Notes: generated by a model not told the origin, from the sequence alone. 64,000 nucleotides of DNA from a virus (IMGVR_UViG_3300032235_000623:32001-96000); one strand, 5' to 3'; counted from the stretch's first letter, positions 1 to 64,000 are shown. Numbers and translations are program-made.

Positions 1-543
1 GGTGCCTGGGAAAGATCTATAAAGAGAAAGAAAAAGTATAAAGCTTTAAGTACCGTGGATTTATATAGGCAAACATGTAATGTCAACATGGCACCTAGAG
101 AACAAAAATTTTTAACTCAACCGTTAATCTTTGAGGATATCATGCCTTCAGAAATACCACAGTTCTATTCAAGCCTGCATGTATCAATGTTGCAACAGTA
201 CTGCGACCTTGCTGGGATAAAGTTAATTTGGTCTACGTGGCATGATCCACAGAATAAAGTACTCAATTTAGTAAATCAAGAATATCCAGACACCTACAGG
301 GGCATGGTAGACACTAATCCAGGTGGGTGGTCATTTAATAAAAAAACCAATGAGTCTGAATATAGAGAAAATAACGTTTTAATAAATTGTCATGAAGATT
401 ACAAAATAATATCTGAAGACATGTTTCATACGGCAAGAGATATAGAATTTGGTATTGAGTGGGCACATTGGGGCACACATAGACATCTACATGTTGCTGA
501 AGCATTCGAAAAATATTTTAAGGAAAACATACAAAATGATTAA
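1..543 (+). CDS. SGNH/GDSL-like hypothetical protein, 5'-truncated by window edge
   Basis: Frame open from base 1; shares LIWSTW and ARD..HWG/HFG motifs with paralogue 2433..3272. Confidence 0.6.
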   Translation, partial: GAWERSIKRKKKYKALSTVDLYRQTCNVNMAPREQKFLTQPLIFEDIMPSEIPQFYSSLHVSMLQQYCDLAGIKLIWSTWHDPQNKVLNLVNQEYPDTYRGMVDTNPGGWSFNKKTNESEYRENNVLINCHEDYKIISEDMFHTARDIEFGIEWAHWGTHRHLHVAEAFEKYFKENIQND

Positions 544-628
544 AGATATACATAAATACATATATGTTTTTTATCAAAAGCTATTAAAGAAAAAAAGGGA
601 TAAAAAGAAAACAGATTACACCTACTAG
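536..628 (+). CDS. 30-aa basic micropeptide ending YTY
   Basis: MIKDIHKYIYVFYQKLLKKKRDKKKTDYTY; overlaps upstream stop; paralogue at 3241..3318. Confidence 0.6.
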   Translation: MIKDIHKYIYVFYQKLLKKKRDKKKTDYTY

Positions 629-673
629 TGCTATTGACTATATTGTATGTTAATTATATACTATTGACTACTA

Positions 674-747
674 GCACCAGTAGCTTAGTTGGTCAGAGCC
701 CCGAACTCATAATTCGGTAGTCGTAGGTTCAAGTCCTACCTGGTGTA
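674..747 (+). tRNA. tRNA with CAU anticodon (elongator Met or Ile2)
   Basis: Cloverleaf GCACCAG/CTGGTGT, loop CTCATAA, T-loop TTCAAGT; lacks initiator features. Confidence 0.9.
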
Positions 748-760
748 CAAGGGAGAATAT

Positions 761-1078
761 ATGGAAGAAGAAGAGTATATGGAAAAACTGAGGCACTATA
801 TAGAAATAGGTGCTATCAGAGAAGCTGGCATTGATCAAAATGGAGAGATAATATTTGAGATTGATGAAGAGCATACTAAAGAGTTAGCCCCAGAATTATG
901 GGAAGCTCATATGGAGTACGTAGATGAAGCCTTTCTTGATATGTATAAAGATGGTTTAGTGGATATAGAATATGATGAAGAGCTAAATGCTACTGTTCAC
1001 TTTACTAAAGAGGGTTACGAGTTAGCTGCAGAAAAGGGCTTGATTCCAATAAATATGGATGACATACCAAATAACTAA
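761..1078 (+). CDS. acidic hypothetical phage protein
   Basis: GGAG RBS then ATG at 761; track start at 743 overlaps the tRNA. Confidence 0.75.
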   Translation: MEEEEYMEKLRHYIEIGAIREAGIDQNGEIIFEIDEEHTKELAPELWEAHMEYVDEAFLDMYKDGLVDIEYDEELNATVHFTKEGYELAAEKGLIPINMDDIPNN

Positions 1079-1478
1079 AATGAATTTTGATGATGAAGTT
1101 TTCCAAGAGCGTAGATTTTTATTTCAAAATATAGCCTCTGTTTTACCAGATAATCCTTGGGTTATTAAAGCTACTGAAAAAATGAAAACTTATTCAAAAG
1201 ATGAATATTCTATTATGCTAAAAGAAGCATATGAATTTCAAGATGTATTTGATAGAGCAGTTCAATTAAATATCTCTGCAAAAACAGAAGAAGCACATGA
1301 GCTTTTTGTTTTATTCATTAAGCATATAAGATGGTTTTTTGAAATAGATAAAGAGTCTTATGACGAGCTACTAGAGCTTTGTAGTCCAAATATGAATCAA
1401 TTTCTTATTGTAAATAAATCATACTCTGATTTATTATTTGATATACTTAATGAGTATAGACTGGAAGTAGGAGTTTAA
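1059..1478 (+). CDS. TipAS antibiotic-recognition-domain-like protein (tentative)
   Basis: EEAHELFVLFIKHIRWFFEIDKESYDELLE resembles TipAS helices. Confidence 0.4.
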   Translation: MTYQITKMNFDDEVFQERRFLFQNIASVLPDNPWVIKATEKMKTYSKDEYSIMLKEAYEFQDVFDRAVQLNISAKTEEAHELFVLFIKHIRWFFEIDKESYDELLELCSPNMNQFLIVNKSYSDLLFDILNEYRLEVGV

Positions 1479-2443
1479 TGAAGGCAATCGTAGTAAAATC
1501 ATTTGGCGGTCCAGAGGTTATGGAGTATGTCGATTATCGAGATCCAACACCTGTAAAAAATCAAGTTTTGGTAGATACAAGAATGATAGGCGTCAACTAT
1601 GCAGATACCTATCAAACAGAGAATAGCTATTTGGTACAGTCTTTGCCACCAGTCATCCCTGGCATAGAGGCATCATTTATGATAGATGGTGATTTATTTG
1701 TTGGGCACACTTCAAGCGGTGCATATGCAGAAAAAATTCTTGTTAATAGAGATAGAATGTTTAAGGTGCCAGATGGTGTCAGTGAGCAGGAAGCACTCTC
1801 TGTAGTATGTCAGGGAACTACTGCATATGGAATAGTAAATGATATATGCAATATTAAAGATGGAGATTTGGTTTTAGTAAATGGAGCTTCAAGTGCAGTT
1901 GGCATGATACTAATTCAGCTATGCAAACTTTATGGCGCTACAGTCATAGGTGTTACTGGAAGTGAAAAGAAGATAGATTTTGTAAAAGACTTAGGTGCTG
2001 ACTTCGTATGCATTGATAGCATGTCTGAAATAAAAAAAATTACTGATTCAATTGGGAAAAAGCCAAAATTTATTTTAGAGTCTTACGGCGGTAAGCATTT
2101 CATGCAATACTATAGCATGCTAGATACTGCTGGTCATATATGTTCGTACGGTGCATCCTCTAGAGAAGGCTTGCCACCAATGCATATACGTGATCTTTTA
2201 AAGGATACCAAGATAGTTTCTGGATTCTGGGGAACTAAAATTTTTGCAGACTCAGAAAAATTATCTACTGCGGTTAACGATTTGTTTGATTTGATTAAAA
2301 ATAAAAAAATAAAAATTGTTATTGGAGATACAATGTATCTAAGCAATGCAAAGGAAATGCATGAAAAAATTAGAAACAGAGATACAGTTGGAAAGCTTAT
2401 TTTAATAAACGATATGAATGAAGCTTTAAAAAATGAAGTTTAG
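1478..2443 (+). CDS. qor: NADPH:quinone oxidoreductase (MDR/zeta-crystallin family)
   Basis: MKAIVV..FGGPEV, GVNYAD, LVNGASSAVG, C-terminal GKLIL. Confidence 0.9.
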   Translation: MKAIVVKSFGGPEVMEYVDYRDPTPVKNQVLVDTRMIGVNYADTYQTENSYLVQSLPPVIPGIEASFMIDGDLFVGHTSSGAYAEKILVNRDRMFKVPDGVSEQEALSVVCQGTTAYGIVNDICNIKDGDLVLVNGASSAVGMILIQLCKLYGATVIGVTGSEKKIDFVKDLGADFVCIDSMSEIKKITDSIGKKPKFILESYGGKHFMQYYSMLDTAGHICSYGASSREGLPPMHIRDLLKDTKIVSGFWGTKIFADSEKLSTAVNDLFDLIKNKKIKIVIGDTMYLSNAKEMHEKIRNRDTVGKLILINDMNEALKNEV

Positions 2444-3272
2444 CATTAGTAGTAATTTTACTGAAAATAAATATTTTGGTATTTTAAATCCAAATACTGA
2501 AGATTTTCTGATGCCATACGAAAAAGATCTTGGAATTGATCCAGACCACAGCCTAGTTTATAGCTATAATAATTTTGGTTTCAGGTGTGAAGATTTTGTA
2601 AAAAATCATAATGGGTTACATATACTTTTTGCGGGATGCTCTGAGACAGAGGGCGCTGCAAATAAACTAGAGGATACTTGGTCGCATATTTTATATAGCA
2701 AGATAAAAAAATCTGAAGACATGTCTGGCTACTATAACGTAGGTAAAGCTGGACTTACTATATCTGCAATTGTAATGAATATATTTCAATACATAGATGA
2801 TTTTGGATTGCCCGATTGTATTTTTGTGCAGTTTCCAGATCAAACAAGATACGTAACCTGGTCCCAAGAGGATGGGTTTTATCCAAAGTATCAGGTTTTA
2901 GGAGATAATGTAAGTAATATAGAGTGGGATATATTTTTTACCAAACATGACGATCCAAAAGCACTAAATATAAATATACTTTATAATTACCTATTGTTAA
3001 AAAATTTAATTCAGTTTTGTAAAATAAATAATATAAGATTAATCTGGTCTAGCTGGCACCATCCAAGTATTGAAAAATTTAGTTCTGATACCAGTTTGCT
3101 TGATGGCTATATAAACACAAGTACGCTTAATAAAGAGCATTGGGATATTAAAATAAAGGACTTAAAAGCAAGAGATGGATATCATTTTGGGAGAGGCTTT
3201 CATAAAATATGGGCTGACCAGTTCTATAAGGAGTTTTTAAATGATAAAGATCATAAAAAGAATAATAGTTAA
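2433..3272 (+). CDS. SGNH-hydrolase-like protein
   Basis: YSYNNFGFRC, FAGCSETEG, YNVGKAG, RDGYHFG (DxxH). Confidence 0.65.
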   Translation: MKFSISSNFTENKYFGILNPNTEDFLMPYEKDLGIDPDHSLVYSYNNFGFRCEDFVKNHNGLHILFAGCSETEGAANKLEDTWSHILYSKIKKSEDMSGYYNVGKAGLTISAIVMNIFQYIDDFGLPDCIFVQFPDQTRYVTWSQEDGFYPKYQVLGDNVSNIEWDIFFTKHDDPKALNINILYNYLLLKNLIQFCKINNIRLIWSSWHHPSIEKFSSDTSLLDGYINTSTLNKEHWDIKIKDLKARDGYHFGRGFHKIWADQFYKEFLNDKDHKKNNS

Positions 3273-3318
3273 AAGAAAAATAAAACAAATGTTAAAGAAG
3301 AATAGGTATACCTACTAA
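3241..3318 (+). CDS. 25-aa basic micropeptide ending YTY
   Basis: MIKIIKRIIVKRKIKQMLKKNRYTY; TAATG coupling to carbamoyltransferase. Confidence 0.65.
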   Translation: MIKIIKRIIVKRKIKQMLKKNRYTY

Positions 3319-4757
3319 TGATTATTTTAGGCATTAATGAAACATCACACGATGCATCAATATCCTTGATAAAGGATGGTGAGATACTATTTGCTGGACA
3401 TGCTGAAAGATACAGTAAAAAAAAGAATGACTGGTATAACAATAATGAAATTTATCTTGATATGCTTAATTATGGAACACCAACCCATATAGCATACTAT
3501 GAGCATCCAAGATTAAAACAATCAAGAATTATGTTGAGAGGCGGTGCTTCAGACTGGAAGCCAAGCATACCATTTGATCTACCAGTTAAATACTTTAGTC
3601 ACCACTATTCTCATGCATGTGCTGGATATTATACAAGTAAATTTAAAGATGCAGTAATTGTTGTTCTTGATGCAATAGGTGAATGGAATACATCAACAAT
3701 ATGGGTAGGCGAAGGCGAAGAAGTTAAATCGGTAAAGAAATTTAATTATCCAACAAGTTTTGGTTTATTCTATTCTGCATTTACTAAGCTACTTGGCTTA
3801 AAGCCAAATGAAGAAGAATATATAATGATGGGGATGGCTGGGTACGGTGATCCAGACAGATACTTTGATAAAGTTAATTCTTATTTTCCATCAATTAGAA
3901 AACAAAAATATAATTTTCATAAAGGAATAAATGACTGGGATATTGAGATAACAGATCAAAATAAATTTGATATTGCAGCAGCAGTACAAAAAGTATATGA
4001 GCATAGACTTTTAGAATTTATGGAGTATGCAAAGATACTTACGGGGAAAACAAATCTTGTATTTATGGGTGGATGTGCATTAAATTGTTCTGCTAACACC
4101 AAACTATGGGATTTGTTTAATAATATTTGGATTATGCCAAATCCAGGAGATGCGGGTAGCTCATTGGGTGCAGCAGCAGCCTTATACGGCTCTCATTTAA
4201 ATTGGGAAGGCCCATATCTAGGCACTAATTTGCAAAGTAATTGGCCTAGACACGAAATACTAAAAGAGCTAAAAGAAAATAAAATTGTAGCGGTTGCGTC
4301 TGGAAGGGCAGAGTACGGTCCAAGAGCACTTGGTAATAGAAGTATATTGGCAGATCCAAGAGATCCTAATATTAAAGATAAGGTAAATCAAATTAAACAA
4401 AGAGAAAAGTTTAGGCCATTTGCCCCAGTTGTTTTAGAGCATTTTGCAAATGAATGGTTTGACATGCCAACAAGATCAACACCATATATGCAATATGCAG
4501 TTAGGTGCAAATATCCAGAAAAAATACCTTCTGTCGTACATGTCGACGGAACTTCAAGAGTCCAGACTGTAAATGAATATGACCACCCAGAACTACACAT
4601 GCTTCTCAGGCAGTGGTATTGGGAAACAGGCGTACCTATTTTATTAAATACTAGCTTAAATATTAAGGGTCAGCCACTCCTTAATGATCAAAATGATATA
4701 ATTGAGTGGCAAAATAGATATAACACTAAAATATACGGAGGAAATAATGTTTTATGA
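3318..4757 (+). CDS. carbamoyltransferase, NodU/CmcH family
   Basis: ILGI..HDAS, HHYSHA, GGCALN, EYGPRALGNRSILADP, RPFAP, HVDGTSRVQTV, LLNTSLN. Confidence 0.95.
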   Translation: MIILGINETSHDASISLIKDGEILFAGHAERYSKKKNDWYNNNEIYLDMLNYGTPTHIAYYEHPRLKQSRIMLRGGASDWKPSIPFDLPVKYFSHHYSHACAGYYTSKFKDAVIVVLDAIGEWNTSTIWVGEGEEVKSVKKFNYPTSFGLFYSAFTKLLGLKPNEEEYIMMGMAGYGDPDRYFDKVNSYFPSIRKQKYNFHKGINDWDIEITDQNKFDIAAAVQKVYEHRLLEFMEYAKILTGKTNLVFMGGCALNCSANTKLWDLFNNIWIMPNPGDAGSSLGAAAALYGSHLNWEGPYLGTNLQSNWPRHEILKELKENKIVAVASGRAEYGPRALGNRSILADPRDPNIKDKVNQIKQREKFRPFAPVVLEHFANEWFDMPTRSTPYMQYAVRCKYPEKIPSVVHVDGTSRVQTVNEYDHPELHMLLRQWYWETGVPILLNTSLNIKGQPLLNDQNDIIEWQNRYNTKIYGGNNVL

Positions 4758-5529
4758 CAACCCAAATGTAGAAAAAGTTGGACACAAAGTTTATGTATAC
4801 AGGAATTTTGTTTCTCCAGAAAAAATGGCAGAGATAAATAAAATTTTAAAAGACATAAATGTTGATGATTTAAGAGTAGATACTTCAGATCACACGATAG
4901 ACTGGTATTACGATAAGTTTACTCAGCCTATTCCAGCTTTGTATGACGTATGGAAGGATTTAAATGATCTACTTCTTCCAGAATACTGTATTCACCCATG
5001 CCTTACCCTACTTAGTACTAAAGAGGGAGAAGAAATGTACGCTCACTCAGATAGTCCAGGAGAAGATATGGAAGACGAGCTTATTGCTTCAGATGTATGG
5101 AACACTTGTTGTGTTATCCACTACGGCGCTATAGTTTATTTTGGAGAATTTGAAGGCGGAGAGGTATACTATCCAAACTTAGATGCAGATGGTAACTTTG
5201 TAGGAAATGAAGAACCATTAAAGGCTGGCAATGAATTTAGAGTAAAGCCTAATGCTGGAGACTTGATAATTCATGGAGCTCATAGCGATACATATCATGG
5301 AGTTAAGAAGATAACATCTGGCGTAAGATATGCTTTCTCAAACTTTGTTTTACCAGTTGAAAAGAATCCAGGAACATTCCCAGTATGTGGTACTCCAGAA
5401 AATGAAGAAAGATGGAATAAGGGTCATGCAGAATGGCTAACACCAATTAATTTTAAATGGCAGCCTTCTGAAAAACTACAAAATGAAATAGACGCTGGAG
5501 TTACTGGCGTAAGATATAGAGATATGTAG
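4747..5529 (+). CDS. 2OG-Fe(II) dioxygenase (prolyl-4-hydroxylase-like)
   Basis: HSD, FEGGE, HGV..ITSGVRY; likely start MFYDNP at 4747. Confidence 0.85.
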   Translation: MFYDNPNVEKVGHKVYVYRNFVSPEKMAEINKILKDINVDDLRVDTSDHTIDWYYDKFTQPIPALYDVWKDLNDLLLPEYCIHPCLTLLSTKEGEEMYAHSDSPGEDMEDELIASDVWNTCCVIHYGAIVYFGEFEGGEVYYPNLDADGNFVGNEEPLKAGNEFRVKPNAGDLIIHGAHSDTYHGVKKITSGVRYAFSNFVLPVEKNPGTFPVCGTPENEERWNKGHAEWLTPINFKWQPSEKLQNEIDAGVTGVRYRDM

Positions 5530-5579
5530 TCTATACCTATAGACAAAATCAGCGACTAATAGTATTATTAGGTTACTAA

Positions 5580-5655
5580 GCCTTTGTAGCTCAGCGGACA
5601 GAGCAGTAGCCTTCTAAGCTATTGGTCGCTGGTTCGATTCCAGCCAAAGGCGCCA
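5580..5655 (+). tRNA. tRNA-Arg(UCU)
   Basis: GCCTTTG/CAAAGGC acceptor, loop CTTCTAA, encoded CCA. Confidence 0.95.
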
Positions 5656-5656
5656 T

Positions 5657-5729
5657 TGGGGATTAGCTCAGCAGGCAGAGCGGGAAGCTGTTAACTTCTA
5701 GGTCGCTGGTTCGAATCCAGCATCCCCAG
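5657..5729 (+). tRNA. tRNA-Asn(GUU)
   Basis: TGGGGAT/ATCCCCA, loop CTGTTAA. Confidence 0.95.
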
Positions 5730-5741
5730 CAAAACATATTT

Positions 5742-5814
5742 GCCCCTATAGCTCAGTTGGTAGAGCAACAGACTTTTAATCTGTGGGTCGTAGGATCGAT
5801 GCCTACTGGGGGTA
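5742..5814 (+). tRNA. tRNA-Lys(UUU), atypical T-loop
   Basis: GCCCCTA/TGGGGGT, loop CTTTTAA, T-loop ATCGATG. Confidence 0.88.
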
Positions 5815-5815
5815 C

Positions 5816-5939
5816 GATACTAAGGTTGCGTTGCAGGTATAGAGACTGACTCCCGACGGGGACAACTGGAGGTCAACGAGCTTATGTAAAGCCTCATGTA
5901 TCAGATTAATAAGTTAGTTTGCTCGTAGACTTATTAATC
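5816..5939 (+). ncRNA. putative structured RNA(s) between tRNA-Lys and tRNA-Trp
   Basis: GATAC/GTATC, CGTTG/CAACG, TCCC/GGGA stems; separate 12-bp hairpin 5904-5939; no ORF. Confidence 0.4.
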
Positions 5940-5943
5940 GCTT

Positions 5944-6014
5944 AGGGTCTAAGTGTTACGGAAGCACTACCGTCTCCAAAGCGGTAAGCCTAGGTTCGAC
6001 TCCTAGAGACTCTG
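5944..6014 (+). tRNA. tRNA-Trp(CCA)
   Basis: AGGGTCT/AGACTCT, loop CTCCAAA, TTCGACT. Confidence 0.9.
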
Positions 6015-6021
6015 CAGCAGA

Positions 6022-6130
6022 CCACACCTCTACACCTGCCGTCGGTTGCAGAAGTACGTGTGTGCAGTTCGGGCCTAGCTAGACGACTGCATTGTGTTGA
6101 GAACGCACAAGTACGAGCCTTACGGTGTGG
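6022..6130 (+). ncRNA. putative multibranch structured RNA
   Basis: CCACACC/GGTGTGG closing stem enclosing CTGC/GCAG, TGCAGT/ACTGCA, TTGTG/CACAA. Confidence 0.5.
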
Positions 6131-6153
6131 CACTCTATAAACCGAGTTCTCAA

Positions 6154-6245
6154 GGAAGATTGGCTGAGTGGTCTAAAGCAATCGGTTGCTAACTGATCGT
6201 GGGAGTTAAATTTCACCATAGGTTCGAATCCTATATCTTCCGCCA
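6154..6245 (+). tRNA. tRNA-Ser(GCU)
   Basis: GGAAGAT/ATCTTCC, loop TTGCTAA, long variable arm, CCA. Confidence 0.95.
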
Positions 6246-6246
6246 A

Positions 6247-6319
6247 GCCCTTATAGCCCAGCGGTAGAGGCAGTGGACTTAAAATCCATACAGCGTTGGT
6301 TCGAATCCAACTAAGGGCA
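6247..6319 (+). tRNA. tRNA-Leu(UAA), short variable arm
   Basis: GCCCTTA/TAAGGGC, loop CTTAAAA; class-I length as in actinobacterial Leu(UAA). Confidence 0.92.
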
Positions 6320-6390
6320 CAAATGGTATAATTATTTAGGGTCGCCATAAGGGGCCTTAATTTAATTTATTCGCTTAAAGGAGGAATAAA

Positions 6391-6801
6391 ATGGTAACAC
6401 AGTTCGGTATGGATATTTTTAATGATCCATTTTTTATAGGGTTTGACAGATTAACAAATAGAATATCTGCAGCTCATTCAAGTTCAAATGGTTTTCCGCC
6501 ATATAATGTAAGAAAAGTAGATGAAGATACATTTATTGTAGAGTTAGCTGTTGCTGGCTATAATCGTGAATCCTTATCCGTAGTAGAAAATGACGGAACA
6601 TTAGAGATTAAGGGTGAAAAGCCAGAGGATGCAGAAACATATCTTCACAAAGGAATTGCTGGAAGAAAATTTACACGTACTTTTGCATTAAGTGAGTACA
6701 TGTATGTAGATTCAGCTGACCTAAATGATGGAATGCTTTATGTTGTTGTAAAGAGAGAAATTCCAGAAGAAAAAAAGCCAAAGACAATCACAATTAAATA
6801 G
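6391..6801 (+). CDS. small heat-shock protein Hsp20 (IbpA-like)
   Basis: FPPYNV, VELAVAG, YLHKGIAGRKFTRTF, A.LNDGML. Confidence 0.95.
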   Translation: MVTQFGMDIFNDPFFIGFDRLTNRISAAHSSSNGFPPYNVRKVDEDTFIVELAVAGYNRESLSVVENDGTLEIKGEKPEDAETYLHKGIAGRKFTRTFALSEYMYVDSADLNDGMLYVVVKREIPEEKKPKTITIK

Positions 6802-6816
6802 ATCGCAAGAAGGTAA

Positions 6817-6932
6817 CCACTCCAAGCACTAGTGGCTTTAGGGACCGCCCTAAACAAAAGCATGATAGTGTTGGACGCTCCCACTTATGTTAATGTGGAC
6901 ATGCAGACCTGAGTAAGTCTTTAAACTGCTCA
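6817..6932 (+). ncRNA. putative structured RNA ending in H-type pseudoknot
   Basis: CCACT/AGTGG, TTTAGGG/CCCTAAA, GCATG/CATGC; pseudoknot 6905-6932 recurs elsewhere. Confidence 0.5.
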
Positions 6933-6951
6933 CTAAGATTAAGGAAAAGAT

Positions 6952-7128
6952 ATGCCAACGTATGAATACAATTGTGTTAATTGTAAAATTAATAAGGAAA
7001 TTCCAAAGTCATTTAACGATGCAGATAGTCCTGAGCTGTGCGAAAAGTGCGGTGAAGCAATGAATAAAGTTTATAGCACATTTGGTATACAGTTTAAGGG
7101 TGGAGGATTCTACTCCACTGGAGGGTAA
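6952..7128 (+). CDS. FmdB-family zinc-ribbon regulatory protein
   Basis: MPTYEYNCVNC..CEKCG..FKGGGFYST; below ORF-track cutoff. Confidence 0.9.
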   Translation: MPTYEYNCVNCKINKEIPKSFNDADSPELCEKCGEAMNKVYSTFGIQFKGGGFYSTGG

Positions 7129-7185
7129 CTAACTTTTTCAATGATATAATTAACTTGTTATAGATGTTATAACAAGGAGTTATAG

Positions 7186-9321
7186 TTGACTAGGACTAAG
7201 TTATGGAGATTATCATTAGCAGCCATTTTGGGGTTTGGCTGGCTATTTATGACACCTGCATACAGTGACGATCCTTTAACATTAGCCGCTAAAGAAATTG
7301 AATTATTAAATAGTGCAGTAGATAAATTAGACTATAAAGAAGGTCTAATTAATATGATTGATATCGCAGAAAATAAGTTCACATATGCCAAAAATCTACA
7401 GGATGTTAGAAATACAGCAATTGCAGACTATGAAGATGCAGTTGATGCAGAAGCCTCAGCATTAGAAGAATTAGAAATTGCTCAGTCAAATGTAGATGGA
7501 CAAACAGCAACAGTAGCCCTTGCACTTGATAATAGGGACAATGCTTTTCAAAATAAAAATAACGCACAAGATGCTCTCAATATAGCTAATATTAATCTAC
7601 AAACAGCACAATCTAATATGCAATCTGCAGGTGGATCAGGACTGCAATACACTGTATATAATCTTGCAAGAGTTTGGCCAAGCATAGCTGTGCCAGATTC
7701 CGTTATATGCTCTGGAACATGGAATTCAAACTCTATGCAACTTCCTGTTTGTGGCAATAGATATGAGAATATAGTAGTTAAGTTTACAGGACAAATAACA
7801 GTTCCAGATCATTGGACATCAACATATTTTGCAGGCTATACAGATGATGGGTTTAGAATGTACATTGATGGACAACTTGCAGTAAACAACTGGGTAGAGC
7901 AAGGTGTAAGGTGGAGCAACTATTCACCAGTTTATGATGTTACAACAGACAAGACATTTGATGTAGAAATTTGGTGGTACAACGGTGGAGGACCAGGATC
8001 TTATCACCTTGGTTGGGCTATTCCTGGAGGATGGACTGGAGCAGGATGCGACTATACTGGTGGTTGGGGAGTAGGATTTAGTTGTAATCTTGGAACATTC
8101 TCTTCTGGATCAGGACCAACACAGGCACAAATAGATGCTTATAACCAAGCACTTGAAACAAGAAATGCAGCACAACAAGATTATAATAATGCACTATCAG
8201 AATATAATGACAAACTAAATGTATACAACCAAGAGGTTGCAACACTAAACTCATTAAATCAAACATTAACTAATAAAGAATCTGAGTATGATAATGCAGT
8301 AAATGACACAGAGGATGCTTTGTCTGAAAAGAATAATGCTATAAATGATTTTAATAACGCTATAAATGATCTAAATAGCGCAATTGATGACGCATGGCGT
8401 TACTATGATGAGCAGTCAAAAAGAGAAATTCAGAGAGCAATCGCTCAAGCAGCTGCCAACGCTGCTGCAAACCAGCCAAAGCCAGAGCCATCCCCAAAAC
8501 CAACAATTGAACCAGAAAAGCCAAAGCCTTCTCCGCCACCAACAGATAAACCTGAGCCTAAGCCAAGCAATGCTACTGGAACAGAAGAACCAGGTCCAAA
8601 GCCAACACAGCCAGGACCTAAGCCAGAGCCAACACAGCCAGAAAAGCCTAAACCTGAACCAACAAAGACAAAAGAGCCTAAACCAACACCTGCTCCAAGT
8701 CCTGAACCAAAACCAGAACCTACTATTGAGCCAGAGCCTAAACCACTGCCAAGACCAGAATTTAAGCCAGCAGAAAATATTGATCCAGTTATCAAAGATG
8801 CAGAGCTAGCAGCACTTATTCCAGAAAAAGGAAGCGGAAGCACAGAGGATCTTTCTGGAGTTATTGCTAATCTAACTAGCAAAGATAATAAATTAGTTAA
8901 GCTTTCTCCAGAGCAAACAGCAGCAGTAAGTCAGACCCTCAAGGCTTTGACTCAAGAAGCAAAGAAAGAAATTGCTTCAGATCTTGGAATTTCATCATCA
9001 GAAGTTACAAAGGTTGCGGATGCAATGAAGTCGGATCCCAATATAGCATCAGCATTTGTTGAGTTCTCGGAAAGAGCAGAGCAGGCTGGAGACACATCTA
9101 TGCCATTTACCTTGGCAGATGCAACAACTGAAGTTGCAACAGAAGCATTTTTATCTGATCCAATAGGAGCAATTTCGGACATTAATTTTGAAAAATTACT
9201 TAGCCCATCAGAATGGGGTAAAGATATGACTGACGATCAGAGAGAAAAGGCACAAGAGGTAGTTGTGCCTGTAATTATTGCTGGAAATATTGTGGCAGCA
9301 GCCATGACAAGGAGGATATGA
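7186..9321 (+). CDS. secreted/surface protein with PA14 domain, coiled coils and Pro-rich linker
   Basis: Signal peptide; FTGQI..TDDGFRMYIDG..NNW; PEPK/PKPT tract; hydrophobic C-terminus. Confidence 0.75.
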   Translation: MTRTKLWRLSLAAILGFGWLFMTPAYSDDPLTLAAKEIELLNSAVDKLDYKEGLINMIDIAENKFTYAKNLQDVRNTAIADYEDAVDAEASALEELEIAQSNVDGQTATVALALDNRDNAFQNKNNAQDALNIANINLQTAQSNMQSAGGSGLQYTVYNLARVWPSIAVPDSVICSGTWNSNSMQLPVCGNRYENIVVKFTGQITVPDHWTSTYFAGYTDDGFRMYIDGQLAVNNWVEQGVRWSNYSPVYDVTTDKTFDVEIWWYNGGGPGSYHLGWAIPGGWTGAGCDYTGGWGVGFSCNLGTFSSGSGPTQAQIDAYNQALETRNAAQQDYNNALSEYNDKLNVYNQEVATLNSLNQTLTNKESEYDNAVNDTEDALSEKNNAINDFNNAINDLNSAIDDAWRYYDEQSKREIQRAIAQAAANAAANQPKPEPSPKPTIEPEKPKPSPPPTDKPEPKPSNATGTEEPGPKPTQPGPKPEPTQPEKPKPEPTKTKEPKPTPAPSPEPKPEPTIEPEPKPLPRPEFKPAENIDPVIKDAELAALIPEKGSGSTEDLSGVIANLTSKDNKLVKLSPEQTAAVSQTLKALTQEAKKEIASDLGISSSEVTKVADAMKSDPNIASAFVEFSERAEQAGDTSMPFTLADATTEVATEAFLSDPIGAISDINFEKLLSPSEWGKDMTDDQREKAQEVVVPVIIAGNIVAAAMTRRI

Positions 9322-9515
9322 TGAAAATAATTAAAGGTTTATTTAATTGGATATTAGAAGCAGTTAAAGAAAGTATTGCCCAGGTATGGACCCTTCTTGG
9401 CTTCTTTATTGCTTGGCTAACACTGACTGGAACAGCCCAAGATGTTGTTGCGGTAGCTACTATTGCTGCCACTATTATATGGCTGGTAACTATCCCTCTT
9501 CGTAAAGACGAGTAA
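9318..9515 (+). CDS. small two-TM membrane protein
   Basis: Two hydrophobic segments; coupled start. Confidence 0.7.
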   Translation: MMKIIKGLFNWILEAVKESIAQVWTLLGFFIAWLTLTGTAQDVVAVATIAATIIWLVTIPLRKDE

Positions 9516-9531
9516 ATGCTATAATAGTGGT

Positions 9532-9735
9532 ATGAGGAAGCTAATTGCTATTGCCCTGTCTGGGCTATTAATGGTATCATTGAGTAGTTGTGGGGTACCA
9601 CAGGATAGATATCGTTATCCATGCCAAGATCCAGCTAATTGGAAAAAGGCAGAGTGTAATCCTCCAATATGTGAATCTTCTGGCACATGCACAAAAGATT
9701 TAGTTAAAGACTATGAGGTAGTTCAGAATGGCTAA
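9532..9735 (+). CDS. small lipoprotein with multiple Cys
   Basis: Lipobox LSSC; RYPCQDP..C.PP.C...GTC. Confidence 0.75.
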   Translation: MRKLIAIALSGLLMVSLSSCGVPQDRYRYPCQDPANWKKAECNPPICESSGTCTKDLVKDYEVVQNG

Positions 9736-10174
9736 AGTACGTAGAAATCCTGCAGAGCTGGATGCGTTACTAAAATTTATCCTAGGTATCACTTTAGGAA
9801 GCATTTTATTTTTTACAGCAGTAGGAATTTTGTATGGATTGCTATTTGTACAGCAACCACTAAACGGTCAATCCGAAAACGATAAAATGTTTTTTAATGT
9901 TCTTGGATCAGTTGCAACATTTATTACAGGAACACTAGCTGGACTATTAATAGGTCAGAGTGGTGCTAAGGATATCATGAAGGCACAACTTGATAATAAA
10001 GAAATGGATGCAAGAAATACTCAGGCTGACAAAAAGTTAGAATCAGAATTAGAGATTGCAGAAAAAAAAGTTGATGTTGAACTAGATGCAGTAAGAGCTC
10101 GTTTAGCTGCTAAGCCAGATGGAGCAATGCCAGCAGAACAAGCAGTCGACACAGATTGGGATAAGGAAGACTAA
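9728..10174 (+). CDS. two-TM membrane protein with C-terminal coiled coil (holin-like)
   Basis: Two TM helices; directly upstream of endolysin. Confidence 0.6.
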   Translation: MAKVRRNPAELDALLKFILGITLGSILFFTAVGILYGLLFVQQPLNGQSENDKMFFNVLGSVATFITGTLAGLLIGQSGAKDIMKAQLDNKEMDARNTQADKKLESELEIAEKKVDVELDAVRARLAAKPDGAMPAEQAVDTDWDKED

Positions 10175-10176
10175 TA

Positions 10177-10776
10177 ATGGCACAAGATGATTTTCCAGTA
10201 CCAGCAGAAACTGCTAAGGCTCCAAAAGGTAGCGTTGCTCGTCTTATTCAAATCGCTAAGTCTCAAGTTGGATACATTGAAGGTCCAAAAGACAATGAAA
10301 CAAAGTATGGTGCTTACACAAAGGCTAACTTCCAGCCATGGTGTGGCTCATTTGTAAACTGGTGTGCAAACGAAGCTGGCGTAAAGATTCCTAATACAGT
10401 TTATACTCCAGGTGGTGCAGCAGCATTTAAGAAGGCTGGTGCATGGATTGATGGAGACATTGCAGATCCAGAGCCAGGTGATATTGCCTATTTTGATTTC
10501 CCATCAGATGGTGTCGATAGAATTTCTCACGTAGGTATTGTTGTTGAAGACAACGAAGACGGAACAGTCTGGTGTATTGAAGGAAATACTTCTTCTAATA
10601 AAAAGGGAAGTCAAAGAAATGGCGGAGAAGCTTGTAAGCAGCTTCGTGCATATAAGAAAAATAAAGCAGGAGTAATGGTTTCAATTGTAGGGTTTGGACG
10701 TCCAAAATTTAAATCTACATCAACCAAGTCATCATCTCCATCAGATGGAAAAGTCTGCCCAACTTGTGGCAAATAA
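10177..10776 (+). CDS. CHAP-domain peptidoglycan amidase/peptidase (endolysin candidate)
   Basis: PWCGSFVNW, PGDIAYF, HVGIV, IEGNT. Confidence 0.88.
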   Translation: MAQDDFPVPAETAKAPKGSVARLIQIAKSQVGYIEGPKDNETKYGAYTKANFQPWCGSFVNWCANEAGVKIPNTVYTPGGAAAFKKAGAWIDGDIADPEPGDIAYFDFPSDGVDRISHVGIVVEDNEDGTVWCIEGNTSSNKKGSQRNGGEACKQLRAYKKNKAGVMVSIVGFGRPKFKSTSTKSSSPSDGKVCPTCGK

Positions 10777-10791
10777 AATTGAAGGATAAAA

Positions 10792-11571
10792 ATGTCTAAA
10801 GAAGGATATAAGCCAACATCAGGAATGCAGTCTGCAGCAAGACGTGCCATTAAGCTAAAAGAACAGGGAAAAGCAAAAGGTGCTGGAACTGCAGTTGGTT
10901 GGACAAGAGCTGGACAATTAGCAAGAGGAGAAACTTTAAGTCTTTCTACAGTTAAACGTATGTACTCTTATTTTTCTCGACATGAAGTAGATAAAAAAGG
11001 AAAAGACTGGGATAATGCAGAAAGCCCATCAAATGGTAAGATCATGTGGCTTGCCTGGGGCGGAGATGCAGGATATTCATGGTCAAGAAAAATTGTTGAA
11101 AGAGAGAAGAATATGAAAAAATCATTAGAATTAAATGAGATAGTGGAAGAGATTAAAGATATCCTTGATGACGTAGTTAACCCAATTACCAAGGCAATTG
11201 AAGTTGAGATTGAAGAAGACGACGAAGAGGATGACATGGAAGACACTGAGGGTTGTGACTGTGAAGGTTGCAAGGAGTGCAAAGCAAATGGTGGATGCAC
11301 AGAAAAGATGTGTTCAGGACATAAGAAGATGAAGAAGTCTGATGATCTATCAGATGAAGATATCTCAAAGTCTTATGAGTCAGATAACGAAGAAGAAGAC
11401 AAGTGGGATAACATGGAGAAGGCTTGCTGGAGTGGTTATGTGCAGCAAGGCATGAAAGAAAAAAATGGTAGAAAAGTTCCTAACTGTGTACCAATTAAAA
11501 AGGCTACAGATGTAGAGGAAAAAGAAGAGCCTGTAAAAAAGTCTATATGGAGTGGAACTTTTTTAAAATAA
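10792..11571 (+). CDS. hypothetical protein, acidic/Cys-rich C-half
   Basis: TVKRMYSYFSRH..WLAWGG domain and CWSGY..VPNCVP motif. Confidence 0.7.
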   Translation: MSKEGYKPTSGMQSAARRAIKLKEQGKAKGAGTAVGWTRAGQLARGETLSLSTVKRMYSYFSRHEVDKKGKDWDNAESPSNGKIMWLAWGGDAGYSWSRKIVEREKNMKKSLELNEIVEEIKDILDDVVNPITKAIEVEIEEDDEEDDMEDTEGCDCEGCKECKANGGCTEKMCSGHKKMKKSDDLSDEDISKSYESDNEEEDKWDNMEKACWSGYVQQGMKEKNGRKVPNCVPIKKATDVEEKEEPVKKSIWSGTFLK

Positions 11572-11635
11572 ACTATTGACATAGATAGCATACCTCTGTA
11601 TACTATTACAGTAGGTTCAACCAAAAAATGGACTT

Positions 11636-11869
11636 ATGTTACATTTATATGAAAATGGAGTAGAGATACTCAGAAAAAAGATATCTAGTAAAAATGTAGA
11701 TACCTATTGGGATAACTATAATTTTATTATATGGGAAAAAAATCAAGGCGGATATTCAGATACAAAAGGTGTATTTAGAAACAATTCTTGGGGAATAGCT
11801 AATACTATTCATATAAACCAAAACGGAACTTGGATATTACCGCTAAAGTATGTCAAATATTTTAAATGA
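11636..11869 (+). CDS. hypothetical protein
   Basis: ORF after TTGACA-17-TATTAC promoter-like site. Confidence 0.65.
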   Translation: MLHLYENGVEILRKKISSKNVDTYWDNYNFIIWEKNQGGYSDTKGVFRNNSWGIANTIHINQNGTWILPLKYVKYFK

Positions 11870-12164
11870 ATTAGGAACAGACGAAGACAAGTTCGCTTGG
11901 TGGGACATTGCAGTCTGTTCTGGCATGGAAACAAATCTTTTTTATGATACATACGAGTCTGATCATAATATTGCAAAAAATATTGATCAAGCTTGTTTAT
12001 CTTGTCCAGTTATTGCAATATGCTATAAGAATGGAACTGAGAATAATGAGTATGGAGTTTGGGGCGGAGTTTATTTAAATTTCGGCCAGCACGATAAGCA
12101 AAGAAATACGCATAAGAGTAAAGAGATTTGGAAGGAATTGAAACGTAAACATGCCCAAATCTAA
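11850..12164 (+). CDS. whiB: WhiB-family Fe-S transcription regulator
   Basis: C..C-x2-C-x5-C and GVWGG. Confidence 0.9.
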   Translation: MSNILNELGTDEDKFAWWDIAVCSGMETNLFYDTYESDHNIAKNIDQACLSCPVIAICYKNGTENNEYGVWGGVYLNFGQHDKQRNTHKSKEIWKELKRKHAQI

Positions 12165-12480
12165 TATGCACGACAATAAACATTTTAAGCATGGAATCAA
12201 TATGTGGACTGGTGAGCCAAATAAACCAGTTTTTTATAATGATGAAATGAGAAAAAGATTAAGAGAAATAAAAAGACCACATATGCTAATGATGGATGTA
12301 GCTATGTACCCAGAATTTTTAGCTTTAAGATTATATGAAGATAATTTTATTCAATTTAGTGGAACTAAAAAAGAAGAGGTTATCGATTATGTTACAAAGG
12401 TTAAAAAAATGATCGAGTCTTACGGAGTAAGATGCGAATTAGAAGGGGTCCCAAGTGATAAGTCCATCGGAAAAATTTAA
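12151..12480 (+). CDS. hypothetical protein
   Basis: ORF track, operon context. Confidence 0.7.
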   Translation: MPKSNMHDNKHFKHGINMWTGEPNKPVFYNDEMRKRLREIKRPHMLMMDVAMYPEFLALRLYEDNFIQFSGTKKEEVIDYVTKVKKMIESYGVRCELEGVPSDKSIGKI

Positions 12481-12628
12481 TGTATATATACCTTCTGAAG
12501 AAGAGTACGGATATATAGAATCATTAGGAGCTTTTGTTTCAGAAGTTTCTTATACAAAAAATGGAGTTGTTTACAAAGAAATGATTGAGAACGAAGATTT
12601 TGTGATTATTGATGAGGAGTCTAATTAA
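12455..12628 (+). CDS. small hypothetical protein (57 aa)
   Basis: GTG start, fills gap, TAATG coupling. Confidence 0.5.
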   Translation: MISPSEKFNVYIPSEEEYGYIESLGAFVSEVSYTKNGVVYKEMIENEDFVIIDEESN

Positions 12629-12864
12629 TGGAAAAGATATTGTGTTATTCATGCAACAAAAGTAAAGCAAACCTTACACTTGTCAAATCTTCACTGCTTG
12701 GCATAAACTTATTCATGTGCGAATCTTGCAAATCAGAAAAGATGGAGCCAAGATGGGTTGTAATTATCGCTGGAAGACAAAATGGATCTGAGTCTGTAAA
12801 AGATTTTATAGCAAAAAAGCGATATCTTGGAAATGAAATTTCGGCTTCTGAATTATTAATTTAA
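12628..12864 (+). CDS. small zinc-binding hypothetical protein
   Basis: CYSC..CESC. Confidence 0.7.
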   Translation: MEKILCYSCNKSKANLTLVKSSLLGINLFMCESCKSEKMEPRWVVIIAGRQNGSESVKDFIAKKRYLGNEISASELLI

Positions 12865-12897
12865 TTAAATATATTTATCAGGTATAATATATCTATA

Positions 12898-13218
12898 ATG
12901 AAAATAGATATAGCTACCCTTATTTTGTCATTACTTGCAGCAATTTTGAGCGGAATGGGAACCGCCATAATTGCTGGAATTAAAGACTCAAAAAAGGAAA
13001 AGGTTAGACGCCAAGAGCGTGACCAAGACCATCTTAAAATGGAAATAAAAGATTTAAAAATTCAATTATATGAGCTAGAAAAGCAGTTGACTGAATGGAA
13101 AGATAAATATTATCATGCAATTCAGCAATTAATTGAAGTTAAGTCTGAATTAGAACAAACATTAATTCAATTAGACCATATTAATATACATGTGGAAGAG
13201 CAGTCTAGCAATCAATAA
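12898..13218 (+). CDS. membrane-anchored coiled-coil protein
   Basis: N-terminal TM, heptad repeats. Confidence 0.7.
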   Translation: MKIDIATLILSLLAAILSGMGTAIIAGIKDSKKEKVRRQERDQDHLKMEIKDLKIQLYELEKQLTEWKDKYYHAIQQLIEVKSELEQTLIQLDHINIHVEEQSSNQ

Positions 13219-13240
13219 ATAAAAATAGTACAATAGAAGC

Positions 13241-13807
13241 ATGACTTGTATTGTAGCCGTTATCCATGAAAACAAAGTTTATCTTGGCGGAGATTCCGCT
13301 GCATCAGACGACAAAACTGGGCTCATAGTTCAAAGAACTGATCCAAAAGTTTTTAAGGTTGGACAATTCGGTATTGGGTTCACAGATTCTTTTAGAATGG
13401 GACAGATACTTCAGTATAATTGGACGCCACCTAAGTATGTTCCAACAGTTGGCAATAAAAATTTAGATAAATTTATGCGAACTAAATTCGTTGATTCAAT
13501 CAAGGAAGTATTCAAAGAACATGGATACGGAAACTTTGGATCCAACACTGAAGATGGAGATGAGGGTGGCATATTCCTTGTGGCGGTAGCTGGAACTGGA
13601 AGAATATTCACTATAGATTTAGACTATCACATCGGAGAGGCTGACGTAATGTACATGGCTGAAGGAAGTGGTCAGCAAGTCGCATTGGGATCATTATTCT
13701 CAACAGCACAAGTAAAAACACCACGTAAGCGTGTCAGAATGGCCCTAGAAGCCTCAGCAAAATTTATTATGAGCGTACGTGGCCCCTTTACAATAATAGA
13801 AGTATAA
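13241..13807 (+). CDS. HslV/proteasome-beta-like Ntn protease
   Basis: N-terminal MTCIVA, GGDS, PKVF, GSG..ALG. Confidence 0.8.
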   Translation: MTCIVAVIHENKVYLGGDSAASDDKTGLIVQRTDPKVFKVGQFGIGFTDSFRMGQILQYNWTPPKYVPTVGNKNLDKFMRTKFVDSIKEVFKEHGYGNFGSNTEDGDEGGIFLVAVAGTGRIFTIDLDYHIGEADVMYMAEGSGQQVALGSLFSTAQVKTPRKRVRMALEASAKFIMSVRGPFTIIEV

Positions 13808-13821
13808 AGTATAATTAAACT

Positions 13822-14037
13822 ATGAAGGATCCCAAGGATATCAATCACTTAAAGCCCAATTATGATAAAGCTATGGATATTCGTGGTGTCCCAACACATG
13901 TGTGTCCCTGCGGATGTGAAGTGTTTAACTTAAAAGTAATTTTTCATAACTATGAGATAGCAAGTTACTTTATAGATATGGAATGTGCGAGCTGTGGAAC
14001 AATCGCAACAGCGCCAACCCCCTTAGATATGGAATAG
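13822..14037 (+). CDS. small zinc-finger protein
   Basis: CPCGC..CASCG. Confidence 0.7.
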   Translation: MKDPKDINHLKPNYDKAMDIRGVPTHVCPCGCEVFNLKVIFHNYEIASYFIDMECASCGTIATAPTPLDME

Positions 14038-14042
14038 TATAA

Positions 14043-14213
14043 ATGAGAAAATCTGAAAGAATGCTCAATCTAGAATTAGAAATTTATAAGTTAAGAATAG
14101 AATTAGATTTAGTTTATGAAATATTAAACAATATTGTTGCAGCAAACGAAGCTGCAAGCATAGAAGCTGGCAAGTGGTATGTAAGAAGACCACGATTCGA
14201 TTCAGAAAATTAG
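14043..14213 (+). CDS. small hypothetical protein (56 aa)
   Basis: MRKSERMLNLELE..; fills gap. Confidence 0.55.
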   Translation: MRKSERMLNLELEIYKLRIELDLVYEILNNIVAANEAASIEAGKWYVRRPRFDSEN

Positions 14214-14250
14214 TATTGACAGAACTCAATAATTATTGTATTATTCATTT

Positions 14251-15186
14251 ATGAAAAAAACACTAACTGCTATTGCTGTGATTGCGATTTCGGCGGTATC
14301 GCTTCCAGCTAATGCAGCACTAAAAAACTCTACCGCCCAGTTACCAACACTTGCTATCATCGATACTGCTCTAGATACTTCAATTCCATCTATTAAAGAA
14401 AAACTGATCGGAGAAGTTTGTATCCTGGATTGGAATTCATGCCCTAATGGACAACCTTTTATGGAGGGTACAGGGGCATCAGTGCTTCCAATGAATATTT
14501 TATCAACTAATAACTTTAACCATGGTACACAGATGGCTTCTGTAGCAGTAAAAAATAATCCAAACATGAATATTCTATTTATTAGAATTATTGGTCATAC
14601 TGCTGACGGTCGTAGACAAGTAACAAGAGCCAACCTTGTCCCTAGAGTTTTAGAGTGGATTAATGCAAATAAAGATAGATATAATGTTCAATCTATTGCA
14701 ATGTCACAAGGTCATCACAATCTAGTAAAAACTGGTGATTATTGCCCTAAAAATGTCGAGCTAGATGTTGCATTAGAAAAGCTAAATTCTGCTAACATTC
14801 CAGTGATGTTCGCTGTTGGAAATGATAGAGACTACTCAAGAATTGACTGGCCAGCATGCCACATGTCTCCAAACGTTTTTGCTATAGCTGGGTCAGAAAA
14901 CCACAACGCCCCAGCAACCTATAATAATCACGATTCAACTAGAACAGACTTTTTTGATTATGGAAATCAGCAAGTTGTTAGACCTGGAAATATTCAGGCG
15001 TACGCTGCTGGATCATCTGTAGCAAATGTTTCGTTTGCTGCAAAATGGTTGGGTATCAAAACTTCTAAATCATATGTTTCTATATCTGATATTTCTAATG
15101 TTATTAAAAATACATCTTTGTCAATCAAGAACTCACGTGGGGTATCTGGACTTCTAATTGATTATGGAAAGGCTACAAATGGCTAA
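14251..15186 (+). CDS. secreted subtilisin-like (S8) serine protease
   Basis: Signal peptide; IIDT, HGTQM, AVGN, AGSSVA. Confidence 0.85.
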   Translation: MKKTLTAIAVIAISAVSLPANAALKNSTAQLPTLAIIDTALDTSIPSIKEKLIGEVCILDWNSCPNGQPFMEGTGASVLPMNILSTNNFNHGTQMASVAVKNNPNMNILFIRIIGHTADGRRQVTRANLVPRVLEWINANKDRYNVQSIAMSQGHHNLVKTGDYCPKNVELDVALEKLNSANIPVMFAVGNDRDYSRIDWPACHMSPNVFAIAGSENHNAPATYNNHDSTRTDFFDYGNQQVVRPGNIQAYAAGSSVANVSFAAKWLGIKTSKSYVSISDISNVIKNTSLSIKNSRGVSGLLIDYGKATNG

Positions 15187-15388
15187 AGATTTAACGGTGC
15201 TTGAAGAAATCATAGGTGAGGTTGCAGAAGATGTCTATAATAAATGGGCACTTGCTTTGCCAGAAGAACAGAAGACAGATGATGCTCTATCTGCATTAAG
15301 CAAGAATGCTTATGAAGTCACTGTAATGATTATTCAGAACTTTATGAAGCGTTTTAACGAAGCAGCAGAAGAGCTAAAAGATAAGTAA
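15179..15388 (+). CDS. hypothetical protein
   Basis: GAAAGG RBS before MAKDLT. Confidence 0.65.
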   Translation: MAKDLTVLEEIIGEVAEDVYNKWALALPEEQKTDDALSALSKNAYEVTVMIIQNFMKRFNEAAEELKDK

Positions 15389-15440
15389 AATTATGGGGGA
15401 GGGTATTGACTCTCCCCCAATTATTTAGTAGGATATGGGT

Positions 15441-15914
15441 ATGCAAACATTTCTTCCACACAAAGACTTTTCCGAGACAGCAAAACATTTAGACCGTAAG
15501 CGTTTAATCAAGCAGAGTGTAGAAAACCTTCAGGTACTTAAGTCTCTCTCTGGACACTACGATAAAACTGGTGCTTGGGTAAACCACCCAGCAGTAAAGA
15601 TGTGGCGTGGTCACGAAGACTGGCTATTCTTATATAACGAGGCAATTGTAAGAGAGATTATTCTTAGAGGGTATAAGAATAGCACAAGAGAAACATTTGA
15701 CTCAATCTATCAAGAGAATTTTATTGCTCTTGAGTCTGATTCACCTTGGTGGCTTGGTAATGAGAGCCTCCACTACTCTCATAAGGGTAGATTATACGAA
15801 AAAGATCAAGAATCATATTATTTCTATGCGGAATTTGCTGATTATAAGGAATTAGGATATACTTGCTGCGTGTCCTGCAACTATTACTGGCCTACTCATG
15901 TGGAGAATCTATGA
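15441..15914 (+). CDS. MSMEG_6728-family / pyrimidine-dimer DNA glycosylase-like protein
   Basis: MQTFLP, LDRKRL.KQ.VE, HPAVKMWRG, SH...L..KD, YYWP. Confidence 0.85.
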   Translation: MQTFLPHKDFSETAKHLDRKRLIKQSVENLQVLKSLSGHYDKTGAWVNHPAVKMWRGHEDWLFLYNEAIVREIILRGYKNSTRETFDSIYQENFIALESDSPWWLGNESLHYSHKGRLYEKDQESYYFYAEFADYKELGYTCCVSCNYYWPTHVENL

Positions 15915-16216
15915 TAGTAAACGACGAAAATTTCGATAATACTATCAGTTCACACAGGCTTGTAATGATAGATTTTTGGGCTGAATGGTGCAGACCTTGC
16001 AAAATTTTTAGTCCAATTATTGAAGAAGTCTCAAACGAGACTGGAATATGGCTTGGAAAGATTAACATTGACGATAATCAAATTAAGCCAGCAGAGTACG
16101 AAGTATCTTCTATACCAACAACTATTTTATTTCAAGATGGTGTTCCAGTAAAAAGAATTATAGGCGCAAAGCCAAAGCATGTAATGTTACAGGAGCTTTC
16201 AGAATGGGTGAACTAG
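15911..16216 (+). CDS. trxA: thioredoxin
   Basis: DFWAEWCRPCK, SIPT. Confidence 0.92.
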   Translation: MIVNDENFDNTISSHRLVMIDFWAEWCRPCKIFSPIIEEVSNETGIWLGKINIDDNQIKPAEYEVSSIPTTILFQDGVPVKRIIGAKPKHVMLQELSEWVN

Positions 16217-16377
16217 ATTTTAATAGCTGGATAAAATATGGCTATGAAAAGGGGTGGACTTCTGATGTATTTTGTAATACTCATGATGGCCCACCTATGA
16301 ATGATATAGAGATGCAAGAATGGGAAGATGGAGGAGATCCGTGTTCCTTCCACATTCGTTTGTGGGAATTAGACTAA
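16204..16377 (+). CDS. small hypothetical protein (57 aa)
   Basis: FCNTHDGPPM..GGDPC; GGAG RBS. Confidence 0.6.
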   Translation: MGELDFNSWIKYGYEKGWTSDVFCNTHDGPPMNDIEMQEWEDGGDPCSFHIRLWELD

Positions 16378-16427
16378 AATTCTGTGCCTAACAATGGGGG
16401 CAGATAAATTAAGGAGAAAGAAATTAA

Positions 16428-17534
16428 ATGAAGTCATTTAATAAAATCGCACTAGCCATGGTTGCAGCCATGGCTATGGGCACAATCGTAGCAACACCTG
16501 CAAGTGCTGCTGTAATGACAGTCGCTGTAACTCTTGATGGAACGGCTAATACAACCGCTTCCTCAGTTTCTACACCTGCTGCATTGCCAGTTCCTGCAGA
16601 CAACTCAGTTGATGCTGCTGACGCACTTAAGTTTGTAGCAACAGTTGACACAGGAACATCAGTTTCTGTAACAGCAACAAATGCAACAATCGTGTCTGCA
16701 CTACACACATCTGCTGCACCAGTCGGAGCATCATCAGGATCATCATCTTTGACAATTGCTACTGGTACAGGAACAACTGCAACATTTTATGTCTACACAA
16801 AGACAACAGCAATTGGTACAGTTGTAGTTACAAACCAGGGAACACAACTTACATACTACGTACAGGGTACTGCTGGCAAGATTAATAACCTTGCTGTTTC
16901 AGCACCAGCAAACGGTGCTGCTGGAACAAAGCAGGATATTACAGTTACTGCAACAGACGTATTCGGAAACAAGGTTTCTGGTAAGTCAATTACAGCAACA
17001 GTATTTGCTTCAACAGCAACACTTGATACAGCAACAGCAACAACTGGTGCTACTCTTTCAGACTTTGGAGTTGCAAAGTTTTCTGCAACACTTCCAACAA
17101 CTGGAACACGATCACTTATTACATTTGCACCAACAAACTCAGGAGATGCAACATCTGCTGATGTAACTGGTTTAACTGCTCGTACTCTTGCACCTTTTGC
17201 AGAGATTGCAGTTCGTGATCTAGTATCAGAACTTGCTGCACAGACAGCTGCTAAGACAGCTGCTGAAAGAGCTCTTGCAGATGCAGTAGCAAAGGCTGCA
17301 TCTGATTCAGCAGCAGCAAAGGCTGCAGCAGAAGCAGCAGCTCTAACAGCTGCAGCAGAAATTGCTAAGCTAAAGGCAGAAGCTGTAACAGCAAAGCTTG
17401 CACACGATGCAGAAATTGCTAAGCTAAAGGCGGATAATGCGGTAGCGATTAAGGCAATCAAGGATGCTTTCAATAAGTTGGCTCGCCAATGGAATGCAAA
17501 GAATCCAAAGTCAAAAGTTACTCTAGTAAAGTAA
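16428..17534 (+). CDS. secreted Ala/Thr-rich Ig-like surface protein with C-terminal coiled coil
   Basis: Signal peptide, VTATDVFGN.V Ig-like motif, strong RBS, own terminator. Confidence 0.75.
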   Translation: MKSFNKIALAMVAAMAMGTIVATPASAAVMTVAVTLDGTANTTASSVSTPAALPVPADNSVDAADALKFVATVDTGTSVSVTATNATIVSALHTSAAPVGASSGSSSLTIATGTGTTATFYVYTKTTAIGTVVVTNQGTQLTYYVQGTAGKINNLAVSAPANGAAGTKQDITVTATDVFGNKVSGKSITATVFASTATLDTATATTGATLSDFGVAKFSATLPTTGTRSLITFAPTNSGDATSADVTGLTARTLAPFAEIAVRDLVSELAAQTAAKTAAERALADAVAKAASDSAAAKAAAEAAALTAAAEIAKLKAEAVTAKLAHDAEIAKLKADNAVAIKAIKDAFNKLARQWNAKNPKSKVTLVK

Positions 17535-17540
17535 TTTAAT

Positions 17541-17574
17541 AATAAAGGGGCAGGGGAGACCTTGCCCCTTTATT
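17541..17574 (+). terminator. intrinsic terminator
   Basis: AATAAAGGGGCA..TGCCCCTTTATT hairpin. Confidence 0.8.
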
Positions 17575-17590
17575 GTATTAATGATAGAAT

Positions 17591-17752
17591 ATGGATATGG
17601 ATTTAGATAGTTTATATGTTTTTATAAAAAAACAGTCTATAAATGATATTATTAAAGACTTAGAAGACTTAGAATTTCCACCAGAGTGGAGACCAAGAGA
17701 CGTTCTTGGGTTTGTGATCAGAAAATTGCAAGAAAAGGAAATGCAATGTTAA
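17591..17752 (+). CDS. small hypothetical protein
   Basis: 53-aa ORF after TAGAAT -10. Confidence 0.5.
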   Translation: MDMDLDSLYVFIKKQSINDIIKDLEDLEFPPEWRPRDVLGFVIRKLQEKEMQC

Positions 17753-17985
17753 AAAATATTAGTAAAAAAATAAATAAATGGCTTTCACCTACAACTTATG
17801 TTGATTTGGATGTAATCCTTGAAGATATCAATGCTGAAAAGGTTGTTAAGAAGACAGCTAAGAAGGCACCAGTAAAGAAAACTGCTTCTAAGAAGGCTCC
17901 TGCAAAGAAGGTTGCTAAGAAGGCTCCTGCGAAGAAGAAGCCAGCAGCTAAGAAGGTAGCAAAGAAAGCGCCTGCTAAGAAGTAA
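17746..17985 (+). CDS. histone-H1-like (PAKK-repeat) DNA-binding protein
   Basis: KKAPAKK repeats; GAAAAGGA RBS before 17746. Confidence 0.8.
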   Translation: MLKNISKKINKWLSPTTYVDLDVILEDINAEKVVKKTAKKAPVKKTASKKAPAKKVAKKAPAKKKPAAKKVAKKAPAKK

Positions 17986-18186
17986 ATGGAATCTAAAAAG
18001 CGAAGTATTATCAAAGCCATTACATGGCAATTTGTTCACCTAGGATTCGTGGCTGGCTTAATATACATATATACACGTGAGTGGGAGTATGCATCACTTG
18101 GGGCTATAGGCTACCTAGCCTGGGAATCAACAGCCTATTATTTTCATGAGCGGGCATGGATAAGATTTGGAAATAATATCAAGTAA
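17986..18186 (+). CDS. DUF2061-like membrane protein
   Basis: RSIIKAITW..YYFHERAW. Confidence 0.75.
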   Translation: MESKKRSIIKAITWQFVHLGFVAGLIYIYTREWEYASLGAIGYLAWESTAYYFHERAWIRFGNNIK

Positions 18187-18370
18187 TGGATTTATTAGAT
18201 ATTTGCGAAATAAAGGATTGTAATAGTCAGGCTGAGCGCATAACAAGCACTGAAACAAAGATAATCCAAGTATGCATAGAATGCTACAATAAAAAATATA
18301 AAAAATGATATAATGTATAATATGGAAGGATTTCTAGACCCTTCTAAATAAACCCTATAGGAGATAAGAA

Positions 18371-18902
18371 ATGTCAGATGGAAAGAATTTAACAGGTTTT
18401 GGCGAGACAAAGCCAGCAGGCGTAACACCATGGAACAACAACGAGCAGTATGCTCAGGATCCAAAGGCTGCATTCCCTGCAACAGATAAGTCATCACAAG
18501 ACGGCGCTGGACTTAACAACGGCGGTAAGTAATAATGTGCGTAGAATGTGGCTGCCAAATGGTTGGCAGCGAAACTGGTATTGTTGGAATTAACGGTGGC
18601 ATGTTAGACGTATCTACAGACGGAGATTCTGGACTAACACTAAACATGACAGCAAACCGTGAACAAAGAGAAAGATTCATTAACGAATAATGTCTGAAAA
18701 CGGATCAGAGACCGTTACCGCTTCAAATGCAGAGCCATCTGGAGCGGTAACTTCTACCGAAGCTACTAGAAAAAACCCTAGTCAGGGTAAATTTAAGTCT
18801 GGAATTAATAAAAAAGTTCCGATGAAGGTAGATGTAAATAAGCACGGAATTAGAAGAGAGACTAGCATCCAGCCTAAAAAGGTTGGAAGAAAAAAGGTTT
18901 AA
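18371..18902 (+). CDS. three small coupled ORFs (18371..18532, 18535..18690, 18690..18902)
   Basis: TATAAT promoter, AGGAG RBS, TAATG couplings. Confidence 0.6.
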
Positions 18903-18934
18903 TCTAACCTTTGTAACTAGAAAAGAGAGTATCT

Positions 18935-19639
18935 TTGTACATAGTAACTGGATCAGGATCTGGCATAGGTAAATCAGTATATAAAACTTTAAAAGAAACT
19001 GATCCAGTTATTGGTATTGATATTTTGCAATCAGACATTGTTTGTGATCTATCTTACGAAAAAAATATAAAAGAATTAGTATCCGAAATAACAAATTCCA
19101 ATAAAGAAATAAGTGGTGTCATCACATGTGCTGGAGTTGTTGGTGGAGATAGTGTAATATCAACTAATTATTTTGGATCTATCAGACTTGTAGAATACTT
19201 ATATGCCCATTATGGCAAAATAAATGCAATACTAATTGGGTCTATTATATTTACACACACAAAAGTTAATAATGAGTTAATAGATTTATTGCTAGATGGT
19301 AGTGAATCAGATGCAATATATTTTGCAAGGAAGAATAATCTTACAGATACAGAGATATATGCATCCTGCAAGCTAGCCCTTAATTTTTGGGCAAGACGTT
19401 TTATTAAGAATAACCCAAACTCTAGAATAAACGTCATACATCCATCATTAACTAAAACTGGAATGACAGAAAAGTATTTAAAGAGTGAAGTTATAAAAAT
19501 TATTTTTGCTGAAGATATACATAAGGCATATTTGGGCGAGCCAGAAGAAGTATCTGGCTTAGTATGCTATCTAATAAAAAATTCAAAGTTTGTAAATGGA
19601 CAATCTATATTTATAGATGACGGTGTGTACAGTGTGTAA
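18935..19639 (+). CDS. short-chain dehydrogenase/reductase
   Basis: VTGSGSGIG, CAG, YASCK (YxxxK), VNGQSIFIDDG. Confidence 0.88.
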   Translation: MYIVTGSGSGIGKSVYKTLKETDPVIGIDILQSDIVCDLSYEKNIKELVSEITNSNKEISGVITCAGVVGGDSVISTNYFGSIRLVEYLYAHYGKINAILIGSIIFTHTKVNNELIDLLLDGSESDAIYFARKNNLTDTEIYASCKLALNFWARRFIKNNPNSRINVIHPSLTKTGMTEKYLKSEVIKIIFAEDIHKAYLGEPEEVSGLVCYLIKNSKFVNGQSIFIDDGVYSV

Positions 19640-19723
19640 GACATGCGGAAACTGCTCTCAAGAGCACAATAAAACAATTGATGATGCAGTAGATAATATC
19701 TTAGATTCGAGTATAATATAAGA

Positions 19724-19957
19724 ATGAAAAGAAAGCTATTAGATGGGTCTGCGGTAGACTCTTTAGAAAGCCCTGTACAGTTAGTTATTCATACTAAGGC
19801 TCCACAAAAATGGAAGATAATAGATATGGAAACTGGCGAAGAGTACATTGGTTCAGAAATATCGCATCCAGTTTTTAGCAAAACATTAAAAAGTAAGGTT
19901 TTAGCTGGTCATATCGGATCGTGGAAAAAAATAAAATTTAGGAATAAAAATGAGTAA
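19724..19957 (+). CDS. hypothetical protein
   Basis: Leaderless-type start after TATAAT. Confidence 0.65.
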   Translation: MKRKLLDGSAVDSLESPVQLVIHTKAPQKWKIIDMETGEEYIGSEISHPVFSKTLKSKVLAGHIGSWKKIKFRNKNE

Positions 19958-20080
19958 ATATTCTATTAAAAAAGAACAAAAGTGCTACTACTGCACTGAG
20001 GAAGGTCTTTATTTTGACTATGCTGATTATAGATGTATAAGTGTTTGTAAAAATCATTTAAATATGGAAGCCTCAAGCTA

Positions 20081-21328
20081 ATGTCAATTCAAAATAATTT
20101 AAAAAAAGCTGGTCCAGAATTTCTTTTAAATTTAAAAAAACAAAATGGTGAAGTATTTTGGATACAGGATTATTTATTTGCATTCAATGAAAACTACGTA
20201 AATGAAATTTATGTTAAGCAGTACAACAACTTTACAAAAGCTGGCGGATGGCATAAGATTAAAGAGGGAATAGGATCAGGGTTGCTCACTAGTGAAGAGC
20301 CAAAGCACCTAGTCAATAGAAGAATACTAAACCCTGCATTTCATGTGAATAAGATTAATAAGCATATTGATGAAATGCGTTCAATAATTTCAAAAGAATT
20401 AAGTAATTTACAAAGTCAGAGTGAATTTAATATATCAGATTATTTTTTAAACTTGAGCTATATAGTATTAACTAATACCTTATTTAATGATAAAAACCTA
20501 TCTGAATCAAAAGAATTTAAAGATATATTTTATTCAATTATGAAGAAAACTGTTGATGACGAAGATCCGCACCATGAATCTTTGGAAGAGTATAGGAGCA
20601 GTTTATATAATTTAATATCAAAAGTAGTTTTGGATAGAGTCTCTAACGAAGAACATAATGATGACTTCCTAGACCTATTAATTGAATCATTCAATGATGG
20701 CGAGATGTCATTGCATGAAATAGTGGATGAGATACTCAGTATGCTACTTGCTGGACATGAAACAACGGCTAACGTCGTATCATGGGCAATATGTCATGTG
20801 TCATTAAATCAGGAAATAAAGAATAATATAAAAATAGAATCAGACTTATTTATAAATAAAATAAATACCAATGGAGTTCTTGATTCTTTAAAGGATTTAA
20901 CAAATTCAGAATATGCTATAAAGGAAACATTAAGACTCTATCCTCCAGTCTGGTCTAGCCCAAGGGAGGCAATTAGTGATTGCTATATAGAGGACACCTT
21001 CATTCCAAAGGGAACAAAAATTATATTAAGCTCATATGTTTCCCATAGAGATGAAAAGTATTTTGATGATCCAGAATTATTTATGCCAGATAGATGGGAT
21101 AATAATTTTGAGGACACCCTACCTCAAGGCTCATACTTTCCATTCCATCTTGGTCCAAGAAAGTGTATCGGATATCGTTTTGGAGAAATACAGGCAAAAA
21201 TTACATTACTAGAATTTTTTAAAAACTTTGAGATTGATTTATTGAACGGAATGCCTAAAGGTGTGCCATATGCAACATATAGAATATCTGAAAATTTCTG
21301 TGTTGAATTAAGAAAGAGTGATCAGTGA
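20081..21328 (+). CDS. cytochrome P450
   Basis: AGHETT I-helix, ETLRLYPP, PDRW, FHLGPRKCIG heme motif. Confidence 0.95.
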   Translation: MSIQNNLKKAGPEFLLNLKKQNGEVFWIQDYLFAFNENYVNEIYVKQYNNFTKAGGWHKIKEGIGSGLLTSEEPKHLVNRRILNPAFHVNKINKHIDEMRSIISKELSNLQSQSEFNISDYFLNLSYIVLTNTLFNDKNLSESKEFKDIFYSIMKKTVDDEDPHHESLEEYRSSLYNLISKVVLDRVSNEEHNDDFLDLLIESFNDGEMSLHEIVDEILSMLLAGHETTANVVSWAICHVSLNQEIKNNIKIESDLFINKINTNGVLDSLKDLTNSEYAIKETLRLYPPVWSSPREAISDCYIEDTFIPKGTKIILSSYVSHRDEKYFDDPELFMPDRWDNNFEDTLPQGSYFPFHLGPRKCIGYRFGEIQAKITLLEFFKNFEIDLLNGMPKGVPYATYRISENFCVELRKSDQ

Positions 21329-22113
21329 AGATTCATTACATGACAGACTCAGGAAACGATCTATCTGAGCTATCAAATATCCTAGATGATGCAGGCTACT
21401 ACTCTCTCCTTCTGGTATATCATTCAACAAAACCAGATGCCTGGATTAAATGTGCTAATGCTTTAAATAAAAAACATAAGTTTAAGTACATGATAGCCAT
21501 GAGGCCGTATGCAATTAGCCCAGAGTACTTTTCTATGATGTGCAACGCATTTAATGAGCTGTCTCCAAACAGGATAATGTTTAACATAGTAGCTGGAGAC
21601 TTACATAAAGAAGAGAAAAGCGTAGAGCATGCTTTATTTATCGGCGACCTTATAGAAACATCAGAAAAGAGAGTAAAGTATACTGCTGAATGGATAAAGA
21701 AATTAAAAGAAATTAATAAGATAAGGCCATTCCCAGAGATAGTAATGTCTGGGTTTTCTGATAAAACATTAGAAACTGCTGCAGAGTTTGCGGACTATAA
21801 TTTATGTATGATTGATACATACAAAGAGCATACAGATAGATTTAATAAAAATAAAAATAGAATGGTTTCTGCTCAGATTATAATAAGGGATACGTATGAG
21901 GAAGCAAAAGAGTTTGCTGATAAATATGTGCCAGAAGAGCACAAAAGAAGGTGGACAATTTTTGGAACAGAGTCTGACATTATTAATGAGTTTGAATATC
22001 TTGAGTCTATTGGGGTCACAGACATAATGCTTAGATCGCATAATTCAGATTTAAAGGTTAATTTAACTCACAATTTTGTAAAAAAATATAACTCAAGAGA
22101 AATGGTACAATAA
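21325..22113 (+). CDS. luciferase-like (LLM/SsuD-type) flavin monooxygenase
   Basis: KYMIAMRP, RIMFNIVAG, IIRDT.EEA, FGT. Confidence 0.8.
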   Translation: MKIHYMTDSGNDLSELSNILDDAGYYSLLLVYHSTKPDAWIKCANALNKKHKFKYMIAMRPYAISPEYFSMMCNAFNELSPNRIMFNIVAGDLHKEEKSVEHALFIGDLIETSEKRVKYTAEWIKKLKEINKIRPFPEIVMSGFSDKTLETAAEFADYNLCMIDTYKEHTDRFNKNKNRMVSAQIIIRDTYEEAKEFADKYVPEEHKRRWTIFGTESDIINEFEYLESIGVTDIMLRSHNSDLKVNLTHNFVKKYNSREMVQ

Positions 22114-22116
22114 GAT

Positions 22117-22797
22117 ATGACTAAAATTTATGCAATAGGTGACTGCCACCTATCAAGAGTGCAGGAACATTATAATCCAAGCGAAAGCGATGTGGATTTT
22201 GTTATATGGGGCAAGGCTGCGAAGAAGATATGGGACATTAATTTTGCAGAGATGCTGACGCTGGACGAGGTATCCTCTGGTAAAGAGCAGCAAAGATTTG
22301 ATGGAGACGGTGTAACGCTATTTAGCCAAATTAAAGATGAAGATATATTGTTCGCATGGTTTGGATATGTTGATATTAGAACATTTTTATCTAAATATAA
22401 CAATGCTGATGAGGTTGCTAAAAGGTATGTAGATCAGCTTAAATCTTATTTTAAAAATTCTTTAATTGTTATTATAGAGCCTCTACCTCAGTTTACTGAA
22501 ATGTTATTAAAGTACGAAGGTATTAGTCCATCATATACATATGAAGAAAGATTGAACCAAAATAAACTCTTTATAGAGTCTTTGCACAAATATGCATCAG
22601 ATGCAGGAATTACACATTTTATAACTCAAGACGATATAAAAAAGGCCATAGGAAGCGATGAGTTAACGCCTGCTATGACTCACACAAAAGCCCCTCACCC
22701 AGTTGATGGCTTGAAGGACGAATATAACCAAAATATATTTTTCTTGTTTGAAAGATATGCCAAAAAAATTATAGAGGAGAACTTTAATGACAACTAA
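22117..22797 (+). CDS. SGNH-like hypothetical protein
   Basis: YAIGDCH, WFGYVDIR. Confidence 0.55.
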   Translation: MTKIYAIGDCHLSRVQEHYNPSESDVDFVIWGKAAKKIWDINFAEMLTLDEVSSGKEQQRFDGDGVTLFSQIKDEDILFAWFGYVDIRTFLSKYNNADEVAKRYVDQLKSYFKNSLIVIIEPLPQFTEMLLKYEGISPSYTYEERLNQNKLFIESLHKYASDAGITHFITQDDIKKAIGSDELTPAMTHTKAPHPVDGLKDEYNQNIFFLFERYAKKIIEENFNDN

Positions 22798-23338
22798 CCA
22801 CGAAATGGTAACAGATAAAATTGTACAGTTTAATGATGTATTTGAGGACTTGGATGCTGTAGTTTCCAAGGTAGAGTCTGGATCCTGGGAGCACTGGGGT
22901 AGAGCAAATAATGAACGTGTTGGAACATTAAGATGGATCTATAAGATAGAAGGCTATCTTTATAATGAAATTAATTCAGCTGTTACAAAAGCAGCAGACG
23001 AATATTTTGAGAACCAATCTATTAAAAAGAATGAGTATATGTTTTCGAACAGCTCATATCATATTAGAAAATGGGATGCACCAATGAGAGGCATGGAGCC
23101 TCATTCAGACTTTTCAGCAAATGAGGATGGAAGCAGAAGCAACCCCTCATACACCATATGTGGTTATATCACAGAGGATTACGAGGGCGGGCACCTAGAA
23201 TTTCCTAAGCACAACATATCTATTAAGCCAAAAGCTGGATCTATTATAATATTTCCATCTGATGAATGGCACGGAGTTTCTGATGTAATAAGCGGAAATA
23301 GAATGATGTTTAGCTTATTTATACATAAAACCCATTGA
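22787..23338 (+). CDS. 2OG-Fe(II) dioxygenase
   Basis: HSD, DYEGG, HGV..VISGNR. Confidence 0.88.
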   Translation: MTTNHEMVTDKIVQFNDVFEDLDAVVSKVESGSWEHWGRANNERVGTLRWIYKIEGYLYNEINSAVTKAADEYFENQSIKKNEYMFSNSSYHIRKWDAPMRGMEPHSDFSANEDGSRSNPSYTICGYITEDYEGGHLEFPKHNISIKPKAGSIIIFPSDEWHGVSDVISGNRMMFSLFIHKTH

Positions 23339-23455
23339 CAAAACTTCAGTTATTTTATATGATTATCTCATGTCCATAAAAGAATATAACTCATCCTACT
23401 CTGAATGCGAGTGTGGAAAGATAATGTGCCCTAAGTGCTCAGAGGTAGGTAGATA

Positions 23456-23734
23456 ATGATAAGCTTAGTTGACTGGTTTATTAACAGATTATTTAGTAAT
23501 AGATACCTTAGAGAGGCTATCTTTGCTGAGGTACATTTCTATGATCATATAGAGGCAGCTCTAAAAGAGCCTACAACAAACCTATCCTGGGAAGAAGGCG
23601 GACTTTGGTATGGGTATACCTTTAATGAAATGCATAAGTTATATCTATTTGATGATACTGGATATGAGACAATGACAGAACTCTGGGACAACCTATGGAC
23701 CAGAGACATGGAGCACGGATTGAGTTATAGATGA
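23456..23734 (+). CDS. hypothetical protein
   Basis: ORF track, RBS. Confidence 0.65.
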   Translation: MISLVDWFINRLFSNRYLREAIFAEVHFYDHIEAALKEPTTNLSWEEGGLWYGYTFNEMHKLYLFDDTGYETMTELWDNLWTRDMEHGLSYR

Positions 23735-24027
23735 CAGAGTACTGGTCGTATCTCTTAGCAGCAATTGGCGTTACAGGCATATTCTTTGTTGGTCGAAAGA
23801 CCATTTGGGGATGGCTGATCTTATTATTAAATGAATGTATATGGATAGCATACGCATTAGCCACGGATCAATATGGGTTCATTATCATGGCTACAGCCTA
23901 TTCTGCTGTATATATTAAATCTTTTATATCTTGGAAGAAAGAAGAAAAAGAAGAACATATCTCACAATATGAGATTAATACTCATGGTCAAATAGATCAT
24001 AGATATATACATATTGATCGCAATTAG
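23731..24027 (+). CDS. PnuC-like small membrane protein
   Basis: Three TMs, K.IWGW motif. Confidence 0.55.
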   Translation: MTEYWSYLLAAIGVTGIFFVGRKTIWGWLILLLNECIWIAYALATDQYGFIIMATAYSAVYIKSFISWKKEEKEEHISQYEINTHGQIDHRYIHIDRN

Positions 24028-24497
24028 TGAAGCGCAAAAGTAGAGAGCAGAATTTCGAATATATGACAAAAAAAGAGATCATATTCGCCTTATATAATCA
24101 AGGCATGTCGTACCGACAAATCAAAGAGCAAACTGGCTTTTCAAAAGGCACCATTTCCTATCATTTGGGCGAAGGGGTCAAAGAGAGGGCAATGGATCGG
24201 CGGAAGCAGGATAGACATAAAATTACCACCTATATCAGAGAAGAAAAGGTGGGCAAGGTATGTATGGACTGCAGAGAAGATTATCCCCATTGGATTCTAG
24301 AATTTGACCATAGACCAGGGGAGGAAAAGAAATTTACCATTGGTACCCATAATATCGCTAGAGACAAATCACTAGATGAAGTTAAAGATGAAATAGCTAA
24401 ATGTGATATCGTATGTGCTAATTGCCATAAGAATAGGACATACTGGAGAAAGCTCAAGAATGGAGTCTATCCAGCAACCAAGGAACTATACGACTAG
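24027..24497 (+). CDS. HTH + HNH endonuclease
   Basis: SYRQI..SKGTISYH; CMDC, EFDH, CANCH. Confidence 0.8.
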   Translation: MKRKSREQNFEYMTKKEIIFALYNQGMSYRQIKEQTGFSKGTISYHLGEGVKERAMDRRKQDRHKITTYIREEKVGKVCMDCREDYPHWILEFDHRPGEEKKFTIGTHNIARDKSLDEVKDEIAKCDIVCANCHKNRTYWRKLKNGVYPATKELYD

Positions 24498-24498
24498 G

Positions 24499-25026
24499 AT
24501 GAACTCTTGGCAATATGGGCTTACAGCCCAAGAAGAAGCCTTGTGTGTAGAGGTAGGATATCAGCGTCAAAAGCCATACTTTGGCGATCCTAGCAAAAAC
24601 ATTAATTATGCTGAAGGTGACCTATGGGAGATGTGGCAGCATGTCATATGTGCAGGGTCTGAGCTAGCATTTGCCAGAATGATGGGTAATAAGGAATTTG
24701 TACCTCATGTGAACAAATGGAAGACTGAATTAGATATCCCAGGTGTTGGTGAGATAAGATACTCGTTTAATCCAGATGGTGGACTTAGATTCACAAATAG
24801 GGATAATCCTGATCTCAAATATGTATTATTAATTGACGGGATGGCTATCAAAAATAGGACGGGGAAGAACGAAGAAAGACGAAGTACTCCCTATAAAGCT
24901 ATAGGATGGCTATATGGACATGAATGTATGAAGGATGAATATCTATCTAAATACAATAATAGAACATGGGTTGTACCTCAGAGCAAATTAAAACCTATGC
25001 CTAACCATATTAAACCAGTTGACTAG
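24499..25026 (+). CDS. hypothetical phage protein
   Basis: Start MNSWQY after upstream stop. Confidence 0.65.
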   Translation: MNSWQYGLTAQEEALCVEVGYQRQKPYFGDPSKNINYAEGDLWEMWQHVICAGSELAFARMMGNKEFVPHVNKWKTELDIPGVGEIRYSFNPDGGLRFTNRDNPDLKYVLLIDGMAIKNRTGKNEERRSTPYKAIGWLYGHECMKDEYLSKYNNRTWVVPQSKLKPMPNHIKPVD

Positions 25027-25049
25027 AATATATATAGTATAATATAGAT

Positions 25050-25202
25050 ATGAGCATACTCGACAATTTAGAAGCATATCTAGAATTAGAAGAATTAGAT
25101 CCACTTGGTAAATCTTGGAAAGATGCACCAGATTGGTGTGACGATTGTGTAGCAAATCCTGGAGAGAAATGTCCAGATTGTGGCTATACACATAATTGCT
25201 GA
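25050..25202 (+). CDS. small Cys-rich protein (50 aa)
   Basis: CDDC..CPDCG; leaderless-type start. Confidence 0.55.
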   Translation: MSILDNLEAYLELEELDPLGKSWKDAPDWCDDCVANPGEKCPDCGYTHNC

Positions 25203-25291
25203 AGCTCCACAAAATAGGACATATTAGCTCCTAGCTCCTATATCCCCCTCCTAATTATCTCCTCTCTATGAGCCTCCTAGAGGCTTTTAAA

Positions 25292-25317
25292 GTGGAGTAA
25301 AGTGGAGTATTGTGGAG
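25292..25317 (+). promoter_or_regulatory. MraZ-box-like triple repeat
   Basis: GTGGAG x3 at exact 10-bp period. Confidence 0.6.
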
Positions 25318-25674
25318 AATATTACTATCAATTCATGTCTAATTACTATTATTATATATAGATAAAGATATATGAGTAATTGAACACCATCTCACAATAT
25401 GGACGTAATCCCAATTTGAGCAATTTGCAGCATATTCTGCCATTTCTGTCAATAGTGGCATATTCAGGCAATTTTGTCAAGCCTTCGTAAAGGAAAAATT
25501 GTGCCCATTTCGCCAAAAATTTGATCCAAATTCTGACAGATATTATATCTATTTTATTATATTGTTATAACATTTTGTTATATTCTATATTCATTTTGTC
25601 TTATTCTGATCAAAATTTCAGGGACATTTTATAAGCTGTCGTAAACGAATTATTTGGCCCATAATTTTTTCATA

Positions 25675-25731
25675 GAAAAAGGACCTATACATCCAAAATG
25701 TACATCATGTACAAATCGGACATATAGGTCC
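25675..25731 (-). terminator. terminator closing the minus-strand block
   Basis: GGACCTATA..TATAGGTCC inverted repeat followed by T-run on minus strand. Confidence 0.7.
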
Positions 25732-25754
25732 AGTGGAAATATGTTTATTTAGTT

Positions 25755-26162
25755 TTATGGACCAACTGTTGCAACTGCCTGGAAATGAGCTGTTTCTCCA
25801 TGGTAGTCTCCATGTAGCCATTTCTTATCAGATTCTTGATATAGGTTCTCAATTGATTTAGTTTTATGTTGTTTTACATTAGGGATTTTGATATTATTAA
25901 ATTCCCGCTTTTCTTTAACTAAGTTAATTGCTTTATGTAGGTTATTGGCTAGGATTAAGCCTTCGCTTGTATTGCCTTCCGCCAACTCAACATCATATCG
26001 TTGCTTCATTGAGAATACGATATTTACAACGAGTTCCATTACCTTATCAACTGTATAAATTGGCTGATTAGATAAATGCCGTGCCACCGCTGCCGTGTTG
26101 AAGAAATGGTCTTCGACACATGAAGCAACTGTGTCTGCTAGTTTTGTTTCTCTTGGTTGCAT
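25755..26162 (-). CDS. hypothetical protein
   Basis: Own promoter copy (26192-26213) and RBS. Confidence 0.7.
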   Translation of the reverse strand: MQPRETKLADTVASCVEDHFFNTAAVARHLSNQPIYTVDKVMELVVNIVFSMKQRYDVELAEGNTSEGLILANNLHKAINLVKEKREFNNIKIPNVKQHKTKSIENLYQESDKKWLHGDYHGETAHFQAVATVGP

Positions 26163-26240
26163 TTGTTTCCGCCTTTTCTATAGAACCGTTGATTATATCA
26201 GAAAGGGCTGACTTGCGCCAGCCCTTCCCACATTATGAGA

Positions 26241-26387
26241 TTACTTCTTTGAGCTTGGGGTTTCTGCTGTAAACTTGATACCCTGCTTCTCTGCCTCTGC
26301 AAGTACGTTCTTTGCAGCTGATGAGAAACGACCACGGCGGCCTACAGAGATTCCCTTTGATACTAGATATTCACGCTTTGTTGTCAT
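26241..26387 (-). CDS. Lsr2 C-terminal-domain-like mini DNA-binding protein (48 aa)
   Basis: KREYLVSKGISVGRRGRFS; GAAAGGA RBS; TTTACA-17-TATAAT promoter. Confidence 0.65.
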   Translation of the reverse strand: MTTKREYLVSKGISVGRRGRFSSAAKNVLAEAEKQGIKFTAETPSSKK

Positions 26388-26513
26388 TTGATTTGATCCT
26401 TTCATGATCGGTTGTTATATATATTATATAAGATATTCACGAATTTGTAAATACCCTCGTAACTATTTTTTTTATCCCTTATATGTTTATTTAGTTATAT
26501 TAAATTAGTTATA

Positions 26514-27729
26514 TTAATTAACTAATTCGTAGTCATATGGGTCAATAGAGTTATCTATCTCTAATTGGATCCATTCTGTTCTATCTGCAGCATCAGCCTT
26601 TTCATAGGCCTCCTGCAAGCTTTCCGCCTCCACCTCCAGATAATACTTGTCTACAAGGTCTCCGAATATTTTGAATTTAGTCATCCTCTTCCTCCTCATC
26701 TTCTTCAAACATTAAGTCTGTCATAATATCATTATCTGTCATCCAGTCACGTACATCTTCGTAGTGCTGTTCTGCCCCGTATTCTAGAGAGAACCCGTGT
26801 CCGTTTTTAACAGACTCACACAGCCTGTCCCATACCTCATCCTCTGACATCTCAAAGCGGTACTCCTCATCGGCCATAAAACCCTTGATTGTGCTCCAGG
26901 TCCATAGCCAAACCAGGGATAGCCCCAGGTCCGTTGTATCTAGGATATCGAGACATTGGTTTAGTTTATCTTTATCTTGTGGCTTCACGTTGCTTGGTCC
27001 TTTCATTAATTGAGAATGCTAATTGATAAGTTAATCCATATACAGCAGTCAAGGCGTCCATATAGCCTTCGTTGTACAGCCGCTCCACAGTGTCATCGTA
27101 GTCTTCATCTGAGCCCAATTCATTTGAGTTCTGTAGAAGAGGAACGAGGACCTGCTCGCATTCATACATCATGTTCTTCAATTCACCATGCAGAATGTCT
27201 GTCCCTGACTCACCAAGGTCGACGAGTTTCTGCAGGCGTGGTTCTAGTTCTGTAGTGTTCATTGGGCCATTATATCCTCTGCCACTGACAAAAAGTGGCG
27301 GGTAGCAATAATCTGTCCATTGATAGAGATATCCTCAATCTCTAAAGACTGATACTCATTTGATTCCATTTCTTCAAATAAATCCATTTCAGCCTGTAGA
27401 GCCTCAGAATCTTGCTCTAAACTAATTAGATGTAACTTCATATATTCGATTAATTGATTAGACATTTACTACCTCATATCTTTGAGTTAATCTATCATAA
27501 TATCTAGCAGCCTGACATGTGCAACTAAATATACCTGGTACATCTGAACATTCCCATTTATGTTCATGCATGATCGAAATACCCTTCTGCCCATAGGCCT
27601 TGTAAGAAATCATGAGCCATAACTAAATAATTATGAATTGCAGGATTATCATCAGCATTGACCAATAGGTCAGCTTGATAAACACCATACGTCATATCTG
27701 CTAAATCTTTTTGTGTGTAGCCCAACATT
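26514..27729 (-). CDS. run of small acidic hypothetical proteins (26514..26684, 26677..26988, 26972..27262, 27259..27465, 27564..27729)
   Basis: Overlapping start/stop coupling. Confidence 0.7.
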
Positions 27730-27891
27730 ATTTTACTTCCCAATACTCTAGTATTAGATTTAATGCAGAATGGATATTGCAATCACAATCCCCACCCATG
27801 TTATCCATAAATTCTAGATGACTATAATTGTCATCATAGATTTCATCTACTAATTGACCTACTGTCATTGCTCTTAGTTTGCTAATAGTTC

Positions 27892-28665
27892 TCATGCTTC
27901 CACCTTTTCTGTAGATTCCAATAATACACTATGGGTCTGACATTCTTTCATAGCCTCTTCATCCTGCCAAGAGCCTTGGTTGCATTCTGAGCAGAATTCA
28001 CCACAGTCATCTTCACAATAATCTAATGTATTAAATGATTGGCAAGCATAGCAGCGATTCTCATATTCTAGAATCTCTTTTACTTCACCACGGACAATCT
28101 CATATTCCCCACCCCAACCTGTTTCTTCCTCATACTCCAATGTGAGCAGGCAGTTTGGAACAAGATTAGATAGTTTAGTTAGAATAGTTACAGCAGGTGA
28201 CCATGCAGTCTCATATTTATAGACAACCCAGTTGTCATCACCATCTGACTTATATTCAATTATTTCTGTGTTTGGATACTTGTCATCATCAGATACAGCC
28301 ACATCCCATTTGGTGCCCCAATTAGAATTATTCCATGAGTACCAATCCTTTTGAGTCTTAGCAAACTCAACAGATTTAGCAAACCAATTAGGGTCCTTCA
28401 TATCTACACCATCACGTGCAGGCTGGCAGGCATACTCCTCATCAGTAATACCTTCATCTTTATATGAGTGGATATTAAAGAAAGCAAAGACAGGATTAGA
28501 ATAAGTTACTTCTTTAAATTTGGTGGGGAAACCCATAGATGAAATATCACCCATACCATGTGTCTCAATAGCCAATGTAAAAGGCTTATTCAATCTATCT
28601 TTAATCATATCTACCTCAGACTTAGGTCCTTGGATAGTCAATGTGTTATATACCCAATTTGGCAT
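27892..28665 (-). CDS. DUF1281/YubB-like phage protein
   Basis: MPNW..N.L.I.G, DWYSWN..NWGTKWD, ETAWSP. Confidence 0.75.
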   Translation of the reverse strand: MPNWVYNTLTIQGPKSEVDMIKDRLNKPFTLAIETHGMGDISSMGFPTKFKEVTYSNPVFAFFNIHSYKDEGITDEEYACQPARDGVDMKDPNWFAKSVEFAKTQKDWYSWNNSNWGTKWDVAVSDDDKYPNTEIIEYKSDGDDNWVVYKYETAWSPAVTILTKLSNLVPNCLLTLEYEEETGWGGEYEIVRGEVKEILEYENRCYACQSFNTLDYCEDDCGEFCSECNQGSWQDEEAMKECQTHSVLLESTEKVEA

Positions 28666-28826
28666 TATCGGCACACTCGCTTTGTTACATATTTGTAATA
28701 TGTATATGCTTTAGAAGATTTATCCTTAACTTGATATCTCTTATATGTACATACCTCAGCATTTGCTGGGGCGGAAACAATAGGAAGTAATCCTAGTATA
28801 ATACCTGCGATAATAGTTTTACGCAT
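28665..28826 (-). CDS. small secreted cationic two-Cys peptide
   Basis: Signal peptide ending ANA; mature EVCTYKRYQVKDKSSKAYTYYKYVTKRVCR; ACGAAAGGA RBS. Confidence 0.7.
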   Translation of the reverse strand: MRKTIIAGIILGLLPIVSAPANAEVCTYKRYQVKDKSSKAYTYYKYVTKRVCR

Positions 28827-28909
28827 TTTATATCCTTTCGTTGATATAAGAGAATTATACATTGGACCACCGACAAATGGAATAGATATGCTGTGTGAAT
28901 TGGACCACA

Positions 28910-28983
28910 TTGTTAGGTTTTGATCAAAGCTTGTTAGGTTTAATTAGATCTATTGTTAGATTTTATCAATCATTGTTAGGTTT
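28910..28983 (+). repeat. iteron-like direct repeats TTGTTAGRTTT x4
   Basis: Starts 28910, 28931, 28953, 28973. Confidence 0.8.
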
Positions 28984-29064
28984 GTGGTCAATATCACAGA
29001 ATTTCAGGAGATTTTGACTTGACCTCGTAAAAGAAATAATGTACTCTCTTGTCTTTGTGGGCAT

Positions 29065-29219
29065 AAAAAGATCCCCCGCCGATACCGCAGTATCAAGCGG
29101 GGGAATTATAGTAGGGCTGCCTGGCCAAACGAAAGGAATTAAGTAAATGCCTGCGTACTTAGCGACTTGGCGAATGCCTTAGTAGCCGCACCCCACATCC
29201 AAAGACAAACTAGTTGCCT
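29065..29219 (-). ncRNA. candidate ~150-nt sRNA with anti-SD tract and terminator
   Basis: TGATATAAT at 29226-29234, nested stems, CCCCCGC..GCGGGGGATCTTTT terminator. Confidence 0.45.
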
Positions 29220-29231
29220 AGGATTATTATA

Positions 29232-30199
29232 TCATACTGGAAGAAGTTCGTCCGAATACTTTTCACAGAATGCGGACAGGTCCATGGTAAATAAAGCCTC
29301 ATTCTTCATTCCACGTACCTTGTTTGACTGATTCCTAAAGTCATCTTGCTCATGAAGACTAAAGGTTTGGTCCTTCCAATTAATTACAGGAATCTTGTGC
29401 TCATTGTCTGATAGAGAGTTGACCTGTAGACCCCAGCCAGTCTCCATATTCCATTGGTCACCAATTAGACGTGATGTAGCAATGCGTGTTGCATATGAAT
29501 CATCGTTCCAACGTGCTCGTGCATGGACTACAGCATCCGCTAAATTCTTTAGCATGTCATAGCCAGCCCAGTGTCCGTATAGTACAATTGTCTCTCCGCT
29601 ATCCTGTACGAATACGAAGTTTGCTCTGTTACCCATTTTATTCCGCCGTTTCTAGTTGAGGTGTTTCTTCTGTCTTATTCAATTCTATAATTTCATATGA
29701 CACCTTGTCAAGTGCCTCTTTATTTTTATTGTAGTGGTGCCCGCAGAAAGCTAGCTCGCCTTCTACTAATTTAATTAAATACATAGCTTGGGCGGACCCA
29801 CATTGGTCGCAGCCAATCCATCTATTTAAATCGTCTGTGCTCATATATTATTCTCTTCGATCATATCAGCAAGACGGTCAAGCAACCAGGTATCGATATC
29901 GTTAATATCAATCTCTCGTAACTTTTCTATGATTTCTTCACGAGCAAATTTATACCCGTCATCAAATCCATCTTTATAATCTGACATATTATCTCCTAAT
30001 AACCTGTTGTTTCATATTCGCTAAAATAAGTTTCAGTTAAGTTAAACTTATCTCTAATGCGACTTACTTTCTCAATACTACCAGTTCCAATGTTGAAAGT
30101 CAACGGTCCAATTAGTTGAGGGTCAAGTCCAGTTATCTCGGCATCCCAGAAGGCCCTTTGCAGGGCCAACTGAGATGGAGCGGTGAGTTCAAAATACAT
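29232..30199 (-). CDS. small hypothetical proteins (29232..29636, 29638..29844 Cys/His-rich, 29996..30199)
   Basis: ORF track, coupled starts. Confidence 0.7.
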
Positions 30200-30855
30200 T
30201 AGTAAGCCTCACGAACATGGCAGACTTCTTGCTCATCAATAACGATGTTGCCATCCTGTGCATCGACATATAGCGCATCTGTAATTTCTGATTCAAGGTC
30301 ATAATCTTCTAATAGATTTAGTGTAATTGTTCCGCTAACTTCAACAGTTGCGGTAAATTCCACATCCTTGGTTAATTCAATGCCAAGCGCTTCAGCAATT
30401 GACTGCAAAGTATCTTGGTCGTCTGAATCAGCATATGACTCAAGAATAATATCTTTAACTGTATTAATCTTAGACTGAAGCAGGCTAACAGTTTTCTGTG
30501 ACTGTCGTCCATTGTGCAGGTCCCACTCAAGAGATGCAACCTTTGATGTTGTATATTCAGGGTCAGAATATCCGTGAATAACTTTATATGTAACTAGTAA
30601 ATCAGGATTGTAAGCAACTGCAGGTGAATGAAATGCATCTGAGCCAATTGTTGTTGTTTCCATCGTTTCCTCTTTCGTTGTAGTTATAGGTGGTATTGTA
30701 GCATCTTCCACTGACAATAATGTGCAATTAGAGTTGCAACGACATGTGAGGTCCATCACACCCGCTGGCCATCCATATCCATCTTTAATTGTATATTCGA
30801 TTAAAGCATCACAGTCTCCCGTGCATACCCAGGTGTATTTCTGATATGTTGTCAT
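30199..30855 (-). CDS. hypothetical protein with internal in-frame promoter/RBS/start at 30663
   Basis: Leaderless-type start 30855; second cassette 30695-30716 inside frame. Confidence 0.65.
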   Translation of the reverse strand: MTTYQKYTWVCTGDCDALIEYTIKDGYGWPAGVMDLTCRCNSNCTLLSVEDATIPPITTTKEETMETTTIGSDAFHSPAVAYNPDLLVTYKVIHGYSDPEYTTSKVASLEWDLHNGRQSQKTVSLLQSKINTVKDIILESYADSDDQDTLQSIAEALGIELTKDVEFTATVEVSGTITLNLLEDYDLESEITDALYVDAQDGNIVIDEQEVCHVREAY

Positions 30856-30980
30856 GGCGAGTATTGTACAGGACCCCACTGACATTTACAAGGATTTTCG
30901 GGAAAAAGCTTTGTGATACGTAACACATTTTTTTGGCCTTCAGATCTGGGGGCATCTCATTATCTGAGATTCAAATCTTG

Positions 30981-31054
30981 CGATCTGTATGGGACTTGAA
31001 CCCACGACCTCTACCGTGACAGGGTAGCGCTCTAACCAACTGAGCTAACAGACC
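30981..31054 (-). tRNA. tRNA-Asp(GUC)
   Basis: GGTCTGT/ACAGATC, loop CTGTCAC, TTCAAGT. Confidence 0.93.
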
Positions 31055-31095
31055 AAATGGTGAGCAGTTTTAAATCTTGCTCAGGATTTTATTAT

Positions 31096-32103
31096 TTAGA
31101 AGGCTTTAACCAACTTCATAATTTTATTTTTTTCTGCAGTTAAGATTGGGTCAAAACCGCTTGCACCCGCCATTAGGGATTCAGAATTTCCACGTGATGT
31201 GCGGAAATAATCTAGACGTTCAGTTAGCGCATTGAATGCACCCCACTTTGTGCCCTTGATATTAGCGTTAGTTGGTGAGTTATGATACAAGTCATCAAGA
31301 AGAACAACTTTGTTTTCCCACTTTGTGAGAGCAATTTTAGATGCATCTTCTTTTGGCTTTGGATAAATTGTCTGAATCAACTTTGAAAATTCGGCGTTAG
31401 TAATCTCTTGCTTGAAGAGTTCCTGCGCTTCTTTTTCAAATTCATCAAAGTAACCAAGTGCAAGACCAAGAGTCTCACGAGCAACTTGAATGCGACCTTC
31501 TACAGATTGCGTGTGGCGAATCTTGAAAGATTGCTTTGCATTACGCATTGCAAGATTCAAAGTGTTTTGGCATACAACACGAACAGGGGTAATTGCTGCT
31601 TGAACAGCAACAGAACCGTCGTGTGATGTCCATACAATTAAATAAAGTTTAGTTGCATCGTTAGCGCCTTGTGGGTCAAGCACCATTGTGCGAGGAATAT
31701 CCACAGTGCCGAAAACAACTTTGCCCTTTTTCAATGAGCCAGCAGATTCCCAACGGCAGTCAGCGTTGGCATCATGAATTGCATCAGCGAATGCAAACAA
31801 TTCTTCATTCTGCACAGGCTTGTAGCGCTTTCCAACAGTTGCAAGAACATCAGTCCCGCCATTGAATGGATTAGTGCGAACAACTAAAGATGAATTTGAA
31901 ACATCGTTCCAAGATTCGTCAATGTGATTTGTGATTGGAGATAAACGAACATCCCAATTTGCTAACTTTGCTTCTTCAAGCATTGTTGCAGTTGTAACTT
32001 CCTCATCTTGTGAGAAGATACGATTTGCAAGGTTGTGCCATGCAGGAGCGCCACGAAGAGCAAATGCAACTTCGCCGTTTTCGACTTCGAGATTGTGAGC
32101 CAT
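31096..32103 (-). CDS. DUF932/DUF945-family (TIGR03299-like) phage protein
   Basis: PAWH.L, VG.RY.PVQN, SHDGS, TPVRVVCQNTL, WGAFNALTE; start MAHNLE after CGAAAGGA. Confidence 0.85.
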   Translation of the reverse strand: MAHNLEVENGEVAFALRGAPAWHNLANRIFSQDEEVTTATMLEEAKLANWDVRLSPITNHIDESWNDVSNSSLVVRTNPFNGGTDVLATVGKRYKPVQNEELFAFADAIHDANADCRWESAGSLKKGKVVFGTVDIPRTMVLDPQGANDATKLYLIVWTSHDGSVAVQAAITPVRVVCQNTLNLAMRNAKQSFKIRHTQSVEGRIQVARETLGLALGYFDEFEKEAQELFKQEITNAEFSKLIQTIYPKPKEDASKIALTKWENKVVLLDDLYHNSPTNANIKGTKWGAFNALTERLDYFRTSRGNSESLMAGASGFDPILTAEKNKIMKLVKAF

Positions 32104-32281
32104 ATTTTTTCCTTTCGGTTGATTGATTTGGCAATTATAGCAGGGGGGTCTGACATTGTAAAGGATTAAAGATAAGATGTCCGAATTGTCTAACGTGATC
32201 AATCTCACAAAATTTTGGGAGTTTTCCACAGCTCGTCGTAAGCCTGTGGATAACCCCTCAGTTGTTGCGGGCACAATTTGA

Positions 32282-32305
32282 GGGGCGGGAAAAAGATCCC
32301 GCCCC
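32282..32305 (-). terminator. GC-rich hairpin terminator
   Basis: GGGGCGGGA..TCCCGCCCC just after stop of 32311..32568. Confidence 0.6.
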
Positions 32306-32310
32306 AAGCT

Positions 32311-34305
32311 TTAAACTAGTCCCAACTCTTCAGAAGTTAGTTTATATTTATTGTGTTTGTTTACTGTTTCCATTGGTAGAAAGATTGCTAGCGTCTTCTG
32401 CTTCTTCTTATTATCATAAACATAAGCACGAACAGTGCCAGCAAATCTACGTAGGTTTGAGAATACCATTTCAGATAGATATTCTCTATTTACTCCCTCA
32501 TCAGAATAAATAGTTAAATCATTTGCTTTGTTATCATCATAGATTTCAACTCTAAAACGATTTTTCATTTGATTACTTTCTGTTAGTAGTTATTTTGGTT
32601 GAGCAGTTTAGCACTTGACTTACTCAGGTCAGGGTTCTTTTGCTTTAGAGTATTCTAACATAGGGGGCTAGTTTTGTCTAGCCCCCATTTTATTAGAGAT
32701 ACTTAGCAATTTGCTTCATAGTAGAAGCATTTACTGTTTCCTCATCTGTCATCTTGAGAATTGTTAGGGCATTTGTGATGTCCTCTACAATTTCATTGTA
32801 TGTGTGTTGGTGCATGATTGTGAAATCACGCTCAGGCTCTTTAGGGAAATCGCTTTCCTTTACAATTAAATCAAAATCAACATTGAGAGAGTTGTTCCAA
32901 GAGCGATAGTTTGTGCGGAAGTTTTCAGCCTTCTTGATGTTTGCAATAGCAAAATCCTGAACTTCCTTACGCCACTTTTCTCTTGACTTCTCATACTTCG
33001 CTTCGTTTGCACCCTGCTCAGCATAGTCTTTCTTGATTGTTGCCAACTTTGTTTCCAAAGCCTTGATTACCTTTGGTGTTGCCACCTTTACTGTGATTGC
33101 TCTTGACATAGTTTTTCCTTTTCTATTTGGTTGAGGTTTTAGTATAACATAGGGGTCTGACAAACCCCGTAGGGTGAGAGTTCTTACTTACGACATTGGG
33201 CGAGAACACTCTCTAAACTGCCCCTGTTTCGATTTACTTACTCAGCGTATGCAGAAGTCCAACGCTCTGTGCCATTTACATCTAGCAAGATACGATTAAC
33301 TCCGCTTGGGTGATTATCAACCGCTTTGATAATACCTGTGATACCGCTTGCTGTTGTTGTGTATGTCTGACCGATTTCCATTTGTTTCTCCTTTGTTTGT
33401 TTGTTGGTAGTATTATAGCCTATGCCACTGACATTTTTAGTCTTCTTCGGTGTAATCTTCCTCACACCAGGCGCTTAGGTGGTGCTGTTCAATAATTGCC
33501 CAGGCAGGCGCTGTATCCATGCCTCGATAAGATACTCCTTCAGGCATTGAGATTTCACGATTTAGATCGTCTTCCCAGTATGCATCTATAGCATCTATGC
33601 AAGGTTGCACCATTGATAGCGGGACGGGTGGATAGTGATTACCCTGTAAGTGATAACCAATTGAAGCTTCTAGGCTTAAGCCCAATTCATCTGTTGCTAA
33701 TTCATAAGCAAGATTACTTCCCATTTATAACCTCGTTTCCAATAGTTTCCATTTCGTCAATAGACTCCATAAGTTCTTTTACTTGACTTTCGGTAAGTAG
33801 AATTTTAGTTGCCTTATCTACTGCAAGGCTAGCGATAGCGCATGAGTAAAGATAAATTCCTTTAGCAAATTCTTCATTACTCATTTCGTTATGATTATGT
33901 GTTAGGTATCCAGCAAGCCCCATAACTTCTTCGTCCATTATAGAGTCGCTAGTTGCTTCGATTAGAGCATAAGCGGTTGATAGCATTTTTTCCCTTTCGT
34001 TTGTTTTATGGAATTATAGCAGGTGGGTCTGACAAGCAGACCCACCCTATCAATTATGCTAGGGCTATGTAAGCCTGAGAGTAGCCTTCATTTACACGGT
34101 CAAGTTCATCCTGAATTTCAGACTTAGACATTAGAGAAACTTTGCCGATTAACTCACGAATAGCGCCTTCGTTCATCTGATTAAAGATAGCGGTTGGCAT
34201 TTTGCTTACTTGCTGATACATTGAACCTTCGATATCCAGTTTAGATACGAATTCTACGCCATCAACTGTGAATGGAAATAATGCCCATCTAGTCATATCT
34301 TTCAT
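32311..34305 (-). CDS. small hypothetical proteins (32311..32568, 32693..33109, 33238..33381, 33437..33724, 33714..33986, 34054..34305)
   Basis: Most have their own promoter copy and RBS. Confidence 0.7.
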
Positions 34306-34485
34306 TGTTTTACCTTTCGTTTGTGTTATGCGAGTATTATAGCGGAATGCTCTGACAAATCATAATCCATTTACGGCGTGTCGCAGCTTTTGTGATAAAC
34401 CTCACAAATTTTCAGGGTTTTCCACAGGTACCCGTAAATTGTGGATAACCCCCACGCCTTTGCGGGCATTTAGTTGAAATTTCAA

Positions 34486-36861
34486 CTAATTAAAAAATGG
34501 AGCTACAAGATCACAATAAGTTTTTAAATATTTTTCTTTTTTGTGTTTTGTTTTGCGTGTGTATTTTTTCTTTGAGGGGATCGGAGTCGCCGCATTACTG
34601 CGGCGCAACTCCTGAACCTTCTTTACTTTTTCTGTTGCCATTTTATCCTCTCGAATTAAAACTAGGAACTTGATAACCACTCGCCTCATGAAATTTTGTT
34701 ACGTTAAAATTTGGATTTTCTTTTGCACACAATTCTGAAAAATCTAAAACCATTTTAGAAAAAACAGCGGGATGAGTTTTGTTAGAATTATACTTAAGAA
34801 TTTCAGCGATAGCCTCGAAGTGCTTGCGTGTCATTGTCATACTGTTACAACCTTTCGTCCTTCACGATAGAAAATTTTTGTGTAGCATTTTGCAGATGGT
34901 GTAAAGATATTTACAGTTGAGTATTCGTTAGCGAAACCCCAATCTGTGAAAGCAAAAAAATCTTTCCATGCTGCCATTTCATCATCATATTCATGAGACC
35001 AATGCGGAGCATTTGAATCATAAGCCAAAGTAATTTTATACATTAGATATTCCAATCGTCTAGAGCACACTCACACGCTTCTACATCATAATTATTTTCA
35101 TCTCCCCAAAATAGGAAACCTGCACCACCGCACTCATCACAAGCAACGGCAATAATTTCTTTTAAGTCTGACATTAGTTTTCCTTTCGTTCTGTTGTTGA
35201 AATTGTAGCAGATAGCACCGACAAGGCTTCGGATTTGCTTGCTTGGCGTGTCGCTAGGATATGAGCCTTAAATTCTTCTAGGTTCATTAGAGAGCACCTT
35301 CCTGAAATAACTCGATTTCGATATCTAACTTTTTTTCATCTGATAATTCATCGAACGAAACCCAGCCTGCGCCTTCTTCGTCCATTTTAAAAAATTCAAT
35401 GTATCCCATTATTATTCACCTACCTTTACTGCAACTGTTCGGAAAGTTGTGCGGAAAGAGTTTTTAGGTTGAACCTCGACAAGATAAGAATCGCAACCTT
35501 CATACCAAACCGCTTTAGGGTGAGGTTCTGCGTTAATGATAATTCCCTCAAGAGTCTTTGAGAAATATTGCTTACCTACTAAGAGGTTCTGGACTGAATA
35601 TACATTTGCTGACATGGTGTCCGCCTTTCGTTTGTTTCTATATCTGGAATTATACACGAACGGACTGACATTTTCCAATTTGGCAAGGGTTTGTCTCAAT
35701 ATGTGGAGCGTGGGCTATGTGATAAGCATCACACGCCTAATGTGATAACCATCACACCAAAATGTCCGTTTTGTCTGTCAAATCGACACGCCGTAGAATT
35801 TGGGGCTTTTGATAACGATTACGTAACGACACGCCCGACGCCGCAGTATTTGCGGGCCAGCTTGATTTTGTCAAGTCGACACGCCGTTAGTTAGCGAAAA
35901 TCTTTTATGACTTCCCTCACATCTTGTTTTAATTCGTGCCACATCATGCGCCCCATATATAGGGCGGGGATCGCAAGGGCTAATTGTACTAGTGTGGTTA
36001 GTAGTCTATTCATTACTTATCTCCAAACATATCGAAAACTTCATCTAGTTGTTCATCTGTTAAGTGGTCAATACTAATAGCCTTAGTAAATCCGAACACA
36101 TCTTCTTCTTCTGCCATTAGATTTTCATACATTTCTTCTTCTGCTAGGTGTGCGTACTGGTCGCTTACATCTGCTTGAATAGTATCCCATTTAGTCATCA
36201 TTACTTATTTACCTCTACTTCTCTAACGATAAAGGAAAACCCTTTACCTAATTTGTTTAGTTCTTCAATTACGGCTAAGATTTCTTCGGGCTTATTAGCC
36301 TTGTTATTAACGCTTAGTAGTTGAGAGCCTTGCCATAGTGAGTAAGTGATAGTCATTCGTTTTCTTCTTTCGTTAGTTTGTTTAATAAGATTAAGGTACT
36401 ACATAGGGCTGACATTTGCAACCCTAAAGGGGGTGTGTTGCGTGTGAGTTACCTCACAGGCAGTTTATACACTCACAACCCTTAGAGCGGATAAGGTAGG
36501 CTAACACCTCTTTACGGGTATAAGCGTCTAGACCATAGGAGGACTTAACGCCTCCATTGTGGTATTCATGCACGATAGTGCTAAATAGTGTTTCTGTTAG
36601 TTGAGTCATTTGTGACTCCTTTCGTTTATTTATTAGGATAATCTTTTCATACTTATTTAATTTTTTCAAGTCTATTTGGTGTGGTGTCTATCACACTAGG
36701 CTAGGGGACTTATCGTAGGTGTAGCCTACGCCTGTCTCATAGTATGCGAACATCTGTTCGGTTTTATGAGTTCTATCTACTGTGCAGAACATGTCCTGCG
36801 GTTCGCCTGTCCAATTACAGGAGAGGCACTTACTTACTAGGTGTGATAATACTTTTGTCAT
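34486..36861 (-). CDS. small hypothetical proteins (34486..34641, 34643..34840, 34837..35043, 35412..35615, 36013..36201, 36454..36609, 36691..36861 and shorter ones)
   Basis: RBS cassettes and coupling. Confidence 0.65.
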
Positions 36862-37200
36862 TTTCTGACCTTTCTAGTTAATCACCTTGATTAACTTTCT
36901 TTATACTATAATCATATAACGGGGGTCTGACAAAAATCAAGTCGCAACACGGATAAATCGGACATTTTGAAAACTAATTTCAAAAAACCCTGTGATATGC
37001 CTCACAAACATGGGCGCACTATCCGAAATGTCCGAATTTCTACAGGTGTGTATCATACAAATAAAAAATTTATTAACATTTTTAGAAATCTGATTTTGCA
37101 GCTGATCGCAAAAACGCAAAATTCAAAAAAATATTTTTATTAACATTTCATAAACTTGAAATATCAGTTGACTAGAATTTAATTGATATATAATAGATAC

Positions 37201-37938
37201 ATGTCACTTACAGAAACAATATACACAAGAATCGACGGGTTCATAAACGATCTGCCAATCTACTTTTTAAATCACGGTTACTCTCCAGCATACTCAGAGT
37301 TTGAAGGTGTGCAATTTAAGCATCAGCTCAGCCTATACAAGAAGACTATCGATGGACTATCTCTGGACAATAAGTCTATTTTAGAAGTTGGCTGTGGAAG
37401 AGGCGGTGGATCAAAATGGATCTCAGATACATATAATGTAAACATGTATGGATGTGATATAACTCCAGTACATATAGCTGTGTGTAAGAAAAATGAAAAG
37501 GAAAACTTACAATACACTGTTGCAAATGCAGATGAATTGCCATACAAGGCAGAATCTATGGATGTCATATTTTCAATAGAAGCATCTCAAGCATTTCAAG
37601 ATCTAAAAGCATTTTTTGAAAAAGCATTTAACATACTAAAGAGTGATGGAAAAATAATAATTGTCGACATGTACCCTATTAGCAATGTTGATCGAAATAA
37701 GATGATGCGGGATTTAGATACTTATAAAGACATAGCTTCACTTTGGTTTAAAGATGTCGAAATTGAAATTATTACAGATAATGTTAAGCAAGCTTTGCTA
37801 GAAGATACACAGTTAATGAAAAACTATATTAAAGACGATAAGGTTTCATTCTTTGCTGTAGAAAATGCTAAAGACTCATATAGCAGATATGCTAATTCAG
37901 ATATCGGATATTTTAAGTTAACTGGAAATAAAATTTAA
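37201..37938 (+). CDS. class I SAM-dependent methyltransferase
   Basis: FLNHGY, LEVGCGRGGG, A..LP, LK.DG. Confidence 0.9.
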   Translation: MSLTETIYTRIDGFINDLPIYFLNHGYSPAYSEFEGVQFKHQLSLYKKTIDGLSLDNKSILEVGCGRGGGSKWISDTYNVNMYGCDITPVHIAVCKKNEKENLQYTVANADELPYKAESMDVIFSIEASQAFQDLKAFFEKAFNILKSDGKIIIVDMYPISNVDRNKMMRDLDTYKDIASLWFKDVEIEIITDNVKQALLEDTQLMKNYIKDDKVSFFAVENAKDSYSRYANSDIGYFKLTGNKI

Positions 37939-38250
37939 TTACCTATTGACTACTGAATTTTTTTAGTGTTATACTTCATACTGGTTTGTGGGGGCTTACA
38001 CTGGGAACTCAGTTATACTAAGTGTCGCTTCTCTCTATTCTCAACATTGTAGCAATTTTTTCAATGGGGGGAAAGGGGGGCTTTCCTAAAAATCATAGTT
38101 GCCTAAGTATCTATATAATACATATAAGATATATCTATAATTATAGTCAACTGAAATATTAAATGATATACTAATAACATGAAACTCATACTGACAATAG
38201 GAATCGTAGCTATCATTGTCCATATATGCGGATTACTAATCCAACTATAT

Positions 38251-38325
38251 GGACCACTAGCTTAATCAGGTTAAAGCAATTGTCTTATATACAATCGAGT
38301 TTCGGTTCAAATCCGAAGTGGTCTA
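38251..38325 (+). tRNA. tRNA-Ile(UAU)
   Basis: GGACCAC/GTGGTCT, ATTGT-CTTATAT-ACAAT, TTCAAAT. Confidence 0.85.
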
Positions 38326-38374
38326 CAAATAAAACGGGGGGATTCAGAGATATCATCTCTGGTCTAAATAACCC

Positions 38375-38638
38375 ATGCTAGAGAAAAGGCTTCTAATGGG
38401 GTTTATAGACCTTAGTACCAATAAGTCCACATATGGACTACCAAATGAGATCCTTCTAGTCCAAGAGGCTTTGAAAGCCTTTACTGACTATATCGAATCT
38501 AAATTGTCAGAATGTGACCAAGTAGAGTATAATGAGGATAGAATATGCGACCTAACTTGGAAGCATGATGATTGTAGAGTATTAATGGATATTCTATTTG
38601 ATCTCACATTAGAGGAAAAGTATAGGAGTAAATGGTAA
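38375..38638 (+). CDS. hypothetical protein
   Basis: ORF track. Confidence 0.55.
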   Translation: MLEKRLLMGFIDLSTNKSTYGLPNEILLVQEALKAFTDYIESKLSECDQVEYNEDRICDLTWKHDDCRVLMDILFDLTLEEKYRSKW

Positions 38639-38678
38639 ATGGTCTCTTCTACTTCCGCCGCACTTTTTTCGCACTTCA

Positions 38679-39236
38679 ATGAGGATATATATGCCTATTG
38701 AGAGTTTAACTAATACAATTAAGATATATAAGAAGTATTTCACCGAATATGACTGCAAACACATAATGGATACTTTTGGAGACTCAGGGGAAGAAACCGT
38801 ACCATTCCTAGAGTTTCACTGGGGAGAGCAGTCAGTAGAAGGATTGAATCAGGAAAAAAACAATATTATCTATGAGTTCTATAAATTCTTTAAAGATGAG
38901 ATAGAAAAAGAATTTGTCATTGACAATATAGAGTTAGAAAGAGTATTCTTGCAGACCATGAAGCCTGGTGGTCAACTATCAGAGCATTTAGATGGTGAGC
39001 ATAGATTTGCTGTTCTTGGATATATCAACTCAGACTATGTTGGAGGAGAGCTCTACTTCTCAAGAGATAATCTTTCCATAACCCCAGATACTGGGGATGT
39101 TTTGTTCTTTCATGGAGGATCAAAGAATCCTCATGCGGTAAAACCTCTACTATCTGGCAATCGTACAAGTTTAATAATGTTTTTTACAAATAAAGGTGAA
39201 AAAGAAAAATATTCAATATTGGGAAATAAGCTGTAG
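38679..39236 (+). CDS. 2OG-Fe(II) dioxygenase
   Basis: HLD, DYVGGEL, HAV..LSGNR. Confidence 0.88.
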   Translation: MRIYMPIESLTNTIKIYKKYFTEYDCKHIMDTFGDSGEETVPFLEFHWGEQSVEGLNQEKNNIIYEFYKFFKDEIEKEFVIDNIELERVFLQTMKPGGQLSEHLDGEHRFAVLGYINSDYVGGELYFSRDNLSITPDTGDVLFFHGGSKNPHAVKPLLSGNRTSLIMFFTNKGEKEKYSILGNKL

Positions 39237-39251
39237 GCAAGGGAGCTAAAT

Positions 39252-39845
39252 ATGTTTTATAATGATGAGAATGTTGTAAAGATTAAAGAAGAAGGCGTCT
39301 GGCTATATAGAAATTTTATTAGTCCAGAAGAATGCGCTGCCATAGTTAATAAAGCTTCAGAACTCAGCGATTTAGACTGGCAAGACGGATGGGCAAGACA
39401 TCAAGGAACACTATTCTATACAAATAATCCAGAATCTGAGAAGGCAATAGCTGAGTGGTGGAATGATAAAGTCAGTCCTCCAGTATTAATCCCAGAGGTT
39501 ACAAAGGTTAACCAAAAGCTAAAGTCACTATTTACACCTGAGCTATTTTTCCTACCAGAGTACAAGGTTGTAAGACTTAAGCCTGGACAGAATATGAAGG
39601 CGCACAGAGACAATAGATCTGCTAATTTAAAAGCAGATGTAAAACAAGAATTTACTATTAACTGTGCATATACACTATACCTAAATGAATTAAGTGGCGG
39701 AGAAATTAACTATCCAGAATTAGGATATACTCATACACCACAACCAGGTGATTTGATCATACACTCAGGTCTAGTCTTGCATGAAGTTTTTGATGTGATA
39801 GATGGATTTAGATATACGATAACAGGTTGGTTATTAAATAAATAA
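39252..39845 (+). CDS. 2OG-Fe(II) dioxygenase
   Basis: HRD, LYLN..GGE, HEV..GFRY. Confidence 0.88.
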   Translation: MFYNDENVVKIKEEGVWLYRNFISPEECAAIVNKASELSDLDWQDGWARHQGTLFYTNNPESEKAIAEWWNDKVSPPVLIPEVTKVNQKLKSLFTPELFFLPEYKVVRLKPGQNMKAHRDNRSANLKADVKQEFTINCAYTLYLNELSGGEINYPELGYTHTPQPGDLIIHSGLVLHEVFDVIDGFRYTITGWLLNK

Positions 39846-39918
39846 GCCATACATAAGGCGGATTATGTATGGCTTATTTGCACATATAGTGCAACAGGGA
39901 GTAAAAACTCAAACCTGC
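39838..39918 (-). ncRNA. candidate ~80-nt sRNA including bidirectional terminator hairpin
   Basis: TTGACT-17-TATAAT (39953..39925) directly upstream; three hairpins; no ORF. Confidence 0.55.
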
Positions 39919-39932
39919 TGATTAATTATAGG

Positions 39933-40677
39933 TTATCTTTTAAATAAAGTCAATATCTTTTTTTTGATTTTAAGGAGCCTTGCTTCTACACTTTGTTCCA
40001 TTTGACCACCTGGAGTTTCCTCCCTGTAATGTTCAGTTTGGAAATATGGGCTATGCATATGTTGCGAGAAGTGATTCCTTGGACTCATATAATATATTAT
40101 ACATCATTTTCAGACCTTAAGGATGGACTTGGGCCAAGAAGGTATCCATCTTCATGATACTTAACCATTTTTTCGGTATCTTCTTCTCCAACTATTTTAG
40201 TTGAAAGTAAAACAAGTATATCGTATATACGGTGAAGCATTATATAATTCACCATTGAAAGATTTTCCTCTATAGGCCTAGAGTTTTCATCTTCCGTCAT
40301 CTTGTAGGTACCCATCTAAATCGTTAATTATTTCATCAAGGGTCATTCCGTTTTCCTTTGATGTTTCTATATACTTCTTAAATTCTTTGATTGCTTTTTT
40401 AGCCATAGGCATTACTGGCATATGCATACATGGGATTCCCATACCTATAGAACGTGCCAAGTCTTTATCGTAATTCATTTTCTACCAACTTTTTTATTTT
40501 GCTATAAAATAATAACCCAATATTATTTTTGTAATTACATGAAAGGCAATATAAATATATAACATCGTCAATACTCTGGTTAACAGAAAGAGGGCCTTGA
40601 TCTAAAGGACATTCTATCCTAGGAACAAGACCCTCTTCAGCTAAAGCTAAGTATTTTGATACGTATTGTATCTTCAA
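39933..40677 (-). CDS. small hypothetical proteins (39933..40088, 40097..40290, 40287..40478, 40465..40677)
   Basis: Coupled minus-strand ORFs. Confidence 0.6.
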
Positions 40678-40692
40678 TTACTTCCTCTTATT

Positions 40693-41265
40693 CTAATTTG
40701 GAAATTTTGACAGCCACTCAGCTGCTTTAGGTGTTAACCCTTTCCAAGCTGACCAATCAGTACCGCCATCGGTCATGTAGTACGTTATCTCTGCGTTTAT
40801 TACTGGATCAAATAAGAGTACATTTGATGCCAGGTTAAATTTTTCTTTACGATCAATGCCGAGTTTTCCCAACATATTAATCTGAAAAATTCCATAGGAA
40901 CTGTCTCCAGTATTCCTGTTACCATTGTAAGCCATTGGTCTTCCATTGGATTCCCGCTTAGCAATAGCCCAAGCCGTTTTAAGGGCTTTTCCTTCAAAAC
41001 CTACAGACCATAACAACTTTTTAAGTTCTTCATCTGTAAGCATCTCAGAAGGCTTGTATACAGTATTGCTGTATTTCTCTAAGGTTTCTTTCTTTAATTG
41101 TGTTTCATCTAAAGCAGTAAGTGATTTGTTTTCACTTGATGCTTCCAAAGCTAGAGACTCTGTTGGTCCAGGTTGAACACCAAATAAAAATAGTAATAAT
41201 ACTATTATTGATGTCCAACTATGAGCAACATCGCTCAGTCTTTGCTTTATTTTCTCCATAGGCAT
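40693..41265 (-). CDS. membrane-anchored lytic-transglycosylase/lysozyme-like protein
   Basis: N-terminal TM; AIAKRESNG, SYGIFQIN, DWSAW. Confidence 0.8.
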   Translation of the reverse strand: MPMEKIKQRLSDVAHSWTSIIVLLLFLFGVQPGPTESLALEASSENKSLTALDETQLKKETLEKYSNTVYKPSEMLTDEELKKLLWSVGFEGKALKTAWAIAKRESNGRPMAYNGNRNTGDSSYGIFQINMLGKLGIDRKEKFNLASNVLLFDPVINAEITYYMTDGGTDWSAWKGLTPKAAEWLSKFPN

Positions 41266-41421
41266 TTCCTCCTCTAGAGATAACGTTATACAATAATAAC
41301 ATTAGGATCATAAATATGTCAAGCCAGTCAACTAAAAAAAGTTTTTAAAAGGTCTTTTTTTAATAAAAATCTTTTGGTAGAATTGTCTTTCTATAAATAA
41401 TTAGAAGGAGAGGCGGACATA

Positions 41422-43356
41422 ATGTCTTATACAATTAAAAACCCGTATGAAAATTTTATTGCGTTGTCAAGATACGCAAGATGGATTCCAGAAGAAAATA
41501 GAAGAGAAAAATGGTCTGAGACCGTAGATAGATATTTTAACTTTATGTTAAATCATTTATCAGAAAACCATAACTATGCACCAGATAGCAAGCTGGTAGA
41601 AGAATTAAAAGAAGCAGTCTACTCTAGAAATGTTATGCCATCAATGCGATCAGTAATGACAGCAGGTGCTGCATTAGATAGAGATCATGTGGCAGGATAT
41701 AACTGTTCATTTGTTCCAGTAGACTCACCAAGATCATTTGATGAAACTATGTACATTCTTATGTGTGGAACTGGAGTAGGATTTTCTGTTGAGTATAAGT
41801 ATGTCAATAAGCTTCCTGCCGTTCCAGAGACATTTGAGAAGTCAACAACAGTTATTACTGTTGAAGACTCTAAGCAGGGATGGGCAAAGGCGTACCGTGA
41901 GCTCCTAGCTCTACTTTGGTCTGGGCAAATTCCAGCAGTTGATGTGAGCAAGCTTCGTCCAGCTGGAGCACGTTTAAAGACTATGGGTGGAAGATCATCT
42001 GGGCCACAGCCACTGATTAATCTTTTTGATTTTACTATTGCTAAGTTTAAGTCAGCATCAGGTCGTCAGCTTAAGCCAATTGAAGCACATGACATTATGT
42101 GCAAGATTGGTGAAATCGTTGTAGTTGGCGGAGTTCGTCGTTCTGCTATGATTTCTCTTTCTAATATTAATGATATTGAAATGGCACAGGCTAAGTCTGG
42201 AAATTGGTGGGAAAATAATTCACAACGTGCACTTTCAAATAATTCTGTTGCTTATTCTCGTAAGCCAGATATGGAGCAGTTTATTGCAGAATGGAAGTCT
42301 TTGTATGACTCGAAATCTGGGGAGCGTGGCATTTATAACGTCGCAGCAGCGCAGGCGCAGGCAGCTAAATATGGTCGCAGAGACCCTGAAGTCCATTATG
42401 GAACGAACCCATGTTCAGAAATTATTTTACGTCCTTATCAGTTTTGTAACCTTTCAGAAGTCGTATTACGTGAAAAGGACACAGTTGAAGATGTTGCAAA
42501 TAAAGTTAAGCTTGCAACAATTCTTGGGACATGGCAATCAACACTAACAGATTTTAAGTATCTTCGTAAAATTTGGAAAGACAATACAGAAGAAGAGAGA
42601 CTCCTTGGCGTTTCTTTGACAGGACAGTTTGGCCACAAGTTTTTCTCTGGTAAAGAAAATCTTGCAAAGCTAGAAGAAACTCTTAACGGTCTTCGTGAGT
42701 ACGCAAGAACAATGAACTCTGAAGAGGCGGGGAAAATTGGGATTCCTGAGTCTGCAGCTATTACATGCGTAAAGCCTTCTGGAACAGTGTCTCAATTGGT
42801 CGGGGTGTCTTCAGGAATGCATGCTTGGCATTCTGATTATTATATTAGAACAGTACGTGGTGATAAAAAAGATCCTCTTTCGACTTTCCTAAAAGAAGTT
42901 GGGATTCCAGTAGAGGATGATTTCATGAAGCCAAACGATACTTATGTATTTTCTTTTCCAGTAAAGGCACCAGAAGGAGCAATTACTAGAAATCATTTAA
43001 CAGCAATTGAGCATTTAAACACTTGGCTAGTTTATCAACGTGCTTGGTGTGAACACAAACCATCAATTACAGTTTCTGTAAAAGAAGATGAATGGATGGA
43101 GGTAGGTGCTTGGGTATATAAGCACTTCGACGAGGTATCTGGAATATCATTCTTGCCTCATTCTGATCACTCGTATAAGCAGGCTCCGTATCAAGAAGTA
43201 TCAAGAGAAGAGTATGAGGATTTACTGAGCAGAATGCCATCGGAAATTAGATGGGAAGATTTATCTTTCTACGAAACAGAAGATGGAACAAGCGGAACAC
43301 AAACATTAGCATGCACCTCTGACGGTAATTGCGAGATTGTGGATATATCAGCTTAG
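41422..43356 (+). CDS. nrdJ: class II (B12-dependent) ribonucleotide reductase
   Basis: YNCS, GTGVG, GGVRRSA, TNPCSEI, CNL, CVKPSGT, C-terminal AC....C. Confidence 0.95.
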   Translation: MSYTIKNPYENFIALSRYARWIPEENRREKWSETVDRYFNFMLNHLSENHNYAPDSKLVEELKEAVYSRNVMPSMRSVMTAGAALDRDHVAGYNCSFVPVDSPRSFDETMYILMCGTGVGFSVEYKYVNKLPAVPETFEKSTTVITVEDSKQGWAKAYRELLALLWSGQIPAVDVSKLRPAGARLKTMGGRSSGPQPLINLFDFTIAKFKSASGRQLKPIEAHDIMCKIGEIVVVGGVRRSAMISLSNINDIEMAQAKSGNWWENNSQRALSNNSVAYSRKPDMEQFIAEWKSLYDSKSGERGIYNVAAAQAQAAKYGRRDPEVHYGTNPCSEIILRPYQFCNLSEVVLREKDTVEDVANKVKLATILGTWQSTLTDFKYLRKIWKDNTEEERLLGVSLTGQFGHKFFSGKENLAKLEETLNGLREYARTMNSEEAGKIGIPESAAITCVKPSGTVSQLVGVSSGMHAWHSDYYIRTVRGDKKDPLSTFLKEVGIPVEDDFMKPNDTYVFSFPVKAPEGAITRNHLTAIEHLNTWLVYQRAWCEHKPSITVSVKEDEWMEVGAWVYKHFDEVSGISFLPHSDHSYKQAPYQEVSREEYEDLLSRMPSEIRWEDLSFYETEDGTSGTQTLACTSDGNCEIVDISA

Positions 43357-43420
43357 TAGTATAATATATTTGGGGTAAAACCCAAATTCCTGGGCAGAGT
43401 GCCCAGAAATAGGAGGTCTT

Positions 43421-43648
43421 ATGAAACAAGATCTAAATAATGATGGAAAGGTAACAATGCAAGAAAAAATTCTAGCAGCGTTAGCAAGCTACGGACGCCA
43501 TTTCTTAGGTGCCGCAATTGCTCTCTATATGACTGGTAATACAGACCCAGGAGATTTGATTAAGGGAGGAATTGCAGCAGTACTGCCAGTAATTCTTAAG
43601 GCCCTTAATACAAATGAGCCAGCTTTTGGATTTACCAAGAAACCGTAA
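43421..43648 (+). CDS. small membrane protein (holin-like)
   Basis: Two hydrophobic segments, strong RBS. Confidence 0.55.
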   Translation: MKQDLNNDGKVTMQEKILAALASYGRHFLGAAIALYMTGNTDPGDLIKGGIAAVLPVILKALNTNEPAFGFTKKP

Positions 43649-43719
43649 GTATTAGTTGATTAGGATAGCTCCTATGCTAAAATAAGCATAGGAGTTTTCC
43701 TTTTAGGAGATTTTTGCAA

Positions 43720-44070
43720 ATGGCAGTACAAAAGAATTTCGAAGTAGATCAAAATGCTACTTTCACCTTTGAGGTTCAATATACCGAAGAGGATGAAGTA
43801 ACGCCTATTGATCTCACTGGCGCAACCGCTAAAATGCAGGTGCGTGACACAAAGGGCGGAACAAAGTTAGCATTTACGCTAACTTCTCCATCTGGTGGAA
43901 TTACAATTGACGAGCCAAATGGAAAGTTGACTATAAAGATCACTCCTACTCAAACCAATAAAATGTTTTATCCAAAATCTGCATATGACATAATGGTAGT
44001 TGATTCAAATGGTAACAAAACAAAGTTGCTAGAAGGATTTATGACACTGAGTAGGAGTGTGACTATTTAA
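43720..44070 (+). CDS. virion structural protein (baseplate/fibre adaptor-like)
   Basis: PIDLTGATAKMQVR..YDI..LLEG. Confidence 0.65.
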   Translation: MAVQKNFEVDQNATFTFEVQYTEEDEVTPIDLTGATAKMQVRDTKGGTKLAFTLTSPSGGITIDEPNGKLTIKITPTQTNKMFYPKSAYDIMVVDSNGNKTKLLEGFMTLSRSVTI

Positions 44071-47000
44071 TGGCCGATGTAATTAAGGTTGTAGAGCAAA
44101 AAAATAAAGTAATCATTTCATCTCCAGGATCTCAAGGTCCAAGAGGTAAAACAATACTTAATGGATCTGGTGCACCTGCAAATAATTTAGGACTAGAGGG
44201 CGATTTTTATTATGATAAAGATTCTGCTGCATTTTATGGTCCAAAGTTATCAGACCTAACATGGGTTGGTGCAACAGTTATAGAGTTTGCAACAACAGAG
44301 AATGTCTCTTATACAACATCTTGGGAGCTATCTCAATTAGTTGGTCCAGTAAATGGGGAATACTCCATACAAATAACACATAACTTAGGATACAGTCCAA
44401 GTGTAACAATTAAGTCAAGTTCTGGTGACGTAGTAGAAACTGGAATAAATTATGATTCGCTTAATCAGTTAACTCTTGTAATGGCACAGCCGTTTTCTGG
44501 AACAGTATACCTATCATAAGGAGATAAAAAAATGGCAAGAAAATTTTTGGTAAGCGTCGACCTAAATAAAAATGAACTTCTAAATGCCAGAATTCAGAAT
44601 TTAGGTAGTGCCCCATCAAGTCCAGTATCAGGACAAATTTATTTTGATACAAACGATAATGTTTTATATTTTTATAACGGAACTTCTTGGGTCCCAGCAT
44701 CTGGAGCAACAGATGTAATTCAAGAGGTTATAGGTTCTTCTGTTATAGGAGGAACAGGATTAACAGCCACATATGACAACGTATCTGGCGAAACAACTAT
44801 TTCTTTAGATGACACAGCTGTAACAACTGGAAGCTATGGTTCAAGCACAGAGATTCCAACATTTACCGTAGACGCACAAGGTAGACTTACTGCAGCTGGA
44901 AGCACAACAATCTCTACAGATTTAGCAGTTTCCGCAGATTCTGGATCAGATACTATATCTCTTCTTTCAGAAACCCTAACTATTTCTGGCGGAGAAGGAA
45001 TTGATACATCTGTTGAGTCTGGAACAATTACAATTTCTGGAGAAGATGCTTCAGGAACTAATAAGGGTATTGCTAGCTTCAACACAACAGATTTTTCTGT
45101 ATCTAATGGCCATGTAAGTTTAGCAAAAGACCCAGTAATTACACTTTCTGGAGATGTTGCTGGTTCTGCAACAATGACAAACCTTGGCGATGTCACAATA
45201 ACAACAACTGTACAGCCAAACTCAGTAGCACTTGGCACAGATACAACTGGTAACTATATTGCAACAATTTCAGGAACAGCTAATGAAATTACAGTAACAG
45301 GATCAGGATCAGAGTCAGCAGCGGTAACAATTGGATTGCCAGACGACGTAACAGTTTCTGGAAACTTAACAGTTAATGGTAACCTTGATGTTGCAGGATC
45401 AATTAATTCTGTAAATACAACAGAAGTAAATATAGTTGACAATAAGGTTGTATTAAATTCAAATGTTACAGGTTCTCCTACAGCAAATGCTGGAGTTAGA
45501 GTTGAGCGTGGAACATCAACAGATGTTGAACTTCTTTGGAATGAGACATCAGATCAGTGGACATTGACAAATGATGGAACTAACTATCATGAAATAACAA
45601 GAAAGTACAAGCAAACACTTTCTACATCTGCAACATCATATACTGTTACACACAATCTAGGAACTCAAGATGTTATTGTACAAATTTATGAAGTTGCATC
45701 ACCATACCAGCAAATTTTTGCTGATGTAGAGCATACAAGCTCAAGCACAGTAACAGTAAAATTTGCATCTGCTCCAACAGCTGGAGAATATAGAGTAGTT
45801 ATCATAGGATAAGGTAGTAATAATGGCCAAATTTAAATCATTATTAAACTTAGTAACACTTTCAGTAGACCCATCATCTGGGTCTGCTGGAGATGTTTAC
45901 TTTAATGTAGTTTCAAAAAATTTGAAGATACATAATGGTTTAGTTTGGGTTGACTTAACACCTAGTTCAAAAGATCCTGCTCCATTCTATATGCACACTC
46001 ATACTTATGATGGAGATGTTCATACAATTACAATTGATGACATGATTACGTTTGACAATGATTTAAATAATGAAGCATCAGTTGTGGAACAAATCCCTGC
46101 TATAATTGGATTTGACGGCGGTAGTCCAAATTCAATATACGACGATGTTTCTTATAAAGAGTTAACATTGTTAGACGGAGGCGAAATTGGCAACTAATTT
46201 CCCAACAAGTTTAGACAACTTATCAAATCCAGATGGAACAGACAGCCTACAAGGACACGCACAGCTTCATGCTAATGTAAATGATGCAATTGAAGCTATT
46301 CAGTCTAAAATCGGAGTAGATGGTTCAGAAGATACAACGTCTTTAGATTACAGAGTATCTCAGTTAGAAATATCTCCAGTAGATATTGAGCAAGTACAGG
46401 ATGCAATTGCAGCAGCATTTGCTGCTGGAGATCAATCACAGGTTACAGTATCTTATAATGATGCTTTAAACTCATTAACGCTTTTAGTAAATGCTGCAGA
46501 AACAGCAGGATATACAAGCACAGTTAAACACTATGTAAAAAATTCTTCAGGGTCAACAATAACTGCTGGCACTCCAGTGTATACATCTGGAGCAAATGGT
46601 GCAAATATTCTTGTTTCAAAAGCATCTAATGTTGGAGAGTCAACTTCAAGCAAAACGTTTGGCTTGCTTGCACAAAATTTAGCTCAAAATGGTATTGGAT
46701 TTGTAGTTACTGAGGGATTACTTTCAGGTCTAAATACTAGCTCAGCCAATGCTGGTGATCCAGTATGGCTTGGAGTAAATGGATCTGTTATATACGGGTT
46801 ATCTAATAAGCCAATAGCTCCAGCACACCTAGTATTTTTAGGTATTGTAACTAGAGCACACGCACAAAATGGTCAGATTTTTGTTAAGGTTCAAAATGGA
46901 TTTGAACTTAACGAATTACACGATGTAGATTTAGATTACTCTAATCCTCCATCCGACGGAGATGTGCTTGCTTATAATGCAACTACAGGAATGTGGACAA

Positions 47001-49290
47001 ATTCATCTGAATTTGTAACACAAAGTTATGTAGACGATGCTATTTCTACAGTAGGAGACTCAGTAGATTCTGTAACAACCTTACTAGGGCTAGAGGGTAA
47101 CAATGATACTGTTATTACTGGGATAGAAAATGAGACTGAGGTAGATACTTTTGCAGTTTCAGATTTTAGAACAGTTAAGTATCATTTGCAAATATCAAGA
47201 AATTCAGAGTTTTATGTTTCTGATTTCTTGTTGTTAGCAGATGGAACAAATGTAAATGTAGTTGAGTCAAACGTAATATCAAACACATCTTCAGATCTTG
47301 CAAATGTAAATTTTGAAGAAAATTCAGGTATAATTAGTCTATATGTGACACCTGTTGGATCTGCTGTAACAGCAAGATTTATCAGAATGTCATTAAAGGC
47401 TTAATAAGGGGGTTGCACAGTGGCAACATTAAATAAAAACTTTAGAATTAAAAATGGCTTGGTAGTTGAAGGATCAACGGCTACCGTAAATGGTCAAAAT
47501 ATATTAACAGAGACAGGTTCTGATCAATATATTATCAATCTCATTGGTGGCACAGCAACAGATGCAAATACTCCTAGTGCAGTTGTAAAGCGTGATGCAA
47601 ATGGTGATTTTGCTGCAGGCACAATTACAGCAGATCTCGCTGGTAATGCAGACACAGCAACAACACTTGAGACTTCACGTACAATTGAATTAACTGGAGA
47701 TGTAACAGGCTCTGTTTCATTTGATGGTTCACAAAATGTTCAAATTCAAGCAGTCATAGACGGGTCGTTTGCTACAAATTCAGAAGTAACATCAGCAATT
47801 GAAAATGCAGCAGGCTCATACCTTGATTGGGATGGACAATCTCAGCTTAATGTTAATACACAAGAAATTGCTCAGGCATTTGGTCAGACATTTGATTCTT
47901 ATGGGTCAGCAGATGATGCAGAAACAGCAGCAAACTTATATACAGATGGCCGTGAAACTGCCATCACGACTGCTTATCAGGACTACGCTGATCAGGCAGA
48001 GGTTGATGCTAAGGCATACACAGATGCTCGTGAAACAGCAATTACATCTGCATACCAGTCATACGCTGATACAGCAGAACAAGATGCTAAGGACTATGCA
48101 GATGATTTAATTAATGATGCATCAAACCTTTCAACAGAAGTTTGGTCAGCATACAAGACAAATACAGAAATTGGTCTTGCAGAACAAAGAGCAAAGGATC
48201 ACGCAGATGATGCTGTAGCAGGACTTGTTGGTTCAGCTCCAGAGGTTTTGGATACAATTCAAGAATTGGCAACAGCACTTGAAAATAATCCAGACATTAT
48301 TGCTGATCTTGAAAATGTTGCAGCAGGTAAGCAAAATACACTAACTCCAGGCGCAAATATTGATATCTCAAACGATACAATTTCTGTAACTGGACTTGAT
48401 GCAGCAGACATTTCAGACTTTAACCAAGCAGCACTTTCTGCAACATCAGCAGCATACGATCCATCTGGTGCAGCAGCAGATGCTCAGACAAACGCTGAGG
48501 CAACTGCACAGGCAGCACTTGATGATGTATTAGATGCTACAACAGCATTTACTGCACTTAATGTAAACGATGAGGCTAAGCAATTTGCTGCAAGCTCAAC
48601 ATCATTAGGGTCAGTAGTTGTAACAGCTTATGAGTGGGCAAAAGCTGATTATCGTTCAGCAAAGGCACTTGTAAAGATTGACAACGGAACACATAATGAA
48701 ATATCAGAAATTCTACTCACACTAGATTCATCAGATAACGTATCAATTACAGAATATGCAATTGTAGGTACTAACGGATCTAGAGGAACAATCACAGCAG
48801 ATGTTTCAGGTTCAAATGTTAGAATTCGTGTAAATCCAGTAAACGATTCAACAATTAAAATTACTGGAACACTGCTTAAATAATTAAATAAAAGGCTTGG
48901 GGGAGAGCCTAAATCTCCCCCACAAATAAAAATTCGGGGGATAGGGAACTCGTGACAACAAACAATAAAGATTTTAAAGTTAAGAATGGCCTTGTAGTTG
49001 AGGGTAATCAAATAACGCTTGGAGATACTCCAGTAGCCTTCAATACCTCCACAAGCAAATTAGAAATTTATATTAACGGTTCTTGGCAGCCAATAGCTTT
49101 TACATCAGAAATTCCAGATGTTCCAGAAATTACATTTATGGATATCGGATTGGCCATTGACTACGATGGAGAACCAGTATATACAGTTCAGGCAAATGGT
49201 GTAGTTACCACAGCCACAAAATTCGCAGATGGGGGAACTCCATCAACATCTTCTTTCGGTATTACCTTTGATTCAGGTACTATCGGTTAA
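44070..49290 (+). CDS. tail-fibre/accessory structural gene run (44070..44519, 44532..45812, 45823..46197, 46187..47404, 47420..48883, 48952..49290)
   Basis: Ser/Thr/Gly-rich; THNLG, NFRIKNGL.VEG, APE.LDT..ELA fibre motifs. Confidence 0.8.
48899..48921 (+). terminator. hairpin after fibre gene
   Basis: GGGGGAGA..TCTCCCCC. Confidence 0.5.
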
Positions 49291-49320
49291 GAAGATAAAA
49301 TGATATAATAAGGAGTAATT

Positions 49321-51675
49321 ATGGCAACAGTAAGAATTCAATTAAGAAGAGGCACAGCAGCAGAATGGACAGCTGCAAATCCTGTATTGGCCGCAGGCGA
49401 AATGGGTCTGGAGACAGACACAGGCGATTTTAAATTTGGTGATGGCTCATCAGCCTGGGGTGCTTTAAGCTATTCTCTAGGCAATGCAATTGATGACTAT
49501 ATCCCGCTTTCAGAAAAGGGTAATCCAGATGGAGTTGCAACACTTAACTCACAAGGATTAATTCCTGTAGAGCAGTTGCCAGCAGCTGCAGCCCTAGAAG
49601 TTGAGGTAGCATCTTCAATTTCAGATCACAATTCAGATACCACAAACGTACACGGTATTACTGATACATCTATTCTTGTAACAACAACAGGAAATCAAAC
49701 TTTAACCTCTAAGAGCTTGACATCACCAGCTCTTACAGGAACACCAACTGCCCCTACTGCAAATGTTGGAACAGACACAACTCAAATTGCAACAACAGCA
49801 TTCGTTCAGGATGCAATTGAGGCAGTTGTTGGAGCAGCACCAGAAGCATTGAACACCTTAGCAGAAATTGCTACATCCCTAAATGATGACGCAGATCTAG
49901 CTGGTACACTAACCACATCAATTGGTACAAAGGTCTCAAAGGCTGGAGATACAATGAGCGGGGTTCTTGATATGGGCTCTAACAAGGTAACAAACCTTGG
50001 AACACCTACATCAAATTTTGATGCTGCAAGCAAGTATTATGTAGATTCAAGAGTAGCTGGAGATGTCGGCGACCACAATGATTTAACAACAAATGTACAT
50101 GGTATTGGAGACACAGCTGATCTAGTTTTGACATCAGACTCTAGACTATCAGACGAAAGAACACCACTTAATGATTCTGTAAGCACTGCAAAGCTAAGCA
50201 ATAATGCAGTTGCAACAGCAAAGATTGAAAATGGCGCAGTTTCAGCAGATAAAATTGGAACAGATGCCGTAACAGAAGTTAAGATAATTAATGGAGCAGT
50301 TACAGCAGCAAAGATTGCTGACTACGCAGTTACAACAGAAAAAATTGCTGATTTAAATGTAACAGAGTCAAAACTTAATACAGGATCTGTAACTGAAGAC
50401 AAAATTGCAACAGATGCAGTAACAGAATTAAAGATTGCTGACGGTTCAGTAACATCTGCTAAAATTGCATCAAGCGGAGTAGAGACAGCAAATATTGCTG
50501 GTCTAGCCGTAACAGATGCAAAGATTGCTGACGATGCAGTTACAACAGCAAAAATTGCTGATTCAAACGTAACAGAGTCAAAGATTAATACAGGAGCAGT
50601 AACTGAAGGTAAAATTGGAGCTGGCGCAGTAACAGAATTAAAGATTGCAGATGGCTCAGTAACCTCAGCAAAGATTGCTAATGGAACAATTGTCGATGGA
50701 GACATTTCAACAGTAGCAGCAATTGCTCAGTCAAAGATTGATGGACTTACATCTGATCTTGCTGCCAAGGCGCTAGATTCAGATTTAGATGCACACACAT
50801 CAGCAACAACTTCAGTTCATGGCATTGCTGACACTTCAGTACTTGCAACAGATTCTGAAGTAGCTGCTGCACAGACTGCAGCGCAAAATTTTGCAACATC
50901 TGCAATCTCAACACACAATTCAGACACAACAAATGTGCATGGAATAGTTGATACGAGCAAGCTTGTTACAACAGATGCACAGTCTACAACTTTAGATGGA
51001 GCATTAACAGTTCAGGGAGACCTTACTGTTAATGGTACAACATTTAGCGCATCTGCAACATCTATTACAATTGAAGATAATATGGTTCAGCTTGCTCATC
51101 AAAATTCAGCAAATACAGTAGACTTAGGTCTTGTAGTTGCATATAACGATGGAACAGCTAAGCATGCAGGTATTGTAAGAGATGTATCTGACTCTAAGTG
51201 GAAGCTTTTCAAGGGTGTTACAACAGAGCCATCAACTACAGTTGACTTTACACAAGGATCACTCGATGACCTTGCAGTAGCAGGACTTACTGCAACAACA
51301 GTAACACCATCATCTGGTGTAGTGTTTACAGATGGAACACAGACAAAAGCTGGAGTACCATCAATAACACCAATAACAGAAAAGACATCAAACTATACAC
51401 TTTCAAGTCTTTCTGAAAGAGACACTCTTATTGAGGTAAACCACACAGGAGGATCTGCCGTAACTATCACAGTTCCAGCTGACTCTTCAGTAAATTACCC
51501 AGTAGGAACATCCATAGATATTTTAAGAACAAATACTGGAGAAGTAACAATTGCTGGCTCAGGTGCTACAATTAATGCTACACCAGGCTTAAAGTTAAGA
51601 GCTCAGTGGTCAAGCGCAACTCTATTTAAGAGAGCAGCAAACACATGGGTATTATTCGGAGATCTAAAGGCATAA
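49321..51675 (+). CDS. long tail fibre with Mtd_N-like head-binding domain and 10-aa (AVTxAKIAD) repeats
   Basis: RIQLRRGTAAEW...NPVLAAGE.G.ETDT..FKFGDG; decapeptide repeats ~50170-50700. Confidence 0.85.
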   Translation: MATVRIQLRRGTAAEWTAANPVLAAGEMGLETDTGDFKFGDGSSAWGALSYSLGNAIDDYIPLSEKGNPDGVATLNSQGLIPVEQLPAAAALEVEVASSISDHNSDTTNVHGITDTSILVTTTGNQTLTSKSLTSPALTGTPTAPTANVGTDTTQIATTAFVQDAIEAVVGAAPEALNTLAEIATSLNDDADLAGTLTTSIGTKVSKAGDTMSGVLDMGSNKVTNLGTPTSNFDAASKYYVDSRVAGDVGDHNDLTTNVHGIGDTADLVLTSDSRLSDERTPLNDSVSTAKLSNNAVATAKIENGAVSADKIGTDAVTEVKIINGAVTAAKIADYAVTTEKIADLNVTESKLNTGSVTEDKIATDAVTELKIADGSVTSAKIASSGVETANIAGLAVTDAKIADDAVTTAKIADSNVTESKINTGAVTEGKIGAGAVTELKIADGSVTSAKIANGTIVDGDISTVAAIAQSKIDGLTSDLAAKALDSDLDAHTSATTSVHGIADTSVLATDSEVAAAQTAAQNFATSAISTHNSDTTNVHGIVDTSKLVTTDAQSTTLDGALTVQGDLTVNGTTFSASATSITIEDNMVQLAHQNSANTVDLGLVVAYNDGTAKHAGIVRDVSDSKWKLFKGVTTEPSTTVDFTQGSLDDLAVAGLTATTVTPSSGVVFTDGTQTKAGVPSITPITEKTSNYTLSSLSERDTLIEVNHTGGSAVTITVPADSSVNYPVGTSIDILRTNTGEVTIAGSGATINATPGLKLRAQWSSATLFKRAANTWVLFGDLKA

Positions 51676-51685
51676 GGAGCAAACA

Positions 51686-53047
51686 ATGGCAATTAATAAA
51701 AGATCGGGTACAGGTTCTTCAGCACAAGATAACTTTATTGGACCAAATCCAGTAACAGGTCTAACAGCTACAAATGTAGGGTCTGGTAGATCATACAACG
51801 ATGGCAGAATTGACTTATCTTGGACAAATCCTACAAATGGCAATACGCCAACAGGATATAAGATTATTAGAGGCGGTACAGAAATTGCAACTGTTTCTCA
51901 TCCAAATAATACTTATTCAAATACAGGCTTATCGTCTAATACAGGCTACTCTTATGTAGTTCGTGCTTACGATGATTATGCTACATCTGCTGATTCAAAT
52001 ACAGCAACAGCAACCGCAACAACAGTTCCAGCTACAATGAGCTCTCCAACTGCCACCGCAGGAGTAGACAAAGATACGCTTTCTTGGTCAGCGCCTGCAG
52101 ATGGTGGATCAGCCATCACGCTATATAGATGGACATCAAGCGACGGAAAGTCTGGAACATTTTCAGCAGGCTCAACATCTGGTGATGTATCTCAAGAAGC
52201 AAATACGGCTCAAACATATCAGATTAGAGCAGAGAATCTAAATGGAGCAGGAGTATATTCAGGAAATTCAAATTCTGTAACTACACAGGCACCAAGCTTC
52301 TTCGGACCTCCTAGCTTCTTCTCGCCTCCAGGATTCTTCGGACCACCAAACTTCTTCGGTCCTCCAGGATTCTTCGGACCACCAAACTTCTTTGGTCCTC
52401 CAAGCTTCTTCGGTCCTCCAGGATTCTTCGGTCCTCCAGGATTCTTCGGTCCTCCAGGATTCTTCGGTCCTCCAGGATTCTTCGCACCACCATCATTCTA
52501 TAAGAGCGTTGGAATCAATACTCTTCTTAGAACACCTACAGGAATGATTTCTGCAGGACAAATTGAGGTGGGAGATGAAGTTATAGGATTGCGTATCCCA
52601 GGGATACCAGATAACTTCTGGCTTCTAGATGACGGATCAGGTGGAACATATTCTGATTATGTTATTACTCAAGAACAGATTGATAATGCAGAAGAAACTG
52701 TTGTTACTGTTCAAGGAAAAGCTCTTCACGAGAATTCTGGAGCAGTAGTAGTAAATGGTGATATTTATACACTTCATCACTATATCTTGGCTAAAAGAGA
52801 TAATGATATTAGAGTCTTAAACGTTTCTGATTTAGTCAATACAGATTTAGTTTATAATTATCAGACAAAAGATTTTGTTGCTATAGAGTCTCTTGAAACA
52901 AACTCTGAGATAACAATTCAGTCATATTCTATAAACGTAGAGCCTTGGGACTTCTACTTTACAGAAAACGGTCTAACTTTTGACATGCAAGCTCTTTCAG
53001 AGCATCTGTTTGGATCAAACGATCCAGATGGCCCTGGCCCCCTATAA
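51686..53047 (+). CDS. FN3 domains + (PPxFFG)x12 repeat + C-terminal Hint (intein-like) domain
   Basis: LSW/YVVRA FN3 motifs; [20 protein letters not shown] block A; TLHH block B; YSINVE..YFTENG block F. Confidence 0.8.
52289..52504 (+). repeat. coding 18-bp tandem repeat, 12 units
   Basis: Consensus CCTCCAGGATTCTTCGGT = PPGFFG. Confidence 0.95.
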
Positions 53048-53056
53048 TCAATATAG

Positions 53057-53599
53057 GTGAAATTTAAAATAACCAGTACTGGTGAGGAGATAGAGAAATC
53101 TATCTCCTATCAGTCTTTTCCAGATGAACTTTATAAAGAAGGAATTTGGGGTCATTTTGCATTTATAGAAAATAGAGAAATGAATATACGGGTAATATGT
53201 TCTGCTTATAATAATGATAGATATTTACCAGGTACTGTTGTTGTTTCTAATAAAATATTTAATGATTTCCCTATTGCTCAGAGTGCTTGGAATATAAATA
53301 ATAAAATTAGCCGTATGTACGTAGACCCATTTTATAGAAGCAAAAAAGTTGCAACATATAGTGTTATAACAAATGACATGTTGGCTAGAAAAATGGGTTA
53401 CGAGATATGGTCCAACATATATGGAGAAAGAGGCGGAACCCTTGCGGGAGACCAACTATATAATAGAATATACGAGCTAGGTTTTGAGAATGTGAAAGTA
53501 GATATAGATCCTAATGACATTTTCCAGTATAGAAATTTTTCTCATCCAATACACTACATAGATAAGAGGCCAGTATACGATGAATCAACTTTACAGTAA
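53057..53599 (+). CDS. GNAT-like acyltransferase
   Basis: RMYVDPFYRSKKVAT resembles motif A. Confidence 0.55.
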   Translation: MKFKITSTGEEIEKSISYQSFPDELYKEGIWGHFAFIENREMNIRVICSAYNNDRYLPGTVVVSNKIFNDFPIAQSAWNINNKISRMYVDPFYRSKKVATYSVITNDMLARKMGYEIWSNIYGERGGTLAGDQLYNRIYELGFENVKVDIDPNDIFQYRNFSHPIHYIDKRPVYDESTLQ

Positions 53600-54152
53600 A
53601 ACAAAGTTTATAAAAAAGAATATTGATATTGATTTTGATTTAGAAGACATTAAAAATATGTCTTTTAAAAAAGATGAGTTGTTTTTTGTTAAAGATGGCG
53701 ACCTTAACAAGGAAAATGAAATTATCCATAAATCAAAAAATATATTTACAACATACTCTAGCAGCTCATATAGTTTATATAAAGGTATATCTTATTTGTT
53801 AAGAGAAGCTTGTCTTTTGTATGACATAAATAAAGATGTACAGGACTATATGATCTACGGCAAGATTTCAAAGTATGGGGATTATAATAAAGGAATATGG
53901 TATGATTTCCCAGGAATTAATATACCATACCTTCACGGATTCTTTTTCTTTGACTCCAGCTATGAGGTAAACTTTAAGAATCAAAATAATTTAGTTACAG
54001 AAAAAGTAGAAGGCAATACAGTTATTATTAACAAGCCAACTGATTTAATAAATATTAAATCAGAAAAAGACTCAGAAATTATTGAGTTCTATATAGTTCC
54101 AAACGATATGCTTAAACATAATGAACCAGGTGTATGGGTTCCAATTCTATAG
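53580..54152 (+). CDS. hypothetical protein, possibly degenerate DSBH fold
   Basis: Context; no intact HxD..H. Confidence 0.5.
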   Translation: MNQLYSKTKFIKKNIDIDFDLEDIKNMSFKKDELFFVKDGDLNKENEIIHKSKNIFTTYSSSSYSLYKGISYLLREACLLYDINKDVQDYMIYGKISKYGDYNKGIWYDFPGINIPYLHGFFFFDSSYEVNFKNQNNLVTEKVEGNTVIINKPTDLINIKSEKDSEIIEFYIVPNDMLKHNEPGVWVPIL

Positions 54153-54188
54153 TAGAAATGATATAATATACAAAAGAAAAGAGGCAGT

Positions 54189-54887
54189 ATGTTAGAAAAT
54201 GCAGAATTTTTAGCCATGGGCGTTGTTGTCTATAGAAATGCTTTTAAGGACAGCGCAGAATATATTCAGAGAATTGAGAGTGCTCTTGGTTCAGAAGAAA
54301 ATACAAAGTACGGTTGGAAGCCAGGTTATACTGGGTACGGAGCAAAAAATCTAAATTATAGAGACTGTGTAGATTTTAAGATTAAATATAATCAGGATGG
54401 CTCACTTAGTGCACATATGGACTGTGTTCAAAAAGATGACTTAACTGATATTGATAGAGATTTAATTAGAATTTGGGAAGATGCATATTACGCACAACTT
54501 GGTCCAGTAGACGACTATCGTAATATGTTTGGGCTTGCACCATTGAAGTATTGGGAATCATTTAATTTTATTAAGTATGGTCCAGGACAGCACTTCCAGG
54601 TTCACTCAGATCATGGATATTCATATACATGTGTGCTTTCTTCAGTAGGATATCTGAATGATGATTATGAGGGCGGAGAGTTGTTCTTTGACAAGCTAAA
54701 TCTTAAGATTAAGCCAAAGGCTGGAGATCTTTATCTTTTCCCATCATCATATGTATATTCACATGCAGCAATGCCAGTTACATCAGGGACAAAGTACTCT
54801 ATAGTAACGATGTTAGATTACTTAGAAACAGCACACACTCCAGAATACAGGGATCTAGAGTCTAGATATTCTAAAAGCCTATTGTAA
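54189..54887 (+). CDS. 2OG-Fe(II) dioxygenase (P4H-like)
   Basis: HSD, YLNDDYEGGEL, HAA.PV.SG.KY. Confidence 0.9.
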   Translation: MLENAEFLAMGVVVYRNAFKDSAEYIQRIESALGSEENTKYGWKPGYTGYGAKNLNYRDCVDFKIKYNQDGSLSAHMDCVQKDDLTDIDRDLIRIWEDAYYAQLGPVDDYRNMFGLAPLKYWESFNFIKYGPGQHFQVHSDHGYSYTCVLSSVGYLNDDYEGGELFFDKLNLKIKPKAGDLYLFPSSYVYSHAAMPVTSGTKYSIVTMLDYLETAHTPEYRDLESRYSKSLL

Positions 54888-55582
54888 TGTATTCAATTAC
54901 AGGGTATCAGATATCTGAATCTGCTGATATCTATCCTTCCCCAGTAAAAAGAGACTGGATGGATAGTACTCATGATAGGCATGCCTATAATTGTTTTCCA
55001 GTAACCATAACAAATTCTTTAGGCTGGAGCGTATCATTTCCAGAAGAGATATCATTTATTTGGGATGGAATATCTGATAGCTCATCCGAACACGTCAAGG
55101 TGCTATCTGGAGAGAAATATGTGTCTACAAGACGTGCAAATGGCACTATAAGCTTTAATGCAGGACTTGGATTTCAAACAGATTCAAATTTAAGTCTTTT
55201 ATGCATACCAACTCCAAATTTGTTTACAAGAGGCGCACAGTGTTTTACAACATTAATCAGCACTTCTTTTTTTCATGGAGATTTTCCAATTGTATGGAAA
55301 ATTACTGAGCCTATGCACAAGATCACCATTCCAGCAAATACGCCAATTGCAAATATCATTCCAATATCTTTAACTGAGTTGCAAGGTTCAGAAATTAATT
55401 TTAAAAGTCTAGAAGAAATGCCTCCAAGCAAATGTGATGACGCAACAACAATGAAGGCTATAAACGATATAGTTTCTTCTGGAAATTGGACAAATTTTTA
55501 TAGGGATGCAGTAGATGCTTGTGGCAATTCCATTGGGGAGCATGAAGTAAAGTCGATAAGATTAAGAGTTAATAATGCCTAA
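54887..55582 (+). CDS. DUF6065-like protein
   Basis: RDWMD.T...AYNCFP....N.LGW. Confidence 0.65.
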   Translation: MYSITGYQISESADIYPSPVKRDWMDSTHDRHAYNCFPVTITNSLGWSVSFPEEISFIWDGISDSSSEHVKVLSGEKYVSTRRANGTISFNAGLGFQTDSNLSLLCIPTPNLFTRGAQCFTTLISTSFFHGDFPIVWKITEPMHKITIPANTPIANIIPISLTELQGSEINFKSLEEMPPSKCDDATTMKAINDIVSSGNWTNFYRDAVDACGNSIGEHEVKSIRLRVNNA

Positions 55583-56288
55583 AATAACATTTCATTCAAA
55601 TAAAGTATATAATCAACCAGGAGATCAACTAAATCCACAGCCAGCAAAAAAAGCTGTCCCCCAGTGGTTTTCTGAATCTAGCAGATATTGGTTTCCAGAA
55701 AATAAAGATTCTCTTTCGTTTAAAGCATGCCCAGCTTTAGTTGACGCATTTTTATGCGGGTATGTTTTAAAAACACCATGCGATATTTATTTTTATAAAG
55801 AGTCGTACTCAGACGTATTTAAACATACAGATACATTTAAAGTTGTAAAAGAGCCAGGGTATGATGATTTTTGTTGTTCAAGACCAGACATGCAAGGTTT
55901 TCCAAAGCCCCATGGATTTGATAAACACTTCCACTGGTTTCCTAATTGGATGCCAGGCCTAGAGCCTGGTTATAGTGCTTTATATGTACATCCACTAAAT
56001 CGTTTCGATCTACCGTTCACTACCATCTCTGGTATAATTGATAACGATAAGATGGATACTCCTGGCTTAATGCCATTTTTCTTAAAAGAAGGTTTTGAGG
56101 GGTTGATTCCAAAAGGAACTCCCTTTGTTCAAATAATTCCTTTCAAGAGAGAAGACTGGGAGTCAGAAGAAAAGATGTACTCAATAGAAGAGATTTACGA
56201 AAGACATAATTATCAAGCAAATAAATTTAGAGTCCCAGAAGGCGGGGCTTATAAGAAAAAAGTTTGGTCAAGAAAGAGGTACGATTAA
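55575..56288 (+). CDS. DUF6065-related/dUTPase-fold-like protein
   Basis: KACP...D....GY, SGIIDND, IPKGTP.VQIIPFKRE. Confidence 0.55.
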   Translation: MPKITFHSNKVYNQPGDQLNPQPAKKAVPQWFSESSRYWFPENKDSLSFKACPALVDAFLCGYVLKTPCDIYFYKESYSDVFKHTDTFKVVKEPGYDDFCCSRPDMQGFPKPHGFDKHFHWFPNWMPGLEPGYSALYVHPLNRFDLPFTTISGIIDNDKMDTPGLMPFFLKEGFEGLIPKGTPFVQIIPFKREDWESEEKMYSIEEIYERHNYQANKFRVPEGGAYKKKVWSRKRYD

Positions 56289-57007
56289 TGAATATGAAGG
56301 TTTGGGATACAAGCGGTAACCTAGCAAACTATAATGCAAAATCTATAACTCCATCAGGATTTTTTGGAACTTCAGATAAAAATATTGTAGAGGTTGAAAA
56401 CTTTATAACAGAAGAAGAAAACGAAGTGTACCTAGAATTTGCAAGAAAAAATTCTTCTTTTGACGATACTCCAACTGAGTTTAATGAAAATGGAAATGTT
56501 ATATATGATGAAAGACCGTGGGTTAACAGAGTAGCTACTGGGGATAACTTATTAAAAAATGGAGCACACGTCATACCAGTTTTAACAAAAATGGTAGAGC
56601 GTTTTCAAAAGGTTATTGAGGAGTTCTTTGAAGTAGAGGTAATACCAACTGGACCAGCTATTGTTAGATGGCCAGTAAATGCTAGACAAGAGCCTCATGC
56701 TGATAAAGAGTTGCATGAAGGTCCAGATGCAGGTAAGCCAAATTCTTTCCCATGGTATGATCTTGGAACTGTATTTTATTTTAATGATGACTATGAAGGC
56801 GGAGAATTATACTTTCCAAAACAAGGAATTGAGTTCAAGCCAAAAGCACGAGCTGTTTATTTCTTCCCAGGTGATATGAATTATATACATGGAGTTAGAC
56901 CAATAACTAAGGGTTGTAGGTATACTGCTCCATATTTTTGGACGATTACAAAGTTGCCAGAAAAGTATAACGGCCCAAAGGAGTTTAAGTATGAGCCAAA
57001 TAACTAA
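56288..57007 (+). CDS. 2OG-Fe(II) dioxygenase (P4H-like)
   Basis: HAD, NDDYEGGEL, HGV.PI..G.RY. Confidence 0.9.
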   Translation: MNMKVWDTSGNLANYNAKSITPSGFFGTSDKNIVEVENFITEEENEVYLEFARKNSSFDDTPTEFNENGNVIYDERPWVNRVATGDNLLKNGAHVIPVLTKMVERFQKVIEEFFEVEVIPTGPAIVRWPVNARQEPHADKELHEGPDAGKPNSFPWYDLGTVFYFNDDYEGGELYFPKQGIEFKPKARAVYFFPGDMNYIHGVRPITKGCRYTAPYFWTITKLPEKYNGPKEFKYEPNN

Positions 57008-57710
57008 GCATAAAGAAGAATGTTTTACCATTGAAAACTTTTTAACAGAGCATGAGTGCAAAGCAATAATAGCTTATACAGAGTGGCTTGTAGCAAACAA
57101 TATACTTGAGTGGAACCAAATCTCATTCTATGATTCATATGCTATGGGTTTTTGGCCATATGACGATAATCTTGAATACTTTGGATTACCAAAAAATTAT
57201 TTCCATGATGTTTTAAAATTAAAAATTAAAGATGCTTGTGAAAATGTTCTAGGTAAAGATGTAGCAGAAGTTAGCTATCATGCCCAAAAATGGTTGCCAG
57301 GGGCATACGCATCTTTTCATTCAGACAACTCTGACGAAGATGGTAACCCAACAGAATTTGAAAGAAGTAAGTATGCTGCATTTATATATTTAAATGAAGA
57401 CTTCTCTGGAGGTTATTTAAACTTTAAGCATCATGATGTTCATATAGATCCAAAACAAGGCATGTTAGCTATATTTGCTGGAGGACATACTAATGAGCAT
57501 GAGGTCACTAAGGTTCACGGTGGAACAAGATATACAATTGGATCTTTTTGGGATAACGCTGATATAGAGTACACTGAAGAGCAGATTAAAGAGCGTGAAG
57601 AAAGACTAAAAAAGACTAGAGCGGATCAAGATGAAATGTATAGAAAGTGGCAAGAAGAAAAAGAAAATGGCATTGTCCAAGAGTACACTGGAAAGTATGG
57701 TGAGAAGTGA
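56991..57710 (+). CDS. 2OG-Fe(II) dioxygenase (P4H-like)
   Basis: HSD, YLNEDFSGG, HEV..V.GG.RY. Confidence 0.9.
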   Translation: MSQITKHKEECFTIENFLTEHECKAIIAYTEWLVANNILEWNQISFYDSYAMGFWPYDDNLEYFGLPKNYFHDVLKLKIKDACENVLGKDVAEVSYHAQKWLPGAYASFHSDNSDEDGNPTEFERSKYAAFIYLNEDFSGGYLNFKHHDVHIDPKQGMLAIFAGGHTNEHEVTKVHGGTRYTIGSFWDNADIEYTEEQIKEREERLKKTRADQDEMYRKWQEEKENGIVQEYTGKYGEK

Positions 57711-58564
57711 ATAAGATAGAGATCTATCCAAGGGTGGTTGTTTATAAAAACACATTGCCAAGATGGAAAGAGTATATAGAATTATTGAAAAGATCAGAGT
57801 CTGAGCCACCAAGATATTATTTCCAAGACTGGGAAGACTGGTATGGATTTGGCAGAATGATGAATCTATCAATGAAGCATCCAGGTGTGCCTTACGAAGT
57901 AAACTCTGATGATGAATATGCATTGCTTCAAAAAGATTTTCTGCAAGATGTAACTAATGCATACTACGCAGCAAGCGCAGACTACGTACAGACATATGGT
58001 ATATCTTTACCTAATTGGGTAAATAATGGAATATCTATTTGCAAGTATTGGGAAAGCCCAAAACAAAATACAATGGCAATGCATTATCACACAGACTATG
58101 TTGGTGCTAATGCATCCGCCCCAGGCAAAAAATTTGCTATAACGTGCACAATTTATATAAATGACGACTACGATGGTGGCGGATTATCGTTTTTGAGAGA
58201 AGATACTGGAGACGTTATTGACTATAAGCCAGAAGCTGGCGACATAGTTGTGTTCCCATCAGGAGACCCAGTAACTGGGGCATCTCATTATTTTCACGGT
58301 GTTGATAGAGTCGATAATGGCGAAAAGTACTTCATTAGATGCTTTTGGTCTTATGAGTTTGAAGGCACAAAAGAGTGGCACGAAGGTGTAGAAAAATATG
58401 GTCAGGATGTATGGGAAGAAATGCAGCTTGAAAATATGAAGCAGGAGATAAAGTCTGGTAAGTGGCATAGGTATCTAGTCATGCCTGGGGAAGAGGATCC
58501 AAAAATAGAAAAATCTACTCCATTCTTTTTAAGGAGCAATGATGCTTATAAAAAGATTAGATGA
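57707..58564 (+). CDS. 2OG-Fe(II) dioxygenase (P4H-like)
   Basis: HTD, YINDDYDGG, HGV....G.KY. Confidence 0.9.
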   Translation: MNKIEIYPRVVVYKNTLPRWKEYIELLKRSESEPPRYYFQDWEDWYGFGRMMNLSMKHPGVPYEVNSDDEYALLQKDFLQDVTNAYYAASADYVQTYGISLPNWVNNGISICKYWESPKQNTMAMHYHTDYVGANASAPGKKFAITCTIYINDDYDGGGLSFLREDTGDVIDYKPEAGDIVVFPSGDPVTGASHYFHGVDRVDNGEKYFIRCFWSYEFEGTKEWHEGVEKYGQDVWEEMQLENMKQEIKSGKWHRYLVMPGEEDPKIEKSTPFFLRSNDAYKKIR

Positions 58565-59156
58565 AAATATTGTTTACTATGAGAATGTTTTAGAAAATCC
58601 ATATTCTTTTTTAGAAAAAATTGAAGAGCTAGATTCAAGTAATTCAAACATATCGCATTTAAGTAAGTGGGAAAAGTGGAGTGCTAGTAATTCAGATAAG
58701 CAGTATGGAATTACTAAAAATGGAACATTTTCTAATATGCAGTATGTTACAGAAGCAGACATAGAGACATCTTTTATATCTTATAAGATAAAAGCAATAA
58801 CAGACCTATGTTTTGCAAACTATAGACACCTTACTGGAGCAGAAATGCTAAAGCTGCCAGATTATTTTAGTATTAGAAAATATGATACTGGTGCAGATAT
58901 GGGCAGACATGTTGACTCTGAAGATCCAACCGATAAGTCTCACCCAGTTGTTTCTGGAGTGCTTTATCTAAATGATGATTATGAAGGCGGAGAAATTTAT
59001 TTTCCAGAACAGAATATAAAGATTAAGCCTTCTGCGGGAAGCATGATAATGTTTCCTTCCTATCGTCCATATTTTCATCATCCGTTAGAGATAACTAACG
59101 GTAATAAATACATGGTACCATTCTTCTGGTACCCATTAGAAACGGTTTGGGAATAA
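58539..59156 (+). CDS. 2OG-Fe(II) dioxygenase (P4H-like)
   Basis: HVD, YLNDDYEGGE, H....TNGNKY. Confidence 0.9.
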   Translation: MMLIKRLDENIVYYENVLENPYSFLEKIEELDSSNSNISHLSKWEKWSASNSDKQYGITKNGTFSNMQYVTEADIETSFISYKIKAITDLCFANYRHLTGAEMLKLPDYFSIRKYDTGADMGRHVDSEDPTDKSHPVVSGVLYLNDDYEGGEIYFPEQNIKIKPSAGSMIMFPSYRPYFHHPLEITNGNKYMVPFFWYPLETVWE

Positions 59157-59163
59157 ATGAATA

Positions 59164-59823
59164 ATGAAAGCAAAACAAAATTTTTGGTCAGCGCTATACG
59201 AAAGGTCACAGCCTAAAATGATGTACTTACCTAACATACTAGATGACAAATGTGTTTATTTTAGAAATACAATTTCAGAGCCACATAAACTAATAGAGTT
59301 TATTGAAGAGTGCGAAAACGATAAGTCTACTCATAAATATATATCAAACTGGGCGAGTCTTAGTAACGGAGTAGAATTTAAAAAGTTTTTATTAGAAGAT
59401 GGTGAAATGTCTGAAAGAATGAAGCAGAAAGTTCTATATATTTACAATAGCTTTCAGGCAGGAATTAATTATTGCAAAGAACACTATTCTAATTTTGCAA
59501 TGAAGGATACAACATCAACAAAACCACTGTATCTTTTTAAGTCAAAGCCATTAAGTAGTGTTCAAAGAGATCAAGAGTATAGTATTCCTTCAGGCCCAGA
59601 GTCTGTGTCAGTTTACCTAATGATGAATACAGAGGCAGATGGTAGAGCTTTTTGCGTAAACAAAGAAAGAAGCATCTACATATATCCTGAGCCTTGGAGC
59701 ATAATTATGATTCCAGATAATCTTTCTCATTCAGAAGGAATTAATGCCAATAATGATTTGTATTACTTAAAAACAAAGTTTGAGTTAGGTCCAGAAAAGC
59801 TGCAATGCAGTAATCTGCTATAA
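59164..59823 (+). CDS. degenerate dioxygenase paralogue lacking HxD
   Basis: N-terminus parallels 58539 product; only distal His retained. Confidence 0.55.
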   Translation: MKAKQNFWSALYERSQPKMMYLPNILDDKCVYFRNTISEPHKLIEFIEECENDKSTHKYISNWASLSNGVEFKKFLLEDGEMSERMKQKVLYIYNSFQAGINYCKEHYSNFAMKDTTSTKPLYLFKSKPLSSVQRDQEYSIPSGPESVSVYLMMNTEADGRAFCVNKERSIYIYPEPWSIIMIPDNLSHSEGINANNDLYYLKTKFELGPEKLQCSNLL

Positions 59824-59830
59824 TAAAACT

Positions 59831-61513
59831 ATGTCTTATTCCAGAAACGTATTAAAAGATTACCCTATTGGGTTTTGGGAGCTTTCCGAAAATGCCTTAG
59901 ACGGCTCTGGCTGCGGTAATGACGCAGTGGTTTCTGGAACGCATTATATAGATGGATTTAGCCTTCATCCTTCAATTGGTGGGTATACAAGAATTAAAGG
60001 AAACTCTTATGTTTCCATGCCAATAGATAAAGATTACTATTCGGATACAAACCTTCCACCAATTGCAAACTCTTCAAGCTCCAGAAATGAATTTTCTTTA
60101 GAGCTTTGGTTTAAAGCAGAAGATAACCTTATTAGTGAAACTCCTTTATTCGCAGATGTAAATGCAGATACGGGTATATTCTACGAGCAGGGAAATATTA
60201 TTTTTAAGGTTGAAGGAGAATCTGTAGAGTATACGCTAACAGAGATCAACAGAGCACATCATGTAGTTGGTGTATATTCTGGCAATGATATATCAATATT
60301 CATCAATGGCGATATTGCAGCAAATAAAATTTTAAATAGCTTCAGGTTTAGCTCTGAAGATGTTGATTTTCAGGTTGGTCCAGTAGTAGATAGCAATGCC
60401 TCATTTCTAGTAAATGGGGTAGCTGTATATAGATATGCACTTAGCCTAAATCAAATATATGATCATTTTTATCAGGTAAACAATATTCCGCCAATTCAAA
60501 TTGCTGATCCAGACAACGGATTTATATTCCAGATCAAGAATAGCGCAAGTGGGAAAAGGTTTACATTTGATTACCCAATAAATAAAAATTGGTCAGACGT
60601 TGTAGAAAGCCCTGTAGAATTTAATGATGCTAAAGGGTATGTAGAACTAGGCAAAGCGGACGGGGAAGTCTCTAAGGAGCTCCTAGACGTTATATCAGTA
60701 CCTTCTATTGAAGAGTACGAACACTCTATTATAGAGTGGGTTGGAGATAATGGGGTATCCGTAAAGATATCACAAAATAATGTTGACTTTTATGACTGTA
60801 TAAATGGAATGCCTTTACCAATTCAAGATAATACTAAATCTATTATTTATTTAAAGATAATATTCCAATCATCTAATGCACAAAGATTTAATCCAAGACT
60901 ATATTCATTATCCATTTCTTTCTTTAATGGATTAAGGCTGTACGCATCTAATAGTGCTGACTACATATCCTCTTCTTCTACGGGAGGAAGTGACTTTGGT
61001 TTCACGTGGAACAATTGGCCAATTCTTTCAAGATATAGCCTTAATGGTTTAAGGGCAGGATCAGAGTTTAGCATTTATACAGATAAGGACGTATATTCCC
61101 TTGAGATGTTCTACACACCAACCGAATTGTCTGAGAGCTCATTATTTGACCAGCTATCCTGGAACGGGGCGGGAGCCCTAAGCAAATCAAACATCCTAGC
61201 CCTATATATCAATGGAGAAGATAAGACATCAGAAACCTCAGTATCTGGCTTATTTATACCTGGAGAGATATATCACGTAGTAGCAGTATTAAATAATTCA
61301 ATGACAGGGGAGATTGTCTTCAATGGGGACAATGAGGCCCTATATCAATACATTACGATATATGAGAGCCAATTGAGTTCAGGTACTGCCCAGGCTCATT
61401 ATGAGTTGTATACTAATAGTGTCTCTACTATTGCCGACGGCTCGTCACTTGCACTGACAGAAAACTCTGTAAATTACTACAATAATGATTGGGTTGTAAT
61501 ACAAAGCATATAA
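59831..61513 (+). CDS. LamG/concanavalin-A-like virion protein
   Basis: FSLELWFK, HHVVGVY, IFING, VAVYRYALS. Confidence 0.75.
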   Translation: MSYSRNVLKDYPIGFWELSENALDGSGCGNDAVVSGTHYIDGFSLHPSIGGYTRIKGNSYVSMPIDKDYYSDTNLPPIANSSSSRNEFSLELWFKAEDNLISETPLFADVNADTGIFYEQGNIIFKVEGESVEYTLTEINRAHHVVGVYSGNDISIFINGDIAANKILNSFRFSSEDVDFQVGPVVDSNASFLVNGVAVYRYALSLNQIYDHFYQVNNIPPIQIADPDNGFIFQIKNSASGKRFTFDYPINKNWSDVVESPVEFNDAKGYVELGKADGEVSKELLDVISVPSIEEYEHSIIEWVGDNGVSVKISQNNVDFYDCINGMPLPIQDNTKSIIYLKIIFQSSNAQRFNPRLYSLSISFFNGLRLYASNSADYISSSSTGGSDFGFTWNNWPILSRYSLNGLRAGSEFSIYTDKDVYSLEMFYTPTELSESSLFDQLSWNGAGALSKSNILALYINGEDKTSETSVSGLFIPGEIYHVVAVLNNSMTGEIVFNGDNEALYQYITIYESQLSSGTAQAHYELYTNSVSTIADGSSLALTENSVNYYNNDWVVIQSI

Positions 61514-61576
61514 TTTTGTCATTAGGTGTGACAAGATATGGACTTTAGCACTATAAAGTGGTAGAATAGTCAACAT

Positions 61577-61924
61577 ATGGATATCAAAAGAACTGGTTTT
61601 AAAATCAATGATCACGAGACAACCCTCGGAATATATGTCTGGGAAATGCCAGATGGACGCTGGATTGGCGACGATGACGGAAACTTTCTTTCTATAACTG
61701 CAAAAGAAGGCAATAGAGAAAGAATGAATTTGTTAGCAGATGCTGTTAGGTCTTACGGAATCTACGAAGGCAAGCCAAAGTTCCTTTCTGGCAGAAGAAA
61801 GATTGATGACGAAGAATTTGAGTATCAGCAACAAAGATTAAGATGGGGCCTAACTCCAGATCCTTTGGACATCGGAGTTTATAAAGATGAAATGAAGGCT
61901 CTAAAGAATAGCGGTGGAAAATGA
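61577..61924 (+). CDS. hypothetical protein upstream of portal
   Basis: ORF track; coupled to portal. Confidence 0.7.
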   Translation: MDIKRTGFKINDHETTLGIYVWEMPDGRWIGDDDGNFLSITAKEGNRERMNLLADAVRSYGIYEGKPKFLSGRRKIDDEEFEYQQQRLRWGLTPDPLDIGVYKDEMKALKNSGGK

Positions 61925-63504
61925 TAGAATTTGAAGACGACATGGGTAGCTCTAACGAAGTAGAAATAACAAACACTTCTGACTGGATGAAGTTTTCTTC
62001 TGCACCAGTTCAGAAAACAAATGATCCGTTCCGTGTAGAGAATGACGACCTGCTAAAGATTTCTGGAATCTCTCCAACCTTCAGAAGAAAAGTAAGTAGA
62101 GATTTACAAAAACGATTTGCAGGAATTGACGGTGCTGAAACTCAGCAAAACCTACTTCAGCAAGCGGTAACTGGCTATGCAATGTTTGATTTGGTTGAGC
62201 CACCGTACAACCTAGAGTACCTATCTTCAATTTATGAAATTTCCCCATATAATTACGCTGCTATTAATGCCAAGGTTGCAAACATTGTTGGCTTAGGTTT
62301 TGATTTTATTGAGAGCAGAAAAACAAACGATGCTTTGGATGAAATTGAAGATGATAAGCAATTAGAAAGAGCAAGAAGAAAGCTTAGTAGAATCAGACAA
62401 GATCTTCATGAGTGGCTGGAAGATTGTAACGAAGAAGAAACATTTAAAGAAACATTAATAAAGTTCTACACCGATGTAGAAGCAACAGGAAACGGGTACT
62501 TAGAAATAGGTAGAACCACATCTGGAAAGATTGGTTATATTGGACATATTCCAGCAAAGACAATGAGAGTTCGTCGTCTTCGTGACGGATTTATTCAGTT
62601 GCTTTATGGAAAGGCAGTTTACTTTAGAAACTTTGGAGATCAGGAAACACCAAATCCGATTGCAGGTGGATTAGATAGACCTAACGAAATTATTCATTTA
62701 AAGAAGTACACTCCAAAGAATAACTATTATGGAATTCCAGATATCATTGCTGCACAGAATGCGATGGCAGGTAATGAATTTGCTGGAAAGTACAACTTGG
62801 ACTATTTTGAAAATAAGGCTGTACCAAGATATATTATTACAGTCAAGGGTGCAAAGCTTTCATCTGAGTCAGAGAGAAAGCTTCTTGAGTTTTTCCAAGT
62901 TGGACTAAAGGGCAAAAATCATAGATCTTTGTATATACCCCTTCCAGCAGACTCACCAGATTCTAAGGTTGAATTTAAGATGGAGCCAATTGAGGCGGGT
63001 TCACAGGAGTCATCATTTAACGTTTATAGAACTGCAAACAGAGATGAAATATTAATGGCTCACAGAACTCCAATTAATAAAATTGGTACACCAGCTGGAG
63101 TTAATTTAGCTACAGCAAGAGATGCAGATAAGACTTTTAAAGAGCAGGTATGTAGACCAGCTCAAGAAAATCTTGAGAAGAAATTAAATAAAATCATTGA
63201 AGAAATGACAGATGCGCTTAAATTAAAATTTAATGAGCTTACTCTTACAGATGAAGATACTCAGTCAAAAATTGATGAAAGGTATTTGCGTTTCCAGGTT
63301 TTGACTCCGAATGAAATTAGACTTAGAATGGGCTTAGTCCCTAGAGAAGGCGGAGACAGCCCTGTTGACTTACAGGCGCAGGCAGCTGAAGTAAAATCTC
63401 AAGCATTACAAACTAGAACTAGAGACCAGGAAAGATCTGCAAATTCCCCAGATTCTTCAGGAGAAGGTAGAAATGCAAAGGGAGACGGAAGACAGGTCGA
63501 GTAG
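61921..63504 (+). CDS. portal protein
   Basis: TGNGYLE, EIIH.K, YYGIPDI, YFEN.AVP, TPNEIR..MGL.P. Confidence 0.92.
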   Translation: MIEFEDDMGSSNEVEITNTSDWMKFSSAPVQKTNDPFRVENDDLLKISGISPTFRRKVSRDLQKRFAGIDGAETQQNLLQQAVTGYAMFDLVEPPYNLEYLSSIYEISPYNYAAINAKVANIVGLGFDFIESRKTNDALDEIEDDKQLERARRKLSRIRQDLHEWLEDCNEEETFKETLIKFYTDVEATGNGYLEIGRTTSGKIGYIGHIPAKTMRVRRLRDGFIQLLYGKAVYFRNFGDQETPNPIAGGLDRPNEIIHLKKYTPKNNYYGIPDIIAAQNAMAGNEFAGKYNLDYFENKAVPRYIITVKGAKLSSESERKLLEFFQVGLKGKNHRSLYIPLPADSPDSKVEFKMEPIEAGSQESSFNVYRTANRDEILMAHRTPINKIGTPAGVNLATARDADKTFKEQVCRPAQENLEKKLNKIIEEMTDALKLKFNELTLTDEDTQSKIDERYLRFQVLTPNEIRLRMGLVPREGGDSPVDLQAQAAEVKSQALQTRTRDQERSANSPDSSGEGRNAKGDGRQVE

Positions 63505-63557
63505 TCCTACTCAACCACTATTTGCCTTTTGATATATACCATAATAAAATTAAGCAT

Positions 63558-64000
63558 ATGAATATCGAAAAATCTTCTTGGTCTTCTAATGGCGATGCCA
63601 TTAATTTGTCGGTTCCGTTTACTAAAGTTAACCGTGAGCGTAGAACCGTATCTGGATTCGCCACACTAGACAATATTGATCAAACAGGTGATTTGGTTAC
63701 AGCTGAAGCTAGCCTTGAGGCTTTTGAAAAGTTTAGAGGAAACATTCGTGAGATGCATGGGCCAAACGCAGTTGGCAAGATGCTATCTTTTAGACCAGAG
63801 ACTTTTTACAACCCTGAAACAAAAGAGATGCACACTGGCGTCTATGTAGATGCATATGTTTCAAAGGGAGCACAAGATACCTGGGAGAAAGTTCTAGATG
63901 GAACTCTCTCAGGTTTTTCTATTGGCGGAAAGATTATCGAATCAGATAACGAAGTAAATAAATCAACAGGACAATCAGTTAGATTTATTAAAAAGTATGC
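63558..64000 (+). CDS. prohead protease (HK97-type), 3'-truncated
   Basis: RTVSGFAT..D..GD, REMH, W..V..G.LSGFSIGG; follows portal. Confidence 0.85.
   Translation, partial: MNIEKSSWSSNGDAINLSVPFTKVNRERRTVSGFATLDNIDQTGDLVTAEASLEAFEKFRGNIREMHGPNAVGKMLSFRPETFYNPETKEMHTGVYVDAYVSKGAQDTWEKVLDGTLSGFSIGGKIIESDNEVNKSTGQSVRFIKKY

Follow-up and report, generated by a model that had tools for sequence, protein, structure and literature searches.

Viral prolyl and lysyl hydroxylases that act on viral collagen-like or proline-rich repeats are represented by the P4H of PBCV-1 and L230 of mimivirus. Peptidase S74 is a C-terminal assembly (chaperone) domain of phage fibres and tailspikes that cleaves itself. 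Among Hint domains, BILs are a feature of variable surface proteins, where they act mainly by cleavage and less by splicing (PMC4031507). The locus described here lies in a 64,000-nt stretch of DNA (the window) from an uncultured freshwater phage. As in the viral P4H systems, a virus-encoded oxygenase of the P4H type stands beside a proline-rich repeat protein; unlike in the viral systems, 5 to 9 paralogous oxygenases accompany DUF6065, GNAT-like and B proteins in this system, and the putative substrate is capped by a Hint domain. This domain resembles Peptidase S74 as a C-terminal phage-fibre domain with predicted self-removal at a conserved Ser, but its fold is Hint and there is no Pfam S74 match. 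We give a probability of roughly 0.55 to the reading that the locus encodes a fibre-type virion protein with a PPxFF tail, which would be uncapped by the Hint domain and tailored by the adjoining enzymes. The features of the precursor gene are as follows.

51686–53047, + strand: precursor gene, 453 aa, with an N-terminal region, FN3 domains, the PP/FF repeat, a Hint domain and a 20-aa tail
51797–52000, + strand: FN3 domain, residues 38–105 (Pfam fn3, E 1.2e-6)
52289–52504, + strand: 12 units of PPxFF[G/A/S], residues 202–273, with K273 as the last residue; proposed substrate tail
52505–52984, + strand: Hint domain, S274–D433, with S274 at the nucleophile position and T362-x-x-H365 as block B
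52985–53044, + strand: C-terminal tail of 20 residues after the Hint domain, with Met as the +1 residue

The precursor gene closes a run of tail-fibre-like genes, and LamG and portal genes lie 3' of the precursor and enzyme region. The sequence-only reading had described this gene as encoding FN3 domains, 12 hexapeptide units and a Hint domain, and the Pfam fn3 match, the repeat array and the Hint model confirmed this. A second FN3-like stretch, reaching to about residue 200, was seen only by profile search against solved structures, in which the precursor profile matches the FN3 pairs of titin and fibronectin.

The PPxFF repeat is a real feature and not a product of chance. Its units ([24 protein letters not shown] ... 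PPSFYK) are encoded by tandem copies of an 18-bp sequence (10.4 copies, 82% matches), and a near-identical strain from another study carries one additional in-frame unit (18 bp, FFGPPN) behind 52369. The pattern (PPxFF[G/A/S])n (n = 4–19) is conserved in four protein homologues and 19 close loci, and in every one of these the repeat ends at K|S. Three or more PPxFF-type motifs were present in one of the 247 ORFs of the window and in 30 of 5,596 ORFs in related loci, all 30 being the precursor gene. An assignment of the repeat as collagen was rejected because Gly does not occupy every third position: the would-be Gly positions are S, N or A here, and in relatives they are all A or S. The Pfam Collagen model scored 21.6 bits on the precursor, below its cut-off of 27.2.

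The Hint domain starts exactly at S274, where the repeat stops. Its model was predicted by AF2 with a pLDDT of 88.6, and every top match in Foldseek was a Hint fold. In VIA comparisons, the model aligned with Tetrahymena BIL2 (6y75) at Z 17.9 (rmsd 2.1 Å over 138 residues) and, in register, with hedgehog (1at0) at Z 16.5; S274 (model residue 7) fell on residue 1 of the intein and on C258 of hedgehog, and D433 (model residue 166) on the last residue of the intein. The earlier assignment of the K273|S274 boundary is thus borne out, and in the model S274–D433 is a Hint fold with its nucleophile in register with those of inteins and hedgehog. The family profile reached a C. thermocellum BIL at E 5.5e-6, and BIL and intein chains as a whole at E 5.5e-6 to 4e-4, whereas the Pfam Hint families gave no match to the precursor at E up to 0.1. 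With BIL and hedgehog Hint domains, the phage domain shares the fold (Z 16.5–17.9), an N-terminal Ser/Cys nucleophile, the block-B motif [T/S]xxH and a placement suited to act on the peptide bond that precedes the domain.

Conservation was counted over 138 distinct domains of the family. Ser occupies position 1 in 133 of them and Cys in the other five; the block-B position is Ser or Thr in 136, and none of the 138 lacks H365 (this copy reads T362-L-H-H365). The domain ends in Asp in 119 cases, in Asn in 11 and in Glu in five. Besides having no Pfam Hint match, the phage domain differs from inteins and type-A BILs in that F432-D433 stand in place of their His-Asn; the canonical end of these domains (His-Asn followed by a +1 Cys, Ser or Thr with a C-extein) is absent, and F432-D433-M434 is found instead. 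As residue +1 is Met, the precursor has no splice nucleophile, and this copy cannot splice, since D433 and M434 replace the intein Asn and nucleophile. The 20-residue tail has a pLDDT below 60 over most of its length (block means 58 and 43), and its last five residues score below 50. Unlike BIL and hedgehog domains, the phage domain is restricted to phages and is always at the extreme C-terminus behind a Pro/Phe/Gly repeat, an arrangement also seen in 89 distant relatives with Pro/Phe/Gly-rich repeats; unlike hedgehog, it has no sterol-recognition region. The Hint domain is probably self-removing.

Ten co-directional genes follow the precursor, and they overlap or lie 7–36 nt apart.

53057–53599, + strand: gene A, putative GNAT-fold protein (fold and language-model features only)
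53580–54152, + strand: gene B, a separate, uncharacterised family
54189–54887, + strand: ox1, PF13640 2OG-Fe(II) oxygenase of the P4H type (Pfam E 1.4e-15; H139-x-D141...H192 conserved)
54887–55582, + strand: DUF6065 protein (Pfam E 4.8e-31; 108.5 bits against a cut-off of 26.6)
55575–56288, + strand: DUF6065-like protein, phrog_7084 (PHROG E 2.6e-32)
56264–57007, + strand: ox2, PF13640 oxygenase (Pfam 28.7 bits against a cut-off of 27; H145-x-D147...H209 invariant)
56991–57710, + strand: ox3, PF13640 oxygenase (Pfam E 2.1e-10; HSD motif at residue 110)
57707–58564, + strand: ox4, PF13640 oxygenase (Pfam E 1.9e-10; H128-x-D130...H197 invariant)
58539–59156, + strand: ox5, PF13640 oxygenase (Pfam E 6.7e-11; H124-x-D126...H180)
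59164–59823, + strand: diverged oxygenase homologue (blastp to ox5 E 8e-6; hhalign 96% to ox5)

The five intact P4H-type oxygenases named in the sequence-only reading all exceed the PF13640 gathering cut-off of 27 (58.5, 28.7, 41.8, 42.0 and 43.4 bits for ox1 to ox5) and conserve HxD; the distal His reaches at least 95% only in ox1, ox2, ox4 and ox5. The solved proteins closest to these oxygenases are B. anthracis prolyl 4-hydroxylase (E 7.6e-7 for ox1, of which it is the closest solved structure, and 2.7e-4 for ox5) and the collagen lysyl hydroxylase LH3. Within the array, ox2 is conserved best, with relatives 53–93% identical in at least 510 viral contigs. Both DUF6065-like calls also held, the gene at 54887 by Pfam and that at 55575 only through phrog_7084 and hhalign, which links it to the former with a probability of 88.7%.

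The GNAT-like call for gene A was supported by fold and language-model features: its Atlas features scored 0.95 to Acetyltransf_1 clusters, and all top-50 VIA matches of its model (AF2 pLDDT 64, moderate) were GNAT proteins, the best at Z 6.5. Pfam and PDB sequence searches with gene A returned nothing, and neither a curated GNAT model match nor acyl-CoA motif A was found; among 21 members of its family, one matches Acetyltransf_7 (E 0.11) and one Acetyltransf_1 (E 0.2). Two further genes had been taken as degenerate homologues, which holds for one of them. The gene at 59164 is an oxygenase homologue with no conserved HxD and no Pfam match, and is probably inactive as an oxygenase. Gene B at 53580 showed no link to the oxygenases by hhalign; a language-model lead to 2OG-FeII_Oxy_5 is the sole pointer in that direction, and some subfamilies of B retain His-rich cupin-like motifs that this copy does not have. 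A search of 50,697 GenBank phage records gave no match to the Hint, GNAT-like, B or DUF6065 proteins.

Relatives were gathered from the Hint domain in about 100 IMG/VR loci. A/B/O/D genes lie directly 3' of the Hint gene in 99 loci (31–97% identity), so the predicted co-occurrence of the enzyme block with the repeat gene was seen in nearly every relative. The content of the block varies with repeat composition, as had also been proposed: the presence of at least three PP/FF motifs set against at least three oxygenases divides the loci 23/1/0/63 (rho 0.79) over about three separate Hint clades, across which the arrays are collinear, and the Hint tree holds only 2–4 phylogenetically independent contrasts, fewer than a significant sign test needs. 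All loci have the same gene order (fibres, repeat gene, enzymes, LamG, portal), so adjacency could be inherited synteny, which is the main rival to a functional link.

On that basis, the enzyme block may be an island of accessory or metabolic genes whose position in the structural module is fixed and which does not act on the repeat protein, with host metabolites, nucleic acids or host proteins as possible targets of the 2OG oxygenases. The common gene order is in keeping with such an island, as are the other PF13640 matches in this genome, of which two exceed the cut-off and one falls short of it. Aquatic phages often carry oxygenases of this kind, and for those of cyanophages DNA-repair or 2OG-related roles have been proposed (PMC3037559). 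In haloarchaeal viruses (HRTV-7), a DUF6065-like homologue adjoins thymidylate synthase and DNA polymerase genes rather than fibres. However, block content shifts with repeat composition although the Hint domain between the two has a different history, no oxygenase adjoins the proline-free repeats (GAFGAF, GYGGFYHGF), and the closest solved relatives of the enzymes hydroxylate peptidyl-proline and peptidyl-lysine. We therefore consider the island unlikely, while leaving it appreciable weight.

A reciprocal survey from ox2, covering the 37 loci that had 7 kb or more of upstream DNA, argues further against an island. A PP/FF-repeat protein lies upstream of the ox2 array in all 37, with a Ser- or Cys-type Hint domain in 22 and none in the other 15, where the ORF ends 3–58 residues past the repeat. 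These Hint-less ends match the product that would be predicted for Hint removal. The repeat ORF lies less than 1 kb 5' of the first enzyme gene in 51 of 64 cases. Oxygenase arrays of this type thus never occurred without a PP/FF-repeat protein upstream in these loci, but the Hint domain is optional, since 15 of the 37 have a repeat protein that lacks it. On these gene arrangements, the core of the system is the repeat tail with its enzyme array, and the Hint domain appears to be a removable cap.

In the preferred reading of a tailored fibre tail, the precursor would be a surface protein of the virion whose working end is the low-complexity PPxFF tail at its C-terminus, made with a BIL/hedgehog-like Hint cap. 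S274 would promote an N-to-O acyl shift at the K273–S274 bond, and the resulting ester would then be resolved, most likely by hydrolysis, so that the cap comes off and the repeat becomes a free C-terminus; transfer to another nucleophile is a less likely fate. The putative GNAT-fold protein, B, the five P4H-type 2OG/Fe(II) oxygenases, the two DUF6065-type proteins and the probably inactive oxygenase homologue would form a dedicated tailoring set. The oxygenases most likely hydroxylate the repeat prolines, possibly with other positions, and the outcome would be a hydroxylated, aromatic-rich tail for adhesion or binding. A conserved hydroxylase-type block that tracks this type of repeat in hundreds of related phages points to an undescribed chemical tailoring of a virion protein.

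It is also conceivable, though improbable, that the enzymes tailor another target (neighbouring fibres or the host envelope), the repeat being a flexible, variable-length linker and the Hint domain an assembly aid that is cut off. Copy number varies freely, in the manner of a spacer: it ranges between 4 and 19 units, and near-identical strains differ by one. Self-cleaving C-terminal assembly domains are also known in phage fibres (Peptidase S74). However, the repeat is the very C-terminus after cleavage or in Hint-less relatives, and therefore has nothing to link. The enzyme set tracks the chemistry of the repeat and not its length alone, and at some loci (L156, L144 and L152) a single array is preceded by two different proteins with tails of one type.

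Tailoring of fibre tails may extend beyond the PPxFF type. We tentatively suggest, at somewhat short of even odds, a widespread phage-specific system in which an enzyme cassette rewrites variable fibre tails (PPxFF, FGFTP, GAFGAF, GYGGFYHGF and others) and co-evolves with their composition. P4H-type oxygenases would correspond to proline, DUF6065 to aromatics and the GNAT-like enzyme to the Lys at the cleavage site, and the terminal Hint domain would either uncap the tail or join it covalently, through its ester, to another molecule.

A RiPP-like factory, in which small molecules derived from the hexapeptides would be cut from the repeat and released, is very improbable: a repeated encoded peptide does adjoin several tailoring enzymes whose set tracks the core sequence, as in RiPP clusters, but the 453-aa substrate contains folded FN3 domains and belongs to a virion (fibre/portal) module, the single-turnover Hint domain is the only protease present and none acts between units, no leader-peptide logic, further protease, cyclase or exporter (transporter) was found in the precursor and the ten genes, and the analogy once drawn to antamanide and cyclolinopeptide A gained no support from the locus and its relatives. 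Members of the Hint family bear FN3, Ig-like and PASTA domains, and the adhesion-type Ig-like and PASTA domains likewise argue against release as small peptides.

The most economical reading of the gene series around the repeat protein is that it encodes a protein of the virion surface with a C-terminal PP/FF tail, which a Hint domain would uncap and the neighbouring enzymes would modify; the chemistry is predicted, and proline hydroxylation would be the likeliest reaction on the tail. The source record is 108,849 bp long (completeness about 91%), and the window corresponds to its bases 32001-96000. The precursor and the ten genes that follow it sit inside a long co-directional block, as listed below.

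41422: class II ribonucleotide reductase, upstream in the same co-directional block
44532-51675: several tail-fibre-like genes directly before the precursor, one with an Mtd_N domain
51686-53047, plus strand: precursor, 453 residues
53057-59823: the ten downstream genes
59831-61513: LamG/ConA-like protein, 560 residues, phrog_11584, after the ten genes
61577-61924: small ORF between the LamG/ConA-like gene and the portal gene
61921-63504: portal gene

The ten genes overlap or lie 7-36 nt apart, and a promoter and terminator scan gave no excess over shuffles. In relatives, the LamG/ConA-like protein and the small ORF always lie between the enzyme block and the portal gene.

The precursor is divided as follows.

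Residues 38-105: FN3 domain (Pfam)
Residues 202-273: twelve hexapeptide units, PPxFF[G/A/S], the last being PPSFYK; an 18-bp tandem array in the DNA
Residues 274-433: Hint domain, followed by a C-terminal tail of 20 residues

The copy number of the hexapeptide unit ranges from 4 to 19 among 19 close IMG/VR loci and four protein homologues, which all preserve the unit itself and close the repeat with K|S. A near-identical strain sampled in a different study (run X2, with 24 differences over 1,915 bases) carries an in-frame 18-bp insertion at window position 52369, which amounts to one extra FFGPPN unit. The assemblies of other runs break inside the repeat. A collagen triple helix was rejected because Gly is not periodic (the would-be Gly positions are S, N or A in this copy and A or S throughout in relatives) and the Pfam Collagen match falls below the cut-off.

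Residues 274-453 gave no Pfam match, and an exhaustive HMMER search with this part collected 89 representative proteins. The domain stands at the extreme C-terminus in all 89, begins with Ser except for Cys in three, and is almost always preceded by short Pro/Phe/Gly-rich repeats (FGFTP, PFFPPFF, GAFGAF, poly-Pro). An AlphaFold2 model based on an alignment of 75 of these proteins (pLDDT 88.6) was compared using Foldseek, and the top matches were all Hint folds; VIA-align gave Z scores of 17.9 for Tetrahymena BUBL BIL2, 16.8 for a C. thermocellum BIL and 16.5 for hedgehog. The VIA-align register was exact, with model residue 7 (S274) on residue 1 of many inteins and on hedgehog C258, and model residue 166 (D433) opposite the last intein residue. 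The family profile also matches BIL and gp41-1 intein sequences. Judged by its modelled fold, the C-terminal domain of the precursor is a Hint domain, and it starts where the repeat ends, as the sequence-only reading had placed it. An S74-type chaperone domain was rejected on the same fold.

Residues at four positions of the Hint domain (138 distinct domains)
Position 1 (S274): S in 133, C in 5
Block B (T362): S or T in 136
H365: H in 138 of 138
Last position (D433): D in 119, N in 11, E in 5

This copy ends in F432-D433 with Met at +1, which rules out canonical splicing and Asn cyclisation; N-terminal ester formation stays plausible. BIL domains have been described as cleaving rather than splicing (PMC4031507); the phage Hint domain matches them in this respect, cleavage here being predicted. 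A predicted complex of the Hint domain with the GNAT-like protein scored 0.01. Some relatives carry a second Hint-ending gene (L025:2269-3860 and L106:5946-6830, approximate coordinates) with Cys first and His-Asn last, like type-A BIL domains, following quite different repeats (VVNTDPP, DTI, FGFTP).

Relatives of the Hint domain are encoded on at least 245 IMG/VR contigs, and gene maps were built with jackhmmer for the best 80 of 245 (31-39% identity). With H for the Hint gene, A for the GNAT-like gene, B for its neighbour, O for oxygenase and D for DUF6065-type genes, H almost always lies directly before A, B, O and D genes in varying combinations: H-A-O-B-O, H-A-B-O-D-D-O-O-O, H-O-O-D-D-O-O..., H-D-D-B and H-A-B. 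The combination tracks the type of repeat ahead of the Hint domain.

Sequence before the Hint domain and genes that follow
PP/FF-type units: large O arrays with D-D
FGFTP: A-B-D-D-B-B-O-O
Proline-free GAFGAF or GYGGFYHGF: D (and B), without adjacent O
Irregular Pro-rich linkers: A-O-B-O
Non-repetitive linkers: A-B only

The covariation between repeat and enzyme set, which the sequence-only reading had proposed to test, was recovered. At loci with at least 6 kb downstream, the count for at least three PP/FF motifs against at least three oxygenases was 23/1/0/63 loci, and the two numbers correlated with a Spearman rho of 0.79. Such motifs are rare in the background: across the first set of loci, 30 of 5,596 ORFs have at least three, all 30 being the Hint gene, as does 1 of 247 ORFs in the window. 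PP/FF tails with arrays occupy about three separate clades of the Hint-domain tree, and there are only 2-4 independent contrasts, so a sign test is unable to reach significance. The arrays of the PP/FF clades are collinear, ox1-(ox1)-DUF6065-phrog_7084-ox2-(ox4)-ox3-ox5, at 34-59% identity. One ancient array thus accompanies PP/FF tails, and the Hint domain placed between tail and array has had a separate history.

The main rival is that inherited synteny explains the adjacency of the repeat gene and the enzymes. The order fibres, repeat gene, enzymes, LamG and portal is common to all loci, PF13640 genes occur elsewhere in this genome too, and the DUF6065-like gene of haloarchaeal viruses has a nucleotide-metabolism context, all of which favor that explanation. 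A further co-distribution was seen for Lys at -1 and gene A (45/3/0/14 in 62 dereplicated loci of L009-L108). All 45 loci in which gene A follows have Lys in front of the Hint Ser, and the 14 without A have Y, N, D or E there; three second-copy genes have Lys at -1 without an adjacent A. As only one clade lacks both, this co-distribution, although real, represents a single evolutionary event.

The reciprocal comparison started from ox2, whose orthologue alignment matches at least 510 viral contigs, and the best 80 were taken (53-93% identity). It divided what the sequence-only reading had treated as one repeat/Hint gene tied to the array: among these 80, a plus-strand ORF with at least three PP/FF motifs lies upstream of the array in 37/37 loci having at least 7 kb upstream, but the Hint domain is missing in 15 of them. 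In the other 22 a Hint domain ends the repeat protein, several new Cys-1 clades among them. The first enzyme gene is less than 1 kb from 51 of 64 repeat ORFs, and in some loci two different proteins with the same tail type precede one array. With these results the repeat tail takes the place of the Hint domain as the center of the system. Proteins that lack the Hint domain end 3-58 residues past the repeat and resemble the product expected of Hint removal, which is the best indirect support for self-cleavage. Their ends differ (loci L159, L174, L181, L182, L189): some have a Cys-rich C-terminus of about 20 residues with the motif CPCCCC...WFC, some finish in GC...C.C..GGWW, and some have an end of only 3-11 residues.

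The alternative proposal that small peptides are released from the repeat is unlikely, because the precursor carries folded FN3 domains, Hint-family members carry adhesion-type domains and no protease was found among the ten genes.

Among the ten genes, the claim of five P4H-type oxygenases held: ox1-ox5 exceed the PF13640 cut-off, HxD...H is kept in orthologues (the distal His listed at ≥95% only for ox1, ox2, ox4 and ox5), and the solved proteins closest to them are B. anthracis prolyl 4-hydroxylase and collagen lysyl hydroxylase LH3. Outside the cluster, PF13640 genes above the cut-off lie at window positions 22787-23338 and 38679-39236, with a weaker match below it inside ORF 4702-5529; an ORF scan around the three found no repeat protein nearby. 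Of the two degenerate homologues proposed, 59164 is an oxygenase homologue without HxD, but gene B (53580) aligned to oxygenases by hhalign at below 50%. The only lead for gene B is a language-model link to 2OG-FeII_Oxy_5 and a cyanophage gene cluster; PF13759 did not match the copy in this genome. Some B subfamilies have His-rich cupin-like motifs (WHxH, GHPH) that are lost in this copy.

Gene A (53057) is likely a GNAT, as proposed, judging from language-model features that lead to GNAT clusters and from an AF2 model of moderate confidence (pLDDT 64) whose best 50 structural neighbors are all GNAT folds. However, the top Z was only 6.5, no sequence family matched, and Foldseek returned nothing at E below 0.001. 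Scanning every A and B member against Pfam yielded nothing but noise, and PDB sequences searched against the A, B and D family profiles gave nothing credible. Of the two genes called DUF6065-like, 54887 is DUF6065 itself (E 4.8e-31) and 55575 is phrog_7084, a distant relative. For DUF6065 a dUTPase-like identity was considered and dropped, a PDB profile search giving it no support. About 50 haloarchaeal virus genomes encode a relative of the phrog_7084/DUF6065-like gene at 26-33% identity; the copy in HRTV-7 (Halorubrum tailed phage 7, KC292021.1 26718-27608) lies between thymidylate synthase plus DNA polymerase and the baseplate module.

Megablast and tblastn searches with the region, precursor, Hint domain, A, B and DUF6065 gene found no match in 50,697 GenBank phage records, and about 186,000 species genomes contain almost no members of the Hint clade. 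The system is nevertheless common, with at least 510 IMG/VR contigs of the ox2 type and at least 245 of the Hint type. In the literature library searched, no description of a phage Hint/fibre/oxygenase system or of DUF6065 turned up, and where the phiCbK and CBB papers mention Hint, they refer to ordinary inteins of terminase and RNR. Each component comes from a known family, and viruses are already known to encode modification of their virion proteins; what is new is a phage-specific terminal Hint clade and a widespread, uncharacterised module of repeat tail and enzyme array, with chemistry predicted. If the enzymes rewrite the tail, this would add a new layer to phage host-recognition chemistry, in which slippage alters the length of a genetically simple repeat and a modular set of enzymes oxidises or acylates its side chains. 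Aquatic phages carry many orphan 2OG-Fe(II) oxygenase genes, and some of these would gain a concrete substrate, as DUF6065 would a first functional context. Known Hint domains would be joined by a phage-borne, always-terminal clade that appears to serve in nature to uncap a C-terminus, and there would be candidate enzymes for hydroxylating Pro/Phe-rich peptides at specific sites.

Several studies recovered near-identical DNA in aquatic and freshwater metagenomes, so the phage is real and recurs. Searching the ~186,000 species genomes for CEPYDxFFT with a degenerate DNA pattern hit only four short MAG contigs and identified no host. Among isolates, Streptomyces phages have the closest portal protein (57% identity; BillNye, Circinus and others, about 127 kb), and this likeness together with the freshwater and aquatic recurrence suggests that the host probably belongs to freshwater Actinobacteria. 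P0067, a distant Hint-family member of 767 residues, combines FN3 with PASTA domains (E 4.9e-18), which hint at Gram-positive cell wall binding.
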